Positions 1-64,000 of a stretch of 64,000 nucleotides of DNA are shown here, in pieces; the first letter of the stretch is position 1; each line of letters opens with the position of its first letter. The position numbers were made by a program, and so were the translations under genes. This DNA comes from Spirochaetia bacterium. GTDB taxonomy: Bacteria > Spirochaetota > Spirochaetia > WTKD01 > G963693115. The stretch covers positions 416,001 to 480,000 of the forward strand of contig CBDDCA010000006.1 of assembly GCA_965226055.1 (NCBI GenBank), read 5' to 3'. Below the pieces are notes generated by a model that saw only the letters and a program-made list of their open reading frames with translations, did not search any database and was not told the DNA's origin.

Positions 1-81
1 TTTCTTTCTCTCCAATATTAACAGGAACAGAAAATATTGCACCTTGTAATATCAGATCTTGCACTATGTACTGAGACAAAC

Positions 82-1218
82 TTATCTCCAATATTTCTTT
101 TGTTTTCTAAATTTTTTATACTGCTTTTCACTAAGAACAAAAAAATGCGTTGTATTTTTAGCCACAGGCATTGAAAAATTAGATATTTTATTATTGTCAT
201 GTAAACCATCATAAAAAAAATACTTTGCATCCGAAGTTATATCATCTAAATGTAAAAAAATATCAAATATCAATGTACCTAAATATACCTTAAGAAAATA
301 TGAAATATCATAGGCAGTAATAACTTGAATATATTTCTCTATGTATGGTTTTCTCTTAAAAAGAGCATCATATACCATAAGAAGTATAGAAGGCTTTAAC
401 ATAAGTATTTTCTTAGTAGCAGTATTTGCATTTACATTAAATTTTGCATGAAAAGCCTCTAAAAATTTTACATAACTATTCTGTTGATCATCAGCATCAA
501 ATTTAGAATAAAAATAAGTGCCTTTTACTTTTGCTCCAGAATAACTTTGGTAATATTGTTTATATAAATTTGCAATAGTGTAGCGACTAGACCAGTACTG
601 ACTGTTACAAATAATATCTATATTATTATTTTCCTCATTTAATCTACTCATTTCTATAAGGAGGAGTACCACTCGCATAATTTCTTTGCTGTGCAATCGC
701 AATATATTTTCTTCAATAATACTATACGGCTCAAGCTCCACAGCATTTATTACTATTTGATCAATACCAGTACTCAGCTTAGAATGTAATAAAGCACTAA
801 TATTTGATATTCCGTACATATCATTATCTCTAATACCAGCATCATGGATAGCATCAATAATTTTATTAAAATGCTTCTTAGTTACCGATACCTGATAAAT
901 ATCGTTATAGGTTTTATGCTTTCCACCAAACGTAACTTCAACTACTGTTTCCTGATTAGTTTCAGGGCTATCATCATGATGATACATATCCATAGTATGC
1001 ACACGAGATACATGTCCTCCTACTGCACTATGCAACAGTATTGAATTGCTACTACTTCTTTTAGAAAGAGCATCTCCTGTTTTAATTTTTTGTCCTTCCT
1101 GTACTGCTAACATTTCTTCCTCTTGTATCCCTTGTCGTAACGGATAAAAGTACACAGGAGAGCATTCATAAAATTTTAAGTATTTAACATTAGAGATATT
1201 AAATTGATGCCGTTTCAT
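82..1218 (-). CDS. Highly diverged RnfC/RsxC-like electron transport subunit lacking the C-terminal ferredoxin domain
   Basis: VQEGQKIKTGD and LHSAVGGHV resemble the RnfC N-terminal domain; INAVELEPY resembles NxxECEPY; follows a divergent PAP2 gene as in spirochaetes; no CxxCxxC motifs. Confidence 0.6.
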   Translation of the reverse strand: MKRHQFNISNVKYLKFYECSPVYFYPLRQGIQEEEMLAVQEGQKIKTGDALSKRSSSNSILLHSAVGGHVSRVHTMDMYHHDDSPETNQETVVEVTFGGKHKTYNDIYQVSVTKKHFNKIIDAIHDAGIRDNDMYGISNISALLHSKLSTGIDQIVINAVELEPYSIIEENILRLHSKEIMRVVLLLIEMSRLNEENNNIDIICNSQYWSSRYTIANLYKQYYQSYSGAKVKGTYFYSKFDADDQQNSYVKFLEAFHAKFNVNANTATKKILMLKPSILLMVYDALFKRKPYIEKYIQVITAYDISYFLKVYLGTLIFDIFLHLDDITSDAKYFFYDGLHDNNKISNFSMPVAKNTTHFFVLSEKQYKKFRKQKKYWR

Positions 1219-1243
1219 ATAGTATTCCTTTATATATCATTTC

Positions 1244-1765
1244 TTAATAAAGGATTGAAAATAACCAAGCTATTATCATCCCTAAAATAACTCCCACAAA
1301 CGCTTCAGATGGAGTATGACCATATATTACTTTTATATGAGGTAACATATTATCTGGTGTATCTGTCTGTAAACATTGTTGATTATGTTTACTCACTATA
1401 GAGTTCATCGCGTCTCCAATAATACCAACCTGCCTACGAACCCCAATAGCATCAGAAACCAGCACACTTGTAAAAAAGAGAGCTACAAGAAAAGAGCTTG
1501 ATGTAACACCCTCAGATAAAACAAACGATATACACAAAGCACTAGCACTGGCACAATGACTAGACGGCATTCCTCCATTTCTTATAATATAAGAAGCAAA
1601 AGTATTACTATTTACTTTAGCATCAAACATATGTTTTTTTTCTCGATTTGAAAATTTATACAGTATCACGCTAATGACATATTTTAATATCTGTGCAATG
1701 ACATACGCAAAAAAAGCCGTTTGAAAATGTATATTAGTAAATAGAACAAGTAAGCCTTCTATCAT
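1244..1765 (-). CDS. Divergent PAP2 family protein (DUF212)
   Basis: GGMPSSH, DAIGVRRQVG and GHTPSE motifs; hydrophobic helices. Confidence 0.9.
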   Translation of the reverse strand: MIEGLLVLFTNIHFQTAFFAYVIAQILKYVISVILYKFSNREKKHMFDAKVNSNTFASYIIRNGGMPSSHCASASALCISFVLSEGVTSSSFLVALFFTSVLVSDAIGVRRQVGIIGDAMNSIVSKHNQQCLQTDTPDNMLPHIKVIYGHTPSEAFVGVILGMIIAWLFSILY

Positions 1766-1806
1766 ATTATTTATTATACTGTATTTAATGCTATACTTTC
1801 TACAAT

Positions 1807-3165
1807 ATGCAATTTACATCTCTATATATACACAGCGATAATAATCATAAGAGAGTTGACGCTCTTTGCAAGGCGATGACATCACTTTCATATACTACAA
1901 TTATGACTTGCATACGAAAAAAACGTATTCGCATCAATGGAAAAGCATGCAAAATTGGTGACATAGTATATACAGGAGATACTATAGATTTTACCAATTC
2001 CTTATGTAAATTTTTACATACAAGCATTATACCACAAACTATACAACAAAAAACAAGCCATGATACATACAGAATATCCTCTCATCGTACAACGAAAGCT
2101 CTCCATATCAATGATATAAAAAAATACATACACAATACAATACTGTATCATAACAGAGATTTTATTTGCCTCAACAAAATGAAAGAAGATGCAGTCTTTG
2201 GAAAAAACAGCATAACACAACAATTACAAACACTGTACAGGCAAACATTCAAGCAAACACCTTCTTCATTATTTGGGTTTACAGCAGCTCCATGCCACAG
2301 ATTAGACAGAAACACAAGCGGTATACTGGTATGTGCATGGAGTATCAATGCAGCCCGAGAAATGCAGCTACTACAAAGTAACAAATACATCTCAAAACTT
2401 TACTTTGGTATTGTTAGCGTACCACATACAATGCATGAAACAATAAGAGATACTCAACTACATGCAAATCACATCAATAGTGTTATCCACCAACATGCCC
2501 TGTACCGATACAACAATACTACCACAGCAGTACCATGTTCCTATCAACATACATACGCTCAAAATCCTCATTATACATATCTCGGCACAGCGTCATTAAA
2601 AATATCATTCCTCTTTTCATTGCTTGCTCCTTCTCAAAAAAACAACACACAAAACATATGGTGTGTAGCAATACAACCACTTGGAACAGGAGGAAAAACG
2701 CATCAAATTCGGGCACAATGCAAACAAATACATATTCCACTATGGGGAGATACAAAGTACACTTACACTCGCAACAAAAAAATATCAGCAACACAACAAA
2801 GAAAGCAAGCACCACAACACTATTTTTTACATGCTGCTGTACTTCTTAACAAGTACGCCTTAATGAAAAATACTAATACCAATGACATACCAGCACAGCT
2901 GCAATCAAAAAAAATCTCTCATTTTTCTCTCCCTCGTATGTTACATGCACCATTCCCTTCATCATGGAACGAACTATTTCATTCTAAACAAAATACATCC
3001 AACTTTTTAGATATAGAAACAACAATAAAAAAGATGAAGGAAACTTATCGATCTCTTACAATAAACTCTGTAGTATCTTCTAACAATGCTTTGTCTGACA
3101 CAGAAGATGACAAAATAGATCTTATCGACTGCTTTAACTCTATATTTGGAAGAGTAAGAGGATAA
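1807..3165 (+). CDS. RluA/RluC-family pseudouridine synthase with S4 domain
   Basis: S4-like N-terminus (RVDALC...IRINGK), HRLDRNTSG, GKTHQIR, GDTKY, FLHA. Confidence 0.9.
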   Translation: MQFTSLYIHSDNNHKRVDALCKAMTSLSYTTIMTCIRKKRIRINGKACKIGDIVYTGDTIDFTNSLCKFLHTSIIPQTIQQKTSHDTYRISSHRTTKALHINDIKKYIHNTILYHNRDFICLNKMKEDAVFGKNSITQQLQTLYRQTFKQTPSSLFGFTAAPCHRLDRNTSGILVCAWSINAAREMQLLQSNKYISKLYFGIVSVPHTMHETIRDTQLHANHINSVIHQHALYRYNNTTTAVPCSYQHTYAQNPHYTYLGTASLKISFLFSLLAPSQKNNTQNIWCVAIQPLGTGGKTHQIRAQCKQIHIPLWGDTKYTYTRNKKISATQQRKQAPQHYFLHAAVLLNKYALMKNTNTNDIPAQLQSKKISHFSLPRMLHAPFPSSWNELFHSKQNTSNFLDIETTIKKMKETYRSLTINSVVSSNNALSDTEDDKIDLIDCFNSIFGRVRG

Positions 3166-4121
3166 AGCCATTCTTTTACCTCTTGTAAATACTGATTGAT
3201 TGTCTTTTTATTTTTTGCTTGCATTTTTTTCTCTACAATAAAATGCTGAAGCAAGGCCTGTATCCCTAATTTCTTCACTTTATATTGTGAAGATTTTTTA
3301 CTCAGTTTTGCCTGAATGCGTATAAAGTTCTGTTGGTATATCTTTAATCTTTTTTTATCTTCAAGAAACCACTGATACAAATTTGGAATCATATACTTTA
3401 AGAGCTTATATGAAAAACATTTAATCATGACATCAGCACTCTTTGGTAACATAACAATCTTCAAAAACTCTTCTGTTTTTCTACTGGACGATACTAGTGC
3501 AATTTTTTTTCTGGACAAAAAAATCATACAGGCGTCTAAAAACGGAAGAGAAAATCCAGTATTAACAGAAAATTTAATAGCTCTCAGCATACGAATAGGA
3601 TCTTCTGAATAGTTTTTATAGACAGAAATTATTTTTTTTTGTTTTATATGTTTTATTCCGTCTAAAAAATCAATGATAATGTTTCGTATAGGACAATAAT
3701 ATAAGCTATTACAGGTAAAATCACGACGCAATACATCTTGACTAATAGAGCCGTACTCATTACTATCATTTGGATTGGCACTACGAAATGTACTGATTTC
3801 TATGTAATGATTTTTTACAATGGGAACTAACACAATGGTAAAACGTTTTCCAATAACCTTCGCTCTTCTGAATAATTTACAAATTTGATTAGGACGTGCA
3901 TTTGTAACTAAATCGAAATCTTTAGGTGTCTTTCCAATAAGAAAATCTCGCACTGCCCCACCAACAATATACGCATCGTATCCAGCTTTTTGTAATGTTT
4001 TTAGAATGAAAATAACTCTGCTATCTACATCTTTTCGCGGTATAGAGTACTCTTCTTGCTCATAAATTTTAGCAACTTTCTGTAGTGTCCCACTACGTTT
4101 TCGACTATATAGATATTTCAA
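3045..4121 (-). CDS. pcnB: Poly(A) polymerase I (TTG start)
   Basis: GGAVRD, DFDLVT, RRDFT, EDPIRMLRA plus PAP signature VIGKRFTIVLV. Confidence 0.85.
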   Translation of the reverse strand: MKYLYSRKRSGTLQKVAKIYEQEEYSIPRKDVDSRVIFILKTLQKAGYDAYIVGGAVRDFLIGKTPKDFDLVTNARPNQICKLFRRAKVIGKRFTIVLVPIVKNHYIEISTFRSANPNDSNEYGSISQDVLRRDFTCNSLYYCPIRNIIIDFLDGIKHIKQKKIISVYKNYSEDPIRMLRAIKFSVNTGFSLPFLDACMIFLSRKKIALVSSSRKTEEFLKIVMLPKSADVMIKCFSYKLLKYMIPNLYQWFLEDKKRLKIYQQNFIRIQAKLSKKSSQYKVKKLGIQALLQHFIVEKKMQAKNKKTINQYLQEVKEWLYPLTLPNIELKQSIRSILSSSVSDKALLEDTTEFIVRDR

Positions 4122-4130
4122 AAGCCAGTA

Positions 4131-5123
4131 TTAAAACACCAATCTTGTACCAACGAACCCACCAAAAACACCATGAAAAGGTTCATACGATATACCACTA
4201 TCTAAAAACAAGAAAAATATTTTAAGAGAAAATCCTCCGTATAGTCTCAGTCCTCCTCTGAATACATCTTGTTTAAATGTTATTTTTGAACCAGAGAAAA
4301 AATCTGTCTGTAACCCAAACTGATCTATATAATCCGTAAGAAAATAATCTTTCCCGTTCGTTTTTACTACTATATCCCCACTTGAGCTTACCCGTAAGTT
4401 AGTAAGACCAAAATAGGGTTCTATTCCTCCTGTAAGTTCAATAATTCCTAAAAATAATTGACTGTACTGTCCCTTAAAACCAAATGTATGAGAATTAAGA
4501 TCAGCTTTTACTTTGTAATCACCTACTATAGATACAAAATCCCCTATAGTATTCTGTACTTTAAAACTGGGAATAGGAAACCCAACACCAAATGACTGAT
4601 AAAAATAGGTAAAACTTGTAATCAATCCTCTATTTTTGTGATTCTCAAAAAAATTCCAACGCATATCAAAGCCTAGAGATAAAAAATCATCATATACCAC
4701 CGATGATGTATTAGATGACTGAAAATTCATATTAAATCCGTACAAACCAATATCAAAAGGCCAATCTACCAGAGGAACAGGAGCACGAATATGAAACAAA
4801 TAATTCAGGAACAAGCCTGGAGTAGTATCTGCAGTCAATGATGAAAAATTCTCTGTAAAGTCAGAAAATTTATAAAGATACTGTGGTTTATTGAGAGAAA
4901 TTGTGGTATTAAATCCAATGCCAACAAATTTCGGTTTATATGCAGTATTCCATGTCGATGCAGTCAAGGTATTGGCAAAAACAGTATCTGATAATGCATC
5001 ACTAATAGTCCTAATACTTTTTTTAACATTATCTACATCAATATTTTCTACTTGCGCACTTAACGAAACTATTGAATAAGAAAAAAGATATAGGATACTT
5101 ATCAATAATAGTAACTTTTTCAC
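4131..5123 (-). CDS. Putative outer-membrane beta-barrel protein
   Basis: Signal peptide, Gly/aromatic alternating strands, C-terminal Phe. Confidence 0.6.
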   Translation of the reverse strand: MKKLLLLISILYLFSYSIVSLSAQVENIDVDNVKKSIRTISDALSDTVFANTLTASTWNTAYKPKFVGIGFNTTISLNKPQYLYKFSDFTENFSSLTADTTPGLFLNYLFHIRAPVPLVDWPFDIGLYGFNMNFQSSNTSSVVYDDFLSLGFDMRWNFFENHKNRGLITSFTYFYQSFGVGFPIPSFKVQNTIGDFVSIVGDYKVKADLNSHTFGFKGQYSQLFLGIIELTGGIEPYFGLTNLRVSSSGDIVVKTNGKDYFLTDYIDQFGLQTDFFSGSKITFKQDVFRGGLRLYGGFSLKIFFLFLDSGISYEPFHGVFGGFVGTRLVF

Positions 5124-5245
5124 ATTAAAACTCCTTTACATCTCCTCGTATACATAGTAGGAAAATAATAATATTTATTCAAGGTCCATTTTCCTTGTAT
5201 ATAAATTATAGCATAGAGTAACATATCACAAATAGTCTATTATAG

Positions 5246-5282
5246 TAGTATGAGCTATCACTCGTTATGATAGCTCATACTA
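5246..5282 (-). terminator. Stem-loop downstream of DUF285 gene
   Basis: Perfect 15-bp inverted repeat tagtatgagctatca/tgatagctcatacta with 7-nt loop. Confidence 0.65.
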
Positions 5283-5295
5283 TACTATTATCTCC

Positions 5296-7464
5296 TTAAC
5301 GAGATGTAGGACCTGTGTAGCTTCCTCCTGCCCAATCTGGCTTTTTACCATTTCTCTCCAAAGCAGTACCCTTAAATGCATCTTTATAATAAACCGATGG
5401 CATAGACAAATGATCTTTCCATTCGTATATATCCTGATTAAACGCTGTTGCTCCGTTCAATATATCCCTTATAGTAAAAACTCTACTTAAGTTCCAGTTT
5501 GATATATCGCTATTAAATGCTGTACTCCCTTTAAACATCTCACGCATGTTTGCAACATTACTCACATCCCACCCCGATATATCACTATTAAATGCCGTAT
5601 TATCATTAAACATACCAGTCATGGCAGTTACCTTGCTTACATCCCACTTTGATATATCTCCATTAAAACGTGAATTAGAAAACATATCTTCCATATTCTT
5701 CACATTCCCTACTTTCCAATCTGCTATGCCCCCATGCTCTCCTGTAAAGGCAGAACTGGCAAACATATATCGCATAGTTGTAACATTGCTTACATCCCAT
5801 TTTGATATATTTCCATTAAATTTACTACTACTCCAAAACATACCTTCCATATCAGTAACATTACTTACATTCCACCCTGATATATCGCTATTAAATTCTT
5901 TAGTATCAAAAAACATATTATTCATAGTAGATACTATACTTACATCCCACTTTGATATATCTCCATTAAACTGCGATCCGCCAAACATGGCCTCCATATT
6001 TTGCACTTTACTTACCTTCCAATTTGATATATCCCCATTAAATGCTTTAGCTTCATAAAACATAGCTTCCATATCTACAACATTACTTACATCCCACTTT
6101 GATATATCTCCATTAAACTGCGATCTAAAAAACATCCTACTCATATTCAAAACACTACTCACATCCCAGCCCGATATATCCCCATTAAACTTACTCAGCA
6201 CCCCATTACGAAACAAGCCACTCATATCATTAATATTACTTACATCAATATCATTCAACGATACTGTCGCTTTATCTATGACCCCATCTCCATCAGTATC
6301 CACTATTTGCTTAAGAAGTGCTACTAACTCCTCTTTTGTCCTAAGAACATCCTGAATGAGTACAAAGAATGTTCCTGTCACATTGGTATTCTCAGGTTTC
6401 TTAAACGCTCCTGTCCCAGTAAAAGTAACTGTAAATTTTATCGGCCTCTTTGATGCAGTAGTAATTGCTCCTGCGCTTGCCGTTATTGTTCCTGTCGCTG
6501 TATCAAACACCATGCCTGTAGGAAGACTATTTGGCGTGAGTGCAAAGGTCCCTGTCGCTGCTACTGGGTAGCGGGAAATAGAAAAACTGACCGCTTGTCC
6601 TACTACTGCAAAAAATGTTTCTTTTTGCCCTAATGTTACCTTTAATGTCAACCAATGAGGCTCCTGTGATACCCCAGAGTCCTTAAACACATTTTTACTG
6701 TTTGTCGCTACTGATGGTGGTATTTTCCATAGCTTCGTATCTTGATTAAAGCCCCTTGCTCCTTCAAACATACTGTTTATCTGTGTTACGCTACTCATAT
6801 CCCATTTTGATATATCTGCATTAAACAACACTGCTCCCTGAAACATGCTACTCATATTCATAACGGCACTCACATCCCATTGTGCCACATTGCCATTAAA
6901 GGCAGTTGCCTGCTTGAACATACTACTCATATCTGTAACCTTACTCACTTTCCACTTTGATATATCTCCCTTAAAACTTGTTGCTCCTTCAAACATACTG
7001 CTCATATCCGTGACGACACTCACATCCCATTGTGCCACATGCCCGTTAAAGGCAGTTGCTTGCTTGAACATACTGCTCATATCTGTAACCTTACTCACTT
7101 TCCAATCCGATATATCCCCATTAAAGCTTGTTGCTCCTTCAAACATACTGCTCATATTCACAACATTACTCACATTCCACTTTGATATATCGCCATTAAA
7201 TGTAGGATATTTGACAAACAAACTACTCATATCACTAATCTTACTTGTATCAATGCTATTTAAGTTTGCTCTACTATCTTTTCCTACCCGTTCAGAGATA
7301 AGCGTAAGTAACTGTGCCTTTGTTTCAGGCTGTGTACCTCCGCCAGGATCAGTGCCTCCCCCCGATGAGCTACCAGATGAACTACTACTTGGCTCTTCAC
7401 AGCTAGTAACTATTACTGTCATTACAAACAGTATCATTATAGAGAACAATACATATTTTTTCAT
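5296..7464 (-). CDS. BspA-like DUF285 repeat surface lipoprotein with central putative Ig domain
   Basis: Lipobox IVTS-C, Ser/Gly linker, two blocks of ~25-aa FNGDISxWDVSxVxxMxxMF repeats, LPTGMVFDTATGTIT Ig-like motif, SD AGGAGG. Confidence 0.92.
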   Translation of the reverse strand: MKKYVLFSIMILFVMTVIVTSCEEPSSSSSGSSSGGGTDPGGGTQPETKAQLLTLISERVGKDSRANLNSIDTSKISDMSSLFVKYPTFNGDISKWNVSNVVNMSSMFEGATSFNGDISDWKVSKVTDMSSMFKQATAFNGHVAQWDVSVVTDMSSMFEGATSFKGDISKWKVSKVTDMSSMFKQATAFNGNVAQWDVSAVMNMSSMFQGAVLFNADISKWDMSSVTQINSMFEGARGFNQDTKLWKIPPSVATNSKNVFKDSGVSQEPHWLTLKVTLGQKETFFAVVGQAVSFSISRYPVAATGTFALTPNSLPTGMVFDTATGTITASAGAITTASKRPIKFTVTFTGTGAFKKPENTNVTGTFFVLIQDVLRTKEELVALLKQIVDTDGDGVIDKATVSLNDIDVSNINDMSGLFRNGVLSKFNGDISGWDVSSVLNMSRMFFRSQFNGDISKWDVSNVVDMEAMFYEAKAFNGDISNWKVSKVQNMEAMFGGSQFNGDISKWDVSIVSTMNNMFFDTKEFNSDISGWNVSNVTDMEGMFWSSSKFNGNISKWDVSNVTTMRYMFASSAFTGEHGGIADWKVGNVKNMEDMFSNSRFNGDISKWDVSKVTAMTGMFNDNTAFNSDISGWDVSNVANMREMFKGSTAFNSDISNWNLSRVFTIRDILNGATAFNQDIYEWKDHLSMPSVYYKDAFKGTALERNGKKPDWAGGSYTGPTSR
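6845..7150. repeat. Near-identical 150-bp (50-aa) tandem duplication inside the DUF285 gene
   Basis: cacatcccattgtgccacat at 6871 and 7021; KVSKVTDMSSMFKQATAFNG occurs twice. Confidence 0.85.
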
Positions 7465-7603
7465 ATGCTCCTCCTTTCATCATAAATATATCATAGATGC
7501 TTTTTATATACAACATCCATACTTGCGATCTGTAAGAAAAGAACTTCTAATAATAAATACTACTATGAATTTACTTTGGTGATTAGGAGAGAAATAAAGG
7601 CTA

Positions 7604-7618
7604 CCCCCCCCCCCCCCC
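7604..7618. repeat. C15 (G15 on gene strand) homopolymer 140 bp upstream of the DUF285 lipoprotein gene
   Basis: 15 consecutive C in AT-rich intergenic DNA. Confidence 0.9.
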
Positions 7619-7843
7619 AATTTCCCCGCTCCAACACTGTAACCCTTTGCGTTTGACTATATATGTATCATCATATGTATAATATATATGTATCATCGTA
7701 TTCATATAATATACTCCATATTTATAGTAGCATATTACCGTAAATAATGTTGAAGTACAATATTAAGATACTTGGTATCTACAGATACTTTTTGTATACT
7801 AATATCAGATGAGCAGCTTATATATGGGTGTTATTATAATTAT

Positions 7844-8512
7844 ATGCATGAAATAACACCATCACATACATATCTCTTTCAGAAAGATACCATCACAGTT
7901 GCACAACAGTTATTACACTATGCCTTTGTGTGTATTGAGAAACATGCTGTCACTGGAGGAGCTATTGTAGAAACTGAAGCGTATACAAAAAATGATCCTT
8001 GTTCTCATTCATATAAAGGCAAAACATATCGCAATAGAGCTATGTTTCTCAGTGCTGGACATATCTATGTATATCGCATATATGGAATACACCTTTGCGT
8101 AAATATAGTAACAGAAAAAGAAAACTGTGGGGAAGCAGTACTTATACGTGCATTAGAACCTTTATGGGGAATAGAGAACATGAAAACACAAAGATCTAAA
8201 CATGATATTTATTCTCTTTGTAATGGACCAGGAAAACTTACACAAGCACTTTCAATTACTATGCACTACAACACACTTTTATGTCCTCTGTTTCATTCAA
8301 TACCAGAAGCACAACAATACACAAAAGATACACGCAATGCTATACTTTGCCTAGTGCCATTATATCCAACACTCCCTTCATTCATACAATCTAAAAAAGA
8401 TAGCCTTTCACACTCCATAGCTTGTAGTACTCGCATTGGAGTACAGGAAGATAATCCACAACTACATCGCTTTTACCGTAAGCATAACATGTATGTATCT
8501 AAAAAAAGATAA
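7844..8512 (+). CDS. mpg: DNA-3-methyladenine glycosylase (MPG/AAG family)
   Basis: IVETEAY, YVYRIYG, AVLIRALEP, NGPGKLTQAL, RIG; ATG 7844 preferred over ORF-track start 7772. Confidence 0.92.
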   Translation: MHEITPSHTYLFQKDTITVAQQLLHYAFVCIEKHAVTGGAIVETEAYTKNDPCSHSYKGKTYRNRAMFLSAGHIYVYRIYGIHLCVNIVTEKENCGEAVLIRALEPLWGIENMKTQRSKHDIYSLCNGPGKLTQALSITMHYNTLLCPLFHSIPEAQQYTKDTRNAILCLVPLYPTLPSFIQSKKDSLSHSIACSTRIGVQEDNPQLHRFYRKHNMYVSKKR

Positions 8513-8524
8513 TAATCGATCATG

Positions 8525-9679
8525 CTATGTTTTCTGTTGTAATATGTACATACTCTTTTCCCACTGTATCATTTCATATGTAGTAAAAAAAGCTGGTAAG
8601 GTAATATATGCATACATGTTGTTATTATGTGTAAACAAAGATTGAGAGGACACATAAAACCCATGTGCAAAAAATACTTCTCGTATATACTGATACTGTA
8701 ACATATCATTCACAGGAAAGCTAATGTATATTCCTTGTTGTTTCCATGACTTATTAGGAAGAGGAAGCAGCATAGCATCTTGTGTATGTTTATTGTTATG
8801 CCATTTTCCCTGAACATCAGTACTATTATTTGCATGGGGAGAAATATTATTACTGTCTTTATTATTACCACAATCAATAACAAGAATATCTTTTCTGTTT
8901 CTTGTATGCGTAGGAGGCATACGAAATACCATACCATGTTTTTGTAATAGAATAAGAGAATACGTGAGTCCTGTAAGCATTACTGGATTGATAGAAGATA
9001 CTATAAGATTAAAAATAGTCTTTTGTTTTGTAGATACAGTATCAGATACCGTTATTGCTCTCATAGTGTCAGCCATATCTTGTGAATGTACTCCATTTTT
9101 TTTCTTGCATAAAAACAAAGGACTATTGTGCCACGCAAAGGGAATCAATGGACTGACAATACTATCACAGCTTTTGGGAGTAGCATATACTGTATTGTAA
9201 AGATCATCAAATGATATACCGCAATATGGACGCCATGTATACCCTCTTGGCACAATATCTTTTGTGTCCATCGCAGTATCTTGTTCAGTATGATGAGAAA
9301 GAAAAGCAAGCGTATCAATGATATCAATATCTTTGGCTTGTTTTTTTTCAAATTTATTTTCAAACAATGCATCACAAACAGATTCAGTATACATTCCATA
9401 GTTAGCATGAAACCCGTACTGATAAAAAGCAAGGCCTTGAATTTCATAATAGGGAAATACCTTATCAAAAGTTCTTAGAAACTGTTTTATATATCGTGTT
9501 GTTATAGTTCCCCATATTCCCTGAGAAAGTGTATTCTTTATTTTGTTTGATACTGCACAAGGCGTATGTCCCCATACTGCTCGTCCATTACAGAGATCAA
9601 GATCGACAAAACGCTTACCATGTGCATATACATAATATCCCCTTGCTCGTGTAAACTCAGTATCTATGGGTAAGTTCAT
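8525..9679 (-). CDS. Hypothetical protein with class-III aminotransferase-like N-terminus
   Basis: RARGYYVYAHGKRFVDLDLCNGRAVWGH resembles the class-III aminotransferase start; no clear PLP-lysine motif. Confidence 0.55.
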   Translation of the reverse strand: MNLPIDTEFTRARGYYVYAHGKRFVDLDLCNGRAVWGHTPCAVSNKIKNTLSQGIWGTITTRYIKQFLRTFDKVFPYYEIQGLAFYQYGFHANYGMYTESVCDALFENKFEKKQAKDIDIIDTLAFLSHHTEQDTAMDTKDIVPRGYTWRPYCGISFDDLYNTVYATPKSCDSIVSPLIPFAWHNSPLFLCKKKNGVHSQDMADTMRAITVSDTVSTKQKTIFNLIVSSINPVMLTGLTYSLILLQKHGMVFRMPPTHTRNRKDILVIDCGNNKDSNNISPHANNSTDVQGKWHNNKHTQDAMLLPLPNKSWKQQGIYISFPVNDMLQYQYIREVFFAHGFYVSSQSLFTHNNNMYAYITLPAFFTTYEMIQWEKSMYILQQKT

Positions 9680-9732
9680 ACATTATAGAGTAGGATTACC
9701 AGTATCCTCAGTATTATTTCTATAGGGACTCA

Positions 9733-11889
9733 TTATTCTTCCTTTCTCAATTTCGGAGTATATTTAGGAATAAACAATGCCTCATAATCATTTGTAAATT
9801 CAACTTCAACAATTTGGTGCTTATTAGTACGTTTTACCTTTTTAACATACCCACCACCATATTCTTCATGATACACTTTTTGTCCCACTTTCCATTCATC
9901 ATCATTTTCATCTCCTTGATACCTATCACTACCATACGAAGAAGGAGTACTGCTCATAGCAGCATACTGACTCTTCCACACTAAAGATGTATCTATTTGA
10001 GACAAAAATAATGAAGGAGCACAATGCCTGAAATATCCGTATTGCCTACGTTGAAGACAATAACTCAGTACTAAGTGTTTTTTTGCTCTTGTAGCTCCTA
10101 CATAGAATAATCTGCGTTCTTCTTCATAATCAGGAATTTCTGCCTCTCTCTCATATGGCAACACTCCTTCTTCTATCCCACAGATAAGTACCGTATCAAA
10201 CTCAAGTCCCTTAGAACGATGTAAACTCATAAGCTGTACAGAAGCGTTTTGTGTACGAGCTCTTTGTTCTACTAAAGAAATTTGTTCAAAAAAATGGCCC
10301 CATTGCACTTCAGTATTTGCAAAATCAGAAGCAAAGCTTATTATTTCCTCCAAGTTACGTACTTTGTCTGTACCCTGTTGTATATCTTGTTTGCGATAGT
10401 GTTCTTTTAGCCCACTTTTATCCAACAAAACAATAAGGCATTCCCCTATTGATGAACTTGCATCAATATCAGAAACAGCAAATATATCTCGAAATGCACT
10501 AAATCCTTCCTGTGCCTTTTTTGACAATGTATGCAACAAAGATTCATCTTCAATAATATCGTACCATGTACACCCTTCTTTCATATATTGCACTATTTGT
10601 TTTACCGATGCTGCTCCAATGCCTCGCACAGGCTTGTTTATTATTCTTTGAATACTTATAAAATCATTACCATTTTTTAATACACGTAACAAAGAAAGTG
10701 CATCTTTTACTTCTTCCCTATCATAAAAGGAAGTTCCTCCCACAATCTCATAAGGTATTCCTGCTTGAATAAGTGCAGTCTCATATCCACGTGAAAAAGA
10801 ATTTAAACGAAAGAAAATACCTACATTACTATTAGTATCCAATGCTTGTTGTGCTAATGCAGTAATACAATGTCGTTCTTGACTCTCATCTAAAAAACAG
10901 AGTACTTCTGGTTTGTCTCCATCCTGCAAGTGAGAATATATCTCTTTTTTATGTCTTCCTTGATTATGAGAAACAATATCATTTGCAAGTCGTATTATTT
11001 GATTTGTAGAACGATAATTTTCTTCAAGACGTATCAGTGAAGCATTGGTAAAATGTGATGTAAAGGTAAGAATATGTTCAACAATAGCTCCTCTAAATTT
11101 ATAAATAGACTGATCATCATCTCCCACCACACATATATTTGCTGTATGGCTACATAATAAATCTAACAAAAGAAATTGAATGGTGTTTGTGTCTTGATAT
11201 TCATCCACAAGATACCAGCTCCATAAGGCATGTATTGCTTCTAACGTATCTTTATTTTCTCGTAACAGTAAATATGGTTTTAGCAACAAATCACCAAAAT
11301 CAACATTTCCTGTCTTCTGCTTTGCCTCTTCATACGCTCTATAATGATACCTATCGAGCTTAATATGTTCTATCAAGGCATCCTCTGATTGAGGAGTAAG
11401 CCCTCGTTCTTTTACTATAGAAATTTTTCTTAAAGAGCTTTCTGCTGTTTTTGCATCTACAGAAGGCAGAGCTTCTTTAATAAGTGCTTTTTGATCACTA
11501 CTATCATAGATCTGAAAGGTTTGAGGTAAATCCACCAAATTATGAAACAAGCGTAAAATATATGCTCCAAAAGAATGAAATGTGCTAATAAAGGGCCGTT
11601 GTGAGTAATGAACATATGTTCCTATACTCTCTTTTACTCTCTGACTCATTTCTTTTGCAGCTTTATTTGTAAAAGTCATCGCTAATATTTTAGACGGCTC
11701 TACATGTGCCTCTTCTATAAGCCATGCTATTTTTGTGGTAATAACTTTTGTTTTTCCTGACCCTGGCCCTGCCAGAATAAGCAAAGGAGAGCCTGTATGC
11801 ACCACCGAACGATACTGTGCATCATTAAGCTGTTCTAACTGTGTCTGAAGCATATTAACACTCTCTGTAGCATTCTTCATAGAAGACAT
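9733..11889 (-). CDS. uvrD: UvrD/PcrA ATP-dependent DNA helicase
   Basis: AGPGSGKT, TFTNKAA, VDEYQDTN, VGDDDQSIYKFRGA, ENYRS, SKGLEFD, EEERRLFYV. Confidence 0.95.
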   Translation of the reverse strand: MSSMKNATESVNMLQTQLEQLNDAQYRSVVHTGSPLLILAGPGSGKTKVITTKIAWLIEEAHVEPSKILAMTFTNKAAKEMSQRVKESIGTYVHYSQRPFISTFHSFGAYILRLFHNLVDLPQTFQIYDSSDQKALIKEALPSVDAKTAESSLRKISIVKERGLTPQSEDALIEHIKLDRYHYRAYEEAKQKTGNVDFGDLLLKPYLLLRENKDTLEAIHALWSWYLVDEYQDTNTIQFLLLDLLCSHTANICVVGDDDQSIYKFRGAIVEHILTFTSHFTNASLIRLEENYRSTNQIIRLANDIVSHNQGRHKKEIYSHLQDGDKPEVLCFLDESQERHCITALAQQALDTNSNVGIFFRLNSFSRGYETALIQAGIPYEIVGGTSFYDREEVKDALSLLRVLKNGNDFISIQRIINKPVRGIGAASVKQIVQYMKEGCTWYDIIEDESLLHTLSKKAQEGFSAFRDIFAVSDIDASSSIGECLIVLLDKSGLKEHYRKQDIQQGTDKVRNLEEIISFASDFANTEVQWGHFFEQISLVEQRARTQNASVQLMSLHRSKGLEFDTVLICGIEEGVLPYEREAEIPDYEEERRLFYVGATRAKKHLVLSYCLQRRQYGYFRHCAPSLFLSQIDTSLVWKSQYAAMSSTPSSYGSDRYQGDENDDEWKVGQKVYHEEYGGGYVKKVKRTNKHQIVEVEFTNDYEALFIPKYTPKLRKEE

Positions 11890-11901
11890 ATATATACATG
11901 C

Positions 11902-12981
11902 CTATGGACGAGGCACAAACTTCAATACCTCATTACTCTGTTCTGTTACCCAAAGCAGATCAAATACAAAAGGGAGTGCATTTTTCGATATATTCAAAGC
12001 AATATCGTTAATAGAAATAGTAACATTTGCGTCATTCGAAAGATATATTGTTCCCTGATCCTGTACAGTAGTAACATACGACTCATTATTGAGCGAGCGT
12101 TTTTCTACTACTACTGTATTATTTGAAACTATACGAAAAAATGTTTCTGCCGTAAAATCTAAAGAAATCTTAATAGGCTCACGGTTTTTTGTAACAAGAA
12201 TATTCTCTATTTCAGTATCACTATCTATGCTAGGAAACTCTGACTGTAACTGAAAATTACCGTTTACTAAATCTTGATTGTTTACCCTAGGATCTATCCG
12301 AATAAGTAATGTACCATCTTCTTTATTTTGTTCTCTCATAATCAGTAAATAATCAATACTCCCATCATTATCCACATCAATTTGATTTGGAACATTCCGT
12401 TCTAATTGTAAAGTGTTACTCCCAATAGTTACTACTGCATCATCCACAGAGACAATAGTAAATTTTCTTGTAAGACTTGAACCAATAATGGCTACCTCTT
12501 CTCCTTCCGAAAATATCCTCTCATATAGCCCTCCTATTTGTTCAAGATTCTCTACCGAAACTTCTTCTTTCACATCTTGTGTTGGTATAACATCTTGTAT
12601 CATAACAACAATTTGTTCTCGATAAAAAATTACTATTGCTAACAATGAAACAACAATAAACAAAAACGATAGCCGAGACAATATCTTTTTACGTTTCTTT
12701 TTCTTATTTTGTTGTAAACTGATTAAATCAAACTCTACTGGTTTCTCATGCATTGCATTTAATTCAAGCAGTTCAAGTACTTTACTGGGATCTAATCGAA
12801 GATACCGAGCATACAACATAAGAGTTCCTTTTAAGTATGTCTCAGCAGGAAAGGACTCTTTTTGCATTGTTTCAAGTGCTATCAATTTTTGAACAGAAAT
12901 TTTAGTATCTTGCGATGCTTTTTCAAGAGTGATGCCTAACTTTTCTCTTGTTATCCTTAGTATTGTTCCATACTCATTCAT
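11902..12981 (-). CDS. rodZ: RodZ-like HTH membrane protein
   Basis: N-terminal HTH, basic patch, single TM helix, periplasmic domain; downstream of lolA. Confidence 0.75.
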   Translation of the reverse strand: MNEYGTILRITREKLGITLEKASQDTKISVQKLIALETMQKESFPAETYLKGTLMLYARYLRLDPSKVLELLELNAMHEKPVEFDLISLQQNKKKKRKKILSRLSFLFIVVSLLAIVIFYREQIVVMIQDVIPTQDVKEEVSVENLEQIGGLYERIFSEGEEVAIIGSSLTRKFTIVSVDDAVVTIGSNTLQLERNVPNQIDVDNDGSIDYLLIMREQNKEDGTLLIRIDPRVNNQDLVNGNFQLQSEFPSIDSDTEIENILVTKNREPIKISLDFTAETFFRIVSNNTVVVEKRSLNNESYVTTVQDQGTIYLSNDANVTISINDIALNISKNALPFVFDLLWVTEQSNEVLKFVPRP

Positions 12982-13855
12982 TATTTACTACTTCCTCTTT
13001 TATTTCAGATTCTTTATAAAACAAATTATCAATAACTGGTGCAGTTGCTGGTGCTTCAAAAACAAAAGTTGAATCTGGAATACCTTCATTCACAAATATA
13101 TTTATAAAATCAAACTGTATATTCTCATTATTAAATGTCACTGCCTCAACCCGATAAATAAGATTGTCTCTCCCTATTGATAACACAATATCTCTAAAAC
13201 TTTGTACTGACGATTTTCTTCTGAGACGAATTTTCACTACCTTGCGCTCTTCAAAACTGGTTCTTCGTGAAAACAATGTATTAGCTCTACTTATTACTTC
13301 TTTATCATTTTCTAAAGCAACGTACTCTGGAGTATCAAAATAGGAAACAGAATAATTTTTCAATAATATATCTAGTCCTGTACGTGTCACAAATGTTCCT
13401 GCGGAACTTTGTGTTTCGCTTCTCTTTTGATGAAGTACTACATTCTCAGTAGGAAGATATACATAAAAATCTTCACCATCACTGTTAATAATCTGCCCTT
13501 GAGGCTTACGATATGCAATATGCAATTTTGTAGGAGGCTTTATATATATTTCACAATATGCAACTTCTCCATTATGGGTAATAATCAACAATGACTGTAA
13601 ATCGTCCATCTGCCCATAACGAGCAGCAACAGTTTCCATAAAATCTCTCGCAGTAACAATGTACTGAGCTTGTTCATTCAAAGCATCGTTCTCTTGCTCT
13701 TGAACAAGCTCCTGTGTTTCCTGTGCAGTTACCACTATAGGAGAAATATACGACACTATACCCATAAAAAACAGCATATGAGTACATTTTTTTATTATAT
13801 ATGAAACAGTGTGCAGTATATTCATACGGCTTTTCACTCTATTTAGCATTGTCAT
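12974..13855 (-). CDS. lolA: Outer-membrane lipoprotein carrier LolA family protein
   Basis: KPPTKLHIAY, IINSDGEDFYVYLP, NEGIPDSTFVF. Confidence 0.8.
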   Translation of the reverse strand: MTMLNRVKSRMNILHTVSYIIKKCTHMLFFMGIVSYISPIVVTAQETQELVQEQENDALNEQAQYIVTARDFMETVAARYGQMDDLQSLLIITHNGEVAYCEIYIKPPTKLHIAYRKPQGQIINSDGEDFYVYLPTENVVLHQKRSETQSSAGTFVTRTGLDILLKNYSVSYFDTPEYVALENDKEVISRANTLFSRRTSFEERKVVKIRLRRKSSVQSFRDIVLSIGRDNLIYRVEAVTFNNENIQFDFINIFVNEGIPDSTFVFEAPATAPVIDNLFYKESEIKEEVVNNE

Positions 13856-14011
13856 TCTATCTATAGTAAGTATAGTGAAAATAAAGAATAATTTCTAATA
13901 CTCATACTCTATGAAAAGTAATTATATACTTATTATAAATAAGGGGATATACAAAGAAAAAAGAGTGAATTTAGAGTATATAAGCTACTTTATAAAAATC
14001 TTTCCATATGT

Positions 14012-14506
14012 TCAATATAGTCCTATTCTAACTTTCATTGCTGGAACAGAAACCTTAAAATCATCTGCTAGCCTCTTTACTATTTTATCTTGACCTCTTA
14101 TATTTTCATATGTATCTAATGCTTTTTTTATAGTCTCAGCTGGCATAATTATATCAGAAGCTAAGCGATTTGCTTCAATTTCTATTTTATTTGATAAACC
14201 ACTACGATATAAGGTATCATCTTCTATCCCATCCCCAATATGTTCTTTATGTAAGAAAAAATGTGCTAGTTCATGTGCTAGCGTAAATCTTTTTATTTCT
14301 TCAGGATGTAAAACACTAACATATATGGTATATCTACCTTTATTATCATTTTTGAAAATTTTTCCTGCTATGTTGCCCATCCATTTATACTCTACTTCTA
14401 TATCATATGTATCAGCTATAGCACGTAAATCAATAGGATAATGTGATAATAATTGCTTATCTGTTAAGTCCTGTAATATTTCTTGCATATGCCTCACCAA
14501 TTTCAT
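14012..14506 (-). CDS. ImmA/IrrE family metallopeptidase (M78) without HTH
   Basis: RFTLAHELAHFFLH, EIEANRLASDIIMP, FKVSVPAMKVRI. Confidence 0.92.
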   Translation of the reverse strand: MKLVRHMQEILQDLTDKQLLSHYPIDLRAIADTYDIEVEYKWMGNIAGKIFKNDNKGRYTIYVSVLHPEEIKRFTLAHELAHFFLHKEHIGDGIEDDTLYRSGLSNKIEIEANRLASDIIMPAETIKKALDTYENIRGQDKIVKRLADDFKVSVPAMKVRIGLY

Positions 14507-14513
14507 TATTATA

Positions 14514-14768
14514 CTATAAGTATTTATCTTTTGTTTTATCTAAGATTTCTTTTTTTGTTATTGTACTGATATTCCTTTCAGCAAAAGCCTCATTTATCGA
14601 TTCATCTAATAGGTATTTACTCTGTTCATAATATTGTGTTTTTACACGCTTTTCTATTTTTTCTTCTATTATATCTTGTATTTTTTGCCAACCAATAAAT
14701 CCAAATACTGCAATTCCTACTGACATTGCAGCTAAAATAATATAGAGAGAAAAACTACTGCTACTCAT
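14514..14768 (-). CDS. Small single-TM protein upstream of the ImmA/IrrE peptidase
   Basis: ATG at 14768 overlaps the apbE end; TM helix then charged helix; 84 aa. Confidence 0.6.
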   Translation of the reverse strand: MSSSSFSLYIILAAMSVGIAVFGFIGWQKIQDIIEEKIEKRVKTQYYEQSKYLLDESINEAFAERNISTITKKEILDKTKDKYL

Positions 14769-15873
14769 CCATCGTGTACTCTTTGCTCGCAAGCTCCACA
14801 TTATCTTTTAGCCCCGAACTGACAACAATAGTTTTATTACGAGTAATAAAAATTGCTTCAGCTTCAGGTTGTGCTTCAATAAATGAGTAAGCTTCCTCAA
14901 ACCCCATCACAAACACCGCTGTCGCTAATGCGTCTGCCACAACACTCTTACTATGAACAATAGTCACACTTAACAAAGTATTGCGTGCAGGATACCCTGT
15001 CCGAGGATCCAGTATATGAAAATACTCTTTTCCGTCTACTTCAAAGTAACGCTCATATACCCCACTCGTAACAATAGACATTCCTGCAGTATTGAATATT
15101 TTTAAGACAAGCACATACTCACCAGGAGCATATGGTTTTTGAATACCTATGTTCCATGACTTTCCCTGTTGCTTTTCACCAAAAACAACAATATTTCCTC
15201 CAAAATCTAAGATAGCTGCTGTTACCCCTTGATCTTGCAAGTATGTTTTTACAAGATCAGCCGCATACCCTTTCGCAATAGCCCCTACATCAATACTCTG
15301 TCCCACTCCTAAACGTAATACATTCCCTTCAAGAGACATAGACTGCCAATGTACCTTTGCAAGCTGTAATTGTATTTCATTATCGTCTGGAACAAAGGCC
15401 TCTCCTGAATTAAACCCCCACACATCCACTACAGGACTTATAGTAGGATCAAACGCTCCATTGCTCATCCGTGCTATATCAATACTCACCGCAAGCACCT
15501 CTGCAAGCTCTGCAGGAACAACATAATCACGCATATTACGAATATCTGTATAGTCTACTCCTTTTTCACTCAATGCCTGGCTCATATTTTCTCCACGATA
15601 GAATTGTGCCAGTGCATCTTGAGACTGTCTATTGATGTCTAGTAATACAGTAGAATCATAATCATCACTTGACACCGACATCATTTGCTCTATACTCTTT
15701 ATTGTACGAAAAGACTGTTGAATAAGATTCTGTGTTCCACCCTCTATAAGTTGTATTGACACTACTGTACCTAAAAGAAGCTCTGCGTCACTATAATTAC
15801 TCTTTTGACAAGATAAAATGAATACAGATATAATAAAGATAATAAAGATATTTTTTCTTATTGTAAATCGCAT
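14761..15873 (-). CDS. apbE: FAD:protein FMN transferase ApbE (lipoprotein)
   Basis: Lipobox ILS-C, GAFDPTI, DVGAIAKGYAAD, TSGVYERY, HILDPRTGYP, ADALAT. Confidence 0.95.
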   Translation of the reverse strand: MRFTIRKNIFIIFIISVFILSCQKSNYSDAELLLGTVVSIQLIEGGTQNLIQQSFRTIKSIEQMMSVSSDDYDSTVLLDINRQSQDALAQFYRGENMSQALSEKGVDYTDIRNMRDYVVPAELAEVLAVSIDIARMSNGAFDPTISPVVDVWGFNSGEAFVPDDNEIQLQLAKVHWQSMSLEGNVLRLGVGQSIDVGAIAKGYAADLVKTYLQDQGVTAAILDFGGNIVVFGEKQQGKSWNIGIQKPYAPGEYVLVLKIFNTAGMSIVTSGVYERYFEVDGKEYFHILDPRTGYPARNTLLSVTIVHSKSVVADALATAVFVMGFEEAYSFIEAQPEAEAIFITRNKTIVVSSGLKDNVELASKEYTMDE

Positions 15874-15929
15874 AATTTGTACTATATTTTAATAATAGTA
15901 TACTATCTTTATAGGAGCTTGCCATTATT

Positions 15930-17366
15930 ATGAAACTTCCAGAAAATGAAAATCATTATCCAATCCTTCATTACTTTGAATATGATTTCTTACATATGTA
16001 TGAAAGAACATGGACCAGCATAGAGAATAGTTGGGAAACACTCAATGTAGATCCCGAACACTCTTTTGGGTGCATACACTATGAAAACATGAAAAGCATT
16101 AATCTTGTTGATGCTGCCTGCGCTCAATTTTACCTACTGTATTCAAACGATAGATTCAATCCTACCAGCACATTAGATTTTTTCTATGCTCATCAAGAAG
16201 AAAATGGAGCTATACGTGCTAACTACGACATACAAACTTTTAAGCCAATACTGAAGAAAGATAACCCCGAAGGCATATCTTGCCCTATTATATTATGGGC
16301 AGAATATAATCATTTCAATAAGACAGATAACAAAAAACGCCTCAAAGAAATTATTCCTAAACTGGACAATTATCTTAATTGGCTTATATCACTTACTAAA
16401 AAACCCAATGGCTTATTCCATGCTCCATTGAGTGCTACATTCCTGCCTGGTCCTGCACGAAAAAATACCTATTATCCCATAGACTTTAATGTATTCATGG
16501 CAGCAGCATTTAATTTTATGTCAAAGCTCACCAACTTTACTAACCATCGCAATTTAGTTATCAAATACACAAAAATGTTCTATCAATTAAAATCGCTTAT
16601 TAACAATCACTTTTGGGACAACAGCGATAAAATTTACTACGATTTAGATGAACATATGAATCATATAAAAGTGAAAACAATACTTTCCTTTTTTCCATTG
16701 CTTGCAAATATACCAAAAAGTGATAAATATAACTCTTTAATGAGATACCTCAAAAGTCCAGAACATTTTCAAACAGATCATCCTTTCCCTTGCATATCTC
16801 TTAGTGATTCTCATTTTTCATCTTCGGGACAAATATACAAAGGAAGTGTTCATTTTCTCCTTAATTTCATTCTTATCAAAGGACTAGAACAATACGAAAG
16901 CCATGAATTTTTACGAGAATGTATTATCAAACATCTTTACGGTGTACTTTCTGTATTTGAATCGGAAGACAAAGAGCTATCTGACACATTTTGGGAAGCA
17001 TATCATGCAAAAAAAGAGCTTCCTGCAAAATCAACAAAAGCTATTACTGTTCGTCCTAACTTTACTATTCATGCAGCCTTAGCAACTATTGTGTTAATGA
17101 TAGAAAATATTATTGGAATAGAAATTAATTTACCAAAAAAAATGTTACATTGGGTTATCCCTAACCTTGAAGAACTCGGCATCGAATACATTCAACTCAA
17201 AAAGAACTATATCTCAACATTATTGGTAAAAAATAAACGAGGGTGGGAGATACGCCACAGCTCTGAAAAACTCTATTACTTTTCGGTAGATGTGCTAGAG
17301 ATGAGCAAGAAAAAAACACTCCCTTTTCCTTCGGGAAAATGCTCTTTGTTATTAGAAAAGCTATAA
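15930..17366 (+). CDS. MGH1-like/trehalase-type (alpha/alpha)6 glycoside hydrolase
   Basis: DFFYAHQEENG, PIILWAEY, FWDNSDKIYYD, FWEAY; SD AGGAG. Confidence 0.7.
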   Translation: MKLPENENHYPILHYFEYDFLHMYERTWTSIENSWETLNVDPEHSFGCIHYENMKSINLVDAACAQFYLLYSNDRFNPTSTLDFFYAHQEENGAIRANYDIQTFKPILKKDNPEGISCPIILWAEYNHFNKTDNKKRLKEIIPKLDNYLNWLISLTKKPNGLFHAPLSATFLPGPARKNTYYPIDFNVFMAAAFNFMSKLTNFTNHRNLVIKYTKMFYQLKSLINNHFWDNSDKIYYDLDEHMNHIKVKTILSFFPLLANIPKSDKYNSLMRYLKSPEHFQTDHPFPCISLSDSHFSSSGQIYKGSVHFLLNFILIKGLEQYESHEFLRECIIKHLYGVLSVFESEDKELSDTFWEAYHAKKELPAKSTKAITVRPNFTIHAALATIVLMIENIIGIEINLPKKMLHWVIPNLEELGIEYIQLKKNYISTLLVKNKRGWEIRHSSEKLYYFSVDVLEMSKKKTLPFPSGKCSLLLEKL

Positions 17367-17396
17367 CAAGAGAGTGCATAACACTCTCTTGTTATA
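17362..17396. terminator. Stem-loop between convergent genes
   Basis: 15-bp inverted repeat tataacaagagagtg/cactctcttgttata with 5-nt loop. Confidence 0.75.
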
Positions 17397-17404
17397 TGTA
17401 TACC

Positions 17405-20400
17405 CTACGATGAGGGACATGCTACTTTATCAGTTTTATCCTTTGGCCACTGTGATCTTTTGTTGGCCATAGCTGACAATCTGAAAACAAAATTATCTAA
17501 AGCTACTTTACACACTTTCCATGATGATAAATTTTGATCAAATGCAGAAGCACTCTCAAACATTGAATTCATGCCTGTAACGCTACTCAAATCCCAGCTT
17601 CCTATGTCTTGATTAAAGTCACTTGCTTCAAAAAACATATAATTTGTACTAGTTACTCCCTTAACATCCCAATTTCCTATGTCTTGATTAAAAGTCATAC
17701 TACGAAACATTGAATTCATGTTTGTAACGCTACTCACATCCCAGCTTCCTATGTCTTGATTAAAAACTCTTGCGTTATTAAACATAGAAAACATAGTAGT
17801 AACTTCTCCCGTATCCCAATCTCCTATATCTTGATTAAAAGAAGTTGCTAACCAAAACATCTCACCCATATTCATTACATTACTGGTATTCCAGTTTGTA
17901 ATATCTCCATTAAAGGTGCTATCTTTAAAAAATAAACTACTCATATCAGTAATAGCACTGGTATCTATCATGTTGAGGTTGGGGCTATTGGTGTTTTGTC
18001 TGCCTGCTCCTCTTTCTGCAGTGATAATATCTTGCAATGCTTTCTTCGTTGTTGGTCTGTAATAGCTAGCTACTTGTCCTGCTAGTTTCACAAGCCCTGT
18101 CTCTATATTGATAGTTGCAAGTACCTTTTGTCCCGAGTATGCTCCTGAAGAAGTAATCGTACATTCCACTACTCCATAGTTATAGTCAGTTATAGCAGTA
18201 TCATGTATGTTTGATTTATTTGCTGTGCCTGTTATTGTTATTGTATTGGTATTTTTTGCAAATGTTACTGTTAAGCCTGTTTCTTCTTTGAGTGTGCTGT
18301 CATCTAAGGTGCTTTCATCACAGGTAAAGGTAAGTCCGCTAGGACTGATACTGGTAAGTACTCTCGTTGTATTTTGTGCAAGTGCTGTGCCTACTGTTGC
18401 TGATACCTTTGTGGCATTTCCTATCGCTACTGCTGGGGTGCTAGCAGATACTGCTGTTGCTTCTGCTGATACTTTTGTCTTTTTGAGGCTGTTTACTGCT
18501 ACTGCGGTGATATAGTACTTTGTATTCAATCGTAGGTTGCTTATTGTATAGCTTGTTGCTCCTGTTGGCACATCGTCTTTTTCTGCTCCTTCTTGTGCAT
18601 CGCTTGCTCCTTGTGCCTGTGTTTTTACTGTTGCTCCATCTATGTTTGTTTTTGAGGCTGCGTAGTATACTATATAGTCTATTTGATTATCTCTTAAATC
18701 AGTTCCTTCTGCTGTCGTTCCTTTTACGGTTGGGGCTGTTATGGTAAGTACTATAGTAGCTCCTTGTGCATTTGCTTGTATGGTGGGCTTTCCTGGTGCG
18801 GCATAGGCTTCTTTTGCGATAAACTCCTTGCGTAGTCCTGTTGCTTCTTTGCTGGTATCGGTGCTGTTTACTGCTTGCACTACTATTTCGTAAGTTGTGC
18901 CTACTGTCAATCCTGTCAGAGTGCTATTGGTTGTGCCTGCTGCTACTGTTGTGGAACTTCCTGCTGCTGTTTTTATTTGTGCTACTGTCCTTGTTGTACT
19001 GCCACTTTTGGCTACTTTGTATACTTTGTACGATACTTGTGCGGCTGTTAGGGTGTCTCCTTTGTTTGTTTTGTGGCTTGCATTGAGGCTGGGGGCTGTC
19101 CACGATATTGTTGCACTCCCTCCTGTTACTCCTCCTACTTGTATGTTGCTTACTTCTGCGGGAGCTGTCGCTTGTGATGCGGTTGTTACACTTGCCACTG
19201 TCGATACTGCTTTTTTGCTTGTGTCTGTTTTTACTGCTACTTCTACCACAAAGTGATACTTTGTTGCTCCTTTTATTGCTACTACTGGTGCTGTTTCGCT
19301 AGACAAACCTAAACTGCTAAGGGCTGATACTGTGTACACTCCGCTACTTGCTGTGCCTATGTTTACTTTTCTGCCTCTTTGTACTTCTGCTACTGTAGGG
19401 GTTGTGTCTTTCTGTAAGCCGTACACTGTGTATACTAGCTCATCATTGCTTGTTACTGTTGTGCCATCTTTGTTTTTTGCTCCTGTTATTGTGCTTAACT
19501 GTGTGAGTACGAGCTTTATTGTTCCTACTGTGTTTGTTGAGGGTGATACTACCAGCTTGCCTGTTAAGGACGATGTAGGGGCTGTTGCTTTTGAGGTGGG
19601 GATAGTGCTTAATTCTAGTTTTTGTATCAGTGAGGGATCTTTACTTTGTGCTTTCTTTGTTGCATAGGGATTGAGGCTGTTTATTGCTTCTATGCCTATG
19701 GTGTACACTGCTCCCTTTGTTCCTATAAATGTTCCTCGTAAGCTGCTGTTTCCTGCTATCTCTTGCGTTTGTACTCCTCCCATTGCTTTTATTTCTGCTA
19801 TGCTTTTAGTACTCTGGTCTCCTGCTACTATGTATACTTTGTACTGTATTTGTGCCTGTGTGAGTTGTCTGTCATTGGGTGCTTTGTGCTTACTGGTAAT
19901 TGTTCCTTTTTGAAACTCATACTGTACTGTATCGCTTGTTTGTGTTGATGTTTCGATAAACAGAGTGAGATTCTCTGGTGCGGGTGGGACAGTGGATACT
20001 GCATCATATACTGCTACTTTATCAGTGAGCGTTGTTGGGGGACTTACTCTGTTATTTTCTACTGTGAGAAAGGTAAAGCTATAGCTTTTTGCATTTGCTT
20101 GTGTTGAGGATACTTCTACGCCATCTGCTATACCAAAGCTAATGGTGGTAGCTGTACTTGTTATGCTCTTTTCTGCTACCAAGTTTGTGCCATCTAACAT
20201 ACGCAGGGTGTAGTATCGCCCTATGCCTGGAGCTTGCTTAAATGTTGCTTTTATTTGTATTGCTCCTGTACTTGTGTCTAGGGCAGGCTTGCTTTGAAAG
20301 AGATCTTCTGAGGGAGCTGTGAGTGAGTTGGGGGTGGTTATGTCTTTTGTTGCTTGGGTGCTTTTGTTTCCTGAGTAATCATAAGTCAGTATTGTTATGG

Positions 20401-22115
20401 TGTATGTTTTGCCTTGCGTGAGTTCTTCAACAGAGAGTGATGTTGTGGGATAAGCTACTTTTTTCTCATTTACTACTGCAGTACTTGTGCCTTTCTCTGC
20501 TATGCTTATGCTGTATTCTTTTATGTCTTTGTTATTGGCTTTTGTTACATCGGGGGCTGTCCATGTTATCTGTGTGCCTATCTTTGCTGCTGATACAAAA
20601 GGATAGCTTGCTTGTATGTTTGTCACTGCATCGGGGGCGGTGCTATCGTCTGCGGTGGTTACTATGGCTGTTGCCTCTGTTCCTTTGTTGCCTGCACTGT
20701 CCATTGATACGACTGCCACTGTATACTCGGTAGTGGCTTTGAGGCCTGGTATTTGTGTGTTGCGTACTGCTCTCTCTGTTATTGTCACTGTCTTTGCTGC
20801 TGTTGTGCTATCCTTTTCTGTTGCTGTTATAGTCACTCCTGCATAGTCTCGTACATCGGGGGCTTGCCAACCTACTACTATGCTTGTTGCTCCTCCTACT
20901 ACACTTACATTGGTCGCGGGCTTTGTTGTTTTGTCTGTTGTTGCTTGTTCTTTTGACACTGCAGTGGAGTACTTTCCGTTTTTAAAAACATACACTTCTA
21001 CTTTGTACGTAAGCGTGCCATAGAGTTTTGTGAGTGCTATGCCATCTTTTGCTACATACACAGTAGCATATTCTTTGTTTTGTGCTGTTGCACTGCTGAG
21101 TGTTGCAGTACTGCTATTGTTCACAGTTTCCTCTGCTACTACTGTATTTGTTGCTTTTTCTGTGACTCGTACTAAAAGACTTTTGTCTGTAAAAGTAAAG
21201 CTCCCCCACTTGATAAGCAGGCTCTCATCGGCTGGGCTATTGCTTTTATCGTTTGCTGTTACTGTAAGGTCTGCCTCTGGCAGTGGCGTTACTGTTTGTG
21301 AAAGCTGGGATACTTGCACACCTGTCAGTACTGTTGCGGGACCGCTTGTGTTATCATTTCTGTCTTTGTAGCGTATTTCTACATCATAGGATATGCCTGC
21401 AAGCGTGGAGACATTTGAAAGTATAACTTCTCCTTGCTGTAGGTTCTGCACGGTAGCTTGCGCAAGCACTATGCCACCAGTCGTGCTTTTTACCACTATT
21501 GTGGCTTCGGCTATGTCTGTCTTGCCTAGTGCAAGTCGCTCTTTGTCCCATGTTATCTTTATACCATCTCCCGACTTCTCTACTCCTACCTGTGTCAATG
21601 TGTCCTGTGGTGCAGTAGTATCTATCAGTGTTGTAACAGAGCGTGTTGTTTTTGGTGATACTTCTGTGTCTTTTTGTGCCTCTATCTCTACAGTGTAGTC
21701 GGTGAGTGCTTGTAAGCCTTTGAGTTGGTACGATTGTCCTTGTTGAAAGAGTGTTTGATATTCTATTGCAGGAACACGCACTTGTATAGACTGTGCTGGT
21801 GCAGTTGATGTAGCTTTTACGACTACATGCGTGGCTTCGCTGGGAGCTTCCCAGCGTAACGAGAGTGTCCCATCGTTGCTTGCTACTTGTATCTGCACAT
21901 TGGACACTGATGCGAGTGTCGGGGTTACTGGCGTTCCCCCTCCGCCTGATGAGGAACTGCTACTGCCCTCCGAACATCCTACGAGTACGAGGGTAGTCAT
22001 TGCTAACACTAAAAATAATGCTACTAGAGTTATGTTTTGCTTATATCGAGAGTGTACCCCCCCCCCCGATTTTTTTCACGCTGTGTAATTCCTTACTCAA
22101 CCATATTTTTCTCAT
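17405..22115 (-). CDS. Large surface lipoprotein copy 1 (FN3-like stalk, DUF285 tip), frameshifted at a G11 tract; open frame 17405..22009
   Basis: SD AAGGAG then ATG 22115; G11 leads to an early TAA, G10 joins the 1534-aa ORF; lipobox LVG-C; FN3 motifs ([27 protein letters not shown]); FNQDIGxWD repeats. Confidence 0.88.
22057..22067. repeat. G11 tract in signal-peptide coding region of copy 1
   Basis: 11 C on the + strand between the upstream ATG and the lipobox. Confidence 0.9.
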
Positions 22116-22326
22116 AATGATCTCCTTTATTGTATTATCGTGTACTTATCAGCATACACAATAGTTATTGTAGTACATATTATAATTTTTGTTATTTCCA
22201 TAATAGCACAATTACTATTGTATAGAAATTCTTATAATATAATATACTAAATATATACTCGCTAGTGTACGATACATATGAACAGTGTACCGTTACACTA
22301 TTGAAAAAACGAAAAGGAGTTACTGT

Positions 22327-24228
22327 ATGTCTCTAAAAAAAATATTGGAAGCATTTACCTTAGACAAGGAAATAGTTGATATATTACAAGCAAGCCCTGA
22401 ACTATTATTTGTAAAATCAAAGAGAGAAATTATTGAAAAAATTTTTGAAGGCAACACTAAAGATAAAGTAGATGTAACATTTGATATAGGAAATGGAAAA
22501 TCGTATAAAGAAATCAGTGTTGTTCGCTGTAAAAATGGACTCTCTGTTAATTTTTATGATACCTATATGAGACGCAGAGATCCAAATGCAATGGTTATTG
22601 CTGATAATAATCCAACGAATAAAAAAACATACAAAGAAATATTTTCAAAAGATTTTTCTGTTACAAGAAAAGAAACATTTGATTGGTTAAAGAAACAAAA
22701 ATTATATGTAGTACCATTTTATTCAGGCACCAAAGAAGCAGGATACCTTTCGCTTGCTCTTGTGCCAAAAGATGCTGCTTTTTTTGCCCTCACTTTAGGC
22801 GATCTTCAAGGCTTTGTTCCTATACAAAAATTACCTGCAGAAAACAAAGCTCCCAGAGGAATAATATTTGTTGCTCCTCCATTTAGACATACACACTTTG
22901 AAGGAAAACAAGTGGTAGTACATAACCGAAAAGAAAAAACTCATGAAGTATTTTCTTACAATCTTTATCCCGGACCAAGTGCTAAAAAAGGAGTGTACAG
23001 TATACTACTCAACATAGGAGAAACTGCAGAAGAAAAATGGACAACGCTTCACTGTTCAACAGTAAAAGTGGTAACTCCATATGAATGTGAAATAGTCATT
23101 ATGCATGAAGGAGCATCAGGCGGAGGAAAAACAGAAATGACACAAGATGCCCATACAAAAAAAGGAAATCTTTTACTTGCACGTAATCCCGATAACCATG
23201 ATAGTACTGTTCTCAGCATGAACGATACTTGTACCCTTTATCCGCTTACTGATGATATGGGACTTGTACACCCTTCAAAAAATAAAGGAAGCAAGCTAGT
23301 GGTTGAAGATGCTGAAAACGCATGGTTCTTACGAGTAGATCATCTTAAAAGCTATGGCACAGATATTATTTTAGAAAGTCTATGTATATCTCCTCCTGAA
23401 CCACTGGTATTTCTTAACATTGACGGAAAAGCTGGAGCAACTGCATTATTATGGGAACATACGCTTGATGCTCCTGATAAACCTTGCCCTAACCCAAGAG
23501 TAGTTGTTCCTAGGAAAGATATTCCTAACATTATAAATAAACCTCTTGAAGTAGATATTCGCAGCTTTGGTGTACGCACACCTCGCTGCACAAAAGAAAA
23601 TCCTACCTATGGTATAGTTGGTATGCTTCATATATTGCCACCTCCACTTGCTTGGCTATGGCGATTAGTAGCTCCACGTGGACACTCTAATCCTAGTATT
23701 ATTTCTGCAGGAAAAGGACTTGCAAGTGAAGGGGTAGGATCTTACTGGCCATTTGCTACAGGAACAAGAGTAGAACAGGCAAATATTTTGCTTCATCAAA
23801 TACAAGAAACCCCTGATACAAAATTTGTACTCATCCCCAACCAATTCATAGGAGCTTACTATGTAGGATTTAGTGCACAATGGACATCACGAGAAATTCT
23901 TGCGAGAAGAGGAGGAGTCAACTATAAACAACATCAGCTTATCCCTGCTCGTTGTAGTTTGCTAGGGTATACCCCAACAACACTTCGCTTTAGTAATACT
24001 CCAATTCCACGAGGACTCTTACGAGTAGATGAACAAGCAGAAGTAGGACAAACAGCATACAATGAAGGAAGTGATCAGATAATAGCTTTCTTTAAGGAAC
24101 AGTTAGATCTCTATTTACAAGATAATGCGTTAGATCCACTAGGAAGAATGATTATTGAAATGTGCCTCCGTGATGCTTCACTTGAAGACTATAATTCTTT
24201 CTCAGAGCGTTTCTTTCATAAAAATTAG
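22327..24228 (+). CDS. DUF4914 family protein (PEPCK-like P-loop)
   Basis: YMRRRDP, YNLYPGPSAKKGVY, HEGASGGGK, SEGVGSYWPF; SD AAGGAG before ATG 22327. Confidence 0.85.
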   Translation: MSLKKILEAFTLDKEIVDILQASPELLFVKSKREIIEKIFEGNTKDKVDVTFDIGNGKSYKEISVVRCKNGLSVNFYDTYMRRRDPNAMVIADNNPTNKKTYKEIFSKDFSVTRKETFDWLKKQKLYVVPFYSGTKEAGYLSLALVPKDAAFFALTLGDLQGFVPIQKLPAENKAPRGIIFVAPPFRHTHFEGKQVVVHNRKEKTHEVFSYNLYPGPSAKKGVYSILLNIGETAEEKWTTLHCSTVKVVTPYECEIVIMHEGASGGGKTEMTQDAHTKKGNLLLARNPDNHDSTVLSMNDTCTLYPLTDDMGLVHPSKNKGSKLVVEDAENAWFLRVDHLKSYGTDIILESLCISPPEPLVFLNIDGKAGATALLWEHTLDAPDKPCPNPRVVVPRKDIPNIINKPLEVDIRSFGVRTPRCTKENPTYGIVGMLHILPPPLAWLWRLVAPRGHSNPSIISAGKGLASEGVGSYWPFATGTRVEQANILLHQIQETPDTKFVLIPNQFIGAYYVGFSAQWTSREILARRGGVNYKQHQLIPARCSLLGYTPTTLRFSNTPIPRGLLRVDEQAEVGQTAYNEGSDQIIAFFKEQLDLYLQDNALDPLGRMIIEMCLRDASLEDYNSFSERFFHKN

Positions 24229-24270
24229 AGGTAACATATACTATTAAAAATCATATAATATACATATACA

Positions 24271-24308
24271 CAGAAATTGACATTAGTATTAACTAAAGTC
24301 AATTTCTG
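24271..24308 (+). terminator. Stem-loop after DUF4914 gene
   Basis: cagaaattgac...gtcaatttctg inverted repeat. Confidence 0.55.
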
Positions 24309-24364
24309 GCATCAGATTATTATAGACACAATACTACTTAGCTGCACATGGCTTAAAGGTAATT

Positions 24365-25774
24365 ATGTATAGTATAGGGCTTGATATTGGCACTAGCAAT
24401 CTCTCCGTTGTGCTTATAGACAAAGACAGCACTATTATCACTACAAAAAGTGTTAAAAATGACAGTACAGTAAAAGGAAAGCATTTTGAAGCATTACAAG
24501 ATCCTTTCTCTATATTTCTTACAGCACAAACACTTATTGATACAATACTACAAAGCGTTGATGTCAGTACATTACATGGTATAGGAATATCTAATCAGAT
24601 GCACGGTATAGTATATGTTGATACAACAATCAATGCACTCAGCCCATTGTATACATGGCAAGATAAACGAGGAGATGAAGCATATAATCAAGACTACTCT
24701 TTCTCTGAGTATGTGCATATCCATACTGGGTTTCAAGTACCAACAGGATATGGATTGCTTACACATTTTTATAACATACAAAAAAAATTAGTACCTTCCA
24801 ATACCGCATGCATACTGGATATAGGGAGCTTTATTGCTGCAAAATTAGTAACATCGCATTTACACACTGATAGCCTTGCTAGTACAAACTCTAACATAAA
24901 CCCTAACACAAATCATAGTTCTCTTCCATTTTTAATACATACAAGTAATGCACATGCGTGGGGATTTTTTGATATTGTAACACAAAATTTTAATCAAAAT
25001 GCTTTACATACATTAGGCATAGACACTGCCATCATTCCAAGCATATGTAATGATCCTATGCCAGTGGGAGCATACAAAAATATTACTGTGTATCCTGCAC
25101 TTGGAGATAATCAAGCTGGAGTACTAGGAAGCATAGGAACAAATACAGAGGCAGTACTGATTAACATTGGTACCTCTGCACAATTATCCTTTATTGATAG
25201 TAGCATTCCTCTCTTTTCTGATACACATACATGGGAGATGCGCCCTTTCATACAAGATACAATACTCTATGTTGCTAGTAGCCTCTGCGGAGGAAAAACA
25301 TTAGATATTTGGACCTACTTTATTGCACATGCTATACATACTATTCAAGATAGTACCGATACAATAGAAAATATACAAAAAACAGTCTATACATTTCTTT
25401 CATCGCTTAGCCATAATACACAAGAGAAAGAACATCAAAAAATAAAAACTGACCTTACAGTTACTCCCTATTTTTATGGTACAAGAAATACCCCTAAGGC
25501 TCGTGCTGCAATTACTGATATTTCTCCTGACAATTTTAATATACATACAATGAGTAAGGCAATGATGCAAGGAATAACAGATGAATTACTTGCGTTTTGG
25601 AACAAAGTACCTCCATCTATTCAAAATAACAAACACAAACTGTTTCTCACTGGTAAAAGTACTACTATTCCTTTTCTCCAACAGCAGCTCAAAAAAGCAT
25701 TCTCTCCCTTACAATTATGTTTGCTAGCATCTACAGAATATAGTGCTATAGGAGCAGCAATGTGGACTCAATAA
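24365..25774 (+). CDS. Sedoheptulokinase-like FGGY carbohydrate kinase
   Basis: IGLDIGTS, NQMHG, TWQDKR, TGYGLLT, LGDNQA, NIGTSAQLS, ASSLCGG. Confidence 0.85.
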   Translation: MYSIGLDIGTSNLSVVLIDKDSTIITTKSVKNDSTVKGKHFEALQDPFSIFLTAQTLIDTILQSVDVSTLHGIGISNQMHGIVYVDTTINALSPLYTWQDKRGDEAYNQDYSFSEYVHIHTGFQVPTGYGLLTHFYNIQKKLVPSNTACILDIGSFIAAKLVTSHLHTDSLASTNSNINPNTNHSSLPFLIHTSNAHAWGFFDIVTQNFNQNALHTLGIDTAIIPSICNDPMPVGAYKNITVYPALGDNQAGVLGSIGTNTEAVLINIGTSAQLSFIDSSIPLFSDTHTWEMRPFIQDTILYVASSLCGGKTLDIWTYFIAHAIHTIQDSTDTIENIQKTVYTFLSSLSHNTQEKEHQKIKTDLTVTPYFYGTRNTPKARAAITDISPDNFNIHTMSKAMMQGITDELLAFWNKVPPSIQNNKHKLFLTGKSTTIPFLQQQLKKAFSPLQLCLLASTEYSAIGAAMWTQ

Positions 25775-25851
25775 ATTACATACCTATGTATGGTTATCAT
25801 CGCTATGAGAATATCCATTATCATGCATATGGTAAGGATGTGTCATTATAA

Positions 25852-27282
25852 CTAATACGCTTTTGCATACACTACCATATGTTTTGCTTCTTTTCCACTA
25901 AATATACAAGTACTTCCTACAGGAGGTTTCTGTGGCAACACAATCCGAATAGTGCTTTTCGTTTCATTTTTTATTGCCGTTTCTGTCTCTTGCAAACCGT
26001 CCCAAGGAGCTATGATATACCCAGAAATCTCTTGCTGTAACTGTTGTTTCATTTCATCAAAGTCTGTGATAGTATGAGTATGCTGTTCCCTAAATTGTAA
26101 TGCATGTTGATATAGTCTTTTTTGAATAGTATGCAACAGAGACTCTATTTCTTTTTCTGCTGAGGCAACAGGCACTTGTATTTTCTCTCCTGTATCTCTT
26201 GCTACAAGCGTAAGTACTTTATTTTCTATATCACGAGGACCTAACTCAATACGTATAGGAACACCACGCAATTCCCATTCAGCAAATTTCCATCCAGGTT
26301 TCTGTTCATAATTTCTATCTAATTCTACCCTAAACTGACCAGATAACATATCTCTCAGTTTTGTTGCTTCCTGTATCACCATGCTTTTAGAGTCACTTTT
26401 ATAGATAGGTACAATAACCACCTCATCAGGAGCAATACGAGGAGGAAGAATAAGCCCTTTTTTATCAGAATGTGTCATAATAATAGCTCCAATAAGACGA
26501 GTAGAAACTCCCCACGATGTTGCCCATACATATTCTAGCTCCAAGTGCTCATTTTGAAACTGTACATCAAACGCTTTCGCAAAATTTTGCCCTAAAAAAT
26601 GAGAAGTACCTGCTTGCAATGATTTTCCATCCTGCAATAACGTTTCAATAGCATAGGTAGCAACAGCTCCAGCAAACTTTTCTTTTTCGGTTTTCACTCC
26701 ATCAATCACTGGCAATGCTAGTTCATTCTTTGCAAAATCTTTATAAATTTCCAATATAGTGAGCGTTTCCTCTTCTGCTTCTTGTTGTGTTTGATGAGCA
26801 GTATGACCTTCTTGCCATAAAAATTCAGTGGTACGCAAAAAAAGACGAGTCCGTTTTTCCCAACGAATAACATTTGCCCACTGATTGATAAGCAAAGGTA
26901 AATCACGATACGATTGTATCCATTTTTTGTACATGCTCCAGATAATAGTTTCAGAAGTAGGACGAAGCACAAGCGGTTGTTCCAGTGTTTCTCCTCCTCC
27001 ATGTGTCACTACTGCTAATTCAGGAGAAAATCCTTCAACATGTTCTTTTTCCTTAGAGATAAAACTCTGTGGTATCAGTAATGGAAAATAAGCATTTTTA
27101 TGCCCTGTTTTTTTTAATCGTACATCTAATGCCTGTTGCATATTTTCCCATACTGCATACCCACGTGGACGTATTACCATGCACCCTTTTACAGGACTAT
27201 AATCCGCTAACTCAGCTTTCGTAACTAAATCTACATACCACTCAGAAAAATGATCTTCTTTTACACTTACCGTTTCTGCCAT
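25852..27282 (-). CDS. proS: Proline--tRNA ligase (archaeal/eukaryote type)
   Basis: FSEWY, RPTSET, FLRTTEFLWQEGHT, SWGVSTR, C-terminal AKAY; ATG 27282 preferred. Confidence 0.97.
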   Translation of the reverse strand: MAETVSVKEDHFSEWYVDLVTKAELADYSPVKGCMVIRPRGYAVWENMQQALDVRLKKTGHKNAYFPLLIPQSFISKEKEHVEGFSPELAVVTHGGGETLEQPLVLRPTSETIIWSMYKKWIQSYRDLPLLINQWANVIRWEKRTRLFLRTTEFLWQEGHTAHQTQQEAEEETLTILEIYKDFAKNELALPVIDGVKTEKEKFAGAVATYAIETLLQDGKSLQAGTSHFLGQNFAKAFDVQFQNEHLELEYVWATSWGVSTRLIGAIIMTHSDKKGLILPPRIAPDEVVIVPIYKSDSKSMVIQEATKLRDMLSGQFRVELDRNYEQKPGWKFAEWELRGVPIRIELGPRDIENKVLTLVARDTGEKIQVPVASAEKEIESLLHTIQKRLYQHALQFREQHTHTITDFDEMKQQLQQEISGYIIAPWDGLQETETAIKNETKSTIRIVLPQKPPVGSTCIFSGKEAKHMVVYAKAY

Positions 27283-27384
27283 ACATTTATTATACTCTAT
27301 ACAGAACTTTACATACAAATAGTACAAGAGATAAGAAATATGCTATCCAGAAAATATATAACTACTAATACTCTTACTATAAGG

Positions 27385-27833
27385 TTACTTCAATCTCTCA
27401 CCACTAAATTCAGTATATGGAGACTTTACTTTTTGTTTATTAATTTCAATAGTAGACGGCAATCTTGATATAGCCATTGCTCCTCTTTCTATTCTTTGAA
27501 TAGTTATTTGTTCTTTATTCTCTTTATATATGTCAGAAAAAGCACCTCCTGTTTTCCTAGTTCCTAATGGTGTTAATAAAATGATACTTTTTTCTGTGTA
27601 CTCAATAATATACCGCATTATTGGAATAAAATCCGTATCATTACTCACTAACACAATTTTTTCTATTTCTTTTTCATTTTTCTTACAAATATCATGCACT
27701 ACCTGTATTCCAATAGCAACATCTGTTTCTTTCTCTTCATATCCCTCAGCGATAAATCATACTGATTTTCTTTTAAGAATCTTACAAGAGAATGATATAC
27801 ATTAAGTCCATCAATATACACAAAAGTATTCAT
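27385..27833 (-). pseudogene. NYN/LabA (PIN-like) domain pseudogene with internal deletion and frameshift
   Basis: ATG 27833 gives MNTFVYIDGLNVYH; a different frame continues EEKETDVAIG...LVSNDTDFIP; the middle of the domain is missing. Confidence 0.8.
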
Positions 27834-27860
27834 AAAAAAAACCTATCCATATAGGATAGG
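27834..27860 (-). terminator. Terminator-like hairpin plus T8 directly before the NYN start codon
   Basis: Minus strand CCTATCC-TATAT-GGATAGG-TTTTTTTT-ATG. Confidence 0.6.
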
Positions 27861-27990
27861 CATGTGATGACTTAAAGTTGTATAGATATATCTATCTAAA
27901 ATAAATTACACAGACATCCTAAAACAACGCATCTGGCTATAATCTATTATTGTAAATTTTGTAAAAAAAGTCAAGTACTTTTTTAAGTTA

Positions 27991-29228
27991 TGTAACGAAA
28001 ACCTGAAAATGTCACCTTCTTAAAAAAGCTGAAAATGTCACTTATGATGTATGTATGAAACACATTATTATGAGTGACAAAGAACTTTTATATGAAAAAG
28101 TATGTATTGCATACCACAAAGGAAACATCCCTGTTTCTCGTGCTGCTCAACAGGCTTCCATCAGTATTCGCCATATGCATCGTATCTATAAAAAATGGCT
28201 TGCAGGAGGGACTCCTTCCCTCTGTCATGCTTCTCGTGGATCTCAGGGCAGAACTCAATACGACCCTGCTACAAAACAACATATCCTTTTTCTTTTTCAT
28301 ACACAACTCTCCAATCATACCATCTCTCATGCTGTAGCCGTACTCAAACATCAGTTTTCTCTCTTTGTTTCTGCTCCTACCCTTCGTAAGTGGCTTGGTA
28401 TCCCTCAACAATCCCAAAGAACTCCTGTGAAACGAAAAAAACGCCCTCGTATGTCTCATTTCGGTCACATGCTTCAATGTGATAGCAGTTTTCACCAGTG
28501 GTTTGGCTCTCAGCATCCTCCTTGTTGTCTCATTGCCCTTATTGATGATGCCTCCAGTACCATCCTCCTTCGCTTTGCAGAACAAGAATTTATCCGTGAT
28601 GTCCTGCTTTTACTTAAACAATGGTGTACTTCTTATGGTATTCCTGCCTCTTTGTACTGTGATAGACGCAATGCTTATGTTCCTGCCCCTGATCTTTCCC
28701 GTCATATTCCTCAAGTCTGTCAACGTCTGGGAGTCGATTTGATTAATGCTCATTCTCCTCAGGCGAAAGGCAGAGTAGAACGACTGTTCCGTACCCTCCA
28801 GTCTCGTCTTTGTGCTGAACTCTCTCGTCATGCTATTCATTCTATCTCTCACGCTAATGCTTTCCTGCCTTTTTTTATCAAACAACACAATACAGAATTT
28901 GCTCTTCCTCTTGACGCTCTTCCTTCTGCTCATGTCCCTCTTGTTGATGCTGCTTCTCTTGATACTCCTTTTGCTTACCATACTACTCGTGTCCTCAGAA
29001 ATGACTGGACTATTTCTTTTCGTGGTACTGCTTTGCAGATTGTTCCTCCTCCTCATTCTGTTGCTCTTCGTCCTCGCAAAGCTCTCTCTTGCCATATTCA
29101 TTTAGATGATTCTCTTCATTTATTCTATAATGGCTATAGTATCAATTTTACGGAGATCCCTTCATCTTATGCCTATCAGTGACATTTTCGGCTTTCCTTT
29201 TTTGTGACATTTTCAGGTTTTCGTTACA
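27991..29228 (+). mobile_element. Complete 1238-bp IS, IS1202 family (former ISNCY; ISTde1-like), 16-bp target-site duplication
   Basis: Perfect 25-bp IRs TGTAACGAAAACCTGAAAATGTCAC; second internal copy of the ctgaaaatgtcac motif at each end; direct repeat gtacttttttaagtta at 27975-27990 and 29229-29244. Confidence 0.92.
28055..29182 (+). CDS. DDE transposase (IS1202/IS481-related)
   Basis: N-terminal HTH; QCDSS, IDDAS, YCDR, SPQAKGRVERLFRTLQSRL. Confidence 0.93.
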   Translation: MKHIIMSDKELLYEKVCIAYHKGNIPVSRAAQQASISIRHMHRIYKKWLAGGTPSLCHASRGSQGRTQYDPATKQHILFLFHTQLSNHTISHAVAVLKHQFSLFVSAPTLRKWLGIPQQSQRTPVKRKKRPRMSHFGHMLQCDSSFHQWFGSQHPPCCLIALIDDASSTILLRFAEQEFIRDVLLLLKQWCTSYGIPASLYCDRRNAYVPAPDLSRHIPQVCQRLGVDLINAHSPQAKGRVERLFRTLQSRLCAELSRHAIHSISHANAFLPFFIKQHNTEFALPLDALPSAHVPLVDAASLDTPFAYHTTRVLRNDWTISFRGTALQIVPPPHSVALRPRKALSCHIHLDDSLHLFYNGYSINFTEIPSSYAYQ

Positions 29229-29278
29229 GTACTTTTTTAAGTTATTTGTACTTTTACCATCTGGTGTGAACCCCAAAA

Positions 29279-29306
29279 TCCATGATAGTAATTATACTAT
29301 CATGGA
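29279..29306 (-). terminator. Stem-loop downstream of lipoprotein copy 2
   Basis: 12-bp inverted repeat tccatgatagta/tactatcatgga with 4-nt loop. Confidence 0.55.
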
Positions 29307-29387
29307 AATAATAAATAAAAATAAAAAAATACAGGCATATGATTCCTTCTCAGCGTATATCTATTATTAGCTTTGCTTATGCTCCTA

Positions 29388-32300
29388 CTATGTGCTACAC
29401 TGTGGAGATCCCTTAAATTTTGGGTGTTTGTTTGAAACTCCTGCTAAAGGTGAGAATATAAACATAGAATTAATATCAGATTTATCTGGTTTAAATTTAC
29501 ATATCCTCCACGATGATAAATCTTGATTAAATACAGTGGCACCAGTAAACATCCTGGATGGATTAGTAACACTTCCGACATTCCACCCACTTATATTTTG
29601 ATTAAACTTTTGAGCTCCAGAAAACATATCTGCCATATTAGTAACCTTACTTACATCCCAACCTCCTATGTTTTTATTAAAGGCGTCTGCTGCTATAAAC
29701 ATAGTAGACATATCCGTTACATTACTGGTATTCCACTGTGTTATGTCTCCATTAAAAGTACTATCATCATTGAATAAATCACTCATATCAGTAATGGCAC
29801 TGGTATCTATCATGTTGAGGTTGGGGCTAGGGTTACTGTTCTCTCCTGAACCTTGCCTTGTTTTTTCTGCAGTGATAATATCTTGCAGTGCTTTCTTCGT
29901 TGTTGGTCTGTAATAGTTAGCTGATTGCCCTGCTAGTTTCACAAGCCCTGTCTCTACATTGATAGTTGCAAGTGCCTTTTGTCCCGAGTATGCTCCCGCA
30001 GAAGTAATGGTACACTCCACTACCTCATAGTTATACTCAGTTATAGCAGTATCATGTATGTTTGATTTATTTGCTGTGCCTGTTATTGTTACTGTATTGG
30101 TATTTTTTGCAAATGTTACTGTTAGACCTGTTTCTTCTTTGAGTGTGCTGTCATCTAAGGTGCTTTCATCACAGGTAAATGATAGTCCACTAGGACTGAT
30201 ACTGGTAAGTACTCTCGTTGTATTTTGTGCGAGTGCTGTGCCTACTGTTGCTGATACCTTTGTGGCGTTTCCTATCGCTACTGCTGGCGTACTGGCAGAT
30301 ACTGCTGTTGCTTCTGCTGATACCTTTGTGGCGTTTCCTATCGCTACTGCTGGCGTACTGGCAGATACTGCTGTTGCTTCTGCTGATACCTTTGTCTTTT
30401 TGAGGCTGTTTACTGCTACTGCGGTGATATAGTACTTTGTATTCAATCGTAGGTTGCGTATTGTATAGCTTGTTGCTCCTGTTGGTACATCGTCTTTTTC
30501 TGCTCCTTCTTGTGCATCGCTTGCTGCTTTTGCTTGCGTTTTTACTGTTGCTCCATCTATGTTTGTTTTTGAGGCTGCATAGTATACTATATAGTCTATT
30601 TGATTATCTCTTAAATCAGTCGTTCCATCTTCTGTCGTTCCTTTCACGGTTGGGACTGTTATGGTAAGTACTATGGTTGCTCCTTGTGCATTTGCTTGTA
30701 TGGTGGGCTTTCCTGGTGCGGCATAGGCTTCTTTTGCGATAAACTCCTTGCGTAGTCCTGTTGCTTCTTTGTTGGTATCGGTGCTGTTTACTGCTTGTAC
30801 TACTATTTCGTAAGTTGTGCCTACTGTCAATCCTGTCAGAGTGCTGTTGGTTGTACCTGCTGCTACTGCTGTGGAGCTTCCTGCTGCTGTTTTTATTTGT
30901 GCTACTGTCCTTGTTGTACTGCCACTTTTGGCTACTTTGTATACTTTGTACGATACTTGTGCTACTGTTAGGGTGTCTCCTTTGTTTGTTTTGTGGCTTG
31001 CATTGAGGCTGGGGGCTGTCCACGATATTGTTGCACTTCCTCCTGTTACTCCTCCTACTTGTATGTTGCTTACTTCTGCGGGGACAGTCGCTTGTGATGC
31101 GGTTGTTACACTTGCCACTGTCGATACTGCTTTTTTGCTTGTGTCTGTTTTTACTGCTACTTCTACCACAAAATGATACTTTGTTGCTCCTTTTATTGCT
31201 ACTACTGGTGCTGTTTCGCTAGACAAACCTAAACTGCTAAGGGCTGATACTGTGTACACTCCGCTACTTGCTGTGCCTATGTTTACTTTTCTGCCTCTTT
31301 GTACTTCTGCTACTGTAGGGGTTGTGTCTTTCTGTAAGCCGTACACTGTGTATACTAGCTCATCATTGCTTGTTACTGTTGTGCCATCTTTGTTTTTTGC
31401 TCCTGTTATTGTGCTTAACTGCGTGAGTACTAGCTTTATTGTTCCTGTCGTGTTTGTTGAGGGTGATACTACCAGCTTGCCTGTTAAGGACGATGTAGGG
31501 GCTGTTGCTTTTGAGGTGGGGATAGTGCTTAATTCTAGTTTTTGTATCAGTGCAGGGTCCTTGCTTTGTGCTTTCTTTGTTGCATAGGGATTGAGGCTGT
31601 TTATTGCTTCTATGCCTATGGTGTATACTGCTCCTTTTGTTCCTATAAATGTTCCTCGTAAGCTGCTGTTTCCTGCTATCTCTTGCGTTTGTACTCCTCC
31701 CATTGCTTTTATTTCCGCTATGCTTTTAGTACTCTGGTCTCCTGCTACTATGTATACTTTGTACTGTATGTTTGCTTGTGTGAGTTGTCTGTCATTGGGT
31801 GCTTTGTGCTTACTGGTAATTGTTCCTTTTTGAAACTCGTACTGTACGGTATCGCTTGTTTGTGTTGATGTTTCAATAAACAGTGATAGGCTTTCTGGTG
31901 CTGGAGGGACAGTGGATACTGCATCATATACTGCTACTTTATCAGTGAGCGTTGTTGGGGGGCTTACTCTGTTATTCTCTACTGTAAGAAAGGTAAAGCT
32001 ATAGCTTTTTGCATTTGCTTGCGTTGAGGATACTTCTATGCCATCTGCTATGCCAAAGCTAATGGTGGTTGCTGTTCTTGTTATGCTTTTTTCTGCTACC
32101 AAGTTTGTGCCATCTAACATACGCAGGGTGTAGTATCTTCCTATGCCTGGAGCTTGCTTAAAGCTTACTTTTATTTGTATTGCTCCTGTTGTTGTAACTA
32201 GGGTAGGCTTGTTTTGAAAGAGATCTTCTGAGGGAGCTATGGGTGAGTTGGGTGTGGTTATGTCTTTTATGGCTTGGGTGCTTTTGTTTTCTGAGTAATC

Positions 32301-34051
32301 ATAGGTGAGTATTGTTACGGTATATGTTTTGCCTTGCGTGAGTTCTTCTACAGAGAGTGACTTTGTGGGATAGGGTATTTTCTTTTCGCTCAGTACTGCA
32401 GTACTTGTGCCTTTCTCTGCTATGCTTACACTGTATTCTTTTATGTCTTTGTTATTGGCTTTTGTTGTATCAGGAGCTGTCCATGTTATCTGTGTGCCTA
32501 CCTTCGCTGCTGATACAAAAGGATAGCTTGCTTGTATGTTTGTTACTGCATCGGGGGCGGTGCTATCTGCTGCAGTAGTGACTGTGGCATTTTCTGCTGT
32601 TCCTTTGTTTCCTGCACTGTCCATTGATACGACTGCCACTGTATACTCGGTGGTTGCTTTGAGGCCTGGTATCTGCGTGTTGCGTACTGTTCTCTCTGTT
32701 ATTGTTACTGTCTTTGCTGGGGTACTGCTGTCTTTTTCTGTTGCTGTTATAGTCACTCCTGCGTAGTCTCGTACATCGGGAGCTTGCCAGCCTACTACTA
32801 TGCTTGTTGCTCCTCCTACTGCACTTACATTGGTCGCGGGCTTTGTTGTCTTGTCTGTTGTTGCTTGTTCTTTTGACACTGCAGTGGAGTACTTTCCGTT
32901 TTGAGAAACATATACCTCTACTTTGTAAGTAAGCGTGCCATAAAGTTTTGTGAGGGCTATGCCGTCCTTTGCTACATACACAGTGGCGTACTCTTGATTG
33001 TCTGCACTTGCAGAACTGAGTTTGGCTGTACTGCTATTGTTCACAGTTTCCTCTGCTACTACTGTATTTGTTGCAGTTGCTATAACGCGTACTAAGAGGC
33101 TTTTGTCCGTAAAGGTAACATTTCCCCACTTGATAAGCAGGCTCTCATCGGCTGGGCTATTGCTTTTATCGTTTGCTGTTACTGTAAGGTCTGCCTCTGG
33201 CAGTGGCGTTACTGTTTGTGAAAGCTGTGATGCTTGCACGCCTGTCAATACTGTTGTAGGACTGCTTGTGTTATCATTTCTGTCTTTGTAGCGTATTTCT
33301 ACATCATAGGATATGCCTGCAAGCGTGGAGATCTTTGGAAGTATAACTTCTCCTTGCTGTAGGTTCTGCACGGTAGCTTGTGCAAGCACTATGCCACCAG
33401 TCGTGCTTTTTACCACTATCGTTGCTTCGGCTATATCTGTCTTGCCTAGTGCAAGTCGCTCTTTGTCCCATGTTATCTTTATACCATCCCCCGACTTCTC
33501 TACTCCTACCTGTGTCAATGTGTCCTGTGGTGCAGTAGTATCTATCAGTGTTGTCACGGAGCGTGTTGTTTTTGGTGATACTTCTGTGTCTTTTTGTGCC
33601 TCTATCTCTACGGTGTAGTCGGTGAGTGCTTGTAAGCCTTTGAGTTGGTACGATTGTCCTTGTTGAAAGAGTGTTTGATATTCTATTGCAGGAATACGCA
33701 CTTGTATTGACTGTTCTGATACTATAGATGGTGCGGTAGATGTAGCTTTTACGACTACATGCGTGGCATCACTTGGGGCTTCCCAGCGTAACGAGAGTGT
33801 CCCATCGTTGCTTGCTACTTGTATCTGCACATTGGACACTGATGCGAGTGTCGGGGTTACTGGTGTTCCCCCTCCGCCTGATGAGGAACTGCTACTGCCC
33901 TCCGAACATCCTACGAGTACGAGGATTGCTAGCACTAAAAATAATACTACTAGAGTTATGTTTTGCTTATATCGAGAGTGTACCCCCCCCCGATTTTTTT
34001 CATGCTGTATAGCTCTTTGCTTTTGTAGCTATCGTTTATCCATACTTTCAT
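29388..34051 (-). CDS. Large surface lipoprotein copy 2 (FN3-like stalk, DUF285 tip), frameshifted at a G9 tract; open frame 29388..33935
   Basis: SD AAGGAG then ATG 34051; G9 leads to an early TAA, G10 joins the 1515-aa ORF; lipobox LVG-C; near-identical to copy 1 except the tip. Confidence 0.88.
30249..30395. repeat. Perfect 66-bp in-frame tandem duplication
   Basis: tgctgatacctttgt at 30249, 30315 and 30381; [22 protein letters not shown] occurs twice in copy 2, once in copy 1. Confidence 0.92.
33983..33991. repeat. G9 tract in signal-peptide coding region of copy 2
   Basis: 9 C on the + strand in the same context as the copy 1 tract. Confidence 0.9.
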
Positions 34052-34243
34052 AAATATCTCCTTTTATTTTATTATCGTGTACTTATCAGCATACACAATA
34101 GTATCATAATTATTATAGCACAAAATACTATAATTTTTATCATTTCCATGATAACATAACTCCATACACTGATACACGATTGGAGATACTAACTTTACAA
34201 TATAATAAATATAATAAGTAAAATATGATATACTATATACAGT

Positions 34244-35425
34244 ATGTCTAGTGTATACTCTAATAAATATGCTGATTTAGATTACTCACAGCTTATAAAT
34301 GATTTGCGATCATTTAAAGAGGTGCTTCTTAGTAATCTTATTCTTGTTGCTGAGCAACCAGCTTCGGTAGGAGCAACGAAAGACAGAGCTAATATCATCG
34401 TAAATCGACTGAGTGACACTGAAAGTCTAGGGGCTATACTTGACAGTGCTGGAAATGTTATTGCTGAGTATCCTGCTGTTCATCCAAAACGAAATATAGT
34501 ATTGCATGCTCATATTGATACACATCATAGCAGCGATAAGGATCATACAATACAGGTATTCTCTGATAAAGTAATTGGGCTTGGGTTAGTGGATAATAGT
34601 TTAGGTATTGCCACATTACTCACCTTACCCAGTATTTTAGAGAAATTTCAGTTTAATCTTGAAACAAATATTGTCTTTTGTTTTTCAGCTAACTCATTAG
34701 ACGAAGGAAATTTACACGGAACTCAGCATTTTTTAGAAACAACAAAAAGAACATTTCATTATGGTATCTGTGTAGAAGGGTTTCCTTTAGGCAGGATAAG
34801 TTATCATTCGTTGGGGCTACTTCGAGGAATTATTAATTATGCCATGCCTTCAAAATATGATTGGAGTCGCTTTGAATCTTCAAACTCAATTATCAATATA
34901 GTAAATATTATCAATAGAATACTTGGTCTGCCACTCCCAAACAAGCCAAGAACATCTATACAGTTTTCAAGATTACAGAGTGGTGTTTCGTATGATGTAT
35001 TGCCTAGCTCTGCTCAGTTGCACTTTCAAGTGCGTAGTGAATCAGATGAAATAGTAGAAAAAATAAAAACGGAAATTGACAGTGTTCTTAGTGAGTTAGC
35101 ATTAAGTACAGGTGCTACAGCTAATCTTGATATTATTACAAAACATTTTTCGGGCGGACTGCCTTTTTCTCATCCTTTAGTAACACAGCTTCATACTATA
35201 CAAAATACATTGAATATAAAAACAGCTTTGATGGCAAGCACCTCCGATTTATGTGCTTATATAGAAAGAGGTATTCCTGCAGTAACAATAGGATTAAGTT
35301 CTTGTGAAAATTATAATCTTGAAAATGAAGTGTTACATATAGAGCCAATTTTTACTGGCATAGCACAGTTATTAGGGTTAATACTTGCTATTGACAGAGG
35401 AAAGATAGAAACAGAGAAAGGATAA
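34244..35425 (+). CDS. M20/M25/M40 family metallo-hydrolase
   Basis: DSAGNVIA, HAHIDT, GLGLVDNSLG, GIPAVTIG. Confidence 0.8.
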   Translation: MSSVYSNKYADLDYSQLINDLRSFKEVLLSNLILVAEQPASVGATKDRANIIVNRLSDTESLGAILDSAGNVIAEYPAVHPKRNIVLHAHIDTHHSSDKDHTIQVFSDKVIGLGLVDNSLGIATLLTLPSILEKFQFNLETNIVFCFSANSLDEGNLHGTQHFLETTKRTFHYGICVEGFPLGRISYHSLGLLRGIINYAMPSKYDWSRFESSNSIINIVNIINRILGLPLPNKPRTSIQFSRLQSGVSYDVLPSSAQLHFQVRSESDEIVEKIKTEIDSVLSELALSTGATANLDIITKHFSGGLPFSHPLVTQLHTIQNTLNIKTALMASTSDLCAYIERGIPAVTIGLSSCENYNLENEVLHIEPIFTGIAQLLGLILAIDRGKIETEKG

Positions 35426-35428
35426 TAG

Positions 35429-36403
35429 ATGAGTAAAGTAGAAACATTATTACACGATTTTACCTTTCATCATAATCAGTTTGTTGATATTAAAAAACTA
35501 GTCACACTGAAAGAGAAAAAAAATATTACAATATCTTTGTGTATCCCTACACTAAACGAAGAAAAAACGATAGGCAAAGAAATAATTATTTTTAACTCTG
35601 AGTTAAAACAACGGTATCCTTTGTTAGATGAGATAGCGGTAATTGATTCTGGTTCTGAGGATAGAACTTTGGAAGTAGCAGCATCTTTTGGGGCAGATAC
35701 ATATTTATCAAAAGACATTTTGCCTGAGCAAGGAACGAAAAAAGGCAAAGGAGAGAATCTATGGAAAGCTATTTATCAGCTTACGGGTGATATTATTGTA
35801 TATGTTGATGCTGATATTAAAAATATACATCCTCGCTTTATATACGGACTTGTGGGACCTCTGCTCTTAAATGATGATATACAGTATGTAAAAGCTTTTT
35901 ATCAGCGCCCTCTTGAGCTTGCAAAAGGAGTACGCAGTGTTGGTGGAGGGAGAGTTACTGAAATTCTTGTTCGCCCTTTGTTTTCTCTATTTTTTCCTGA
36001 ATTATCAGGAATTATTCAACCGCTTAGTGGTGAATATGCAGTTCGGAGAAAAACACTTGAAAATATTCCGTTTCCTATCGGGTATGGGGTTGAAACTGCA
36101 CATTTACTTGATGTGTATAAACAATATGGTATAGGTGCTTTTGCACAAACTAATCTTGATATGCGCGTGCATAGAAATCAAGAAACTTTATCGCTTGGAA
36201 AAATGGCGTTTGGAATATTACAAACATTCATGGTACGGGCAAGTGATTTAGGAATTATGGAAAAAGTACCATCATTTGAAAATACGCTTATTCAATTTGA
36301 ATCTGATGAAACAAACTATAAATTAAAAGAAAAAGATATTATTGAAGAGGAACGTCCTGCTATGAAGACAATAGAAGATTATCAGAAAAAATATAAGCAA
36401 TAA
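35429..36403 (+). CDS. gpgS: Glucosyl-3-phosphoglycerate synthase
   Basis: IPTLNEEKTIG, GKGENLWK, DAD, GGGRVTE, QPLSGEYA, GYGVE, RVHRNQ. Confidence 0.92.
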   Translation: MSKVETLLHDFTFHHNQFVDIKKLVTLKEKKNITISLCIPTLNEEKTIGKEIIIFNSELKQRYPLLDEIAVIDSGSEDRTLEVAASFGADTYLSKDILPEQGTKKGKGENLWKAIYQLTGDIIVYVDADIKNIHPRFIYGLVGPLLLNDDIQYVKAFYQRPLELAKGVRSVGGGRVTEILVRPLFSLFFPELSGIIQPLSGEYAVRRKTLENIPFPIGYGVETAHLLDVYKQYGIGAFAQTNLDMRVHRNQETLSLGKMAFGILQTFMVRASDLGIMEKVPSFENTLIQFESDETNYKLKEKDIIEEERPAMKTIEDYQKKYKQ

Positions 36404-36549
36404 AAAAGCACGCTATTTTTTCTATTGTCAAAAAATGGTAATAGTATGAATATGATAGTTATATGTATGTAGAGACGATAGTTATTGTTAATTTTCTTCT
36501 GTACTATTTATAGCGTAGTAATAAAAAATACGATATAATAAAACGCAAG

Positions 36550-37788
36550 ATGACATCGAAACATAGTAATAAAGGTAATACACTTCTCTATATCATTTTA
36601 TTTTTGTTAATTGTACTTACAGTACAAAATAATGTAAGTAAATCATTTCTTTCTGATTTTTTTTCAGGAATATTTAATAATGATGTTGTATTACAGGATG
36701 ATGTAACAAATGATACTGAGAGAGATATTTTTACTGATACGCATATAGTGAATATTGAATCAAATGATTCTTTGAGTAATGATGAGCGAAATAGCATTTC
36801 TGTGTATCAGTCTCGTAACAAAGCAGTGGTAAATATTACTACTGAGGTTCTTGCGTATACATGGTTTTTTGAACCAGTACCACGAGAAAGTGGTGTGGGC
36901 TCAGGGTCTGTTATAGATACACGTGGGTACATACTCACTAACTATCATGTTATTGAAAATGCCAATAGAGTATTTGTAACATTCTGGGATAAAACAAAAG
37001 TAGAGGGTGAAATTATAGGCATTGATATAGAGAATGATCTCTCAGTGCTAAAAGTGGAGTCTATGCCATCAAGTACAGGAGTAATTCCTTTAGGTGAATC
37101 TAAAGGGTTACAAGTTGGACAAAAAGTACTTGCGATAGGAAATCCTTTTGGACTTGATAGAACACTTACAACAGGAATTGTTTCTGGGATAGAACGACCA
37201 GTGCGTAGTTCACGTAATATTGTAATTCAGAATATGATACAAACAGATGCTTCCATCAATCCCGGAAATAGTGGAGGGCCTCTATTAGATCGTAAAGGGC
37301 AGCTCATTGGAGTAAACACTATGATCTATTCTCCTAGTGAAGGATCTGTAGGGATAGGGTTTGCTGTACCCTCTGCTACTGCGCGCAGAATAGTGCCTGA
37401 TCTTATTCGTTATGGCAAAGTAAAACGTGGGTGGATAGAGTGGCAAGTACAGCCTTTGTTTCGAGAGCTTATTTCTTACGCAAACTTGCCTGTTGACAGT
37501 GGATTGTTAGTAAGCAGTCTTGATGTAGGGAGCAATGCACAAAAAGCTGGACTACAGGGAGGCGACAGAGGAAATCGTGTACAGTATGGGAGAAGTATTA
37601 TCTATTTAGGAGGGGATATTGTCACTAAGATAGGAAATACTGATGTTGCGTCTATATCTGATTTGCTTGAGGCTCTGGAAAGTACAAAGCCTGGAGAGAA
37701 AATTATGGTTGAATTTTATCGAGATGAAAAAAAGCAGAGTGCCAACATAACTCTGATAGAGAGACCTGAAAATTTGGTAATACGATAA
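36550..37788 (+). CDS. HtrA/DegQ-like serine protease with PDZ domain
   Basis: TNYHVI, DLSVLK, QTDASINPGNSGGPL. Confidence 0.95.
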   Translation: MTSKHSNKGNTLLYIILFLLIVLTVQNNVSKSFLSDFFSGIFNNDVVLQDDVTNDTERDIFTDTHIVNIESNDSLSNDERNSISVYQSRNKAVVNITTEVLAYTWFFEPVPRESGVGSGSVIDTRGYILTNYHVIENANRVFVTFWDKTKVEGEIIGIDIENDLSVLKVESMPSSTGVIPLGESKGLQVGQKVLAIGNPFGLDRTLTTGIVSGIERPVRSSRNIVIQNMIQTDASINPGNSGGPLLDRKGQLIGVNTMIYSPSEGSVGIGFAVPSATARRIVPDLIRYGKVKRGWIEWQVQPLFRELISYANLPVDSGLLVSSLDVGSNAQKAGLQGGDRGNRVQYGRSIIYLGGDIVTKIGNTDVASISDLLEALESTKPGEKIMVEFYRDEKKQSANITLIERPENLVIR

Positions 37789-37833
37789 GAATATGCTTTT
37801 GGGTACATATCTTATACGAGGAAAAAACAATAC

Positions 37834-37980
37834 ATGATAACAGAAGACACACTGAGAGGATTACTAACATATCTGAAGTTTCAAGACAAGAGTAATATTT
37901 TTAGTAAAAGAATTGGGGAAGCTATCTTAAAAATAGATTTTGAAAAAAGGAAATAGTGTACCCTGAAGAGTTAATCATCA
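37834..37980 (+). pseudogene. N-terminal remnant of a probable type IIG restriction-modification enzyme
   Basis: MITEDTLRGLLTYLKF...ILKIDFEK, then after a shift in an A6 run KEIVYPEELII; resembles the recalled N-terminus of CjeI-like enzymes; SD GAGG. Confidence 0.5.
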
Positions 37981-37992
37981 CCTTTGTCGCAT

Positions 37993-38517
37993 TTAATCCT
38001 TGAACTCGTTTGTTATACATGCTATACTTTGTATAAAAACATCAGATATACTATGCTGTACCTCTACTATACTGCAATCTTCTTCATCATAAGGAAGTTC
38101 CAAACTATCATATTGACTTTTTAATAAAGATACAGGCATAAAATGTCCTTCTCGTTTTTGCATACGCTGTTTAATTAGCTCATAATCAGCATGAAAACAC
38201 AGAAAATAAAGAGGATAAGCACTTTGTCTCAAACAATCACGATACTTCTTCTTTAATGCAGAACAGCTTATAACAACCCTTTTTGATTGAGCTTCTTGTT
38301 GCTCTATGGTCTTACAAATTGTTTCAAGCCATTGCTGCCTATCACTATCCTGCAAAGCTATGCCTTTTTGCATTTTATGTCTGTTTTCTCTATTATGTAA
38401 TGCGTCCCCTTCGATAAATGTGCGTTGCAAATACACTGCTATTTTTTTTCCTATACTTGTTTTTCCACTCCCTGCCACTCCCATACAAACAATATGTGGC
38501 AATAATAATCCATCCAT
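37993..38517 (-). CDS. gntK: Gluconokinase
   Basis: MGVAGSGKT, EGDALH, SCSALKKKYRD, REGHFMP. Confidence 0.93.
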   Translation of the reverse strand: MDGLLLPHIVCMGVAGSGKTSIGKKIAVYLQRTFIEGDALHNRENRHKMQKGIALQDSDRQQWLETICKTIEQQEAQSKRVVISCSALKKKYRDCLRQSAYPLYFLCFHADYELIKQRMQKREGHFMPVSLLKSQYDSLELPYDEEDCSIVEVQHSISDVFIQSIACITNEFKD

Positions 38518-38553
38518 ATAATACCCTATATGCTCAGTTGCAATAGCACTCTA

Positions 38554-41481
38554 TCATTGTGGAAGATGCTCTATACTATCCCACTCCATTTGAGAAAGAA
38601 AACTTTCATTACATACAGAAGCAAAGCTTGCCGTATGTACAGTCGAAAGAATAGCATTTGCTGCATCAGTTACTTGTTGTTTCGTAAGAGATAACAGAGA
38701 ATCTCGTACTTGTTGACGCAACTGTGCAGTAATACCTGTAAACTGTCGAAATTGAGCCATACGTAATTTACGCAAAGGAGAAAATACTTTTATTGCTTCA
38801 CCTACCGTTCCTACTATCAATGTCGAAAGCATAGATTCTCTAAATTTTCCCTGTGCTGTACTCTCAATACTCTTAAAAAATTCATCATAGCTATCTTTAA
38901 TAGTAGGATCTCTAAAAGTATAAAAATATAATAAGGCCTCTGCCCCTAATAATTGTGTTCCTGCACCATATGCTCCTTGATTCATACGAATATTTTCTAT
39001 TAGTTTTTGAGAAATGATTTTACTTGCTAACTCATACGCTGCATAATGAGGACTAACATACGATACTGTAGGCATCACCATTGCATTAAAAGCCACTTGT
39101 GTTGGATAGGTAAAAGCAAATTTTCCTGCTTTCCCATTCACGCTTGCTGATAAAGCATGCAAAGTATATGCACGAGAAGGCAGTGCTTGATACAAGCTAT
39201 ATAAGGCTTGCTGTACTGTATCAATCTTTTGTTCTTTACATACCAATGTTATACTTAATCGCTCCTTTGTAAATACAGACTGTCGTATATGTTCTAGCTC
39301 TTTCGGATATAGACTAGTATCACTTTTTTCGTTAAGCCATGAATACTGCTTTGTACCGTTCCACTCATCATCTAAAATAGCAGAATACACAAATTGTGAA
39401 CCTGCCTTAATACTTGCATAACTTGTACCTGCATCAGGTAGCCTATTTCGTAATACAGTCTTTCCTTCTGCAACAATTTCATTGAGACGTTTTACACGCG
39501 TGAAATCCAAATCTAATAATAATTCTTTTAAGAGATCTATCACTTGAAGCATTTTATCCTCAAGAAAACTTACTTCAAGAGTAATCATGATCTTTAGTGA
39601 ACCATTAAGATCTACAAGATTTTCCATACTCATAGAGAGTTTCCCTGTGATCCTACGTATCTTGGTAGCTATATCTTCATAACTATGTTTGTTAGTACCT
39701 AAATCAGTACACGATGCAATAAATGTAGGAATAAGATACCGTGCATATTCATTATGTTCTATCAAAGAAGCAATATCAAAATGAAGTGCCATATATATCA
39801 ATCTGTTGCGAGTATTTTCTATCCAATGTATATTGAGAGCATTATCATGTATATGTTTTTCATTCCATACAATAATTTTTTTAGGTAACTCAGCTATACT
39901 TAGTTTTGGAACAGTGGCAAGTACTTCAGGACTGTCTTCTGTATTATTTAAGACATCAATATTTTTTGCAATTAATTTTTTCTCCTCTTTCTCTTCACTG
40001 CTATATGATTGCCATATCTGAGAAAATAATTCTTTTTCCTGTTGCATCTGTATTTGTGTGTACTCTTTTTGGGGACAAGCAAAAGTTGTTATCCGATGTT
40101 CATTGTATACAAGATATTTTTCAGCATATTCTTCAAGATATCGTGTGCCATGCGATGACTGTAACATATTCTTAAAATACAAAAAAGTATTATTTACATC
40201 CGCAAAGTCAAGTGGATTCTGCTGATACACCATCACTCTGGCAAGCTTTGATAGCCATGAAATTTTTCCTGTAGTATTGGTGAGTGCTTCGCGTAAACTA
40301 AACTCTACTCTACTTAATGTTGCATCAATGAAAGATTGAGGAATACCTTCCTGTATTACTTCTTGTAATGATTGTAATATAAATTGTTTTACTTCACTAT
40401 TTTTATCAGGATGAAACCCTGTAAGACCTAAAGTATATGTTAGCTGATGCAAAGATGCCCCCAAGCCAGTGAGAACACTTATATCATCAGCAATACCACT
40501 TTCAAGTAATTTTCTGCGTAACGGAGCTCCCGGTATTCCTACAAGTACCGAATGCAAAAATAAAGCTCGTTGCATTTCAATAGGATCATCATTTTTACCT
40601 AACAACCATGATATATCAACAGTCCCCATTGCTTCCTTATTTTCCTGAGAGAGAGGAACATTGATAAAAACATCTTTATCTAAACATACATGTTTCTGTA
40701 AAGGAGGAATTTCGTAAGAAGGATGTACTTCTTTATTCCAACGAGAAAGAAATTCCTGTTCGATATACACTAAATGTTCTTGTGTAGGAATGTTGCCATA
40801 TAACAGAATTTTTGTATATTCTGGACGATACCATTGTGCATGAAATTCCAAAAATTGCTCATACTGCAATAGAGGAATTTCCTTTGGGTTTCCTCCTGAA
40901 TCAAAGCAATAAAACATATCAGGAAACAACTGCTGATATATAGCTTCCAATAACAGACTGTTTTTATCTGAATAATCTCCTTTCATTTCATTGTATACAA
41001 TACCGTTTGAAGAAGTATTTCTATCAGAAGATTCATTGCCTTGCTCTTTTGTATATTTCTCTTCACTAAGAAGAAAGCCTTCACGATGAAATACCTCTTT
41101 TCTTAAAAGAGGAAACCATACCGCATCCCCATACATATTAAAAAGATTAAAAAAATCAGCTTTTACAGTAGAAGCTCCTACATACAAAGCTCTATCAGGA
41201 TAAGTCATTGCATTGAGATATGTTCGACAGCTTCCCTGCTCAAAATGGAAAAAAGGAGATTTTAGCTGATACCTCTGCGAACCACTTAGCACTGAATGTT
41301 CAAGTATATGAGAAACCCCACTGCTATTAGACGGATAACTAGGAACCGCAAAGACAAAAGCATTTTCTAAGTCATCGTTATGAACATGCAGTATCTCACA
41401 TTTTGTTGTATCATGCATATGATGAGATATTTCTCCGTTTACAAAATTATTATATCGTTTATCAATTAAAGAAAAACTCAC
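38554..41481 (-). CDS. M16C insulinase-family (presequence protease-like) peptidase
   Basis: HILEHSVLSGS, LNAMTYPD, GIVYNEMKG, IRMNQGAYGA. Confidence 0.92.
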   Translation of the reverse strand: MSFSLIDKRYNNFVNGEISHHMHDTTKCEILHVHNDDLENAFVFAVPSYPSNSSGVSHILEHSVLSGSQRYQLKSPFFHFEQGSCRTYLNAMTYPDRALYVGASTVKADFFNLFNMYGDAVWFPLLRKEVFHREGFLLSEEKYTKEQGNESSDRNTSSNGIVYNEMKGDYSDKNSLLLEAIYQQLFPDMFYCFDSGGNPKEIPLLQYEQFLEFHAQWYRPEYTKILLYGNIPTQEHLVYIEQEFLSRWNKEVHPSYEIPPLQKHVCLDKDVFINVPLSQENKEAMGTVDISWLLGKNDDPIEMQRALFLHSVLVGIPGAPLRRKLLESGIADDISVLTGLGASLHQLTYTLGLTGFHPDKNSEVKQFILQSLQEVIQEGIPQSFIDATLSRVEFSLREALTNTTGKISWLSKLARVMVYQQNPLDFADVNNTFLYFKNMLQSSHGTRYLEEYAEKYLVYNEHRITTFACPQKEYTQIQMQQEKELFSQIWQSYSSEEKEEKKLIAKNIDVLNNTEDSPEVLATVPKLSIAELPKKIIVWNEKHIHDNALNIHWIENTRNRLIYMALHFDIASLIEHNEYARYLIPTFIASCTDLGTNKHSYEDIATKIRRITGKLSMSMENLVDLNGSLKIMITLEVSFLEDKMLQVIDLLKELLLDLDFTRVKRLNEIVAEGKTVLRNRLPDAGTSYASIKAGSQFVYSAILDDEWNGTKQYSWLNEKSDTSLYPKELEHIRQSVFTKERLSITLVCKEQKIDTVQQALYSLYQALPSRAYTLHALSASVNGKAGKFAFTYPTQVAFNAMVMPTVSYVSPHYAAYELASKIISQKLIENIRMNQGAYGAGTQLLGAEALLYFYTFRDPTIKDSYDEFFKSIESTAQGKFRESMLSTLIVGTVGEAIKVFSPLRKLRMAQFRQFTGITAQLRQQVRDSLLSLTKQQVTDAANAILSTVHTASFASVCNESFLSQMEWDSIEHLPQ

Positions 41482-41503
41482 ACAGACCTCTTTTCATTTT
41501 GTA

Positions 41504-42667
41504 TTACCATTCTGCAACACTCCCATCTAAGTTATGCCATATTGGATTACTCCATTCATGAGGAGTCTTACTTCGCTCTTCTATAAGCTCTTCATTCATT
41601 GTTACGCCTAAACCATGTCCTTCTGGTACTGCAACATATCCATTTTCTATTTTTAATACTTCTTTATTTTTTACATAATCTACTACTTCGGCTTTCCCTT
41701 CTGTATTATAATGAATGCCACCACTTTGCTCCTGTATTAGCATATTATACACTGCTGCATCTACATGTAATGCCGACATTAAAGCAATAGGGCCAAGTGG
41801 ACAATGCAGCGCTATCTGTACATCATACACATCGGCAAGAGTAGCAATACGTACACATTCACTAATACCACCCGCATGAGAAATATCTGGTTGCACAATA
41901 TTTACAAAACCTCTTTCAAGTAACTCTCTAAAATCATATTTTGTAAAAAGTCTTTCTCCCGTAGCAATAGGGATAGTACTTACAGGAACTATTTCAGGAA
42001 GCATATGTAAGTATTCTGGTAATATTGGTTCTTCTACAAAAAATGGATGATATACTTCCAATTCTTTTAGCAATATTTTCGCCATTGATTTATGAACTCT
42101 CCCATGAAAATCAATAGCTATATCAAAAGAAGTACCTACCGCAGTACGTACTGCATCCACTCGCTGCAATATAGTATCAATAGTACGAAAGGAATCTATA
42201 TACTCCAGCTTGCCACAGCCATTCATTTTTATTGCATTATGTCCATGTTTTTTTACTTCTAAAGCTTGTGCCGCTGTTTCTTCTGGACTATGGGGACTAT
42301 CTCCTCCTATCCATGAATATACCCGTATCTTCTTTCTACAAGGACCTCCCAATAGTGCATGTACTGGAGCTCCTACATATTTTCCCTTTATATCCCACAG
42401 AGCTTGATTGACTCCTGCAATGGCACTCATTAAAATAGCTCCTCCTCGATAAAAACTGCCTCGATACATTGTTTGCCAAATATGTTCTATTTCTAATGGG
42501 TTCATGCCTATTAATTGAGATTCATACTCCTGTAAAGCTGCTTGTACTGTTCTTGCTTTCCCTTCAATCACAGGTTCTCCCCATCCTATTATTCCTTCAT
42601 CTGTTTCTACTTTAAGAAACAACCATCGAGGAGGCACTAGATATGTTTGCAATTTTGTTATCTTCAT
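41504..42667 (-). CDS. dgoD: Galactonate dehydratase-like enolase-superfamily enzyme
   Basis: VPPRWLFLK, FYRGG, DFHGRVH, ALHCPLGP, DGSVAEW. Confidence 0.9.
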   Translation of the reverse strand: MKITKLQTYLVPPRWLFLKVETDEGIIGWGEPVIEGKARTVQAALQEYESQLIGMNPLEIEHIWQTMYRGSFYRGGAILMSAIAGVNQALWDIKGKYVGAPVHALLGGPCRKKIRVYSWIGGDSPHSPEETAAQALEVKKHGHNAIKMNGCGKLEYIDSFRTIDTILQRVDAVRTAVGTSFDIAIDFHGRVHKSMAKILLKELEVYHPFFVEEPILPEYLHMLPEIVPVSTIPIATGERLFTKYDFRELLERGFVNIVQPDISHAGGISECVRIATLADVYDVQIALHCPLGPIALMSALHVDAAVYNMLIQEQSGGIHYNTEGKAEVVDYVKNKEVLKIENGYVAVPEGHGLGVTMNEELIEERSKTPHEWSNPIWHNLDGSVAEW

Positions 42668-42678
42668 ATTATGTAGAC

Positions 42679-44022
42679 TTAGTTTTGTAACAGTGAAGGC
42701 AGAAATAATGTAATAGCAGGAAAAAAGAGTATTAAGAGTAACACCATAATTTGCATAATAATATACGGAAGCACCGAAGCAAATATATCCATCAAAGTGA
42801 TTCCTTTTGGAGCAACACTATGTAAGTAAAATGCACCTGGACCAAACGGAGGAGAAAGAAATGATATTTGCATATTAACACAAAATAGTATCCCAAACCA
42901 TACAAGATCATAGCCCATTGCCTGCACTATTGGTACAAAAATAGGAATAGTAAGCATAGCAATGCCTATCCAATCCATAAACATACCAAGCAGAATCAAA
43001 ATGAACATCATAAAAATAATAATGGCAAGTGGAGGCCATCCAAGTCCAAACAGTAAATTTTCTATAAACTTACTGCCTCCAATCAGGTTATATGCTCCTA
43101 CAAGAATATACGCTCCTATCCCTATCCACATAATCATCCCACATGTTTGTAAAGTGGTATACAAAGATTCCTTTATCACCTTTACGTTCAACTCTCTTCT
43201 ATAAAGCGCAATAATCATTACTGCTACTACTCCTACACTGGCTGCTTCCGTTACCGAAGCTATCCCCATATAAATGCTACCAAGTAAACATACAGCAATA
43301 ATCCCTGGCAAGATAATATCTCGTATAGCCCGTCTTTTCTGACTAGAAGAAATAGGGTTTGCTCGTATCTCTTCTTTTGATACACTAGGTACTTCATCTG
43401 GATAGAGAAAACTATATATAACTATATATACTATGTATAATCCAGCAAGAATAAACGCAGGAATAAAAGCTGCACTAAACAATTTTCCTATAGATACAGA
43501 AGCAGTAAGACCATAAATAATAAGTACAATACTAGGAGGCACCATTGTCCCTAAAGCGCCACTTGAAACACAAGTACCAATAGCAAGTTTTTTATTGTAT
43601 CCTAAACGTAGCATTTGGGGTAATGCAAGCATCCCTAGCAATACTGTTTCTCCTCCAATAATACCAGAAATAGCAGCTAAAAAAACTCCTATGATAACAG
43701 TTTGTATAGCCACGCCCCCCTTTAAGCTTCTTGTAAAGAGCCACATTGCATTATATAAATCCTTTGCTATGCCTGTTTTATCCAATAAAGTAGCCATAAA
43801 GACAAACATAGGAACTGCCAGTAAAGAATATGTATTCATAAAACCATATACACGGTTTGCTATCAATGACAGTGTATCAAAAGAGAACCACCCTATTGTC
43901 AAAACAATAGAGATTATCCCTGTAAGAAACGCTAGAGGTACCCTACTGGACAAAAGAATCAACATTGCTCCAAACACAAGTAATGTTACAGGAGCTATCC
44001 CTAATGTACTCAATCCTAGCAT
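42679..44022 (-). CDS. dctM: TRAP transporter large permease
   Basis: LLAVPMFVFM, GTMVPPS, SPPFG; many TM helices. Confidence 0.93.
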   Translation of the reverse strand: MLGLSTLGIAPVTLLVFGAMLILLSSRVPLAFLTGIISIVLTIGWFSFDTLSLIANRVYGFMNTYSLLAVPMFVFMATLLDKTGIAKDLYNAMWLFTRSLKGGVAIQTVIIGVFLAAISGIIGGETVLLGMLALPQMLRLGYNKKLAIGTCVSSGALGTMVPPSIVLIIYGLTASVSIGKLFSAAFIPAFILAGLYIVYIVIYSFLYPDEVPSVSKEEIRANPISSSQKRRAIRDIILPGIIAVCLLGSIYMGIASVTEAASVGVVAVMIIALYRRELNVKVIKESLYTTLQTCGMIMWIGIGAYILVGAYNLIGGSKFIENLLFGLGWPPLAIIIFMMFILILLGMFMDWIGIAMLTIPIFVPIVQAMGYDLVWFGILFCVNMQISFLSPPFGPGAFYLHSVAPKGITLMDIFASVLPYIIMQIMVLLLILFFPAITLFLPSLLQN

Positions 44023-44026
44023 GATA

Positions 44027-44563
44027 TTATTTTTCCATTGCTTGTGAACGAGAAGAAGTACATTCTTTTATTTTTGTTATCACATGAGCAGTTATCAGCA
44101 CTATGAAAAGCAGAAGAAAAATACTCATAGAAAATTTTATGATACTAGGAAACACAGAATTCCATGAAGATCCTGATCGCTCTAATCGTATATCTCCAGC
44201 AGGAGAAAAGAATGCAGATTTTGTTATAATAACAGTTGATACCCATAATAAAATGACATAAAACAATGCAATCACATCAGCTAACAATGAAAAGATATAC
44301 TGAACTTTCTTTGGAAATAAATCCACTATTACTGATACCGAGATATGCTTATCTTTTGCATATGCATACACTCCTCCATATAACATTACTATTGCAGCCA
44401 AAGATAATGTTGTTTCATGTACCCAGATAGTAGGACGATTAAAAACATATCTCATAAATACTTCATACACAGACAATAGTACAATAACAAGATATACCCA
44501 CGATAATCCTTTTCCAATTAAAATAACAAAAGCATTGATACGTTCTTTTAACGTATATTTCAT
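44027..44563 (-). CDS. dctQ: TRAP transporter small permease
   Basis: RYVFNRPTIWVHE, HISV; four TM helices. Confidence 0.9.
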   Translation of the reverse strand: MKYTLKERINAFVILIGKGLSWVYLVIVLLSVYEVFMRYVFNRPTIWVHETTLSLAAIVMLYGGVYAYAKDKHISVSVIVDLFPKKVQYIFSLLADVIALFYVILLWVSTVIITKSAFFSPAGDIRLERSGSSWNSVFPSIIKFSMSIFLLLFIVLITAHVITKIKECTSSRSQAMEK

Positions 44564-45627
44564 TTACGTATCATTCCTTGATTTTGTAAATACTCCACAA
44601 CAGTATCATAGTATTTTTTTGCCATAGGAGATTGGGCTGCAGCTTTCACCCATAATTGGGCTGCAACTTCACGCACTTTTTGAATTTCTTCGGCACTCCA
44701 AGATACAATGGTACTATTTTTTTCTTTTGCTTCTCTGACTGCAGATTTATCTGCATCTTGATGTATAAGTAAAAAATTCTCGCTATAGTATGCTCCAGCA
44801 GCTTTTAAGATTGCTTTTAAGTCATCAGGAAGTGAATCAAATATTTTTTTGTTCATAGTAAGCTGGTTTGCAGGAGTAGAATGCCATCCCGGATATATTG
44901 GATACTTTCCAATATCATTCATGCCTTGAGCTTGGTTTCTTGCAAATATACTGTAATCAGAGGCATCTATCACTCCCTTTTCTAAAGAGGTATATACTTC
45001 TGATCCCGGAAGATTTACTGGCGAAGCACCGAGGCTACGGAACAAATCCTGTACTAACCCTTCTGGAGCTCTTAATTTTACTCCCTGTAAATCACTGATA
45101 TTTTTTATAGGTTTCTTAGATACAAATGCTTCTGTACCTACTGTGCTGACACTTAATAACTCCACTCCATAACTATTGAGCAATTCATTATAAATCTTAA
45201 ATCCTCCCCCATAATATATAAACCGAATAAAATCCCATGGACTACTCCATGCTCCTATTAAATTTCCTATAAGAGAAAAAGCAGCGTCTTTTCCACTAAA
45301 ATAAGAGGGATCAGTAATATCTCCCTGTATAATATTAGCTCCTACTGCCTCTAACGTTTGATTATGTTCTACGACCGAACCTGCTCCTGTAACTTGAATT
45401 TTTATTCTTCCATTTGACGCTTGGTATACTAAATCTGCCCATGCTTCTTGTGCCTTAAATGCAATTTCTCCTGCCTGATCAGATGACTGGAATACCCACT
45501 CATACTGTGGTGTATCCATTTGTTTTTTTGATGACTGATCTTCGTTCTTACTTGTATTACTACAAGACAATATCACACTGCTATACAAAAACAGTACCAT
45601 TATTACAATACTATACTTTTTTTTCAT
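44560..45627 (-). CDS. dctP: TRAP substrate-binding lipoprotein
   Basis: Lipobox ILS-C, DLQGVKLR, EVYTSLEKGVID. Confidence 0.92.
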   Translation of the reverse strand: MKKKYSIVIMVLFLYSSVILSCSNTSKNEDQSSKKQMDTPQYEWVFQSSDQAGEIAFKAQEAWADLVYQASNGRIKIQVTGAGSVVEHNQTLEAVGANIIQGDITDPSYFSGKDAAFSLIGNLIGAWSSPWDFIRFIYYGGGFKIYNELLNSYGVELLSVSTVGTEAFVSKKPIKNISDLQGVKLRAPEGLVQDLFRSLGASPVNLPGSEVYTSLEKGVIDASDYSIFARNQAQGMNDIGKYPIYPGWHSTPANQLTMNKKIFDSLPDDLKAILKAAGAYYSENFLLIHQDADKSAVREAKEKNSTIVSWSAEEIQKVREVAAQLWVKAAAQSPMAKKYYDTVVEYLQNQGMIRK

Positions 45628-45677
45628 TGTAAAGCCTCCTCATTAATAATTTTAGTATATTGAAATATTTTTTACTT

Positions 45678-47648
45678 TTATAGTAACGACATTACTTTTT
45701 TCGCTACACTCTTTCCTTCTAAACCAAAATATACTTTCACTTCATTGGCAGGGCCACACACTCCAAACCCTTCTATCCCGATATGCCCTATCGGACGCAA
45801 AGAATCCCATCCCATAGGAGTAGCGGCTTCACATATAACCACTTGAGAATTTTTTGGAATAATACCTTCTTTCCATTGTTTATCTTGCTCATCATACAGT
45901 TCTTTACACAGCATTGAAACAACCTGTGCTTTTTTTCCTTGTACTAAAAGCTCTTTTGCTGCATCAAGAGCAACAGATACTTCACTTCCTGTAGCAACAA
46001 AAGTAACATCAGCTTTTTTCTGTGCTTGAATAACATACGCTCCTTTCATTGCATCTTTCTCCCATCCTTTTGGTTTTTGAAACACTTCTAAATTCTGACG
46101 TGTAAATAATAAGGCATTTGGATCTTTTTTCTTTGTAAGAGCAATTTTCCAAGCAATCACCGATTCTTGAGCATCTGCAGGACGAAATACTCTTAGATGT
46201 GGAATAAGACGTAACGATGGAGCATGCTCTACTGGTTGATGTGTTGGACCATCTTCTCCTACAAAAATTGAATCATGCGTAAACACAAATATTGAAGGAA
46301 TACGCATAATAGCAGCAAGTCGCAATGCTGGTCGCATATAATCAGCAAACACTAAAAAGGTAGCCCCAAATGCACGTAAGCCTCCATGTAAGGTAATACC
46401 ATTTACTATGGCTCCCATAGCATGTTCTCGTACTCCATAATGTAACATACGTCCCTGTGGACTTGAAGCAAAAAAGCTCTGCTTTGATGGCATCTTAGTG
46501 TTGTTTGAAGGCTCTAAATCAGCAGAACCTCCTGTAAAAAAATCTACCGTCTCTGATATTGCTTGTATACATGCTCCATTTGCTTTACGAGTTGCTAATA
46601 CATCTCCTTCTTTGTATTTCGGCCATTTAATCGATCCTGTTTTCGATTGCATAAAAGAGTCCCATTCTTTCCCAAGATCAGGATCTTCTTTTTTCAATGA
46701 ATCTATCATTTCGTTCCATTCATTTTCTTTGTTAGCTCTTCGTTCTAATTGAGAAGCAAAATAGTTTGTTGCTTCAGGATGAATATAAAATTTTACTTTT
46801 GGATCTACGCCCATTTTTTCTTTCATACGCTCAATTTCATCTGCAGCAAGGGGAGCACCATGTACTTTTGCTGTTCCTTGAGATTCAGGAGCTCCTTTCC
46901 CAATAATTGATTTACATATAATCACAGTTGGATGAGTGGTATCTTGCTTTGCTTCTGCTATAGATCTGCGCAAGCTATCGTAATCATGTGCATTTGAATT
47001 AAGCACTTGCCATTTATATGCCTTAAACCGTGCCGCAACATTTTCAGTAAACGCAAGATCAGTAGAGCCTTCAATACTTATACTGTTCGAATCATAAAAT
47101 ACGATAAGTTTTCCTAACTCTAAATGTCCTGCAAGCGACGCTGCCTCTGACGTAATACCTTCCATCATACAACCATCTCCTGCTACTGCATAGGTATAAT
47201 GATCCACAACTTTTGCACTTTTATTAAATTTATCTGCAAGCATACGCTCAGCTATTGCCATACCTACGCTGTTTGCAAACCCTGCTCCTAAAGGACCTGT
47301 AGTTGTTTCTATTCCTACAGTATGTCCGTACTCAGGATGCCCTGGTGTTTTAGAACCAAGCTGCCTAAACTTTTTTAACTGAGCTAAAGAGAGTGCATAT
47401 CCACTAAGATGAAGTAAGCTGTACTGCCACATAGACCCGTGTCCAGCGGAAAGCACTAACCGATCTCTATCTTCCCACTTAGGATTTTTTGGATTGTATT
47501 TCATCACCTCAGCAAAAAGTAATGCTCCTAACTCTGCTAAACCAAGCGGCAATCCCGGATGCCCTGAGTTTGCTTCTCTTGTTGCGTCTGCAGACAACAT
47601 ACGTACAGACATTGCTATTGCATCTAATACTTCATTACTCGTATTCAT
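45678..47648 (-). CDS. tkt: Transketolase
   Basis: SGHPG, GDGCMMEG, THDSIFVGEDGPTHQPVE. Confidence 0.97.
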   Translation of the reverse strand: MNTSNEVLDAIAMSVRMLSADATREANSGHPGLPLGLAELGALLFAEVMKYNPKNPKWEDRDRLVLSAGHGSMWQYSLLHLSGYALSLAQLKKFRQLGSKTPGHPEYGHTVGIETTTGPLGAGFANSVGMAIAERMLADKFNKSAKVVDHYTYAVAGDGCMMEGITSEAASLAGHLELGKLIVFYDSNSISIEGSTDLAFTENVAARFKAYKWQVLNSNAHDYDSLRRSIAEAKQDTTHPTVIICKSIIGKGAPESQGTAKVHGAPLAADEIERMKEKMGVDPKVKFYIHPEATNYFASQLERRANKENEWNEMIDSLKKEDPDLGKEWDSFMQSKTGSIKWPKYKEGDVLATRKANGACIQAISETVDFFTGGSADLEPSNNTKMPSKQSFFASSPQGRMLHYGVREHAMGAIVNGITLHGGLRAFGATFLVFADYMRPALRLAAIMRIPSIFVFTHDSIFVGEDGPTHQPVEHAPSLRLIPHLRVFRPADAQESVIAWKIALTKKKDPNALLFTRQNLEVFQKPKGWEKDAMKGAYVIQAQKKADVTFVATGSEVSVALDAAKELLVQGKKAQVVSMLCKELYDEQDKQWKEGIIPKNSQVVICEAATPMGWDSLRPIGHIGIEGFGVCGPANEVKVYFGLEGKSVAKKVMSLL

Positions 47649-47774
47649 ATTTCCTCCTCATATTTCAAAAAATAATGCCACTGACTTTTGTTTTATTGCA
47701 ACATAATCAGTGTGATGTATGATGTATTCTATATTATAGTATACACTAATATACGATATTACTCATATATAAAA

Positions 47775-48815
47775 TTATATTACCCCTAATATACTTTCTT
47801 CCACTTTTTTAATTTGCGCTCTATATAGCTGTAAAATATTTGTTCCATAATTGGCAATAAGCTGAATCATATTTCGTTGATTTGTACTTGTATCAACACC
47901 ATTTATTCTATCACCAGCATCTCCCAAACCAGGAAGAATATATGCCTTATCATTCATTGCTGGATCAACCCATAATGTGTATATATCTATATTGCTTTGG
48001 TATTGAAACACCTGTAAGGCTCCCTGTAAAGAAGTGATAATATGCAATAGTTTGACCGAACGAGGAGTGATATTATGTTGCTCAAAATATTTTAAGATAG
48101 TAAGAATACTTCCCCCTGTCGCATTCATAGGATCGGCAATAATCAAATCTTTGTCTTGTAAACTTGCTACATCAAAAAACGACTGCTTATCATTGAGTGC
48201 GTACTTGAGCGGCTGATCTTTATGCTCTACACGAGATATACGAAACAAAGCATAATCTGGCACATAGCCTTCTGATGAATATTCTTGAATTTCCTTTCCA
48301 ATAATAAGCGAGGGTAGCAAAGCTCCACGCAATAACACACACATGGTAGTATTATGGAGAGGTTTATCAAAGTTTGGAATTTTATGAACTGCATAATTTT
48401 GTATAGGATCGTTTACTGGAGTACTTATCACAAAGTTATTTTTTTGTTGCTTTATATTTTCGGCAAAGGCAAAAGAAAATAAAAATTCAAAAGCACGTTG
48501 CGTATAATACATAAACTCACTATTTTGTGTACGCATATCTCGTAACTTTGCCACCACTCGTGAAATAGGACCATGATTTTGCAATGGCTGATCAAAACTA
48601 TATACATGAATACGTTGTTTGTTTACAAGAAATTCTTGTAAACGATGCCCTATGCTATTGTAACTGGAAATTAAAAATGTCTTTCTTTCACTTTCATCTT
48701 TTATAGACTCTGCTTCTTGCAACATATGTACATATAAATCTTCAATTTCTTGCACTATTTTTTGATCATCATTGTGCAGTTTTTTTATGACTTCATGAGC
48801 ATTACATAAAAACAT
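47775..48815 (-). CDS. upp: Uracil phosphoribosyltransferase (long form)
   Basis: LLRGAL, IIADPMNATGGS, YILPGLGDAGDR. Confidence 0.88.
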   Translation of the reverse strand: MFLCNAHEVIKKLHNDDQKIVQEIEDLYVHMLQEAESIKDESERKTFLISSYNSIGHRLQEFLVNKQRIHVYSFDQPLQNHGPISRVVAKLRDMRTQNSEFMYYTQRAFEFLFSFAFAENIKQQKNNFVISTPVNDPIQNYAVHKIPNFDKPLHNTTMCVLLRGALLPSLIIGKEIQEYSSEGYVPDYALFRISRVEHKDQPLKYALNDKQSFFDVASLQDKDLIIADPMNATGGSILTILKYFEQHNITPRSVKLLHIITSLQGALQVFQYQSNIDIYTLWVDPAMNDKAYILPGLGDAGDRINGVDTSTNQRNMIQLIANYGTNILQLYRAQIKKVEESILGVI

Positions 48816-48835
48816 AGCTACTTCTCCCCATATAT

Positions 48836-49276
48836 TTACTCTTTCTTATATAATCGATTCTTAAAAAGCAAGGCTTCAGGCAGTGATCGACAGAACATAA
48901 TATCATGTGCGTATAACCACAGTGTAGCTCCCTCATGATATACCTTGTACCATATAAATCCAATAGTTTCTTTACTTTGTTGTATTTCAGTATCATGTTC
49001 TATTACAGAAAGAATATCTCCTCTGCGAAATACCGCTTTCACACTTTTACTACTATCACGACTTGCAAAAGCACGTGCATATGTGTCTTTCACAAGAATA
49101 TGAGTATACTGTGTGTCAAACAACGAGGGAGAAATAAGATCAATAGATCGTGATTCTTGCTGTTGCATACAAGATAAAAATGCCATACTTATGAATGAGA
49201 GAAAGACAAAAGAAGCACTATAATACCGTATAAGAAAAAAAAATTGATATTGAGAATGCAGTGTCTTTATACTCAC
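48836..49276 (-). CDS. Hypothetical lipoprotein with SH3-like domain
   Basis: FLS-C lipobox; RRGDILSV...WYKV pattern. Confidence 0.6.
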   Translation of the reverse strand: MSIKTLHSQYQFFFLIRYYSASFVFLSFISMAFLSCMQQQESRSIDLISPSLFDTQYTHILVKDTYARAFASRDSSKSVKAVFRRGDILSVIEHDTEIQQSKETIGFIWYKVYHEGATLWLYAHDIMFCRSLPEALLFKNRLYKKE

Positions 49277-49332
49277 TCTGTATAGTATAGCATGTTATGA
49301 GAGAAAGGGAGGGCTACTACAGTAATGCACTA

Positions 49333-50805
49333 CTATATCTGTAATGTCTTGCCTTCTTGTATATGCTGAAATAATGCCTCTTTTGAAGCAAAAGGGAGTT
49401 CAATATTATACGCTTTTGCAATATGGGTAAGTCCTGATGATATGCTCTGCCCTGTTTCCAGTGCATGAGAAATTTCTTCAAACCCTGTGCGAATAGCCTT
49501 TTCTTTTTCCTTAAAGAAAGCATTGAATACCGTGAGCATTTCTTCTCTGTATTTTATTTCTTCTGCTTTTATTGCTGCACATATTGCTTCAATTCTTTTA
49601 CGTCTTTCTCTTGCAATATCCCGTGATTGTAATGCTTGTGTAAGCTGTCCATACCATGATGCAGATATCATAGAAGCAACAGTGCCTCCAATAAATCCTC
49701 CTACTATTGATCCTACAACAGGAATGGGAATAATTACAGTCCCAATAGCAGCACCAACAGTGCTTCCACACAATGTAGTTGCTAAAATATGCCCTTGTTT
49801 CCCAATATTTTTTACAAATTGTTCAGGGGTAATTTTTCCTGTTATGAGGCTAAATGTTTCTTTTGTGAGTATAAGCCCGCATTCAACAAGTACTATTGGT
49901 TTTTTTGCAAGCGATTTTAAGATATTATTATGGGATGATTTAAGCATTCCACCAACTACCGAAGCACCGCTTGCTTTTCCATAGGATGTAGCAGTAGAAA
50001 TTAGTGTATCTTTACCAGTATCGAAAAGAGCCTCATCTATATCTTTTGTGCCATCTCCCAGTGCTTTTATATTTCTAACAGCACTCACTGCCCCTCCTAT
50101 CATCGCCCCTCCCTTTGCTCCTTCCATTCCTGCTCTATGTGCTACTGATACTGTATCTCCTATAGTACTGAGGATAGGATGTTCTCTTGCAAACATAGCA
50201 TCATCAGTGGATGTCTTTGAATCAACAAGACGTGAATCTACATCTTTTATTTTTTGTATTTTATTTTTAATGCTCTGTATTTTATCTGGATTTTTTATTT
50301 TTTGAGATTCTATTTGTTGCTCAAGTTTACTTATTTGTTCTCTATTATCTTGACGAATTGCATCATATTGATCTTTTGGAACTTTAATATCTGTACCTTT
50401 ATACTTATCATAATTCTCATCATTATATAACTTACGATAATTTTTTTCTGTAAAAAAGTTTTTTTGTTGATATTTTTGTCCTGTAGTGCTAATAATATCT
50501 GCTTCGGGATTGTTATCATTGGTACGATGTATTCTTTCTGACTTTCCACCAATACTATTCTCTGCATTAACACGAGCTACTTCCTTTACCTCTGCAGAGA
50601 AACCAGCCTGTTGCTGTTTGTTTATTCTCTCATAATCAGGGTGTACTTTTGATTTGCTTATTTTTGCTAAGTCTGTATAGGACTGTATATGCTCTGCACT
50701 TGCCTCTGCAAATCGCTCCATTGTATGAGAAAGAGCAATATCAATCTCTCTGTTAAAGTTTCGTTCATGCTCTTTTTGTTTTTTCTTATCCAGTTGATAC
50801 GTCAT
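49333..50805 (-). CDS. Hypothetical protein: putative nuclease-like N-terminus, coiled coil, glycine-zipper membrane region
   Basis: GFSAE...ADI...YQQK; GAAIGTVIIPIPVVGSIVGGFIGG. Confidence 0.7.
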   Translation of the reverse strand: MTYQLDKKKQKEHERNFNREIDIALSHTMERFAEASAEHIQSYTDLAKISKSKVHPDYERINKQQQAGFSAEVKEVARVNAENSIGGKSERIHRTNDNNPEADIISTTGQKYQQKNFFTEKNYRKLYNDENYDKYKGTDIKVPKDQYDAIRQDNREQISKLEQQIESQKIKNPDKIQSIKNKIQKIKDVDSRLVDSKTSTDDAMFAREHPILSTIGDTVSVAHRAGMEGAKGGAMIGGAVSAVRNIKALGDGTKDIDEALFDTGKDTLISTATSYGKASGASVVGGMLKSSHNNILKSLAKKPIVLVECGLILTKETFSLITGKITPEQFVKNIGKQGHILATTLCGSTVGAAIGTVIIPIPVVGSIVGGFIGGTVASMISASWYGQLTQALQSRDIARERRKRIEAICAAIKAEEIKYREEMLTVFNAFFKEKEKAIRTGFEEISHALETGQSISSGLTHIAKAYNIELPFASKEALFQHIQEGKTLQI

Positions 50806-50872
50806 AAAAATTTTTAATTTTTTATGATATAGATAGATATATTATATCTACTCTATATCATACATCCTGTCC

Positions 50873-51970
50873 TTATATTTTTGCTCCTGTCCATTTGCCT
50901 AATAAATCATGGATTTGAGATGCTCTCTCTTTCTCACTCATTTCATACTTACTATGATCAATCATCATCTTATGAATAAAATCATTATTCTTCTCTAGTA
51001 TTTCTGGCAACTGATATACAGGCTTTCCTTCTTCATCCATCAGCGGAGTATCTATAATCTTACGAAGCAACAAAGCACTATTTACTGTGTCAGTTATTAC
51101 CTTTAGTTCTTCATTTTCTAGCTCTAGTGTTTGAGGAGCACTTTCTACTTTATCAGCAATACGAGACATTTTTTTATTTTGCATATCAACAATAGCACTT
51201 ATATTCCTTATCACACTCATTGCCAACACCGAAAGTTTACTCATCATATCAAGCTGTTGTATAAGCGTCTTAACTTTTTCCACTATAGCATCAACTTTTT
51301 CTCTAAAACTTCGTGCTTCCTCCAACTTCTCTTCAGATTTTGCTTTTGCCATCCATGAGGTAAATATTGCTACAGGAGCGAGTGCTATGCCTCCCAATAC
51401 TACCATTCCTCCAATCACTCCAGCTCCTCCCGCTGCTATAGCCCCACCCCCCAACCACGCAAGTGTAGCATTCGTTGCGGCTGCTCCTGAGAGTGTCCCT
51501 ATCGCTGTACCAGTAGATGCCACCCCAATAATACCTGTTATTCCATATGCTCCCCCTGCAAGCGCTGCCCCTCCTAATGCTCCTCCTACCGCTGAAGTCA
51601 ATACATCTTCAGCTTGTATGGCCACTTGCTTTATTTCCTGCATATCCGTCTTAAATGTATCTTCATCGTATCCATCAACCTGCTTAAATAAGCTCCTATC
51701 CACTGCACCAATTTTTTCATAAATAGCACAAAAATTCTTTAATGAACTGGCATATGCAGTAAATTTTTCACGCCCAAGCTGTACTAAATGCTCATTCATT
51801 TCTTTCCTTTTTCTCTCTAAATCCTCTCTTGCTCTTTTGTCACGTTCTTTAGCATCAGCACATATACTATTTGCAATATCACTATTTTCCTTTGCTTCCA
51901 GACCATTTTTTGCAGTTGCAAATAGCCCTATTGCTGCAGCTCCTGCCCATATAAGTATTGGTATTGGCAT
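50873..51970 (-). CDS. Hypothetical protein with coiled coils flanking a long Gly/Ala hydrophobic hairpin
   Basis: ASTGTAIGTLSGAAATNATLAWLGGGAIAAGGAGVIGG; SD AAGGAG. Confidence 0.75.
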   Translation of the reverse strand: MPIPILIWAGAAAIGLFATAKNGLEAKENSDIANSICADAKERDKRAREDLERKRKEMNEHLVQLGREKFTAYASSLKNFCAIYEKIGAVDRSLFKQVDGYDEDTFKTDMQEIKQVAIQAEDVLTSAVGGALGGAALAGGAYGITGIIGVASTGTAIGTLSGAAATNATLAWLGGGAIAAGGAGVIGGMVVLGGIALAPVAIFTSWMAKAKSEEKLEEARSFREKVDAIVEKVKTLIQQLDMMSKLSVLAMSVIRNISAIVDMQNKKMSRIADKVESAPQTLELENEELKVITDTVNSALLLRKIIDTPLMDEEGKPVYQLPEILEKNNDFIHKMMIDHSKYEMSEKERASQIHDLLGKWTGAKI

Positions 51971-52038
51971 AATATCTCCTTTATTATGTAGTTTTATGTT
52001 TCTATACAGATAACAAAAACACTCTATTTTTCTGTATC

Positions 52039-52443
52039 TTATTTTCCAAAAATAAAATGAATTATCTTTGTTCGAAAGACAGAAAATTGCTCCATTATTT
52101 TTTCTATATCATGTAGCATGGTAGCTTTTTTCCCAAATGTTTCAGCAACATCAGCGATAAATTTTTTTTGATTATCATGGTACTGATTATTAGACAAAGC
52201 AGTTGCTATCAATTCAACAAGCACTACTTTCTGTTCTTCTTCCTTTGTAAATATTTCTTGCAACTTTGGGAGAGAGTTAGCAGATGGATGCTCATCGTGT
52301 AATCCCAGTACCATCTCAATACAAATAGAACGCAGATAGTACTCTTCTTTTTCATCTATAGCTCCATCGTCTACAAGCAAGACATGCTTAGCTAATCCTA
52401 AAAATACTTTTTTTTGTTCATATGATAAATTTTCTAAAAACAA
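52039..52443 (-). CDS. TerB-like protein
   Basis: MFLENLSYEQKKVFLGLA..VDDGAIDEKEEYYL; TTG start with SD AGGAGG. Confidence 0.7.
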   Translation of the reverse strand: MFLENLSYEQKKVFLGLAKHVLLVDDGAIDEKEEYYLRSICIEMVLGLHDEHPSANSLPKLQEIFTKEEEQKVVLVELIATALSNNQYHDNQKKFIADVAETFGKKATMLHDIEKIMEQFSVFRTKIIHFIFGK

Positions 52444-52594
52444 ACTATACCTCCTAAAAAATACTAGTAACAGTATATATATATATGCAAGTACTTTTCA
52501 CAAAAAAATTGCAAATTCTAATGAAAATGTAAGAAAATAAATGAAAAAAATTACAGTCTGATAAAAAGAAACTATCCTGTAATACTACAGTAAA

Positions 52595-56598
<4,004 letters not shown>

Positions 56599-56599
56599 G

Positions 56600-58342
56600 T
56601 TATTTATTATAATACGAACGCTGAAAATAAAGGTATGTGCTGGCAGTAAATGTAAAAGCTGGATCGCTCAACCCTTTCCCACTTATAGCATCAAAGTTTT
56701 CTGCCATTCCCCCAGTATGCACTAAATGCATAAACCGTAGAGCAATATCTTTTGCCATAGCACTATACCCACTACAATGTAATGCATCAACAATAGGCAG
56801 AGTAGTCAGTGGCCATATGTTCCCTCGCCAATACCCATCCGTTGTATAGTAGTTACTTGTAATAGCTTCACTTGCTATGCCAAACTCACTGAGAAAATCA
56901 TGAGATTGCAGTGTATTCACTAACATGCTTCTTATAGTTGCAGGCAACATATCTCCAATAATAATAGGCATACAATGAAGAAGAGACTTACTACATATCT
57001 TTTCTCCTGTTTCATACAATAAAGAAAAAAATTCTTTTCCATCAAAAAGAGTAGTAAGGAATGTTTGCAAATATTCTTTTGAAAGAGCTTGCCATTGCTG
57101 TGCTTCTGTATTTTTGTTAAGATGCATCGCAATAGTAGAGAGTGCTTTCTGCAACACAATAAGATAACAAGGCAAATCAGGAGAAATGACAGGACAGCCT
57201 TTTATAAATACAGTAGCATTATCCCACCCCGAATCATTGCCATGATTATAATAAGGAAGAGGATATTTTCTTACACGCTGTGTTGTCCAGTACTCATGCA
57301 TGTTAGATAACATATCATATGTCTCTTGCAACACACTTTGTTGTGTAAAAAATGCATTCTGCTTCATCATTAGCATATACGCCCAGCCATGTATAGGAGG
57401 TTTTACACAACTATAAGAAGCATATGTATCATTTACAAAATCTGGCAACGCTCCCGAACTGTGCTGAAACTCCTTAAAAAATATAAACTGTTGATACGCT
57501 AACTCAGGATAATTTTTTGCTAAACAAATAGCATTAAAACAATTATCCCAACTCCATATATTAGTCATCCAATTTTTAGACATATACATAGCTTGATAGG
57601 GAAGAATTCCTTCTTTACTGACAAAAGAAGACCATAAAATATAGCTTGCTAATTCTGAAACATCAGCATTGGCAATATCGCTGTCTTTTAATAATATCTG
57701 CTTCCATTGTGTATATTCTTCCAAGTTTTTCTCTTGTACTCTTGCTGTATAAGCAGCAGAATACTGAATATCGTTAGGAGGCACTACCGTATAATTTTCG
57801 ATAATCAACTCAAAGCTGTCATGTACATCAGCTTGTACCTGTGACGAATACTGTAGTAAAGAATCTTGTCTATTGGTGGCATGCTCAGTCCCTATTTCTA
57901 TCACAGCAGTAGTGTTTCCTATACTATCCCATACAGAATTTATCGTTCCTGTTCCTGTAATCACCGTGATACGTGCTTTTGTTTCGTTTGTATAACTGTG
58001 TAATTCATACTCTTGTGTAGCAAGCGTATTTATATGATCATATTTCCCTAACACTGCCTCTAAACATAACGTACAATGTTCCCCTGTCATAGATATTCTC
58101 TTCTCTTCTATGCCAATACTGATACTTGCTTTTTTATGATGCAACAAAAGTCTATGTGGTTCAAACACTACACTATAATCAATACTCTGTTTCATAGCAT
58201 CTTGCATGATCAGCTTAAACAATGCTCCTGTTTTAGTATCTCCTCCATGTATATTTCGTATATATATGCCATTCTCTATCCAAGAAAGAACAAGATAACT
58301 CCCTTTTTGAGAAAAAGGTACTGTGCGTATATCAAAGCCCAT
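56600..58342 (-). CDS. MGH1-like/GH63-type glycoside hydrolase
   Basis: WSWDNCFNA, KPPIHGW, HGNDSGWDN, YWRGNIW, ENFDA; ATG 58342 preferred. Confidence 0.85.
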   Translation of the reverse strand: MGFDIRTVPFSQKGSYLVLSWIENGIYIRNIHGGDTKTGALFKLIMQDAMKQSIDYSVVFEPHRLLLHHKKASISIGIEEKRISMTGEHCTLCLEAVLGKYDHINTLATQEYELHSYTNETKARITVITGTGTINSVWDSIGNTTAVIEIGTEHATNRQDSLLQYSSQVQADVHDSFELIIENYTVVPPNDIQYSAAYTARVQEKNLEEYTQWKQILLKDSDIANADVSELASYILWSSFVSKEGILPYQAMYMSKNWMTNIWSWDNCFNAICLAKNYPELAYQQFIFFKEFQHSSGALPDFVNDTYASYSCVKPPIHGWAYMLMMKQNAFFTQQSVLQETYDMLSNMHEYWTTQRVRKYPLPYYNHGNDSGWDNATVFIKGCPVISPDLPCYLIVLQKALSTIAMHLNKNTEAQQWQALSKEYLQTFLTTLFDGKEFFSLLYETGEKICSKSLLHCMPIIIGDMLPATIRSMLVNTLQSHDFLSEFGIASEAITSNYYTTDGYWRGNIWPLTTLPIVDALHCSGYSAMAKDIALRFMHLVHTGGMAENFDAISGKGLSDPAFTFTASTYLYFQRSYYNK

Positions 58343-58343
58343 A

Positions 58344-59171
58344 CTACTTAATCCCAGAAAGAGATACCCCTTCAACAAAACGTTTCTGAAAAAACAAGTA
58401 TACCACTAATATAGGAATGATTGTAATAGCTGTTGTAGCAAAAAGCCCTCCATAGTTTGTATTATTTTGTCCACTAAAATAACTCAGCGCAACCGCAAGA
58501 GGAAACTTATCTTGTGATACAAGCACAAGATATGGCCACAAAAAATCTTCCCAATTCCATAAAAATAAGAAAATACTAAGAGCAGATATCATATTTACAG
58601 ATAACGGAATGGCAATACTATGAAAAATTCTCCACTCAGATGCTCCTTCCATTCGAGCAGCTTCTATAAGCTCATTTGGTATCCCGTACTGCATATATTG
58701 CCTCATCATAAAAATACCAAAAGAAGAATACAGCGTTGGGAGTATCACTGCTATATACCTATCTATAAGACGAAACATATTCATCATTTCATACAAAGGA
58801 ATTACCATAATAAGATAAGGTACCATCATAGTAAACAATATTACAATGAAGATAGTGTTTTTATACTTAAAATTATATTTTGCAAACACAAACCCGCACA
58901 GTAATGAAGTATATACCCCAATAAATGTTTTAATACTTGCAAGAAATATAGAATTACCAAAATAACGAGTAATATTAAATTTAGTTATTGTTTCTACATA
59001 ATTGTTGACTGTCCACTCTTTTGGAAAAAAACTAGGAGGAACAGATATTATTTCATCTGTATGCTTAAATGTAGAGAGCATAAGCCACAAAAATGGCAAA
59101 AACATAATCAATGCTCCCCCTCCTACCACACACAAAAGAAATATCTGATATCGTTTTTGCACAATATTCAT
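58344..59171 (-). CDS. Carbohydrate ABC transporter permease (MalG-like)
   Basis: ELIEAARMEGASE loop, WNWEDFLWP. Confidence 0.93.
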   Translation of the reverse strand: MNIVQKRYQIFLLCVVGGGALIMFLPFLWLMLSTFKHTDEIISVPPSFFPKEWTVNNYVETITKFNITRYFGNSIFLASIKTFIGVYTSLLCGFVFAKYNFKYKNTIFIVILFTMMVPYLIMVIPLYEMMNMFRLIDRYIAVILPTLYSSFGIFMMRQYMQYGIPNELIEAARMEGASEWRIFHSIAIPLSVNMISALSIFLFLWNWEDFLWPYLVLVSQDKFPLAVALSYFSGQNNTNYGGLFATTAITIIPILVVYLFFQKRFVEGVSLSGIK

Positions 59172-60064
59172 TTTGCACTGCCTTTCTGTAATATCTTAAA
59201 CTGTATAGCTGTAACAATCATAATAATAATAAATAACACTACCGCTAAAGCAGAAGCATATCCAAAACGATATTTCTTAAATGCTTCATTAAATATTAAA
59301 TAGGAAAGAACATTTGTAGCATTTCCTGGACCTCCTTTTGTCATAATAAAAATAGGAACAAAACTTTGAAAGTACGAAATAAGAGATGTGATAACAATAA
59401 AAATTGTTATAGGTCGCAACAAAGGTATGGTAAGAGAAAAAAACTTTTGTCGTTCATTAGCCCCATCCAAAGTTGCAGCCTCATACAAAACTTTAGGAAT
59501 AGCAAGATACGCTGCTATATAAATTATTATGGCATATCCTATATCTTTCCATACTGTCATAACAATTATTGACGGCATAGCGAGATTTGTATCAGAAAGC
59601 CATGCAGGACCTACAACCCCAAACATAGCAAGCATAAAATTCATAAGCCCAACACGAGGATGGTATATCCATTTCCACACAATAGTAATAGCCACAATAG
59701 GCATAATAACAGGCAAAAAGTAAAAACTTCGAATAACATCTCTTCCTTTACTAATGGAGACAATGCTCACCGCAAGAATCAATCCAAACACTGTTCTCAG
59801 TATTACTGCAACCCCAGCATAGAATAGCGTGTTCTTAAGAGATTGCTTAAAAATAGGAGATACAAAAATTTTCAGATAATTACTAAACCCAACAAAATCC
59901 ATTGTTCCTACAAGAGGATTCCACTTATAAAAACTTCCAATGACACTCCATATCAACGGTATAAAGAAAAAAATGATATTAAAAAGAATTAACCCCCCCA
60001 TCGCTACATATATAATTGTTCTCTGCGATGACAGTAATGTTCCTTTATATCTTCTTTGTTTCAT
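59168..60064 (-). CDS. Carbohydrate ABC transporter permease (MalF-like)
   Basis: LYEAATLDGA, MTKGGPG, GYASALA. Confidence 0.93.
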   Translation of the reverse strand: MKQRRYKGTLLSSQRTIIYVAMGGLILFNIIFFFIPLIWSVIGSFYKWNPLVGTMDFVGFSNYLKIFVSPIFKQSLKNTLFYAGVAVILRTVFGLILAVSIVSISKGRDVIRSFYFLPVIMPIVAITIVWKWIYHPRVGLMNFMLAMFGVVGPAWLSDTNLAMPSIIVMTVWKDIGYAIIIYIAAYLAIPKVLYEAATLDGANERQKFFSLTIPLLRPITIFIVITSLISYFQSFVPIFIMTKGGPGNATNVLSYLIFNEAFKKYRFGYASALAVVLFIIIMIVTAIQFKILQKGSAK

Positions 60065-60075
60065 AGCATAGTATA

Positions 60076-61311
60076 TTATCGAAATGCATTTTCCATACGC
60101 TGTAATGTAGTACTATCAATTCCATCTGCATTAAGGTACGCCTCTTGTATTGCCTGTTCTGTAGACATACCATTGAGAACACTTTCGAGCATAGTATTAT
60201 ATACTTGCTCTAATGCACGAGGTGGCACACTTAGGTTGGAGTTTCCTGCATCAAATGTTTTTTGCACTGCATCTCCTGCAGTAAATGCTTGATACGAAAC
60301 TTGTACTTCTGTATTATTTGGAACTCCTGAGTTCCCTTTTACTATTGCAGTGATAGTAGGTATATCAGTAAGCATAAACTGTACAAAATCATTTAATAAC
60401 TGGTATTTTGTATCAGACACATTTTTATTGATACCAAAAGAAAGCTCAGCAGAATTATGAGTTTGTTCACTAGGAACAGGAAATGCCTTAAATTTCTCTT
60501 TCACTTCTTGTGGAGCCCAAAATTCCATCCAAGGTTCACCATAAATAAATGCCGCTACCCCTTCATATAATGTATTTTCTGGTGACCCTGCACCAAACTT
60601 CAAATAATCAGCAGCACCCATTTCAGTCCATGAAACAATTTTTTTTAGTCCTGCCTCAGTAAACACAAGACCATCATTATCAGTGAGATATTCACCATTT
60701 TGATACGCAAGATCCCATAGTATATGAAATGGAAAATCAAACCCAATAATACCTTTTTCTCCATTTGTATATGCCTGTGCTTTTTGAATCAACTCTTCCC
60801 ATGTAGTAGGATATTTTTTCCAATCTGATACAATATCAGTATTAACATACATAATTTTACTTACAAACACAGTAGGAATAAAATAGGGCATTCCATTACT
60901 ATCTACATATAAATCGGTAACCTTAAATTTACTCAAAACATCATCGCTAAAAGATAATGGCTTTGCAATAGATGTTAGTATATCAGTATATGCTACATGA
61001 GATAAAAAGATATCTGGTCCTCGTCCTTGATTTACTTCTAAAGGCAGCTTAGTCCAATAATCTCCCCACGGCTGCTGTTCTATTTTATATGTAAATTCTC
61101 TTCCTTGACTTACAAGATACTCTTGATAATTTTCGAACATATCAAAATAAAACCCGTATTCTTGCTCATCACCCGGTATCCAAACAAGGACAGTAGTATC
61201 TTGTTTTTTTGTAGTGTCATTCTTTTTTGATTTTTGTTTAGAACATCCCCCATTCATCAATAACAACACAACTATAATAGAAAAAACTATTCCTTTTAAT
61301 TTCATACCCAT
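60076..61311 (-). CDS. Sugar ABC transporter substrate-binding lipoprotein
   Basis: Signal peptide with Cys, PWGDYWTKL, GPDIF, PTTWEEL. Confidence 0.88.
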   Translation of the reverse strand: MGMKLKGIVFSIIVVLLLMNGGCSKQKSKKNDTTKKQDTTVLVWIPGDEQEYGFYFDMFENYQEYLVSQGREFTYKIEQQPWGDYWTKLPLEVNQGRGPDIFLSHVAYTDILTSIAKPLSFSDDVLSKFKVTDLYVDSNGMPYFIPTVFVSKIMYVNTDIVSDWKKYPTTWEELIQKAQAYTNGEKGIIGFDFPFHILWDLAYQNGEYLTDNDGLVFTEAGLKKIVSWTEMGAADYLKFGAGSPENTLYEGVAAFIYGEPWMEFWAPQEVKEKFKAFPVPSEQTHNSAELSFGINKNVSDTKYQLLNDFVQFMLTDIPTITAIVKGNSGVPNNTEVQVSYQAFTAGDAVQKTFDAGNSNLSVPPRALEQVYNTMLESVLNGMSTEQAIQEAYLNADGIDSTTLQRMENAFR

Positions 61312-61475
61312 AAAGATCCTCCTATAATACAGTTATTGTTTCATAACTTATTATTTATATAAGATACTTATATTATACCTTATTTCAAAAATACTAGAAA
61401 ACACATCATGAGAAGAATATAGCACCAACAGCACAAACATACATTGAAAATAAATATATGTGCCTGAAAAAATCT

Positions 61476-62921
61476 CTAACTTATACGTAACTGCCCCATC
61501 ATCCCTACATCTTCATGTTCTAGCAGGTGACAATGATAGAGATATATACCATCATAAGTATCAAAAGTAACCAACAGCTCCAACTCTACATCAGGTAACA
61601 CAAGTACAGTATCTTTTAACCCTTGCATTTCTAAAGGAACTGCTCCACCATTATATGATAATACAGAAAACTGTATCCCATGCACATGAAATGTATGAGG
61701 CAATCGTGACATCATTCCTCCACTACTAGACCGATTACTTACTTTCCATATTTCTGTATCACCTTTTTCAAATTCAAAATCTATTCTTGTTTTATTAAAT
61801 GTTTTTCCATTGATAGTAGTTCCATTAGACATTCCTCTCCCTGAAAGAGAAAAGTTTCGAACAGGCATGGTGTGTACATTATTGCGAGCTATAGAAGGAA
61901 CAGGAAGAAGCGTATTTGGAATGCTAGTCATTGCTGAGCTATGCTCCTGAATAGAGCTAGTATCAAAGCGCACTGCTTCTTGTAACTCACCTCCATGTAT
62001 ACTCGCATAGAGTGCAGGTGTAACCTGTGTTGTACTATCACTAAAATCAACTAACACTTCTATGCGTTCACCAGAAGACAGCATTATACGAGATATTTCT
62101 GTAGGTCGTTCTAAAAAACTTGCCCCATTCGCAATAAGATAGGCAGAAACCCCTTCAAAAACATAGGTATGAATACCAAAATTAGATGCATTTAAGATAC
62201 GAAAACGAATAATCTTTTGACTAGGAGAAAACACTGGTCGTATTTTTCCATTGACCAAAAGAGTGTTTCCTATATATCCCATAAGAGATGTATGCATATT
62301 AGCTCTATACTGTTGCTTTCCATTTCTATCTAAAACTTTATCCTGAATAATAAGCGGAATATCATTTACTCCATAGGTACTTGGCAAAGATAATGCTTTT
62401 GATTGCTCATCTTCAATAATAATCATACCCGCCAACCCGTAGTACACTTGCTTCGCTGTTTCTCCCATTCTATGAGGATGATACCAAAAAGTACCTGCTC
62501 CTTGAAGTATAGGATATTCCACATTCCATACATCTTTTGCAGCAATGGACTGATACATAGTACCATCTGCATAATCAGGAATAATAAGCCCATGTTGATG
62601 AAAGGTAGTAATAAAAGAAAGATTATTTCTTACTGATAATGCAACTTCATCACCTTTCTTGTACATAATGGTCGGCCCTAAATAACTCTCATCATTATAT
62701 GCAAAAGATGCAACATCTCGAGAAGTAAAGCGATGCTTTGCAGAATTAGCTTCAAGCTCTACTATTTTTTTACCATCCTGCACAGAAACATCTAAAAGCG
62801 GTGGTATATAGAGTTCTTGAGATTCAATTTCTTTTTCAATAAATGAAAAACTAACTATACTAAAAAGAAATACAAGGCAGCATTTCTTAATATGACCAAT
62901 TTTTATATGTTTAACACTCAT
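61476..62921 (-). CDS. Multicopper oxidase (CueO-like)
   Basis: HQHG, WYHPH, HTFHVHG, HCHLLEHEDVGMM; ATG 62921 preferred. Confidence 0.93.
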   Translation of the reverse strand: MSVKHIKIGHIKKCCLVFLFSIVSFSFIEKEIESQELYIPPLLDVSVQDGKKIVELEANSAKHRFTSRDVASFAYNDESYLGPTIMYKKGDEVALSVRNNLSFITTFHQHGLIIPDYADGTMYQSIAAKDVWNVEYPILQGAGTFWYHPHRMGETAKQVYYGLAGMIIIEDEQSKALSLPSTYGVNDIPLIIQDKVLDRNGKQQYRANMHTSLMGYIGNTLLVNGKIRPVFSPSQKIIRFRILNASNFGIHTYVFEGVSAYLIANGASFLERPTEISRIMLSSGERIEVLVDFSDSTTQVTPALYASIHGGELQEAVRFDTSSIQEHSSAMTSIPNTLLPVPSIARNNVHTMPVRNFSLSGRGMSNGTTINGKTFNKTRIDFEFEKGDTEIWKVSNRSSSGGMMSRLPHTFHVHGIQFSVLSYNGGAVPLEMQGLKDTVLVLPDVELELLVTFDTYDGIYLYHCHLLEHEDVGMMGQLRIS

Positions 62922-62929
62922 CGAATGCA

Positions 62930-62959
62930 ATTATACACCAAAAATACATATTTTGTCAA
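62930..62959 (-). promoter_or_regulatory. Consensus sigma70 promoter for the multicopper oxidase
   Basis: TTGACA-N18-TATAAT ending 8 nt before ATG 62921. Confidence 0.75.
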
Positions 62960-62976
62960 GAGTTTTTTGCAAATTT

Positions 62977-63004
62977 TGTAACAAAAACCTGAAAATGTCA
63001 CCTT
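62977..63004 (+). mobile_element. Solo left end of the IS1202-family element
   Basis: TGTAACAAAAACCTGAAAATGTCACCTT matches 27991-28018 at 27 of 28 positions. Confidence 0.85.
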
Positions 63005-63020
63005 TATACACCACACTCTA

Positions 63021-63048
63021 TTGCGTAAATATACATCTATGCTATAAT
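63021..63048 (+). promoter_or_regulatory. Promoter for the tRNA pair
   Basis: TTGCGT-N16-TATAAT with extended TGn. Confidence 0.65.
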
Positions 63049-63062
63049 AGTGAATAGAGTAT

Positions 63063-63135
63063 CGGGGCATGGCCTAGTGGCTATGGCGCCTGCTTTGGGA
63101 GCAGGAGATCGCAGGTTCAAATCCTGCTGCCCCGA
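63063..63135 (+). tRNA. tRNA-Pro(TGG)
   Basis: Acceptor CGGGGCA/TGCCCCG, anticodon arm cctgc-tttggga-gcagg, T-arm GGTTCAAATCC; no encoded CCA. Confidence 0.95.
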
Positions 63136-63178
63136 TATATTTCGCCATGATATATGCTTTGCAAAAAGCATCCCTAAA

Positions 63179-63252
63179 GCACCCATAGCTCAGCTGGATA
63201 GAGCAACGGCCTTCTAAGCCGCAGGTCAGAGGTTCGAATCCTCTTGGGTGCG
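63179..63252 (+). tRNA. tRNA-Arg(TCT)
   Basis: Acceptor GCACCCA/TGGGTGC, anticodon loop cttctaa, T-arm GGTTCGAATCC; no encoded CCA. Confidence 0.95.
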
Positions 63253-63359
63253 TAATTGAATACTATAACCAAACACTATAGCTAATAGTACAGGTATCGT
63301 AGTTAGCACCGCACCTAAAAGATACAATACTAACTATAACTGCAATGAAACTCTAATAA

Positions 63360-64000
63360 CTAAAAAGAAAATTTATCGTAAGAATTCAGATCTTTACATG
63401 CTTCAATAAGCCTGTCACTAATTCCATCTTCCCCTTTTAGAAGCCATACACGAGGATCAATAACTTTCTTATTTGGTTTATCTTCCCCTTCTGGATTTCC
63501 AATTTGAGACAATAGATAATCATGATTTTTATCCATATATTCACGAACAGGTTTAGTGAAGGCCCATTGAGTGTCCGTATCTATATTCATCTTAATAACT
63601 CCATAATGAAGCGATTCTTCTATCTTTGATTTTTCAGAACCAGACCCTCCATGAAACACTAAGTTTAATGGATTATGCCTTAGATTTCTTTCTTTTGCTA
63701 CCATATCCTGTGAGTTTTTAAGAATTTCAGGAGTAAGTTTTACATTGCCAGGCTTATATACCCCATGTGTATTACCAAACGAAGCAGCAACAGTAAAGTA
63801 CCCTAAGGGCTGCAATGTATCATATGCTTTTAATACATGTTCAGGCTGAGTGTATAATCGAGAAGAATCTATGTCGCTATTATCTACTCCATCTTCTTCA
63901 CCACCAGTCACTCCTAATTCTATCTCTAATGTAATATCAAGCTTTGCTAGCTTTTGCAAATACTCTGCACATGTAGCGAGATTTTCCTCCAAATTTTCTT
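63360..64000 (-). CDS. fbaA: Class II fructose-bisphosphate aldolase (5' part outside window)
   Basis: EIELGVTGGEEDG, FGNTHGVYKPG, VFHGGSGS, KMNIDTD. Confidence 0.95.
   Translation of the reverse strand, partial: ENLEENLATCAEYLQKLAKLDITLEIELGVTGGEEDGVDNSDIDSSRLYTQPEHVLKAYDTLQPLGYFTVAASFGNTHGVYKPGNVKLTPEILKNSQDMVAKERNLRHNPLNLVFHGGSGSEKSKIEESLHYGVIKMNIDTDTQWAFTKPVREYMDKNHDYLLSQIGNPEGEDKPNKKVIDPRVWLLKGEDGISDRLIEACKDLNSYDKFSF

Follow-up and report, generated by a model that had tools for sequence, protein, structure and literature searches.

Probable poly-G translational phase variation in a large family of giant FN3-DUF285 lipoproteins of an uncultured spirochaete

Phase-variable surface repertoires are textbook matter for a few cultured pathogens and for mycoplasmas. 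In Mycoplasma agalactiae, poly-G tracts in the leaders of PARCEL lipoproteins were noted earlier and, as far as that account goes, the switch was proposed from sequence only (2010, PMC2996958). In Neisseria, Campylobacter and Helicobacter, poly-G tracts within open reading frames give rise to translational phase variation, for instance of meningococcal HmbR and HpuAB (PMC3786947), and a whole phasome has been described for Neisseria (PMC5953494). In Treponema pallidum, poly-G tracts are located upstream of the tpr genes and tp0126, in promoters, and act on transcription; their length variation was measured in vivo, and tracts of at most eight G's are permissive in the case of tprE, tprG and tprJ (PMC7864442). 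Finally, a sortase-dependent pilus of Bifidobacterium breve is under the control of a replication-slippage ON/OFF switch (PMC9187656).

Here, we analysed a 64,000-nt stretch of DNA (the window) from an uncultured spirochaete, the nearest named relatives of which are about 64% identical in ProRS. Homologues of LolA and RodZ are encoded in the window, pointing to a diderm host. We suggest that the logic of the systems above extends to this lineage, and that the probable explanation for the poly-G tracts reported here is a multigene repertoire of surface lipoproteins under translational phase variation of the classical slipped-strand type. The mechanism is already known and will not surprise a specialist; what is new is the host and the unusual scale of about three dozen genes. 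With M. agalactiae, the system shares the DUF285/PARCEL module, the predicted lipoprotein class, the poly-G tract with its N-terminal coding position, and the proposed frameshift phase variation. However, M. agalactiae is a mollicute, while the diderm spirochaete has proteins of about 1,550 aa that include a long FN3 stalk, and about 34 copies of the cassette per genome. The likeness to Neisseria, Campylobacter and Helicobacter consists in a G tract close to the 5' end of an ORF that encodes a surface protein, slippage by one unit in either direction, many independent loci and combinatorial phenotypes. Unlike in those genera as described in the cited accounts, the tracts are almost all found in a single family of paralogues sharing one cassette and not in unrelated genes, they are longer (G11-G18 in a related metagenome-assembled genome, MAG), and switching is read from sequence alone. 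T. pallidum, also a spirochaete, likewise has poly-G tracts linked to a family of paralogues that encode putative surface proteins, but the Tpr beta-barrels are unrelated to FN3-DUF285 lipoproteins. Moreover, the T. pallidum tracts are in promoters, whereas the two main tracts of the window are past the start codon and would act on the reading frame; their position downstream of the ATG sets them apart from the promoter type of T. pallidum tpr and Neisseria porA. In B. breve, a non-pathogenic, host-associated bacterium, slippage similarly gates a long surface appendage; however, the protein class and the anchoring are different, and two clusters are involved as opposed to dozens of paralogues.

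The two main tracts are in paralogous genes on the minus strand, referred to as copies 1 and 2. Copy 1 (17405..22115) extends from an ATG at 22115, preceded by the Shine-Dalgarno (SD) sequence AAGGAG (22122-22127), to a stop at 17405. A leader ORF of 16 residues (22068..22115) is open between the ATG and a G11 tract (22057..22067), which begins 48 nt downstream of the ATG, and the main ORF has 1,549 codons. Copy 2 (29388..34051) has its ATG at 34051, AAGGAG at 34058-34063, a G9 tract (33983..33991) beginning 60 nt downstream of the ATG, and a main ORF of 1,530 codons ending at the stop at 29388. In both copies, an A7 run (22070-22076 and 33994-34000, respectively) and TC are located just 5' of the tract, and the context A7-TC-Gn-TACACTCTCG is identical. 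The conserved segment following the tract of copy 1 (21974..22056; 28 residues) encodes a hydrophobic core and an L-V-G-C lipobox with its Cys codon at 21974-21976; the corresponding L-V-G-C Cys codon of copy 2 is at 33906-33908. In each gene, a G/C homopolymer of hypermutable length (about eight or more) is therefore present in the 5' coding region, between the SD-preceded ATG and the lipobox. The main ORFs match Pfam fn3 (PF00041; copy 1, E 3.7e-26, 91.6 bits, five stretches; copy 2, E 1.2e-23, 83.6 bits, four stretches) and DUF285 (PF03382; copy 1, E 6.3e-57, 191 bits; copy 2, E 5.3e-37, 126.6 bits), all against a cut-off of 25, as well as the NCBIfam PARCEL repeat TIGR02167 (36.8 and 36.7 bits; cut-off 30). 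An earlier note on this DNA had described two FN3-DUF285 paralogues of about 1,550 aa with these tracts, SD-preceded start codons and a shared context; its coordinates all hold, and Pfam confirms both domains in both ORFs.

As assembled, both copies are OFF. In copy 1 (phase 1), the ATG frame yields a 24-aa peptide, and removal of one G leads to the main ORF; in copy 2 (phase 2), a 31-aa peptide is made from the ATG, and addition of one G leads to the main ORF. Gain or loss of a single unit thus toggles both genes between early stop and full ORF, and because the main ORFs are reached by -1 G and +1 G, respectively, G10 is in frame for both; more generally, lengths of n = 1 mod 3 (10, 13, 16) are in frame in the A7-TC-Gn context. 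The early stops, the restoration of the frame by G10 and the one-slip distance from ON in opposite directions had all been proposed in the earlier note, and frame arithmetic bears them out. That G10 would correspond to ON is supported by this arithmetic and by natural in-frame relatives such as P0049, which has a poly-Gly leader and LVGC. The in-frame reading gives a predicted lipoprotein signal, the features of which were assigned from the sequence without a dedicated predictor: an unusually long K/R-rich n-region (about 28 aa), a hydrophobic core of about 19 residues and L-V-G-C. By contrast, the starts chosen by the ORF finder (GTG 22009 in copy 1 and GTG 33935 in copy 2) are inside the hydrophobic core, 9-11 residues ahead of the Cys, and are devoid of the basic n-region, as had also been pointed out. 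We also considered a downstream start in copy 1, at GTG 22009 or at the ATG nine bases further on, but rejected it because neither an SD sequence nor a basic n-region is present and at most 11 residues precede the Cys.

An alternative to an all-or-none switch is that the nominally OFF alleles yield full-length protein by RNA-polymerase slippage or ribosomal frameshifting on A7-TC-Gn, in which case tract length would tune the amount of protein. In other bacteria, long homopolymers are established sites of slippage, and here the tracts reach a great length (up to G18) and lie next to an A7 run. However, a TAA right after the tract is conserved in both wrong frames, being reached within 4 and 8 codons, and no stimulatory structure is recognisable besides the tract. 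We consider this explanation unlikely as a replacement for DNA-level switching, which it complements and does not exclude; OFF alleles could be leaky if RNA polymerase or ribosomes slip on G9-G18.

The G tracts stand out from their surroundings. The GC content of the window is 35.9%, and only three G/C runs of at least eight are present, the next longest run being seven. For the 9-G pattern, 0.01 occurrences are expected per shuffle (largest count, one in 100 shuffles of the window), and the window contains exactly two occurrences of the 18-nt context AAAAAAATCGGGGGGGGG, which is absent from all of 100 shuffles. Rfam searches of the whole window at the gathering threshold returned two tRNAs only and no match at the poly-G leaders. 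At the DNA level, the family was surveyed in one genome, the related Spirochaetia MAG OZ244590.1 (2,360,799 bp), while other members in the window's own assembly and in an assembly with a 726,939-bp contig are represented by predicted proteins only. The MAG contains 39 family loci, which are scattered around the chromosome and make up roughly 7-8% of the genome (by arithmetic from 39 matches of about 4.6 kb); 34 have a leader tract, with lengths of G11-G18. In 489,648 unique bp sampled from this MAG (about 490 kb), we found 36 G/C runs of at least eight, comprising 34 family leaders, one orthologue of the third tract of the window and one G8 within an unrelated ORF. Thus, 35 of 36 long runs belong to the cassette, and a single protein family dominates the long G-tract content. 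Further G8+ tracts in lipoprotein leaders, for which the earlier note suggested a genome scan, are abundant in this MAG; the two tracts on which that note was based are real, but a pair is too few to describe a family of dozens.

The 34 MAG tracts are spread over all three phases (eight in frame, 12 in phase 1 and 14 in phase 2; chi-square against uniform, p = 0.44), and seven in-frame genes are intact (L001, L005, L009, L020, L028, L032 and L037). Tract length is polymorphic among near-identical alleles and paralogues, differing in 25 of 33 leader pairs with flanks at least 95% identical; for instance, the positional orthologue of copy 1, L008, has G14 in place of G11. Long-read consensus sequences are known to be weak at long runs of G, and it could be argued that every tract is really in frame (e.g. 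a uniform G10 in the window), that the genes are constitutive and that odd lengths are homopolymer miscalls. The assemblies are in long contigs (957,439 and 2,360,799 bp), which is compatible with long reads, and homopolymers of 9-18 are error-prone in such assemblies, so that the length or the ON/OFF state given for any one tract may be mistaken. However, only eight of 36 tracts are in frame, with even use of the three phases; if all were truly in frame, a miscall rate of 20% would give eight or fewer with P of about 1e-13, and miscalling would have to be near-random. Likewise, the G15 tract at an orthologous non-coding position is identical in two independent assemblies, a weak argument with n = 1. 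Moreover, a G run of at least nine in the leaders of dozens of paralogues, against codon usage, is the signature of a mutable switch even if the lengths are wrong. We therefore regard assembly error as an improbable source of the pattern as a whole.

The codon usage of the main ORFs is informative in this respect. GGG accounts for 6 of 99 Gly codons in copy 1 and 6 of 96 in copy 2 (6%); a nearby Ser6-Gly4 stretch is encoded GGC GGA GGG GGA, and no other G run exceeds five. Because GGG is otherwise seldom used for Gly in these genes, the leader homopolymer is apparently selected at the DNA level. The leader is also well conserved, with a mean majority conservation of 93% over the 80 nt following the tract in 35 leaders. 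The family is large and mosaic, with a few leader types shuffled among paralogues, as would be expected if most copies were unexpressed donors feeding a single expression site, or a few such sites, through recombination (gene conversion of the vlsE/tprK type), the G tract being a by-product or a recombination hotspot. A few MAG copies fit this idea: L023 is without -10 motif, SD, leader and signal peptide, and L036 and the second gene of L024 are truncated. Yet all 33 tract-bearing copies examined have their own SD-ATG, most of these retain the conserved -10-like motif and the full coding sequence of the signal peptide, and the dispersed loci do not cluster beside one expression site, making a silent archive very unlikely.

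The OFF copies are largely intact. Among those listed, 23 of 24 keep an ORF of at least 1,420 codons, with frameshifts limited to the tract. dN/dS is 0.355 for copy 1 versus L008, both of which are OFF, and 0.31 for copy 1 versus copy 2; overall values are 0.3-0.36, and those for the stalk are 0.18-0.35. These values support that OFF copies are under purifying selection and not decaying. Although 26 of 34 copies in the MAG and both copies in the window are out of frame as assembled, it is hardly credible that they are dead remnants of a family expansion, because decay would predict dN/dS of about 1 and scattered stops, the opposite of what is seen. The contingency system proposed in the earlier note is thus supported by 34 paralogues over three phases, the existence of in-frame versions, intact and constrained OFF copies and the rarity of GGG.

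Differences between paralogues are concentrated in the C-terminal head. In 50-aa blocks, copies 1 and 2 are 84-100% identical at alignment positions 51-1200 and 16-74% identical from about position 1350 onward. An AlphaFold2 model of the last 327 aa has a mean pLDDT of 76.7, with values above 90 for about residues 140-327. Foldseek searches of this model against the PDB gave no matches at E ≤0.001, and the weak top matches (E 0.03-0.3, TM about 0.2) were all LRR proteins; a PDB sequence search with the same 327 aa gave no matches. A conserved stalk and a variable head suggest where ligand or immune pressure acts, and a role as adhesin may be envisaged from the FN3 and DUF285 domains.

In the model that we suggest, each gene would be an independent transcription unit for a giant surface protein of about 1,550 codons, lipid-anchored at its N-terminus and composed of a conserved FN3-type stalk (about 1,200 aa) with a variable DUF285/PARCEL repeat head at the tip. 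A ribosome starting at the SD-preceded ATG would have to cross A7-TC-Gn, translated as K-K-I-Gly(n/3), to reach the codons for the hydrophobic core and for the L-V-G-C lipobox. During replication, the G tract would gain or lose G's by slipped-strand mispairing. In two of the three length classes, a TAA 4-8 codons past the tract would prevent synthesis of the precursor (OFF); in the third, the full prolipoprotein would be made, exported and lipidated (ON). Because each paralogue has its own tract, the combination of heads that a population expresses on the shared stalk would keep shifting. Slippage in vivo, its consequence for export and lipidation, surface exposure, and a function in binding or antigenic variation are predictions of this model. 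Tract-length spectra in metagenomic reads would give a direct in-situ readout of the switching of the surface coat.

The same leader is visible in protein databases. Among 67 family proteins, eight have a poly-Gly n-region, 31 are called from a start within the hydrophobic core, and 25 have a complete leader without a G4 run. Part of the family is therefore not switched by poly-G. Gene callers mis-start or truncate family genes and, because 31 of the 67 entries begin inside the signal peptide, annotation pipelines hide the lipoprotein nature of the family. In distant relatives (37-46% identity), P0194 and the Kelch-FN3 protein P0068 have Gly4-5 in the lipoprotein n-region, while P0193 starts inside the hydrophobic core; the feature is thus old.

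Upstream of copy 1, a candidate -10 element, TACAAT (22167-22172, in the region 22136..22172), aligns with the family-wide TGCTATAAT/TACTATAAT motif, and copy 2 has the extended -10-like TGCTATAAT at 34112-34120. Scans for sigma-70 consensus sites around the three tracts gave 4, 3 and 4 sites versus 2.6, 1.6 and 2.2 in shuffles and were not above expectation; therefore, the promoter assignment rests on the family-conserved TGCTATAAT-like motif, for which a -10 role is putative. Between the candidate -10 and the SD of copy 1, a 10-bp 5'-UTR hairpin (22136-22163; z = -3.84) has compensatory changes in four of six consensus pairs. Taking these elements together, we tentatively propose, as a reading with somewhat less than an even chance of being right in full, that about 40 giant lipoproteins with FN3 stalk and PARCEL head are mostly gated by one portable cassette (extended -10, 5' hairpin, SD-leader, A7-TC-Gn, core and lipobox). 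More than 30 independently flipping genes might then build a stochastic, combinatorial coat. The cassette would also have been grafted onto other architectures, as in P0068, and would survive as an upstream G15 before a different PARCEL lipoprotein, while variable poly-T tracts upstream of many promoters might add a second, transcriptional layer of switching.

This third tract of the window (G15; 7604..7618, minus strand) is 140 nt upstream of the SD-ATG at 7464, within a degenerate version of the leader cassette described above, and has an orthologous G15 in the related MAG. The gene behind it (5296-7464, minus strand) encodes a 722-aa DUF285/PARCEL lipoprotein that differs from copies 1 and 2. 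The tract is outside the reading frame of this gene and is the only one in the window in a non-coding upstream position.

The two FN3-DUF285 lipoprotein paralogues on the minus strand, copy 1 (17405..22115) and copy 2 (29388..34051), each carry a long G tract in the leader, G11 at 22057-22067 and G9 at 33983-33991, respectively. The 18-nt context A7-TC-G9+ is identical at both tracts; the window has exactly these two occurrences, and 100 shuffles gave none. Upstream of each tract is an ATG preceded by a Shine-Dalgarno (SD) sequence (copy 1, ATG 22115 and AAGGAG 22122-22127; copy 2, ATG 34051 and AAGGAG 34058-34063). Downstream, a conserved segment codes for a 12-residue stretch, a hydrophobic core and L-V-G-C. 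As assembled, the frames opened by these ATGs stop after 24 codons in copy 1 and 31 codons in copy 2, and the long ORFs after the tracts (1,549 and 1,530 codons) are brought into frame by the loss of one G in copy 1 and the gain of one G in copy 2. The ORF-finder starts of both copies are inside the hydrophobic core. Both main ORFs match fn3 and DUF285 well over the Pfam cut-offs and contain PARCEL repeats (NCBIfam). In the window, which has a GC content of 35.9%, only three G/C runs reach at least 8 nt, the next longest is 7, and the expectation for a nine-G word is 0.01 per shuffle. With this scarcity of runs and with frames, contexts and domains all as described in the earlier note, its observation is confirmed in every detail: all coordinates were recovered, translation as assembled ends early, the two copies are one slip from ON in opposite directions, and the ORF-track starts leave out the basic n-region.

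The same note had interpreted the tracts as a contingency system of two genes. The contingency interpretation is supported, while the two-gene scope is too narrow and has to be widened to a genome-wide family. A protein search gave 72 matches, of which 67 are close paralogues with 47-100% identity. These 67 come from a handful of assemblies, with longest contigs of 2,360,799, 957,439 (that of the window) and 726,939 bp, and from four shorter contigs; 31 of them have their start within the hydrophobic core (MLAI..LVGC or MTTLVLVGC), eight have the n-region K-K-I/S-Gly4-5-VHSRYKQ and three lack the lipobox. A scan of genome contigs with a 45-sequence family alignment as query found 39 loci, all on one chromosome, OZ244590.1 ("MAG: Spirochaetia bacterium"), around which the copies are dispersed. 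These loci have 34 leader tracts, 31 heading the matched gene and three heading a second family gene (L012, L014 and L024). The tracts range from G11 to G18, are all on the coding strand and are followed by TACACTCTCG in almost all cases. In all 34, the distance from an upstream SD-preceded ATG to the tract is 33-72 nt, and the frame of this ATG is open up to the tract. Eight of the 34 tracts are in frame with the long ORF. Seven of these genes have an intact ORF (L001, L005, L009, L020, L028, L032 and L037); the remaining one, which is the second gene of L024, has an ORF that breaks after 76 codons. The out-of-frame tracts comprise 12 of phase 1, the class of copy 1, and 14 of phase 2, the class of copy 2, and the phases of all 34 show no significant departure from uniformity (chi-square p = 0.44). 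The 489,648 unique bases of the MAG loci contain 36 G/C runs of at least 8 nt, namely the 34 family leaders, one orthologue of a third long tract of the window and one G8 in an unrelated ORF. Members lacking a long G run, i.e. the 25/67 database proteins with a complete leader devoid of a Gly run and the 8/39 MAG loci with a matched gene of this type (a quarter to a third), would escape this switching.

Several independent lines argue for a switch and against noise or decay. First, no other part of the cassette, which is otherwise conserved, varies as much as the tract: mean majority conservation in the 80 nt after the tract is 93% (35 leaders), and the number of Gs differs in 25 of 33 leader pairs with flanks at least 95% identical. 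Second, OFF copies are maintained, with an ORF of at least 1,420 codons kept in 23 of the 24 OFF MAG copies compared. Copy 1 and the MAG locus L008, which share flanks of 93-95% nucleotide identity, are both OFF (G11 vs G14). Their overall dN/dS is 0.355, with 0.30 for the stalk and 0.56 for the head; between copies 1 and 2, dN/dS is 0.31 overall. Third, the protein itself does not need a homopolymer: among the Gly codons of the main ORFs, 6/99 (copy 1) and 6/96 (copy 2) are GGG, the neighbouring Ser6-Gly4 is coded GGC GGA GGG GGA, and other G runs are at most 5 long. Fourth, both wrong frames meet a conserved TAA, 4 and 8 codons past the tract. Finally, the poly-Gly/G-tract leader is an old feature, in that relatives with 37-46% identity have Gly4-5 in the n-region (database proteins P0194 and P0068) or a hydrophobic-core start (P0193).

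Based on these sequence comparisons, we consider it likely that the G tracts exert slipped-strand ON/OFF control of these genes. Such a switch would be translational and of the classical type, with tract length setting the reading frame, and transcriptional or ribosomal slippage could make its OFF alleles leaky. Alternatively, the G9-G18 lengths can be wrong in the assemblies; near-random miscalling would still fit the data, but with every tract actually in frame and a miscall rate of 20%, the probability of at most 8/36 in frame would be ~1e-13, and the non-coding G15 (the third long tract) is, in a single observation, identical in both assemblies.

The A run before TC-Gn also varies among the MAG copies (A6 in L003, L028 and L037; A4 in L010, L021 and L031; A8 in the second gene of L024). 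Its length shifts the in-frame G lengths: A6 copies are ON at G14 and G17, while A7 copies need 10, 13 or 16. Some MAG copies are damaged. At L023:3900-3990, a deletion has removed the -10 motif, SD, leader and signal peptide, so that the upstream poly-T region directly adjoins the Ser-Gly linker. Truncation has left L036 with 742-756 codons, and the second gene of L024 (L024:8560 onward) has the broken ORF described above.

Slipped-strand switching of this kind is already known; what is notable here is the scale and the single portable cassette. The closest precedent is the poly-G in PARCEL lipoprotein leaders of Mycoplasma agalactiae described by Roske et al. (PMC2996958), where contingency loci flanking PARCEL lipoprotein genes in M. 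capricolum are also described. Poly-G tracts also precede tpr genes and tp0126 in Treponema pallidum, where they are reported to vary in vivo and to act on transcription (PMC7864442); they thus differ from those of copies 1 and 2 in position and mode. The literature retrieved on DUF285 together with phase variation concerned mycoplasmas or PARCEL throughout, and no title among the best-ranked matches dealt with an FN3-DUF285 family or with Spirochaetia other than Treponema, which is no proof of absence. Thus, the switch would be of a known kind, to which this family is newly added. When the first 400 residues were searched against 1.84 billion representatives, only 15 clusters were found at E ≤0.001 and four at ≤1e-30, and the family is thus restricted to its lineage. 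In P0068 (1,450 aa) and P0194 (2,558 aa), the poly-Gly n-region directly precedes a lipoprotein-type hydrophobic core, and one of the two has Kelch-type Pfam domains together with fn3. This suggests that the cassette is modular and moves between surface-protein architectures.

With gaps counted, overall identity between copies 1 and 2 is 85%. In 50-aa blocks, identity is 84-100% at alignment positions 51-1200 and drops to 16-74% in the DUF285 head, from about position 1350 on; across 45 family members, conservation is lowest at residues ~1100-1200, where indels occur, and at 1450-1500. The last 327 residues were modelled with AlphaFold2 from a 38-row alignment; the model has a mean pLDDT of 76.7, with values >90 for residues ~140-327 and poor values before residue ~140. 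Foldseek gave no PDB match to this model at E ≤0.001, and the best, weak matches (E 0.03-0.3, TM ~0.2) are all leucine-rich-repeat (LRR) proteins. Because these matches are weak and a sequence search of the PDB with the head found nothing, an LRR-like solenoid is plausible but not established. An N-terminal lipid anchor would place the head at the far end of the FN3 stalk, and this architecture of anchor, stalk and head suggests a possible adhesin role.

A conserved TGCTATAAT/TACTATAAT motif lies ~60-75 nt before the ATG in most of 33 tract-bearing genes compared, as a -10-like TACAAT in copy 1 (22167-22172, minus strand) and as TGCTATAAT in copy 2 (34112-34120, minus strand). Generic promoter scans around the tracts gave no more sites than the shuffled expectation, and the motif is, thus, a putative promoter element. 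Between it and the SD is an inverted repeat, which in copy 1 forms a 10-bp hairpin (22136-22163, minus strand; z = -3.84), has its equivalent in copy 2 (~34076-34105, minus strand) and is also present in 31 MAG loci. In a 33-sequence family alignment, compensatory changes occur at four of the six consensus pairs of the hairpin, which might serve as an operator or stabilise the 5' end as a stem. Each copy appears to form a transcription unit of its own. Many MAG copies (L019, L028, L030, L033, L036, L037 and others) have a poly-T run of ~T7 to T17 about 45 nt upstream of the -10-like motif and ~100-125 nt upstream of the ATG, which both window copies lack. This run may be a further slippage-prone element, acting on transcription.

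The third long tract of the window, G15 (7604-7618, minus strand), is 140 nt upstream of the SD-ATG of a gene (5296-7464) for a 722-aa lipoprotein with five DUF285 stretches and a He_PIG Ig-like domain. Its length might affect transcription as in T. pallidum. The surrounding DNA resembles a degenerate family leader (ATGATACAT... start, then stop), and the MAG equivalent, L038:10195-10209, is also G15, in DNA 82% identical. About 150 bp beyond the copy 2 stop codon is an ISNCY-family transposase gene (28055-29182; NCBIfam 269.9 bits), flanked by 31-nt terminal inverted repeats (27985-28015 and 29204-29234, 94% complementary; element 27985-29234). Near copy 1, two small minus-strand ORFs between conserved housekeeping flanks, with weak matches to an spr1629-type repressor/antitoxin (14012-14506) and a phage-integrase SAM-like N-terminal domain (14514-14801), may be a mobile-element remnant. 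The window also codes for LolA- and RodZ-like proteins, TRAP and ABC sugar transporters, LacZ and glucosylglycerate-related enzymes, and its sole Rfam matches at the gathering threshold are two plus-strand tRNA genes (63063-63135 and 63179-63252). Its ProRS is 88% identical to one entry and at most ~64-65% identical to named Spirochaetia (e.g. Alkalispirochaeta), which, together with the title of the MAG, places the window in an uncultured Spirochaetia lineage.
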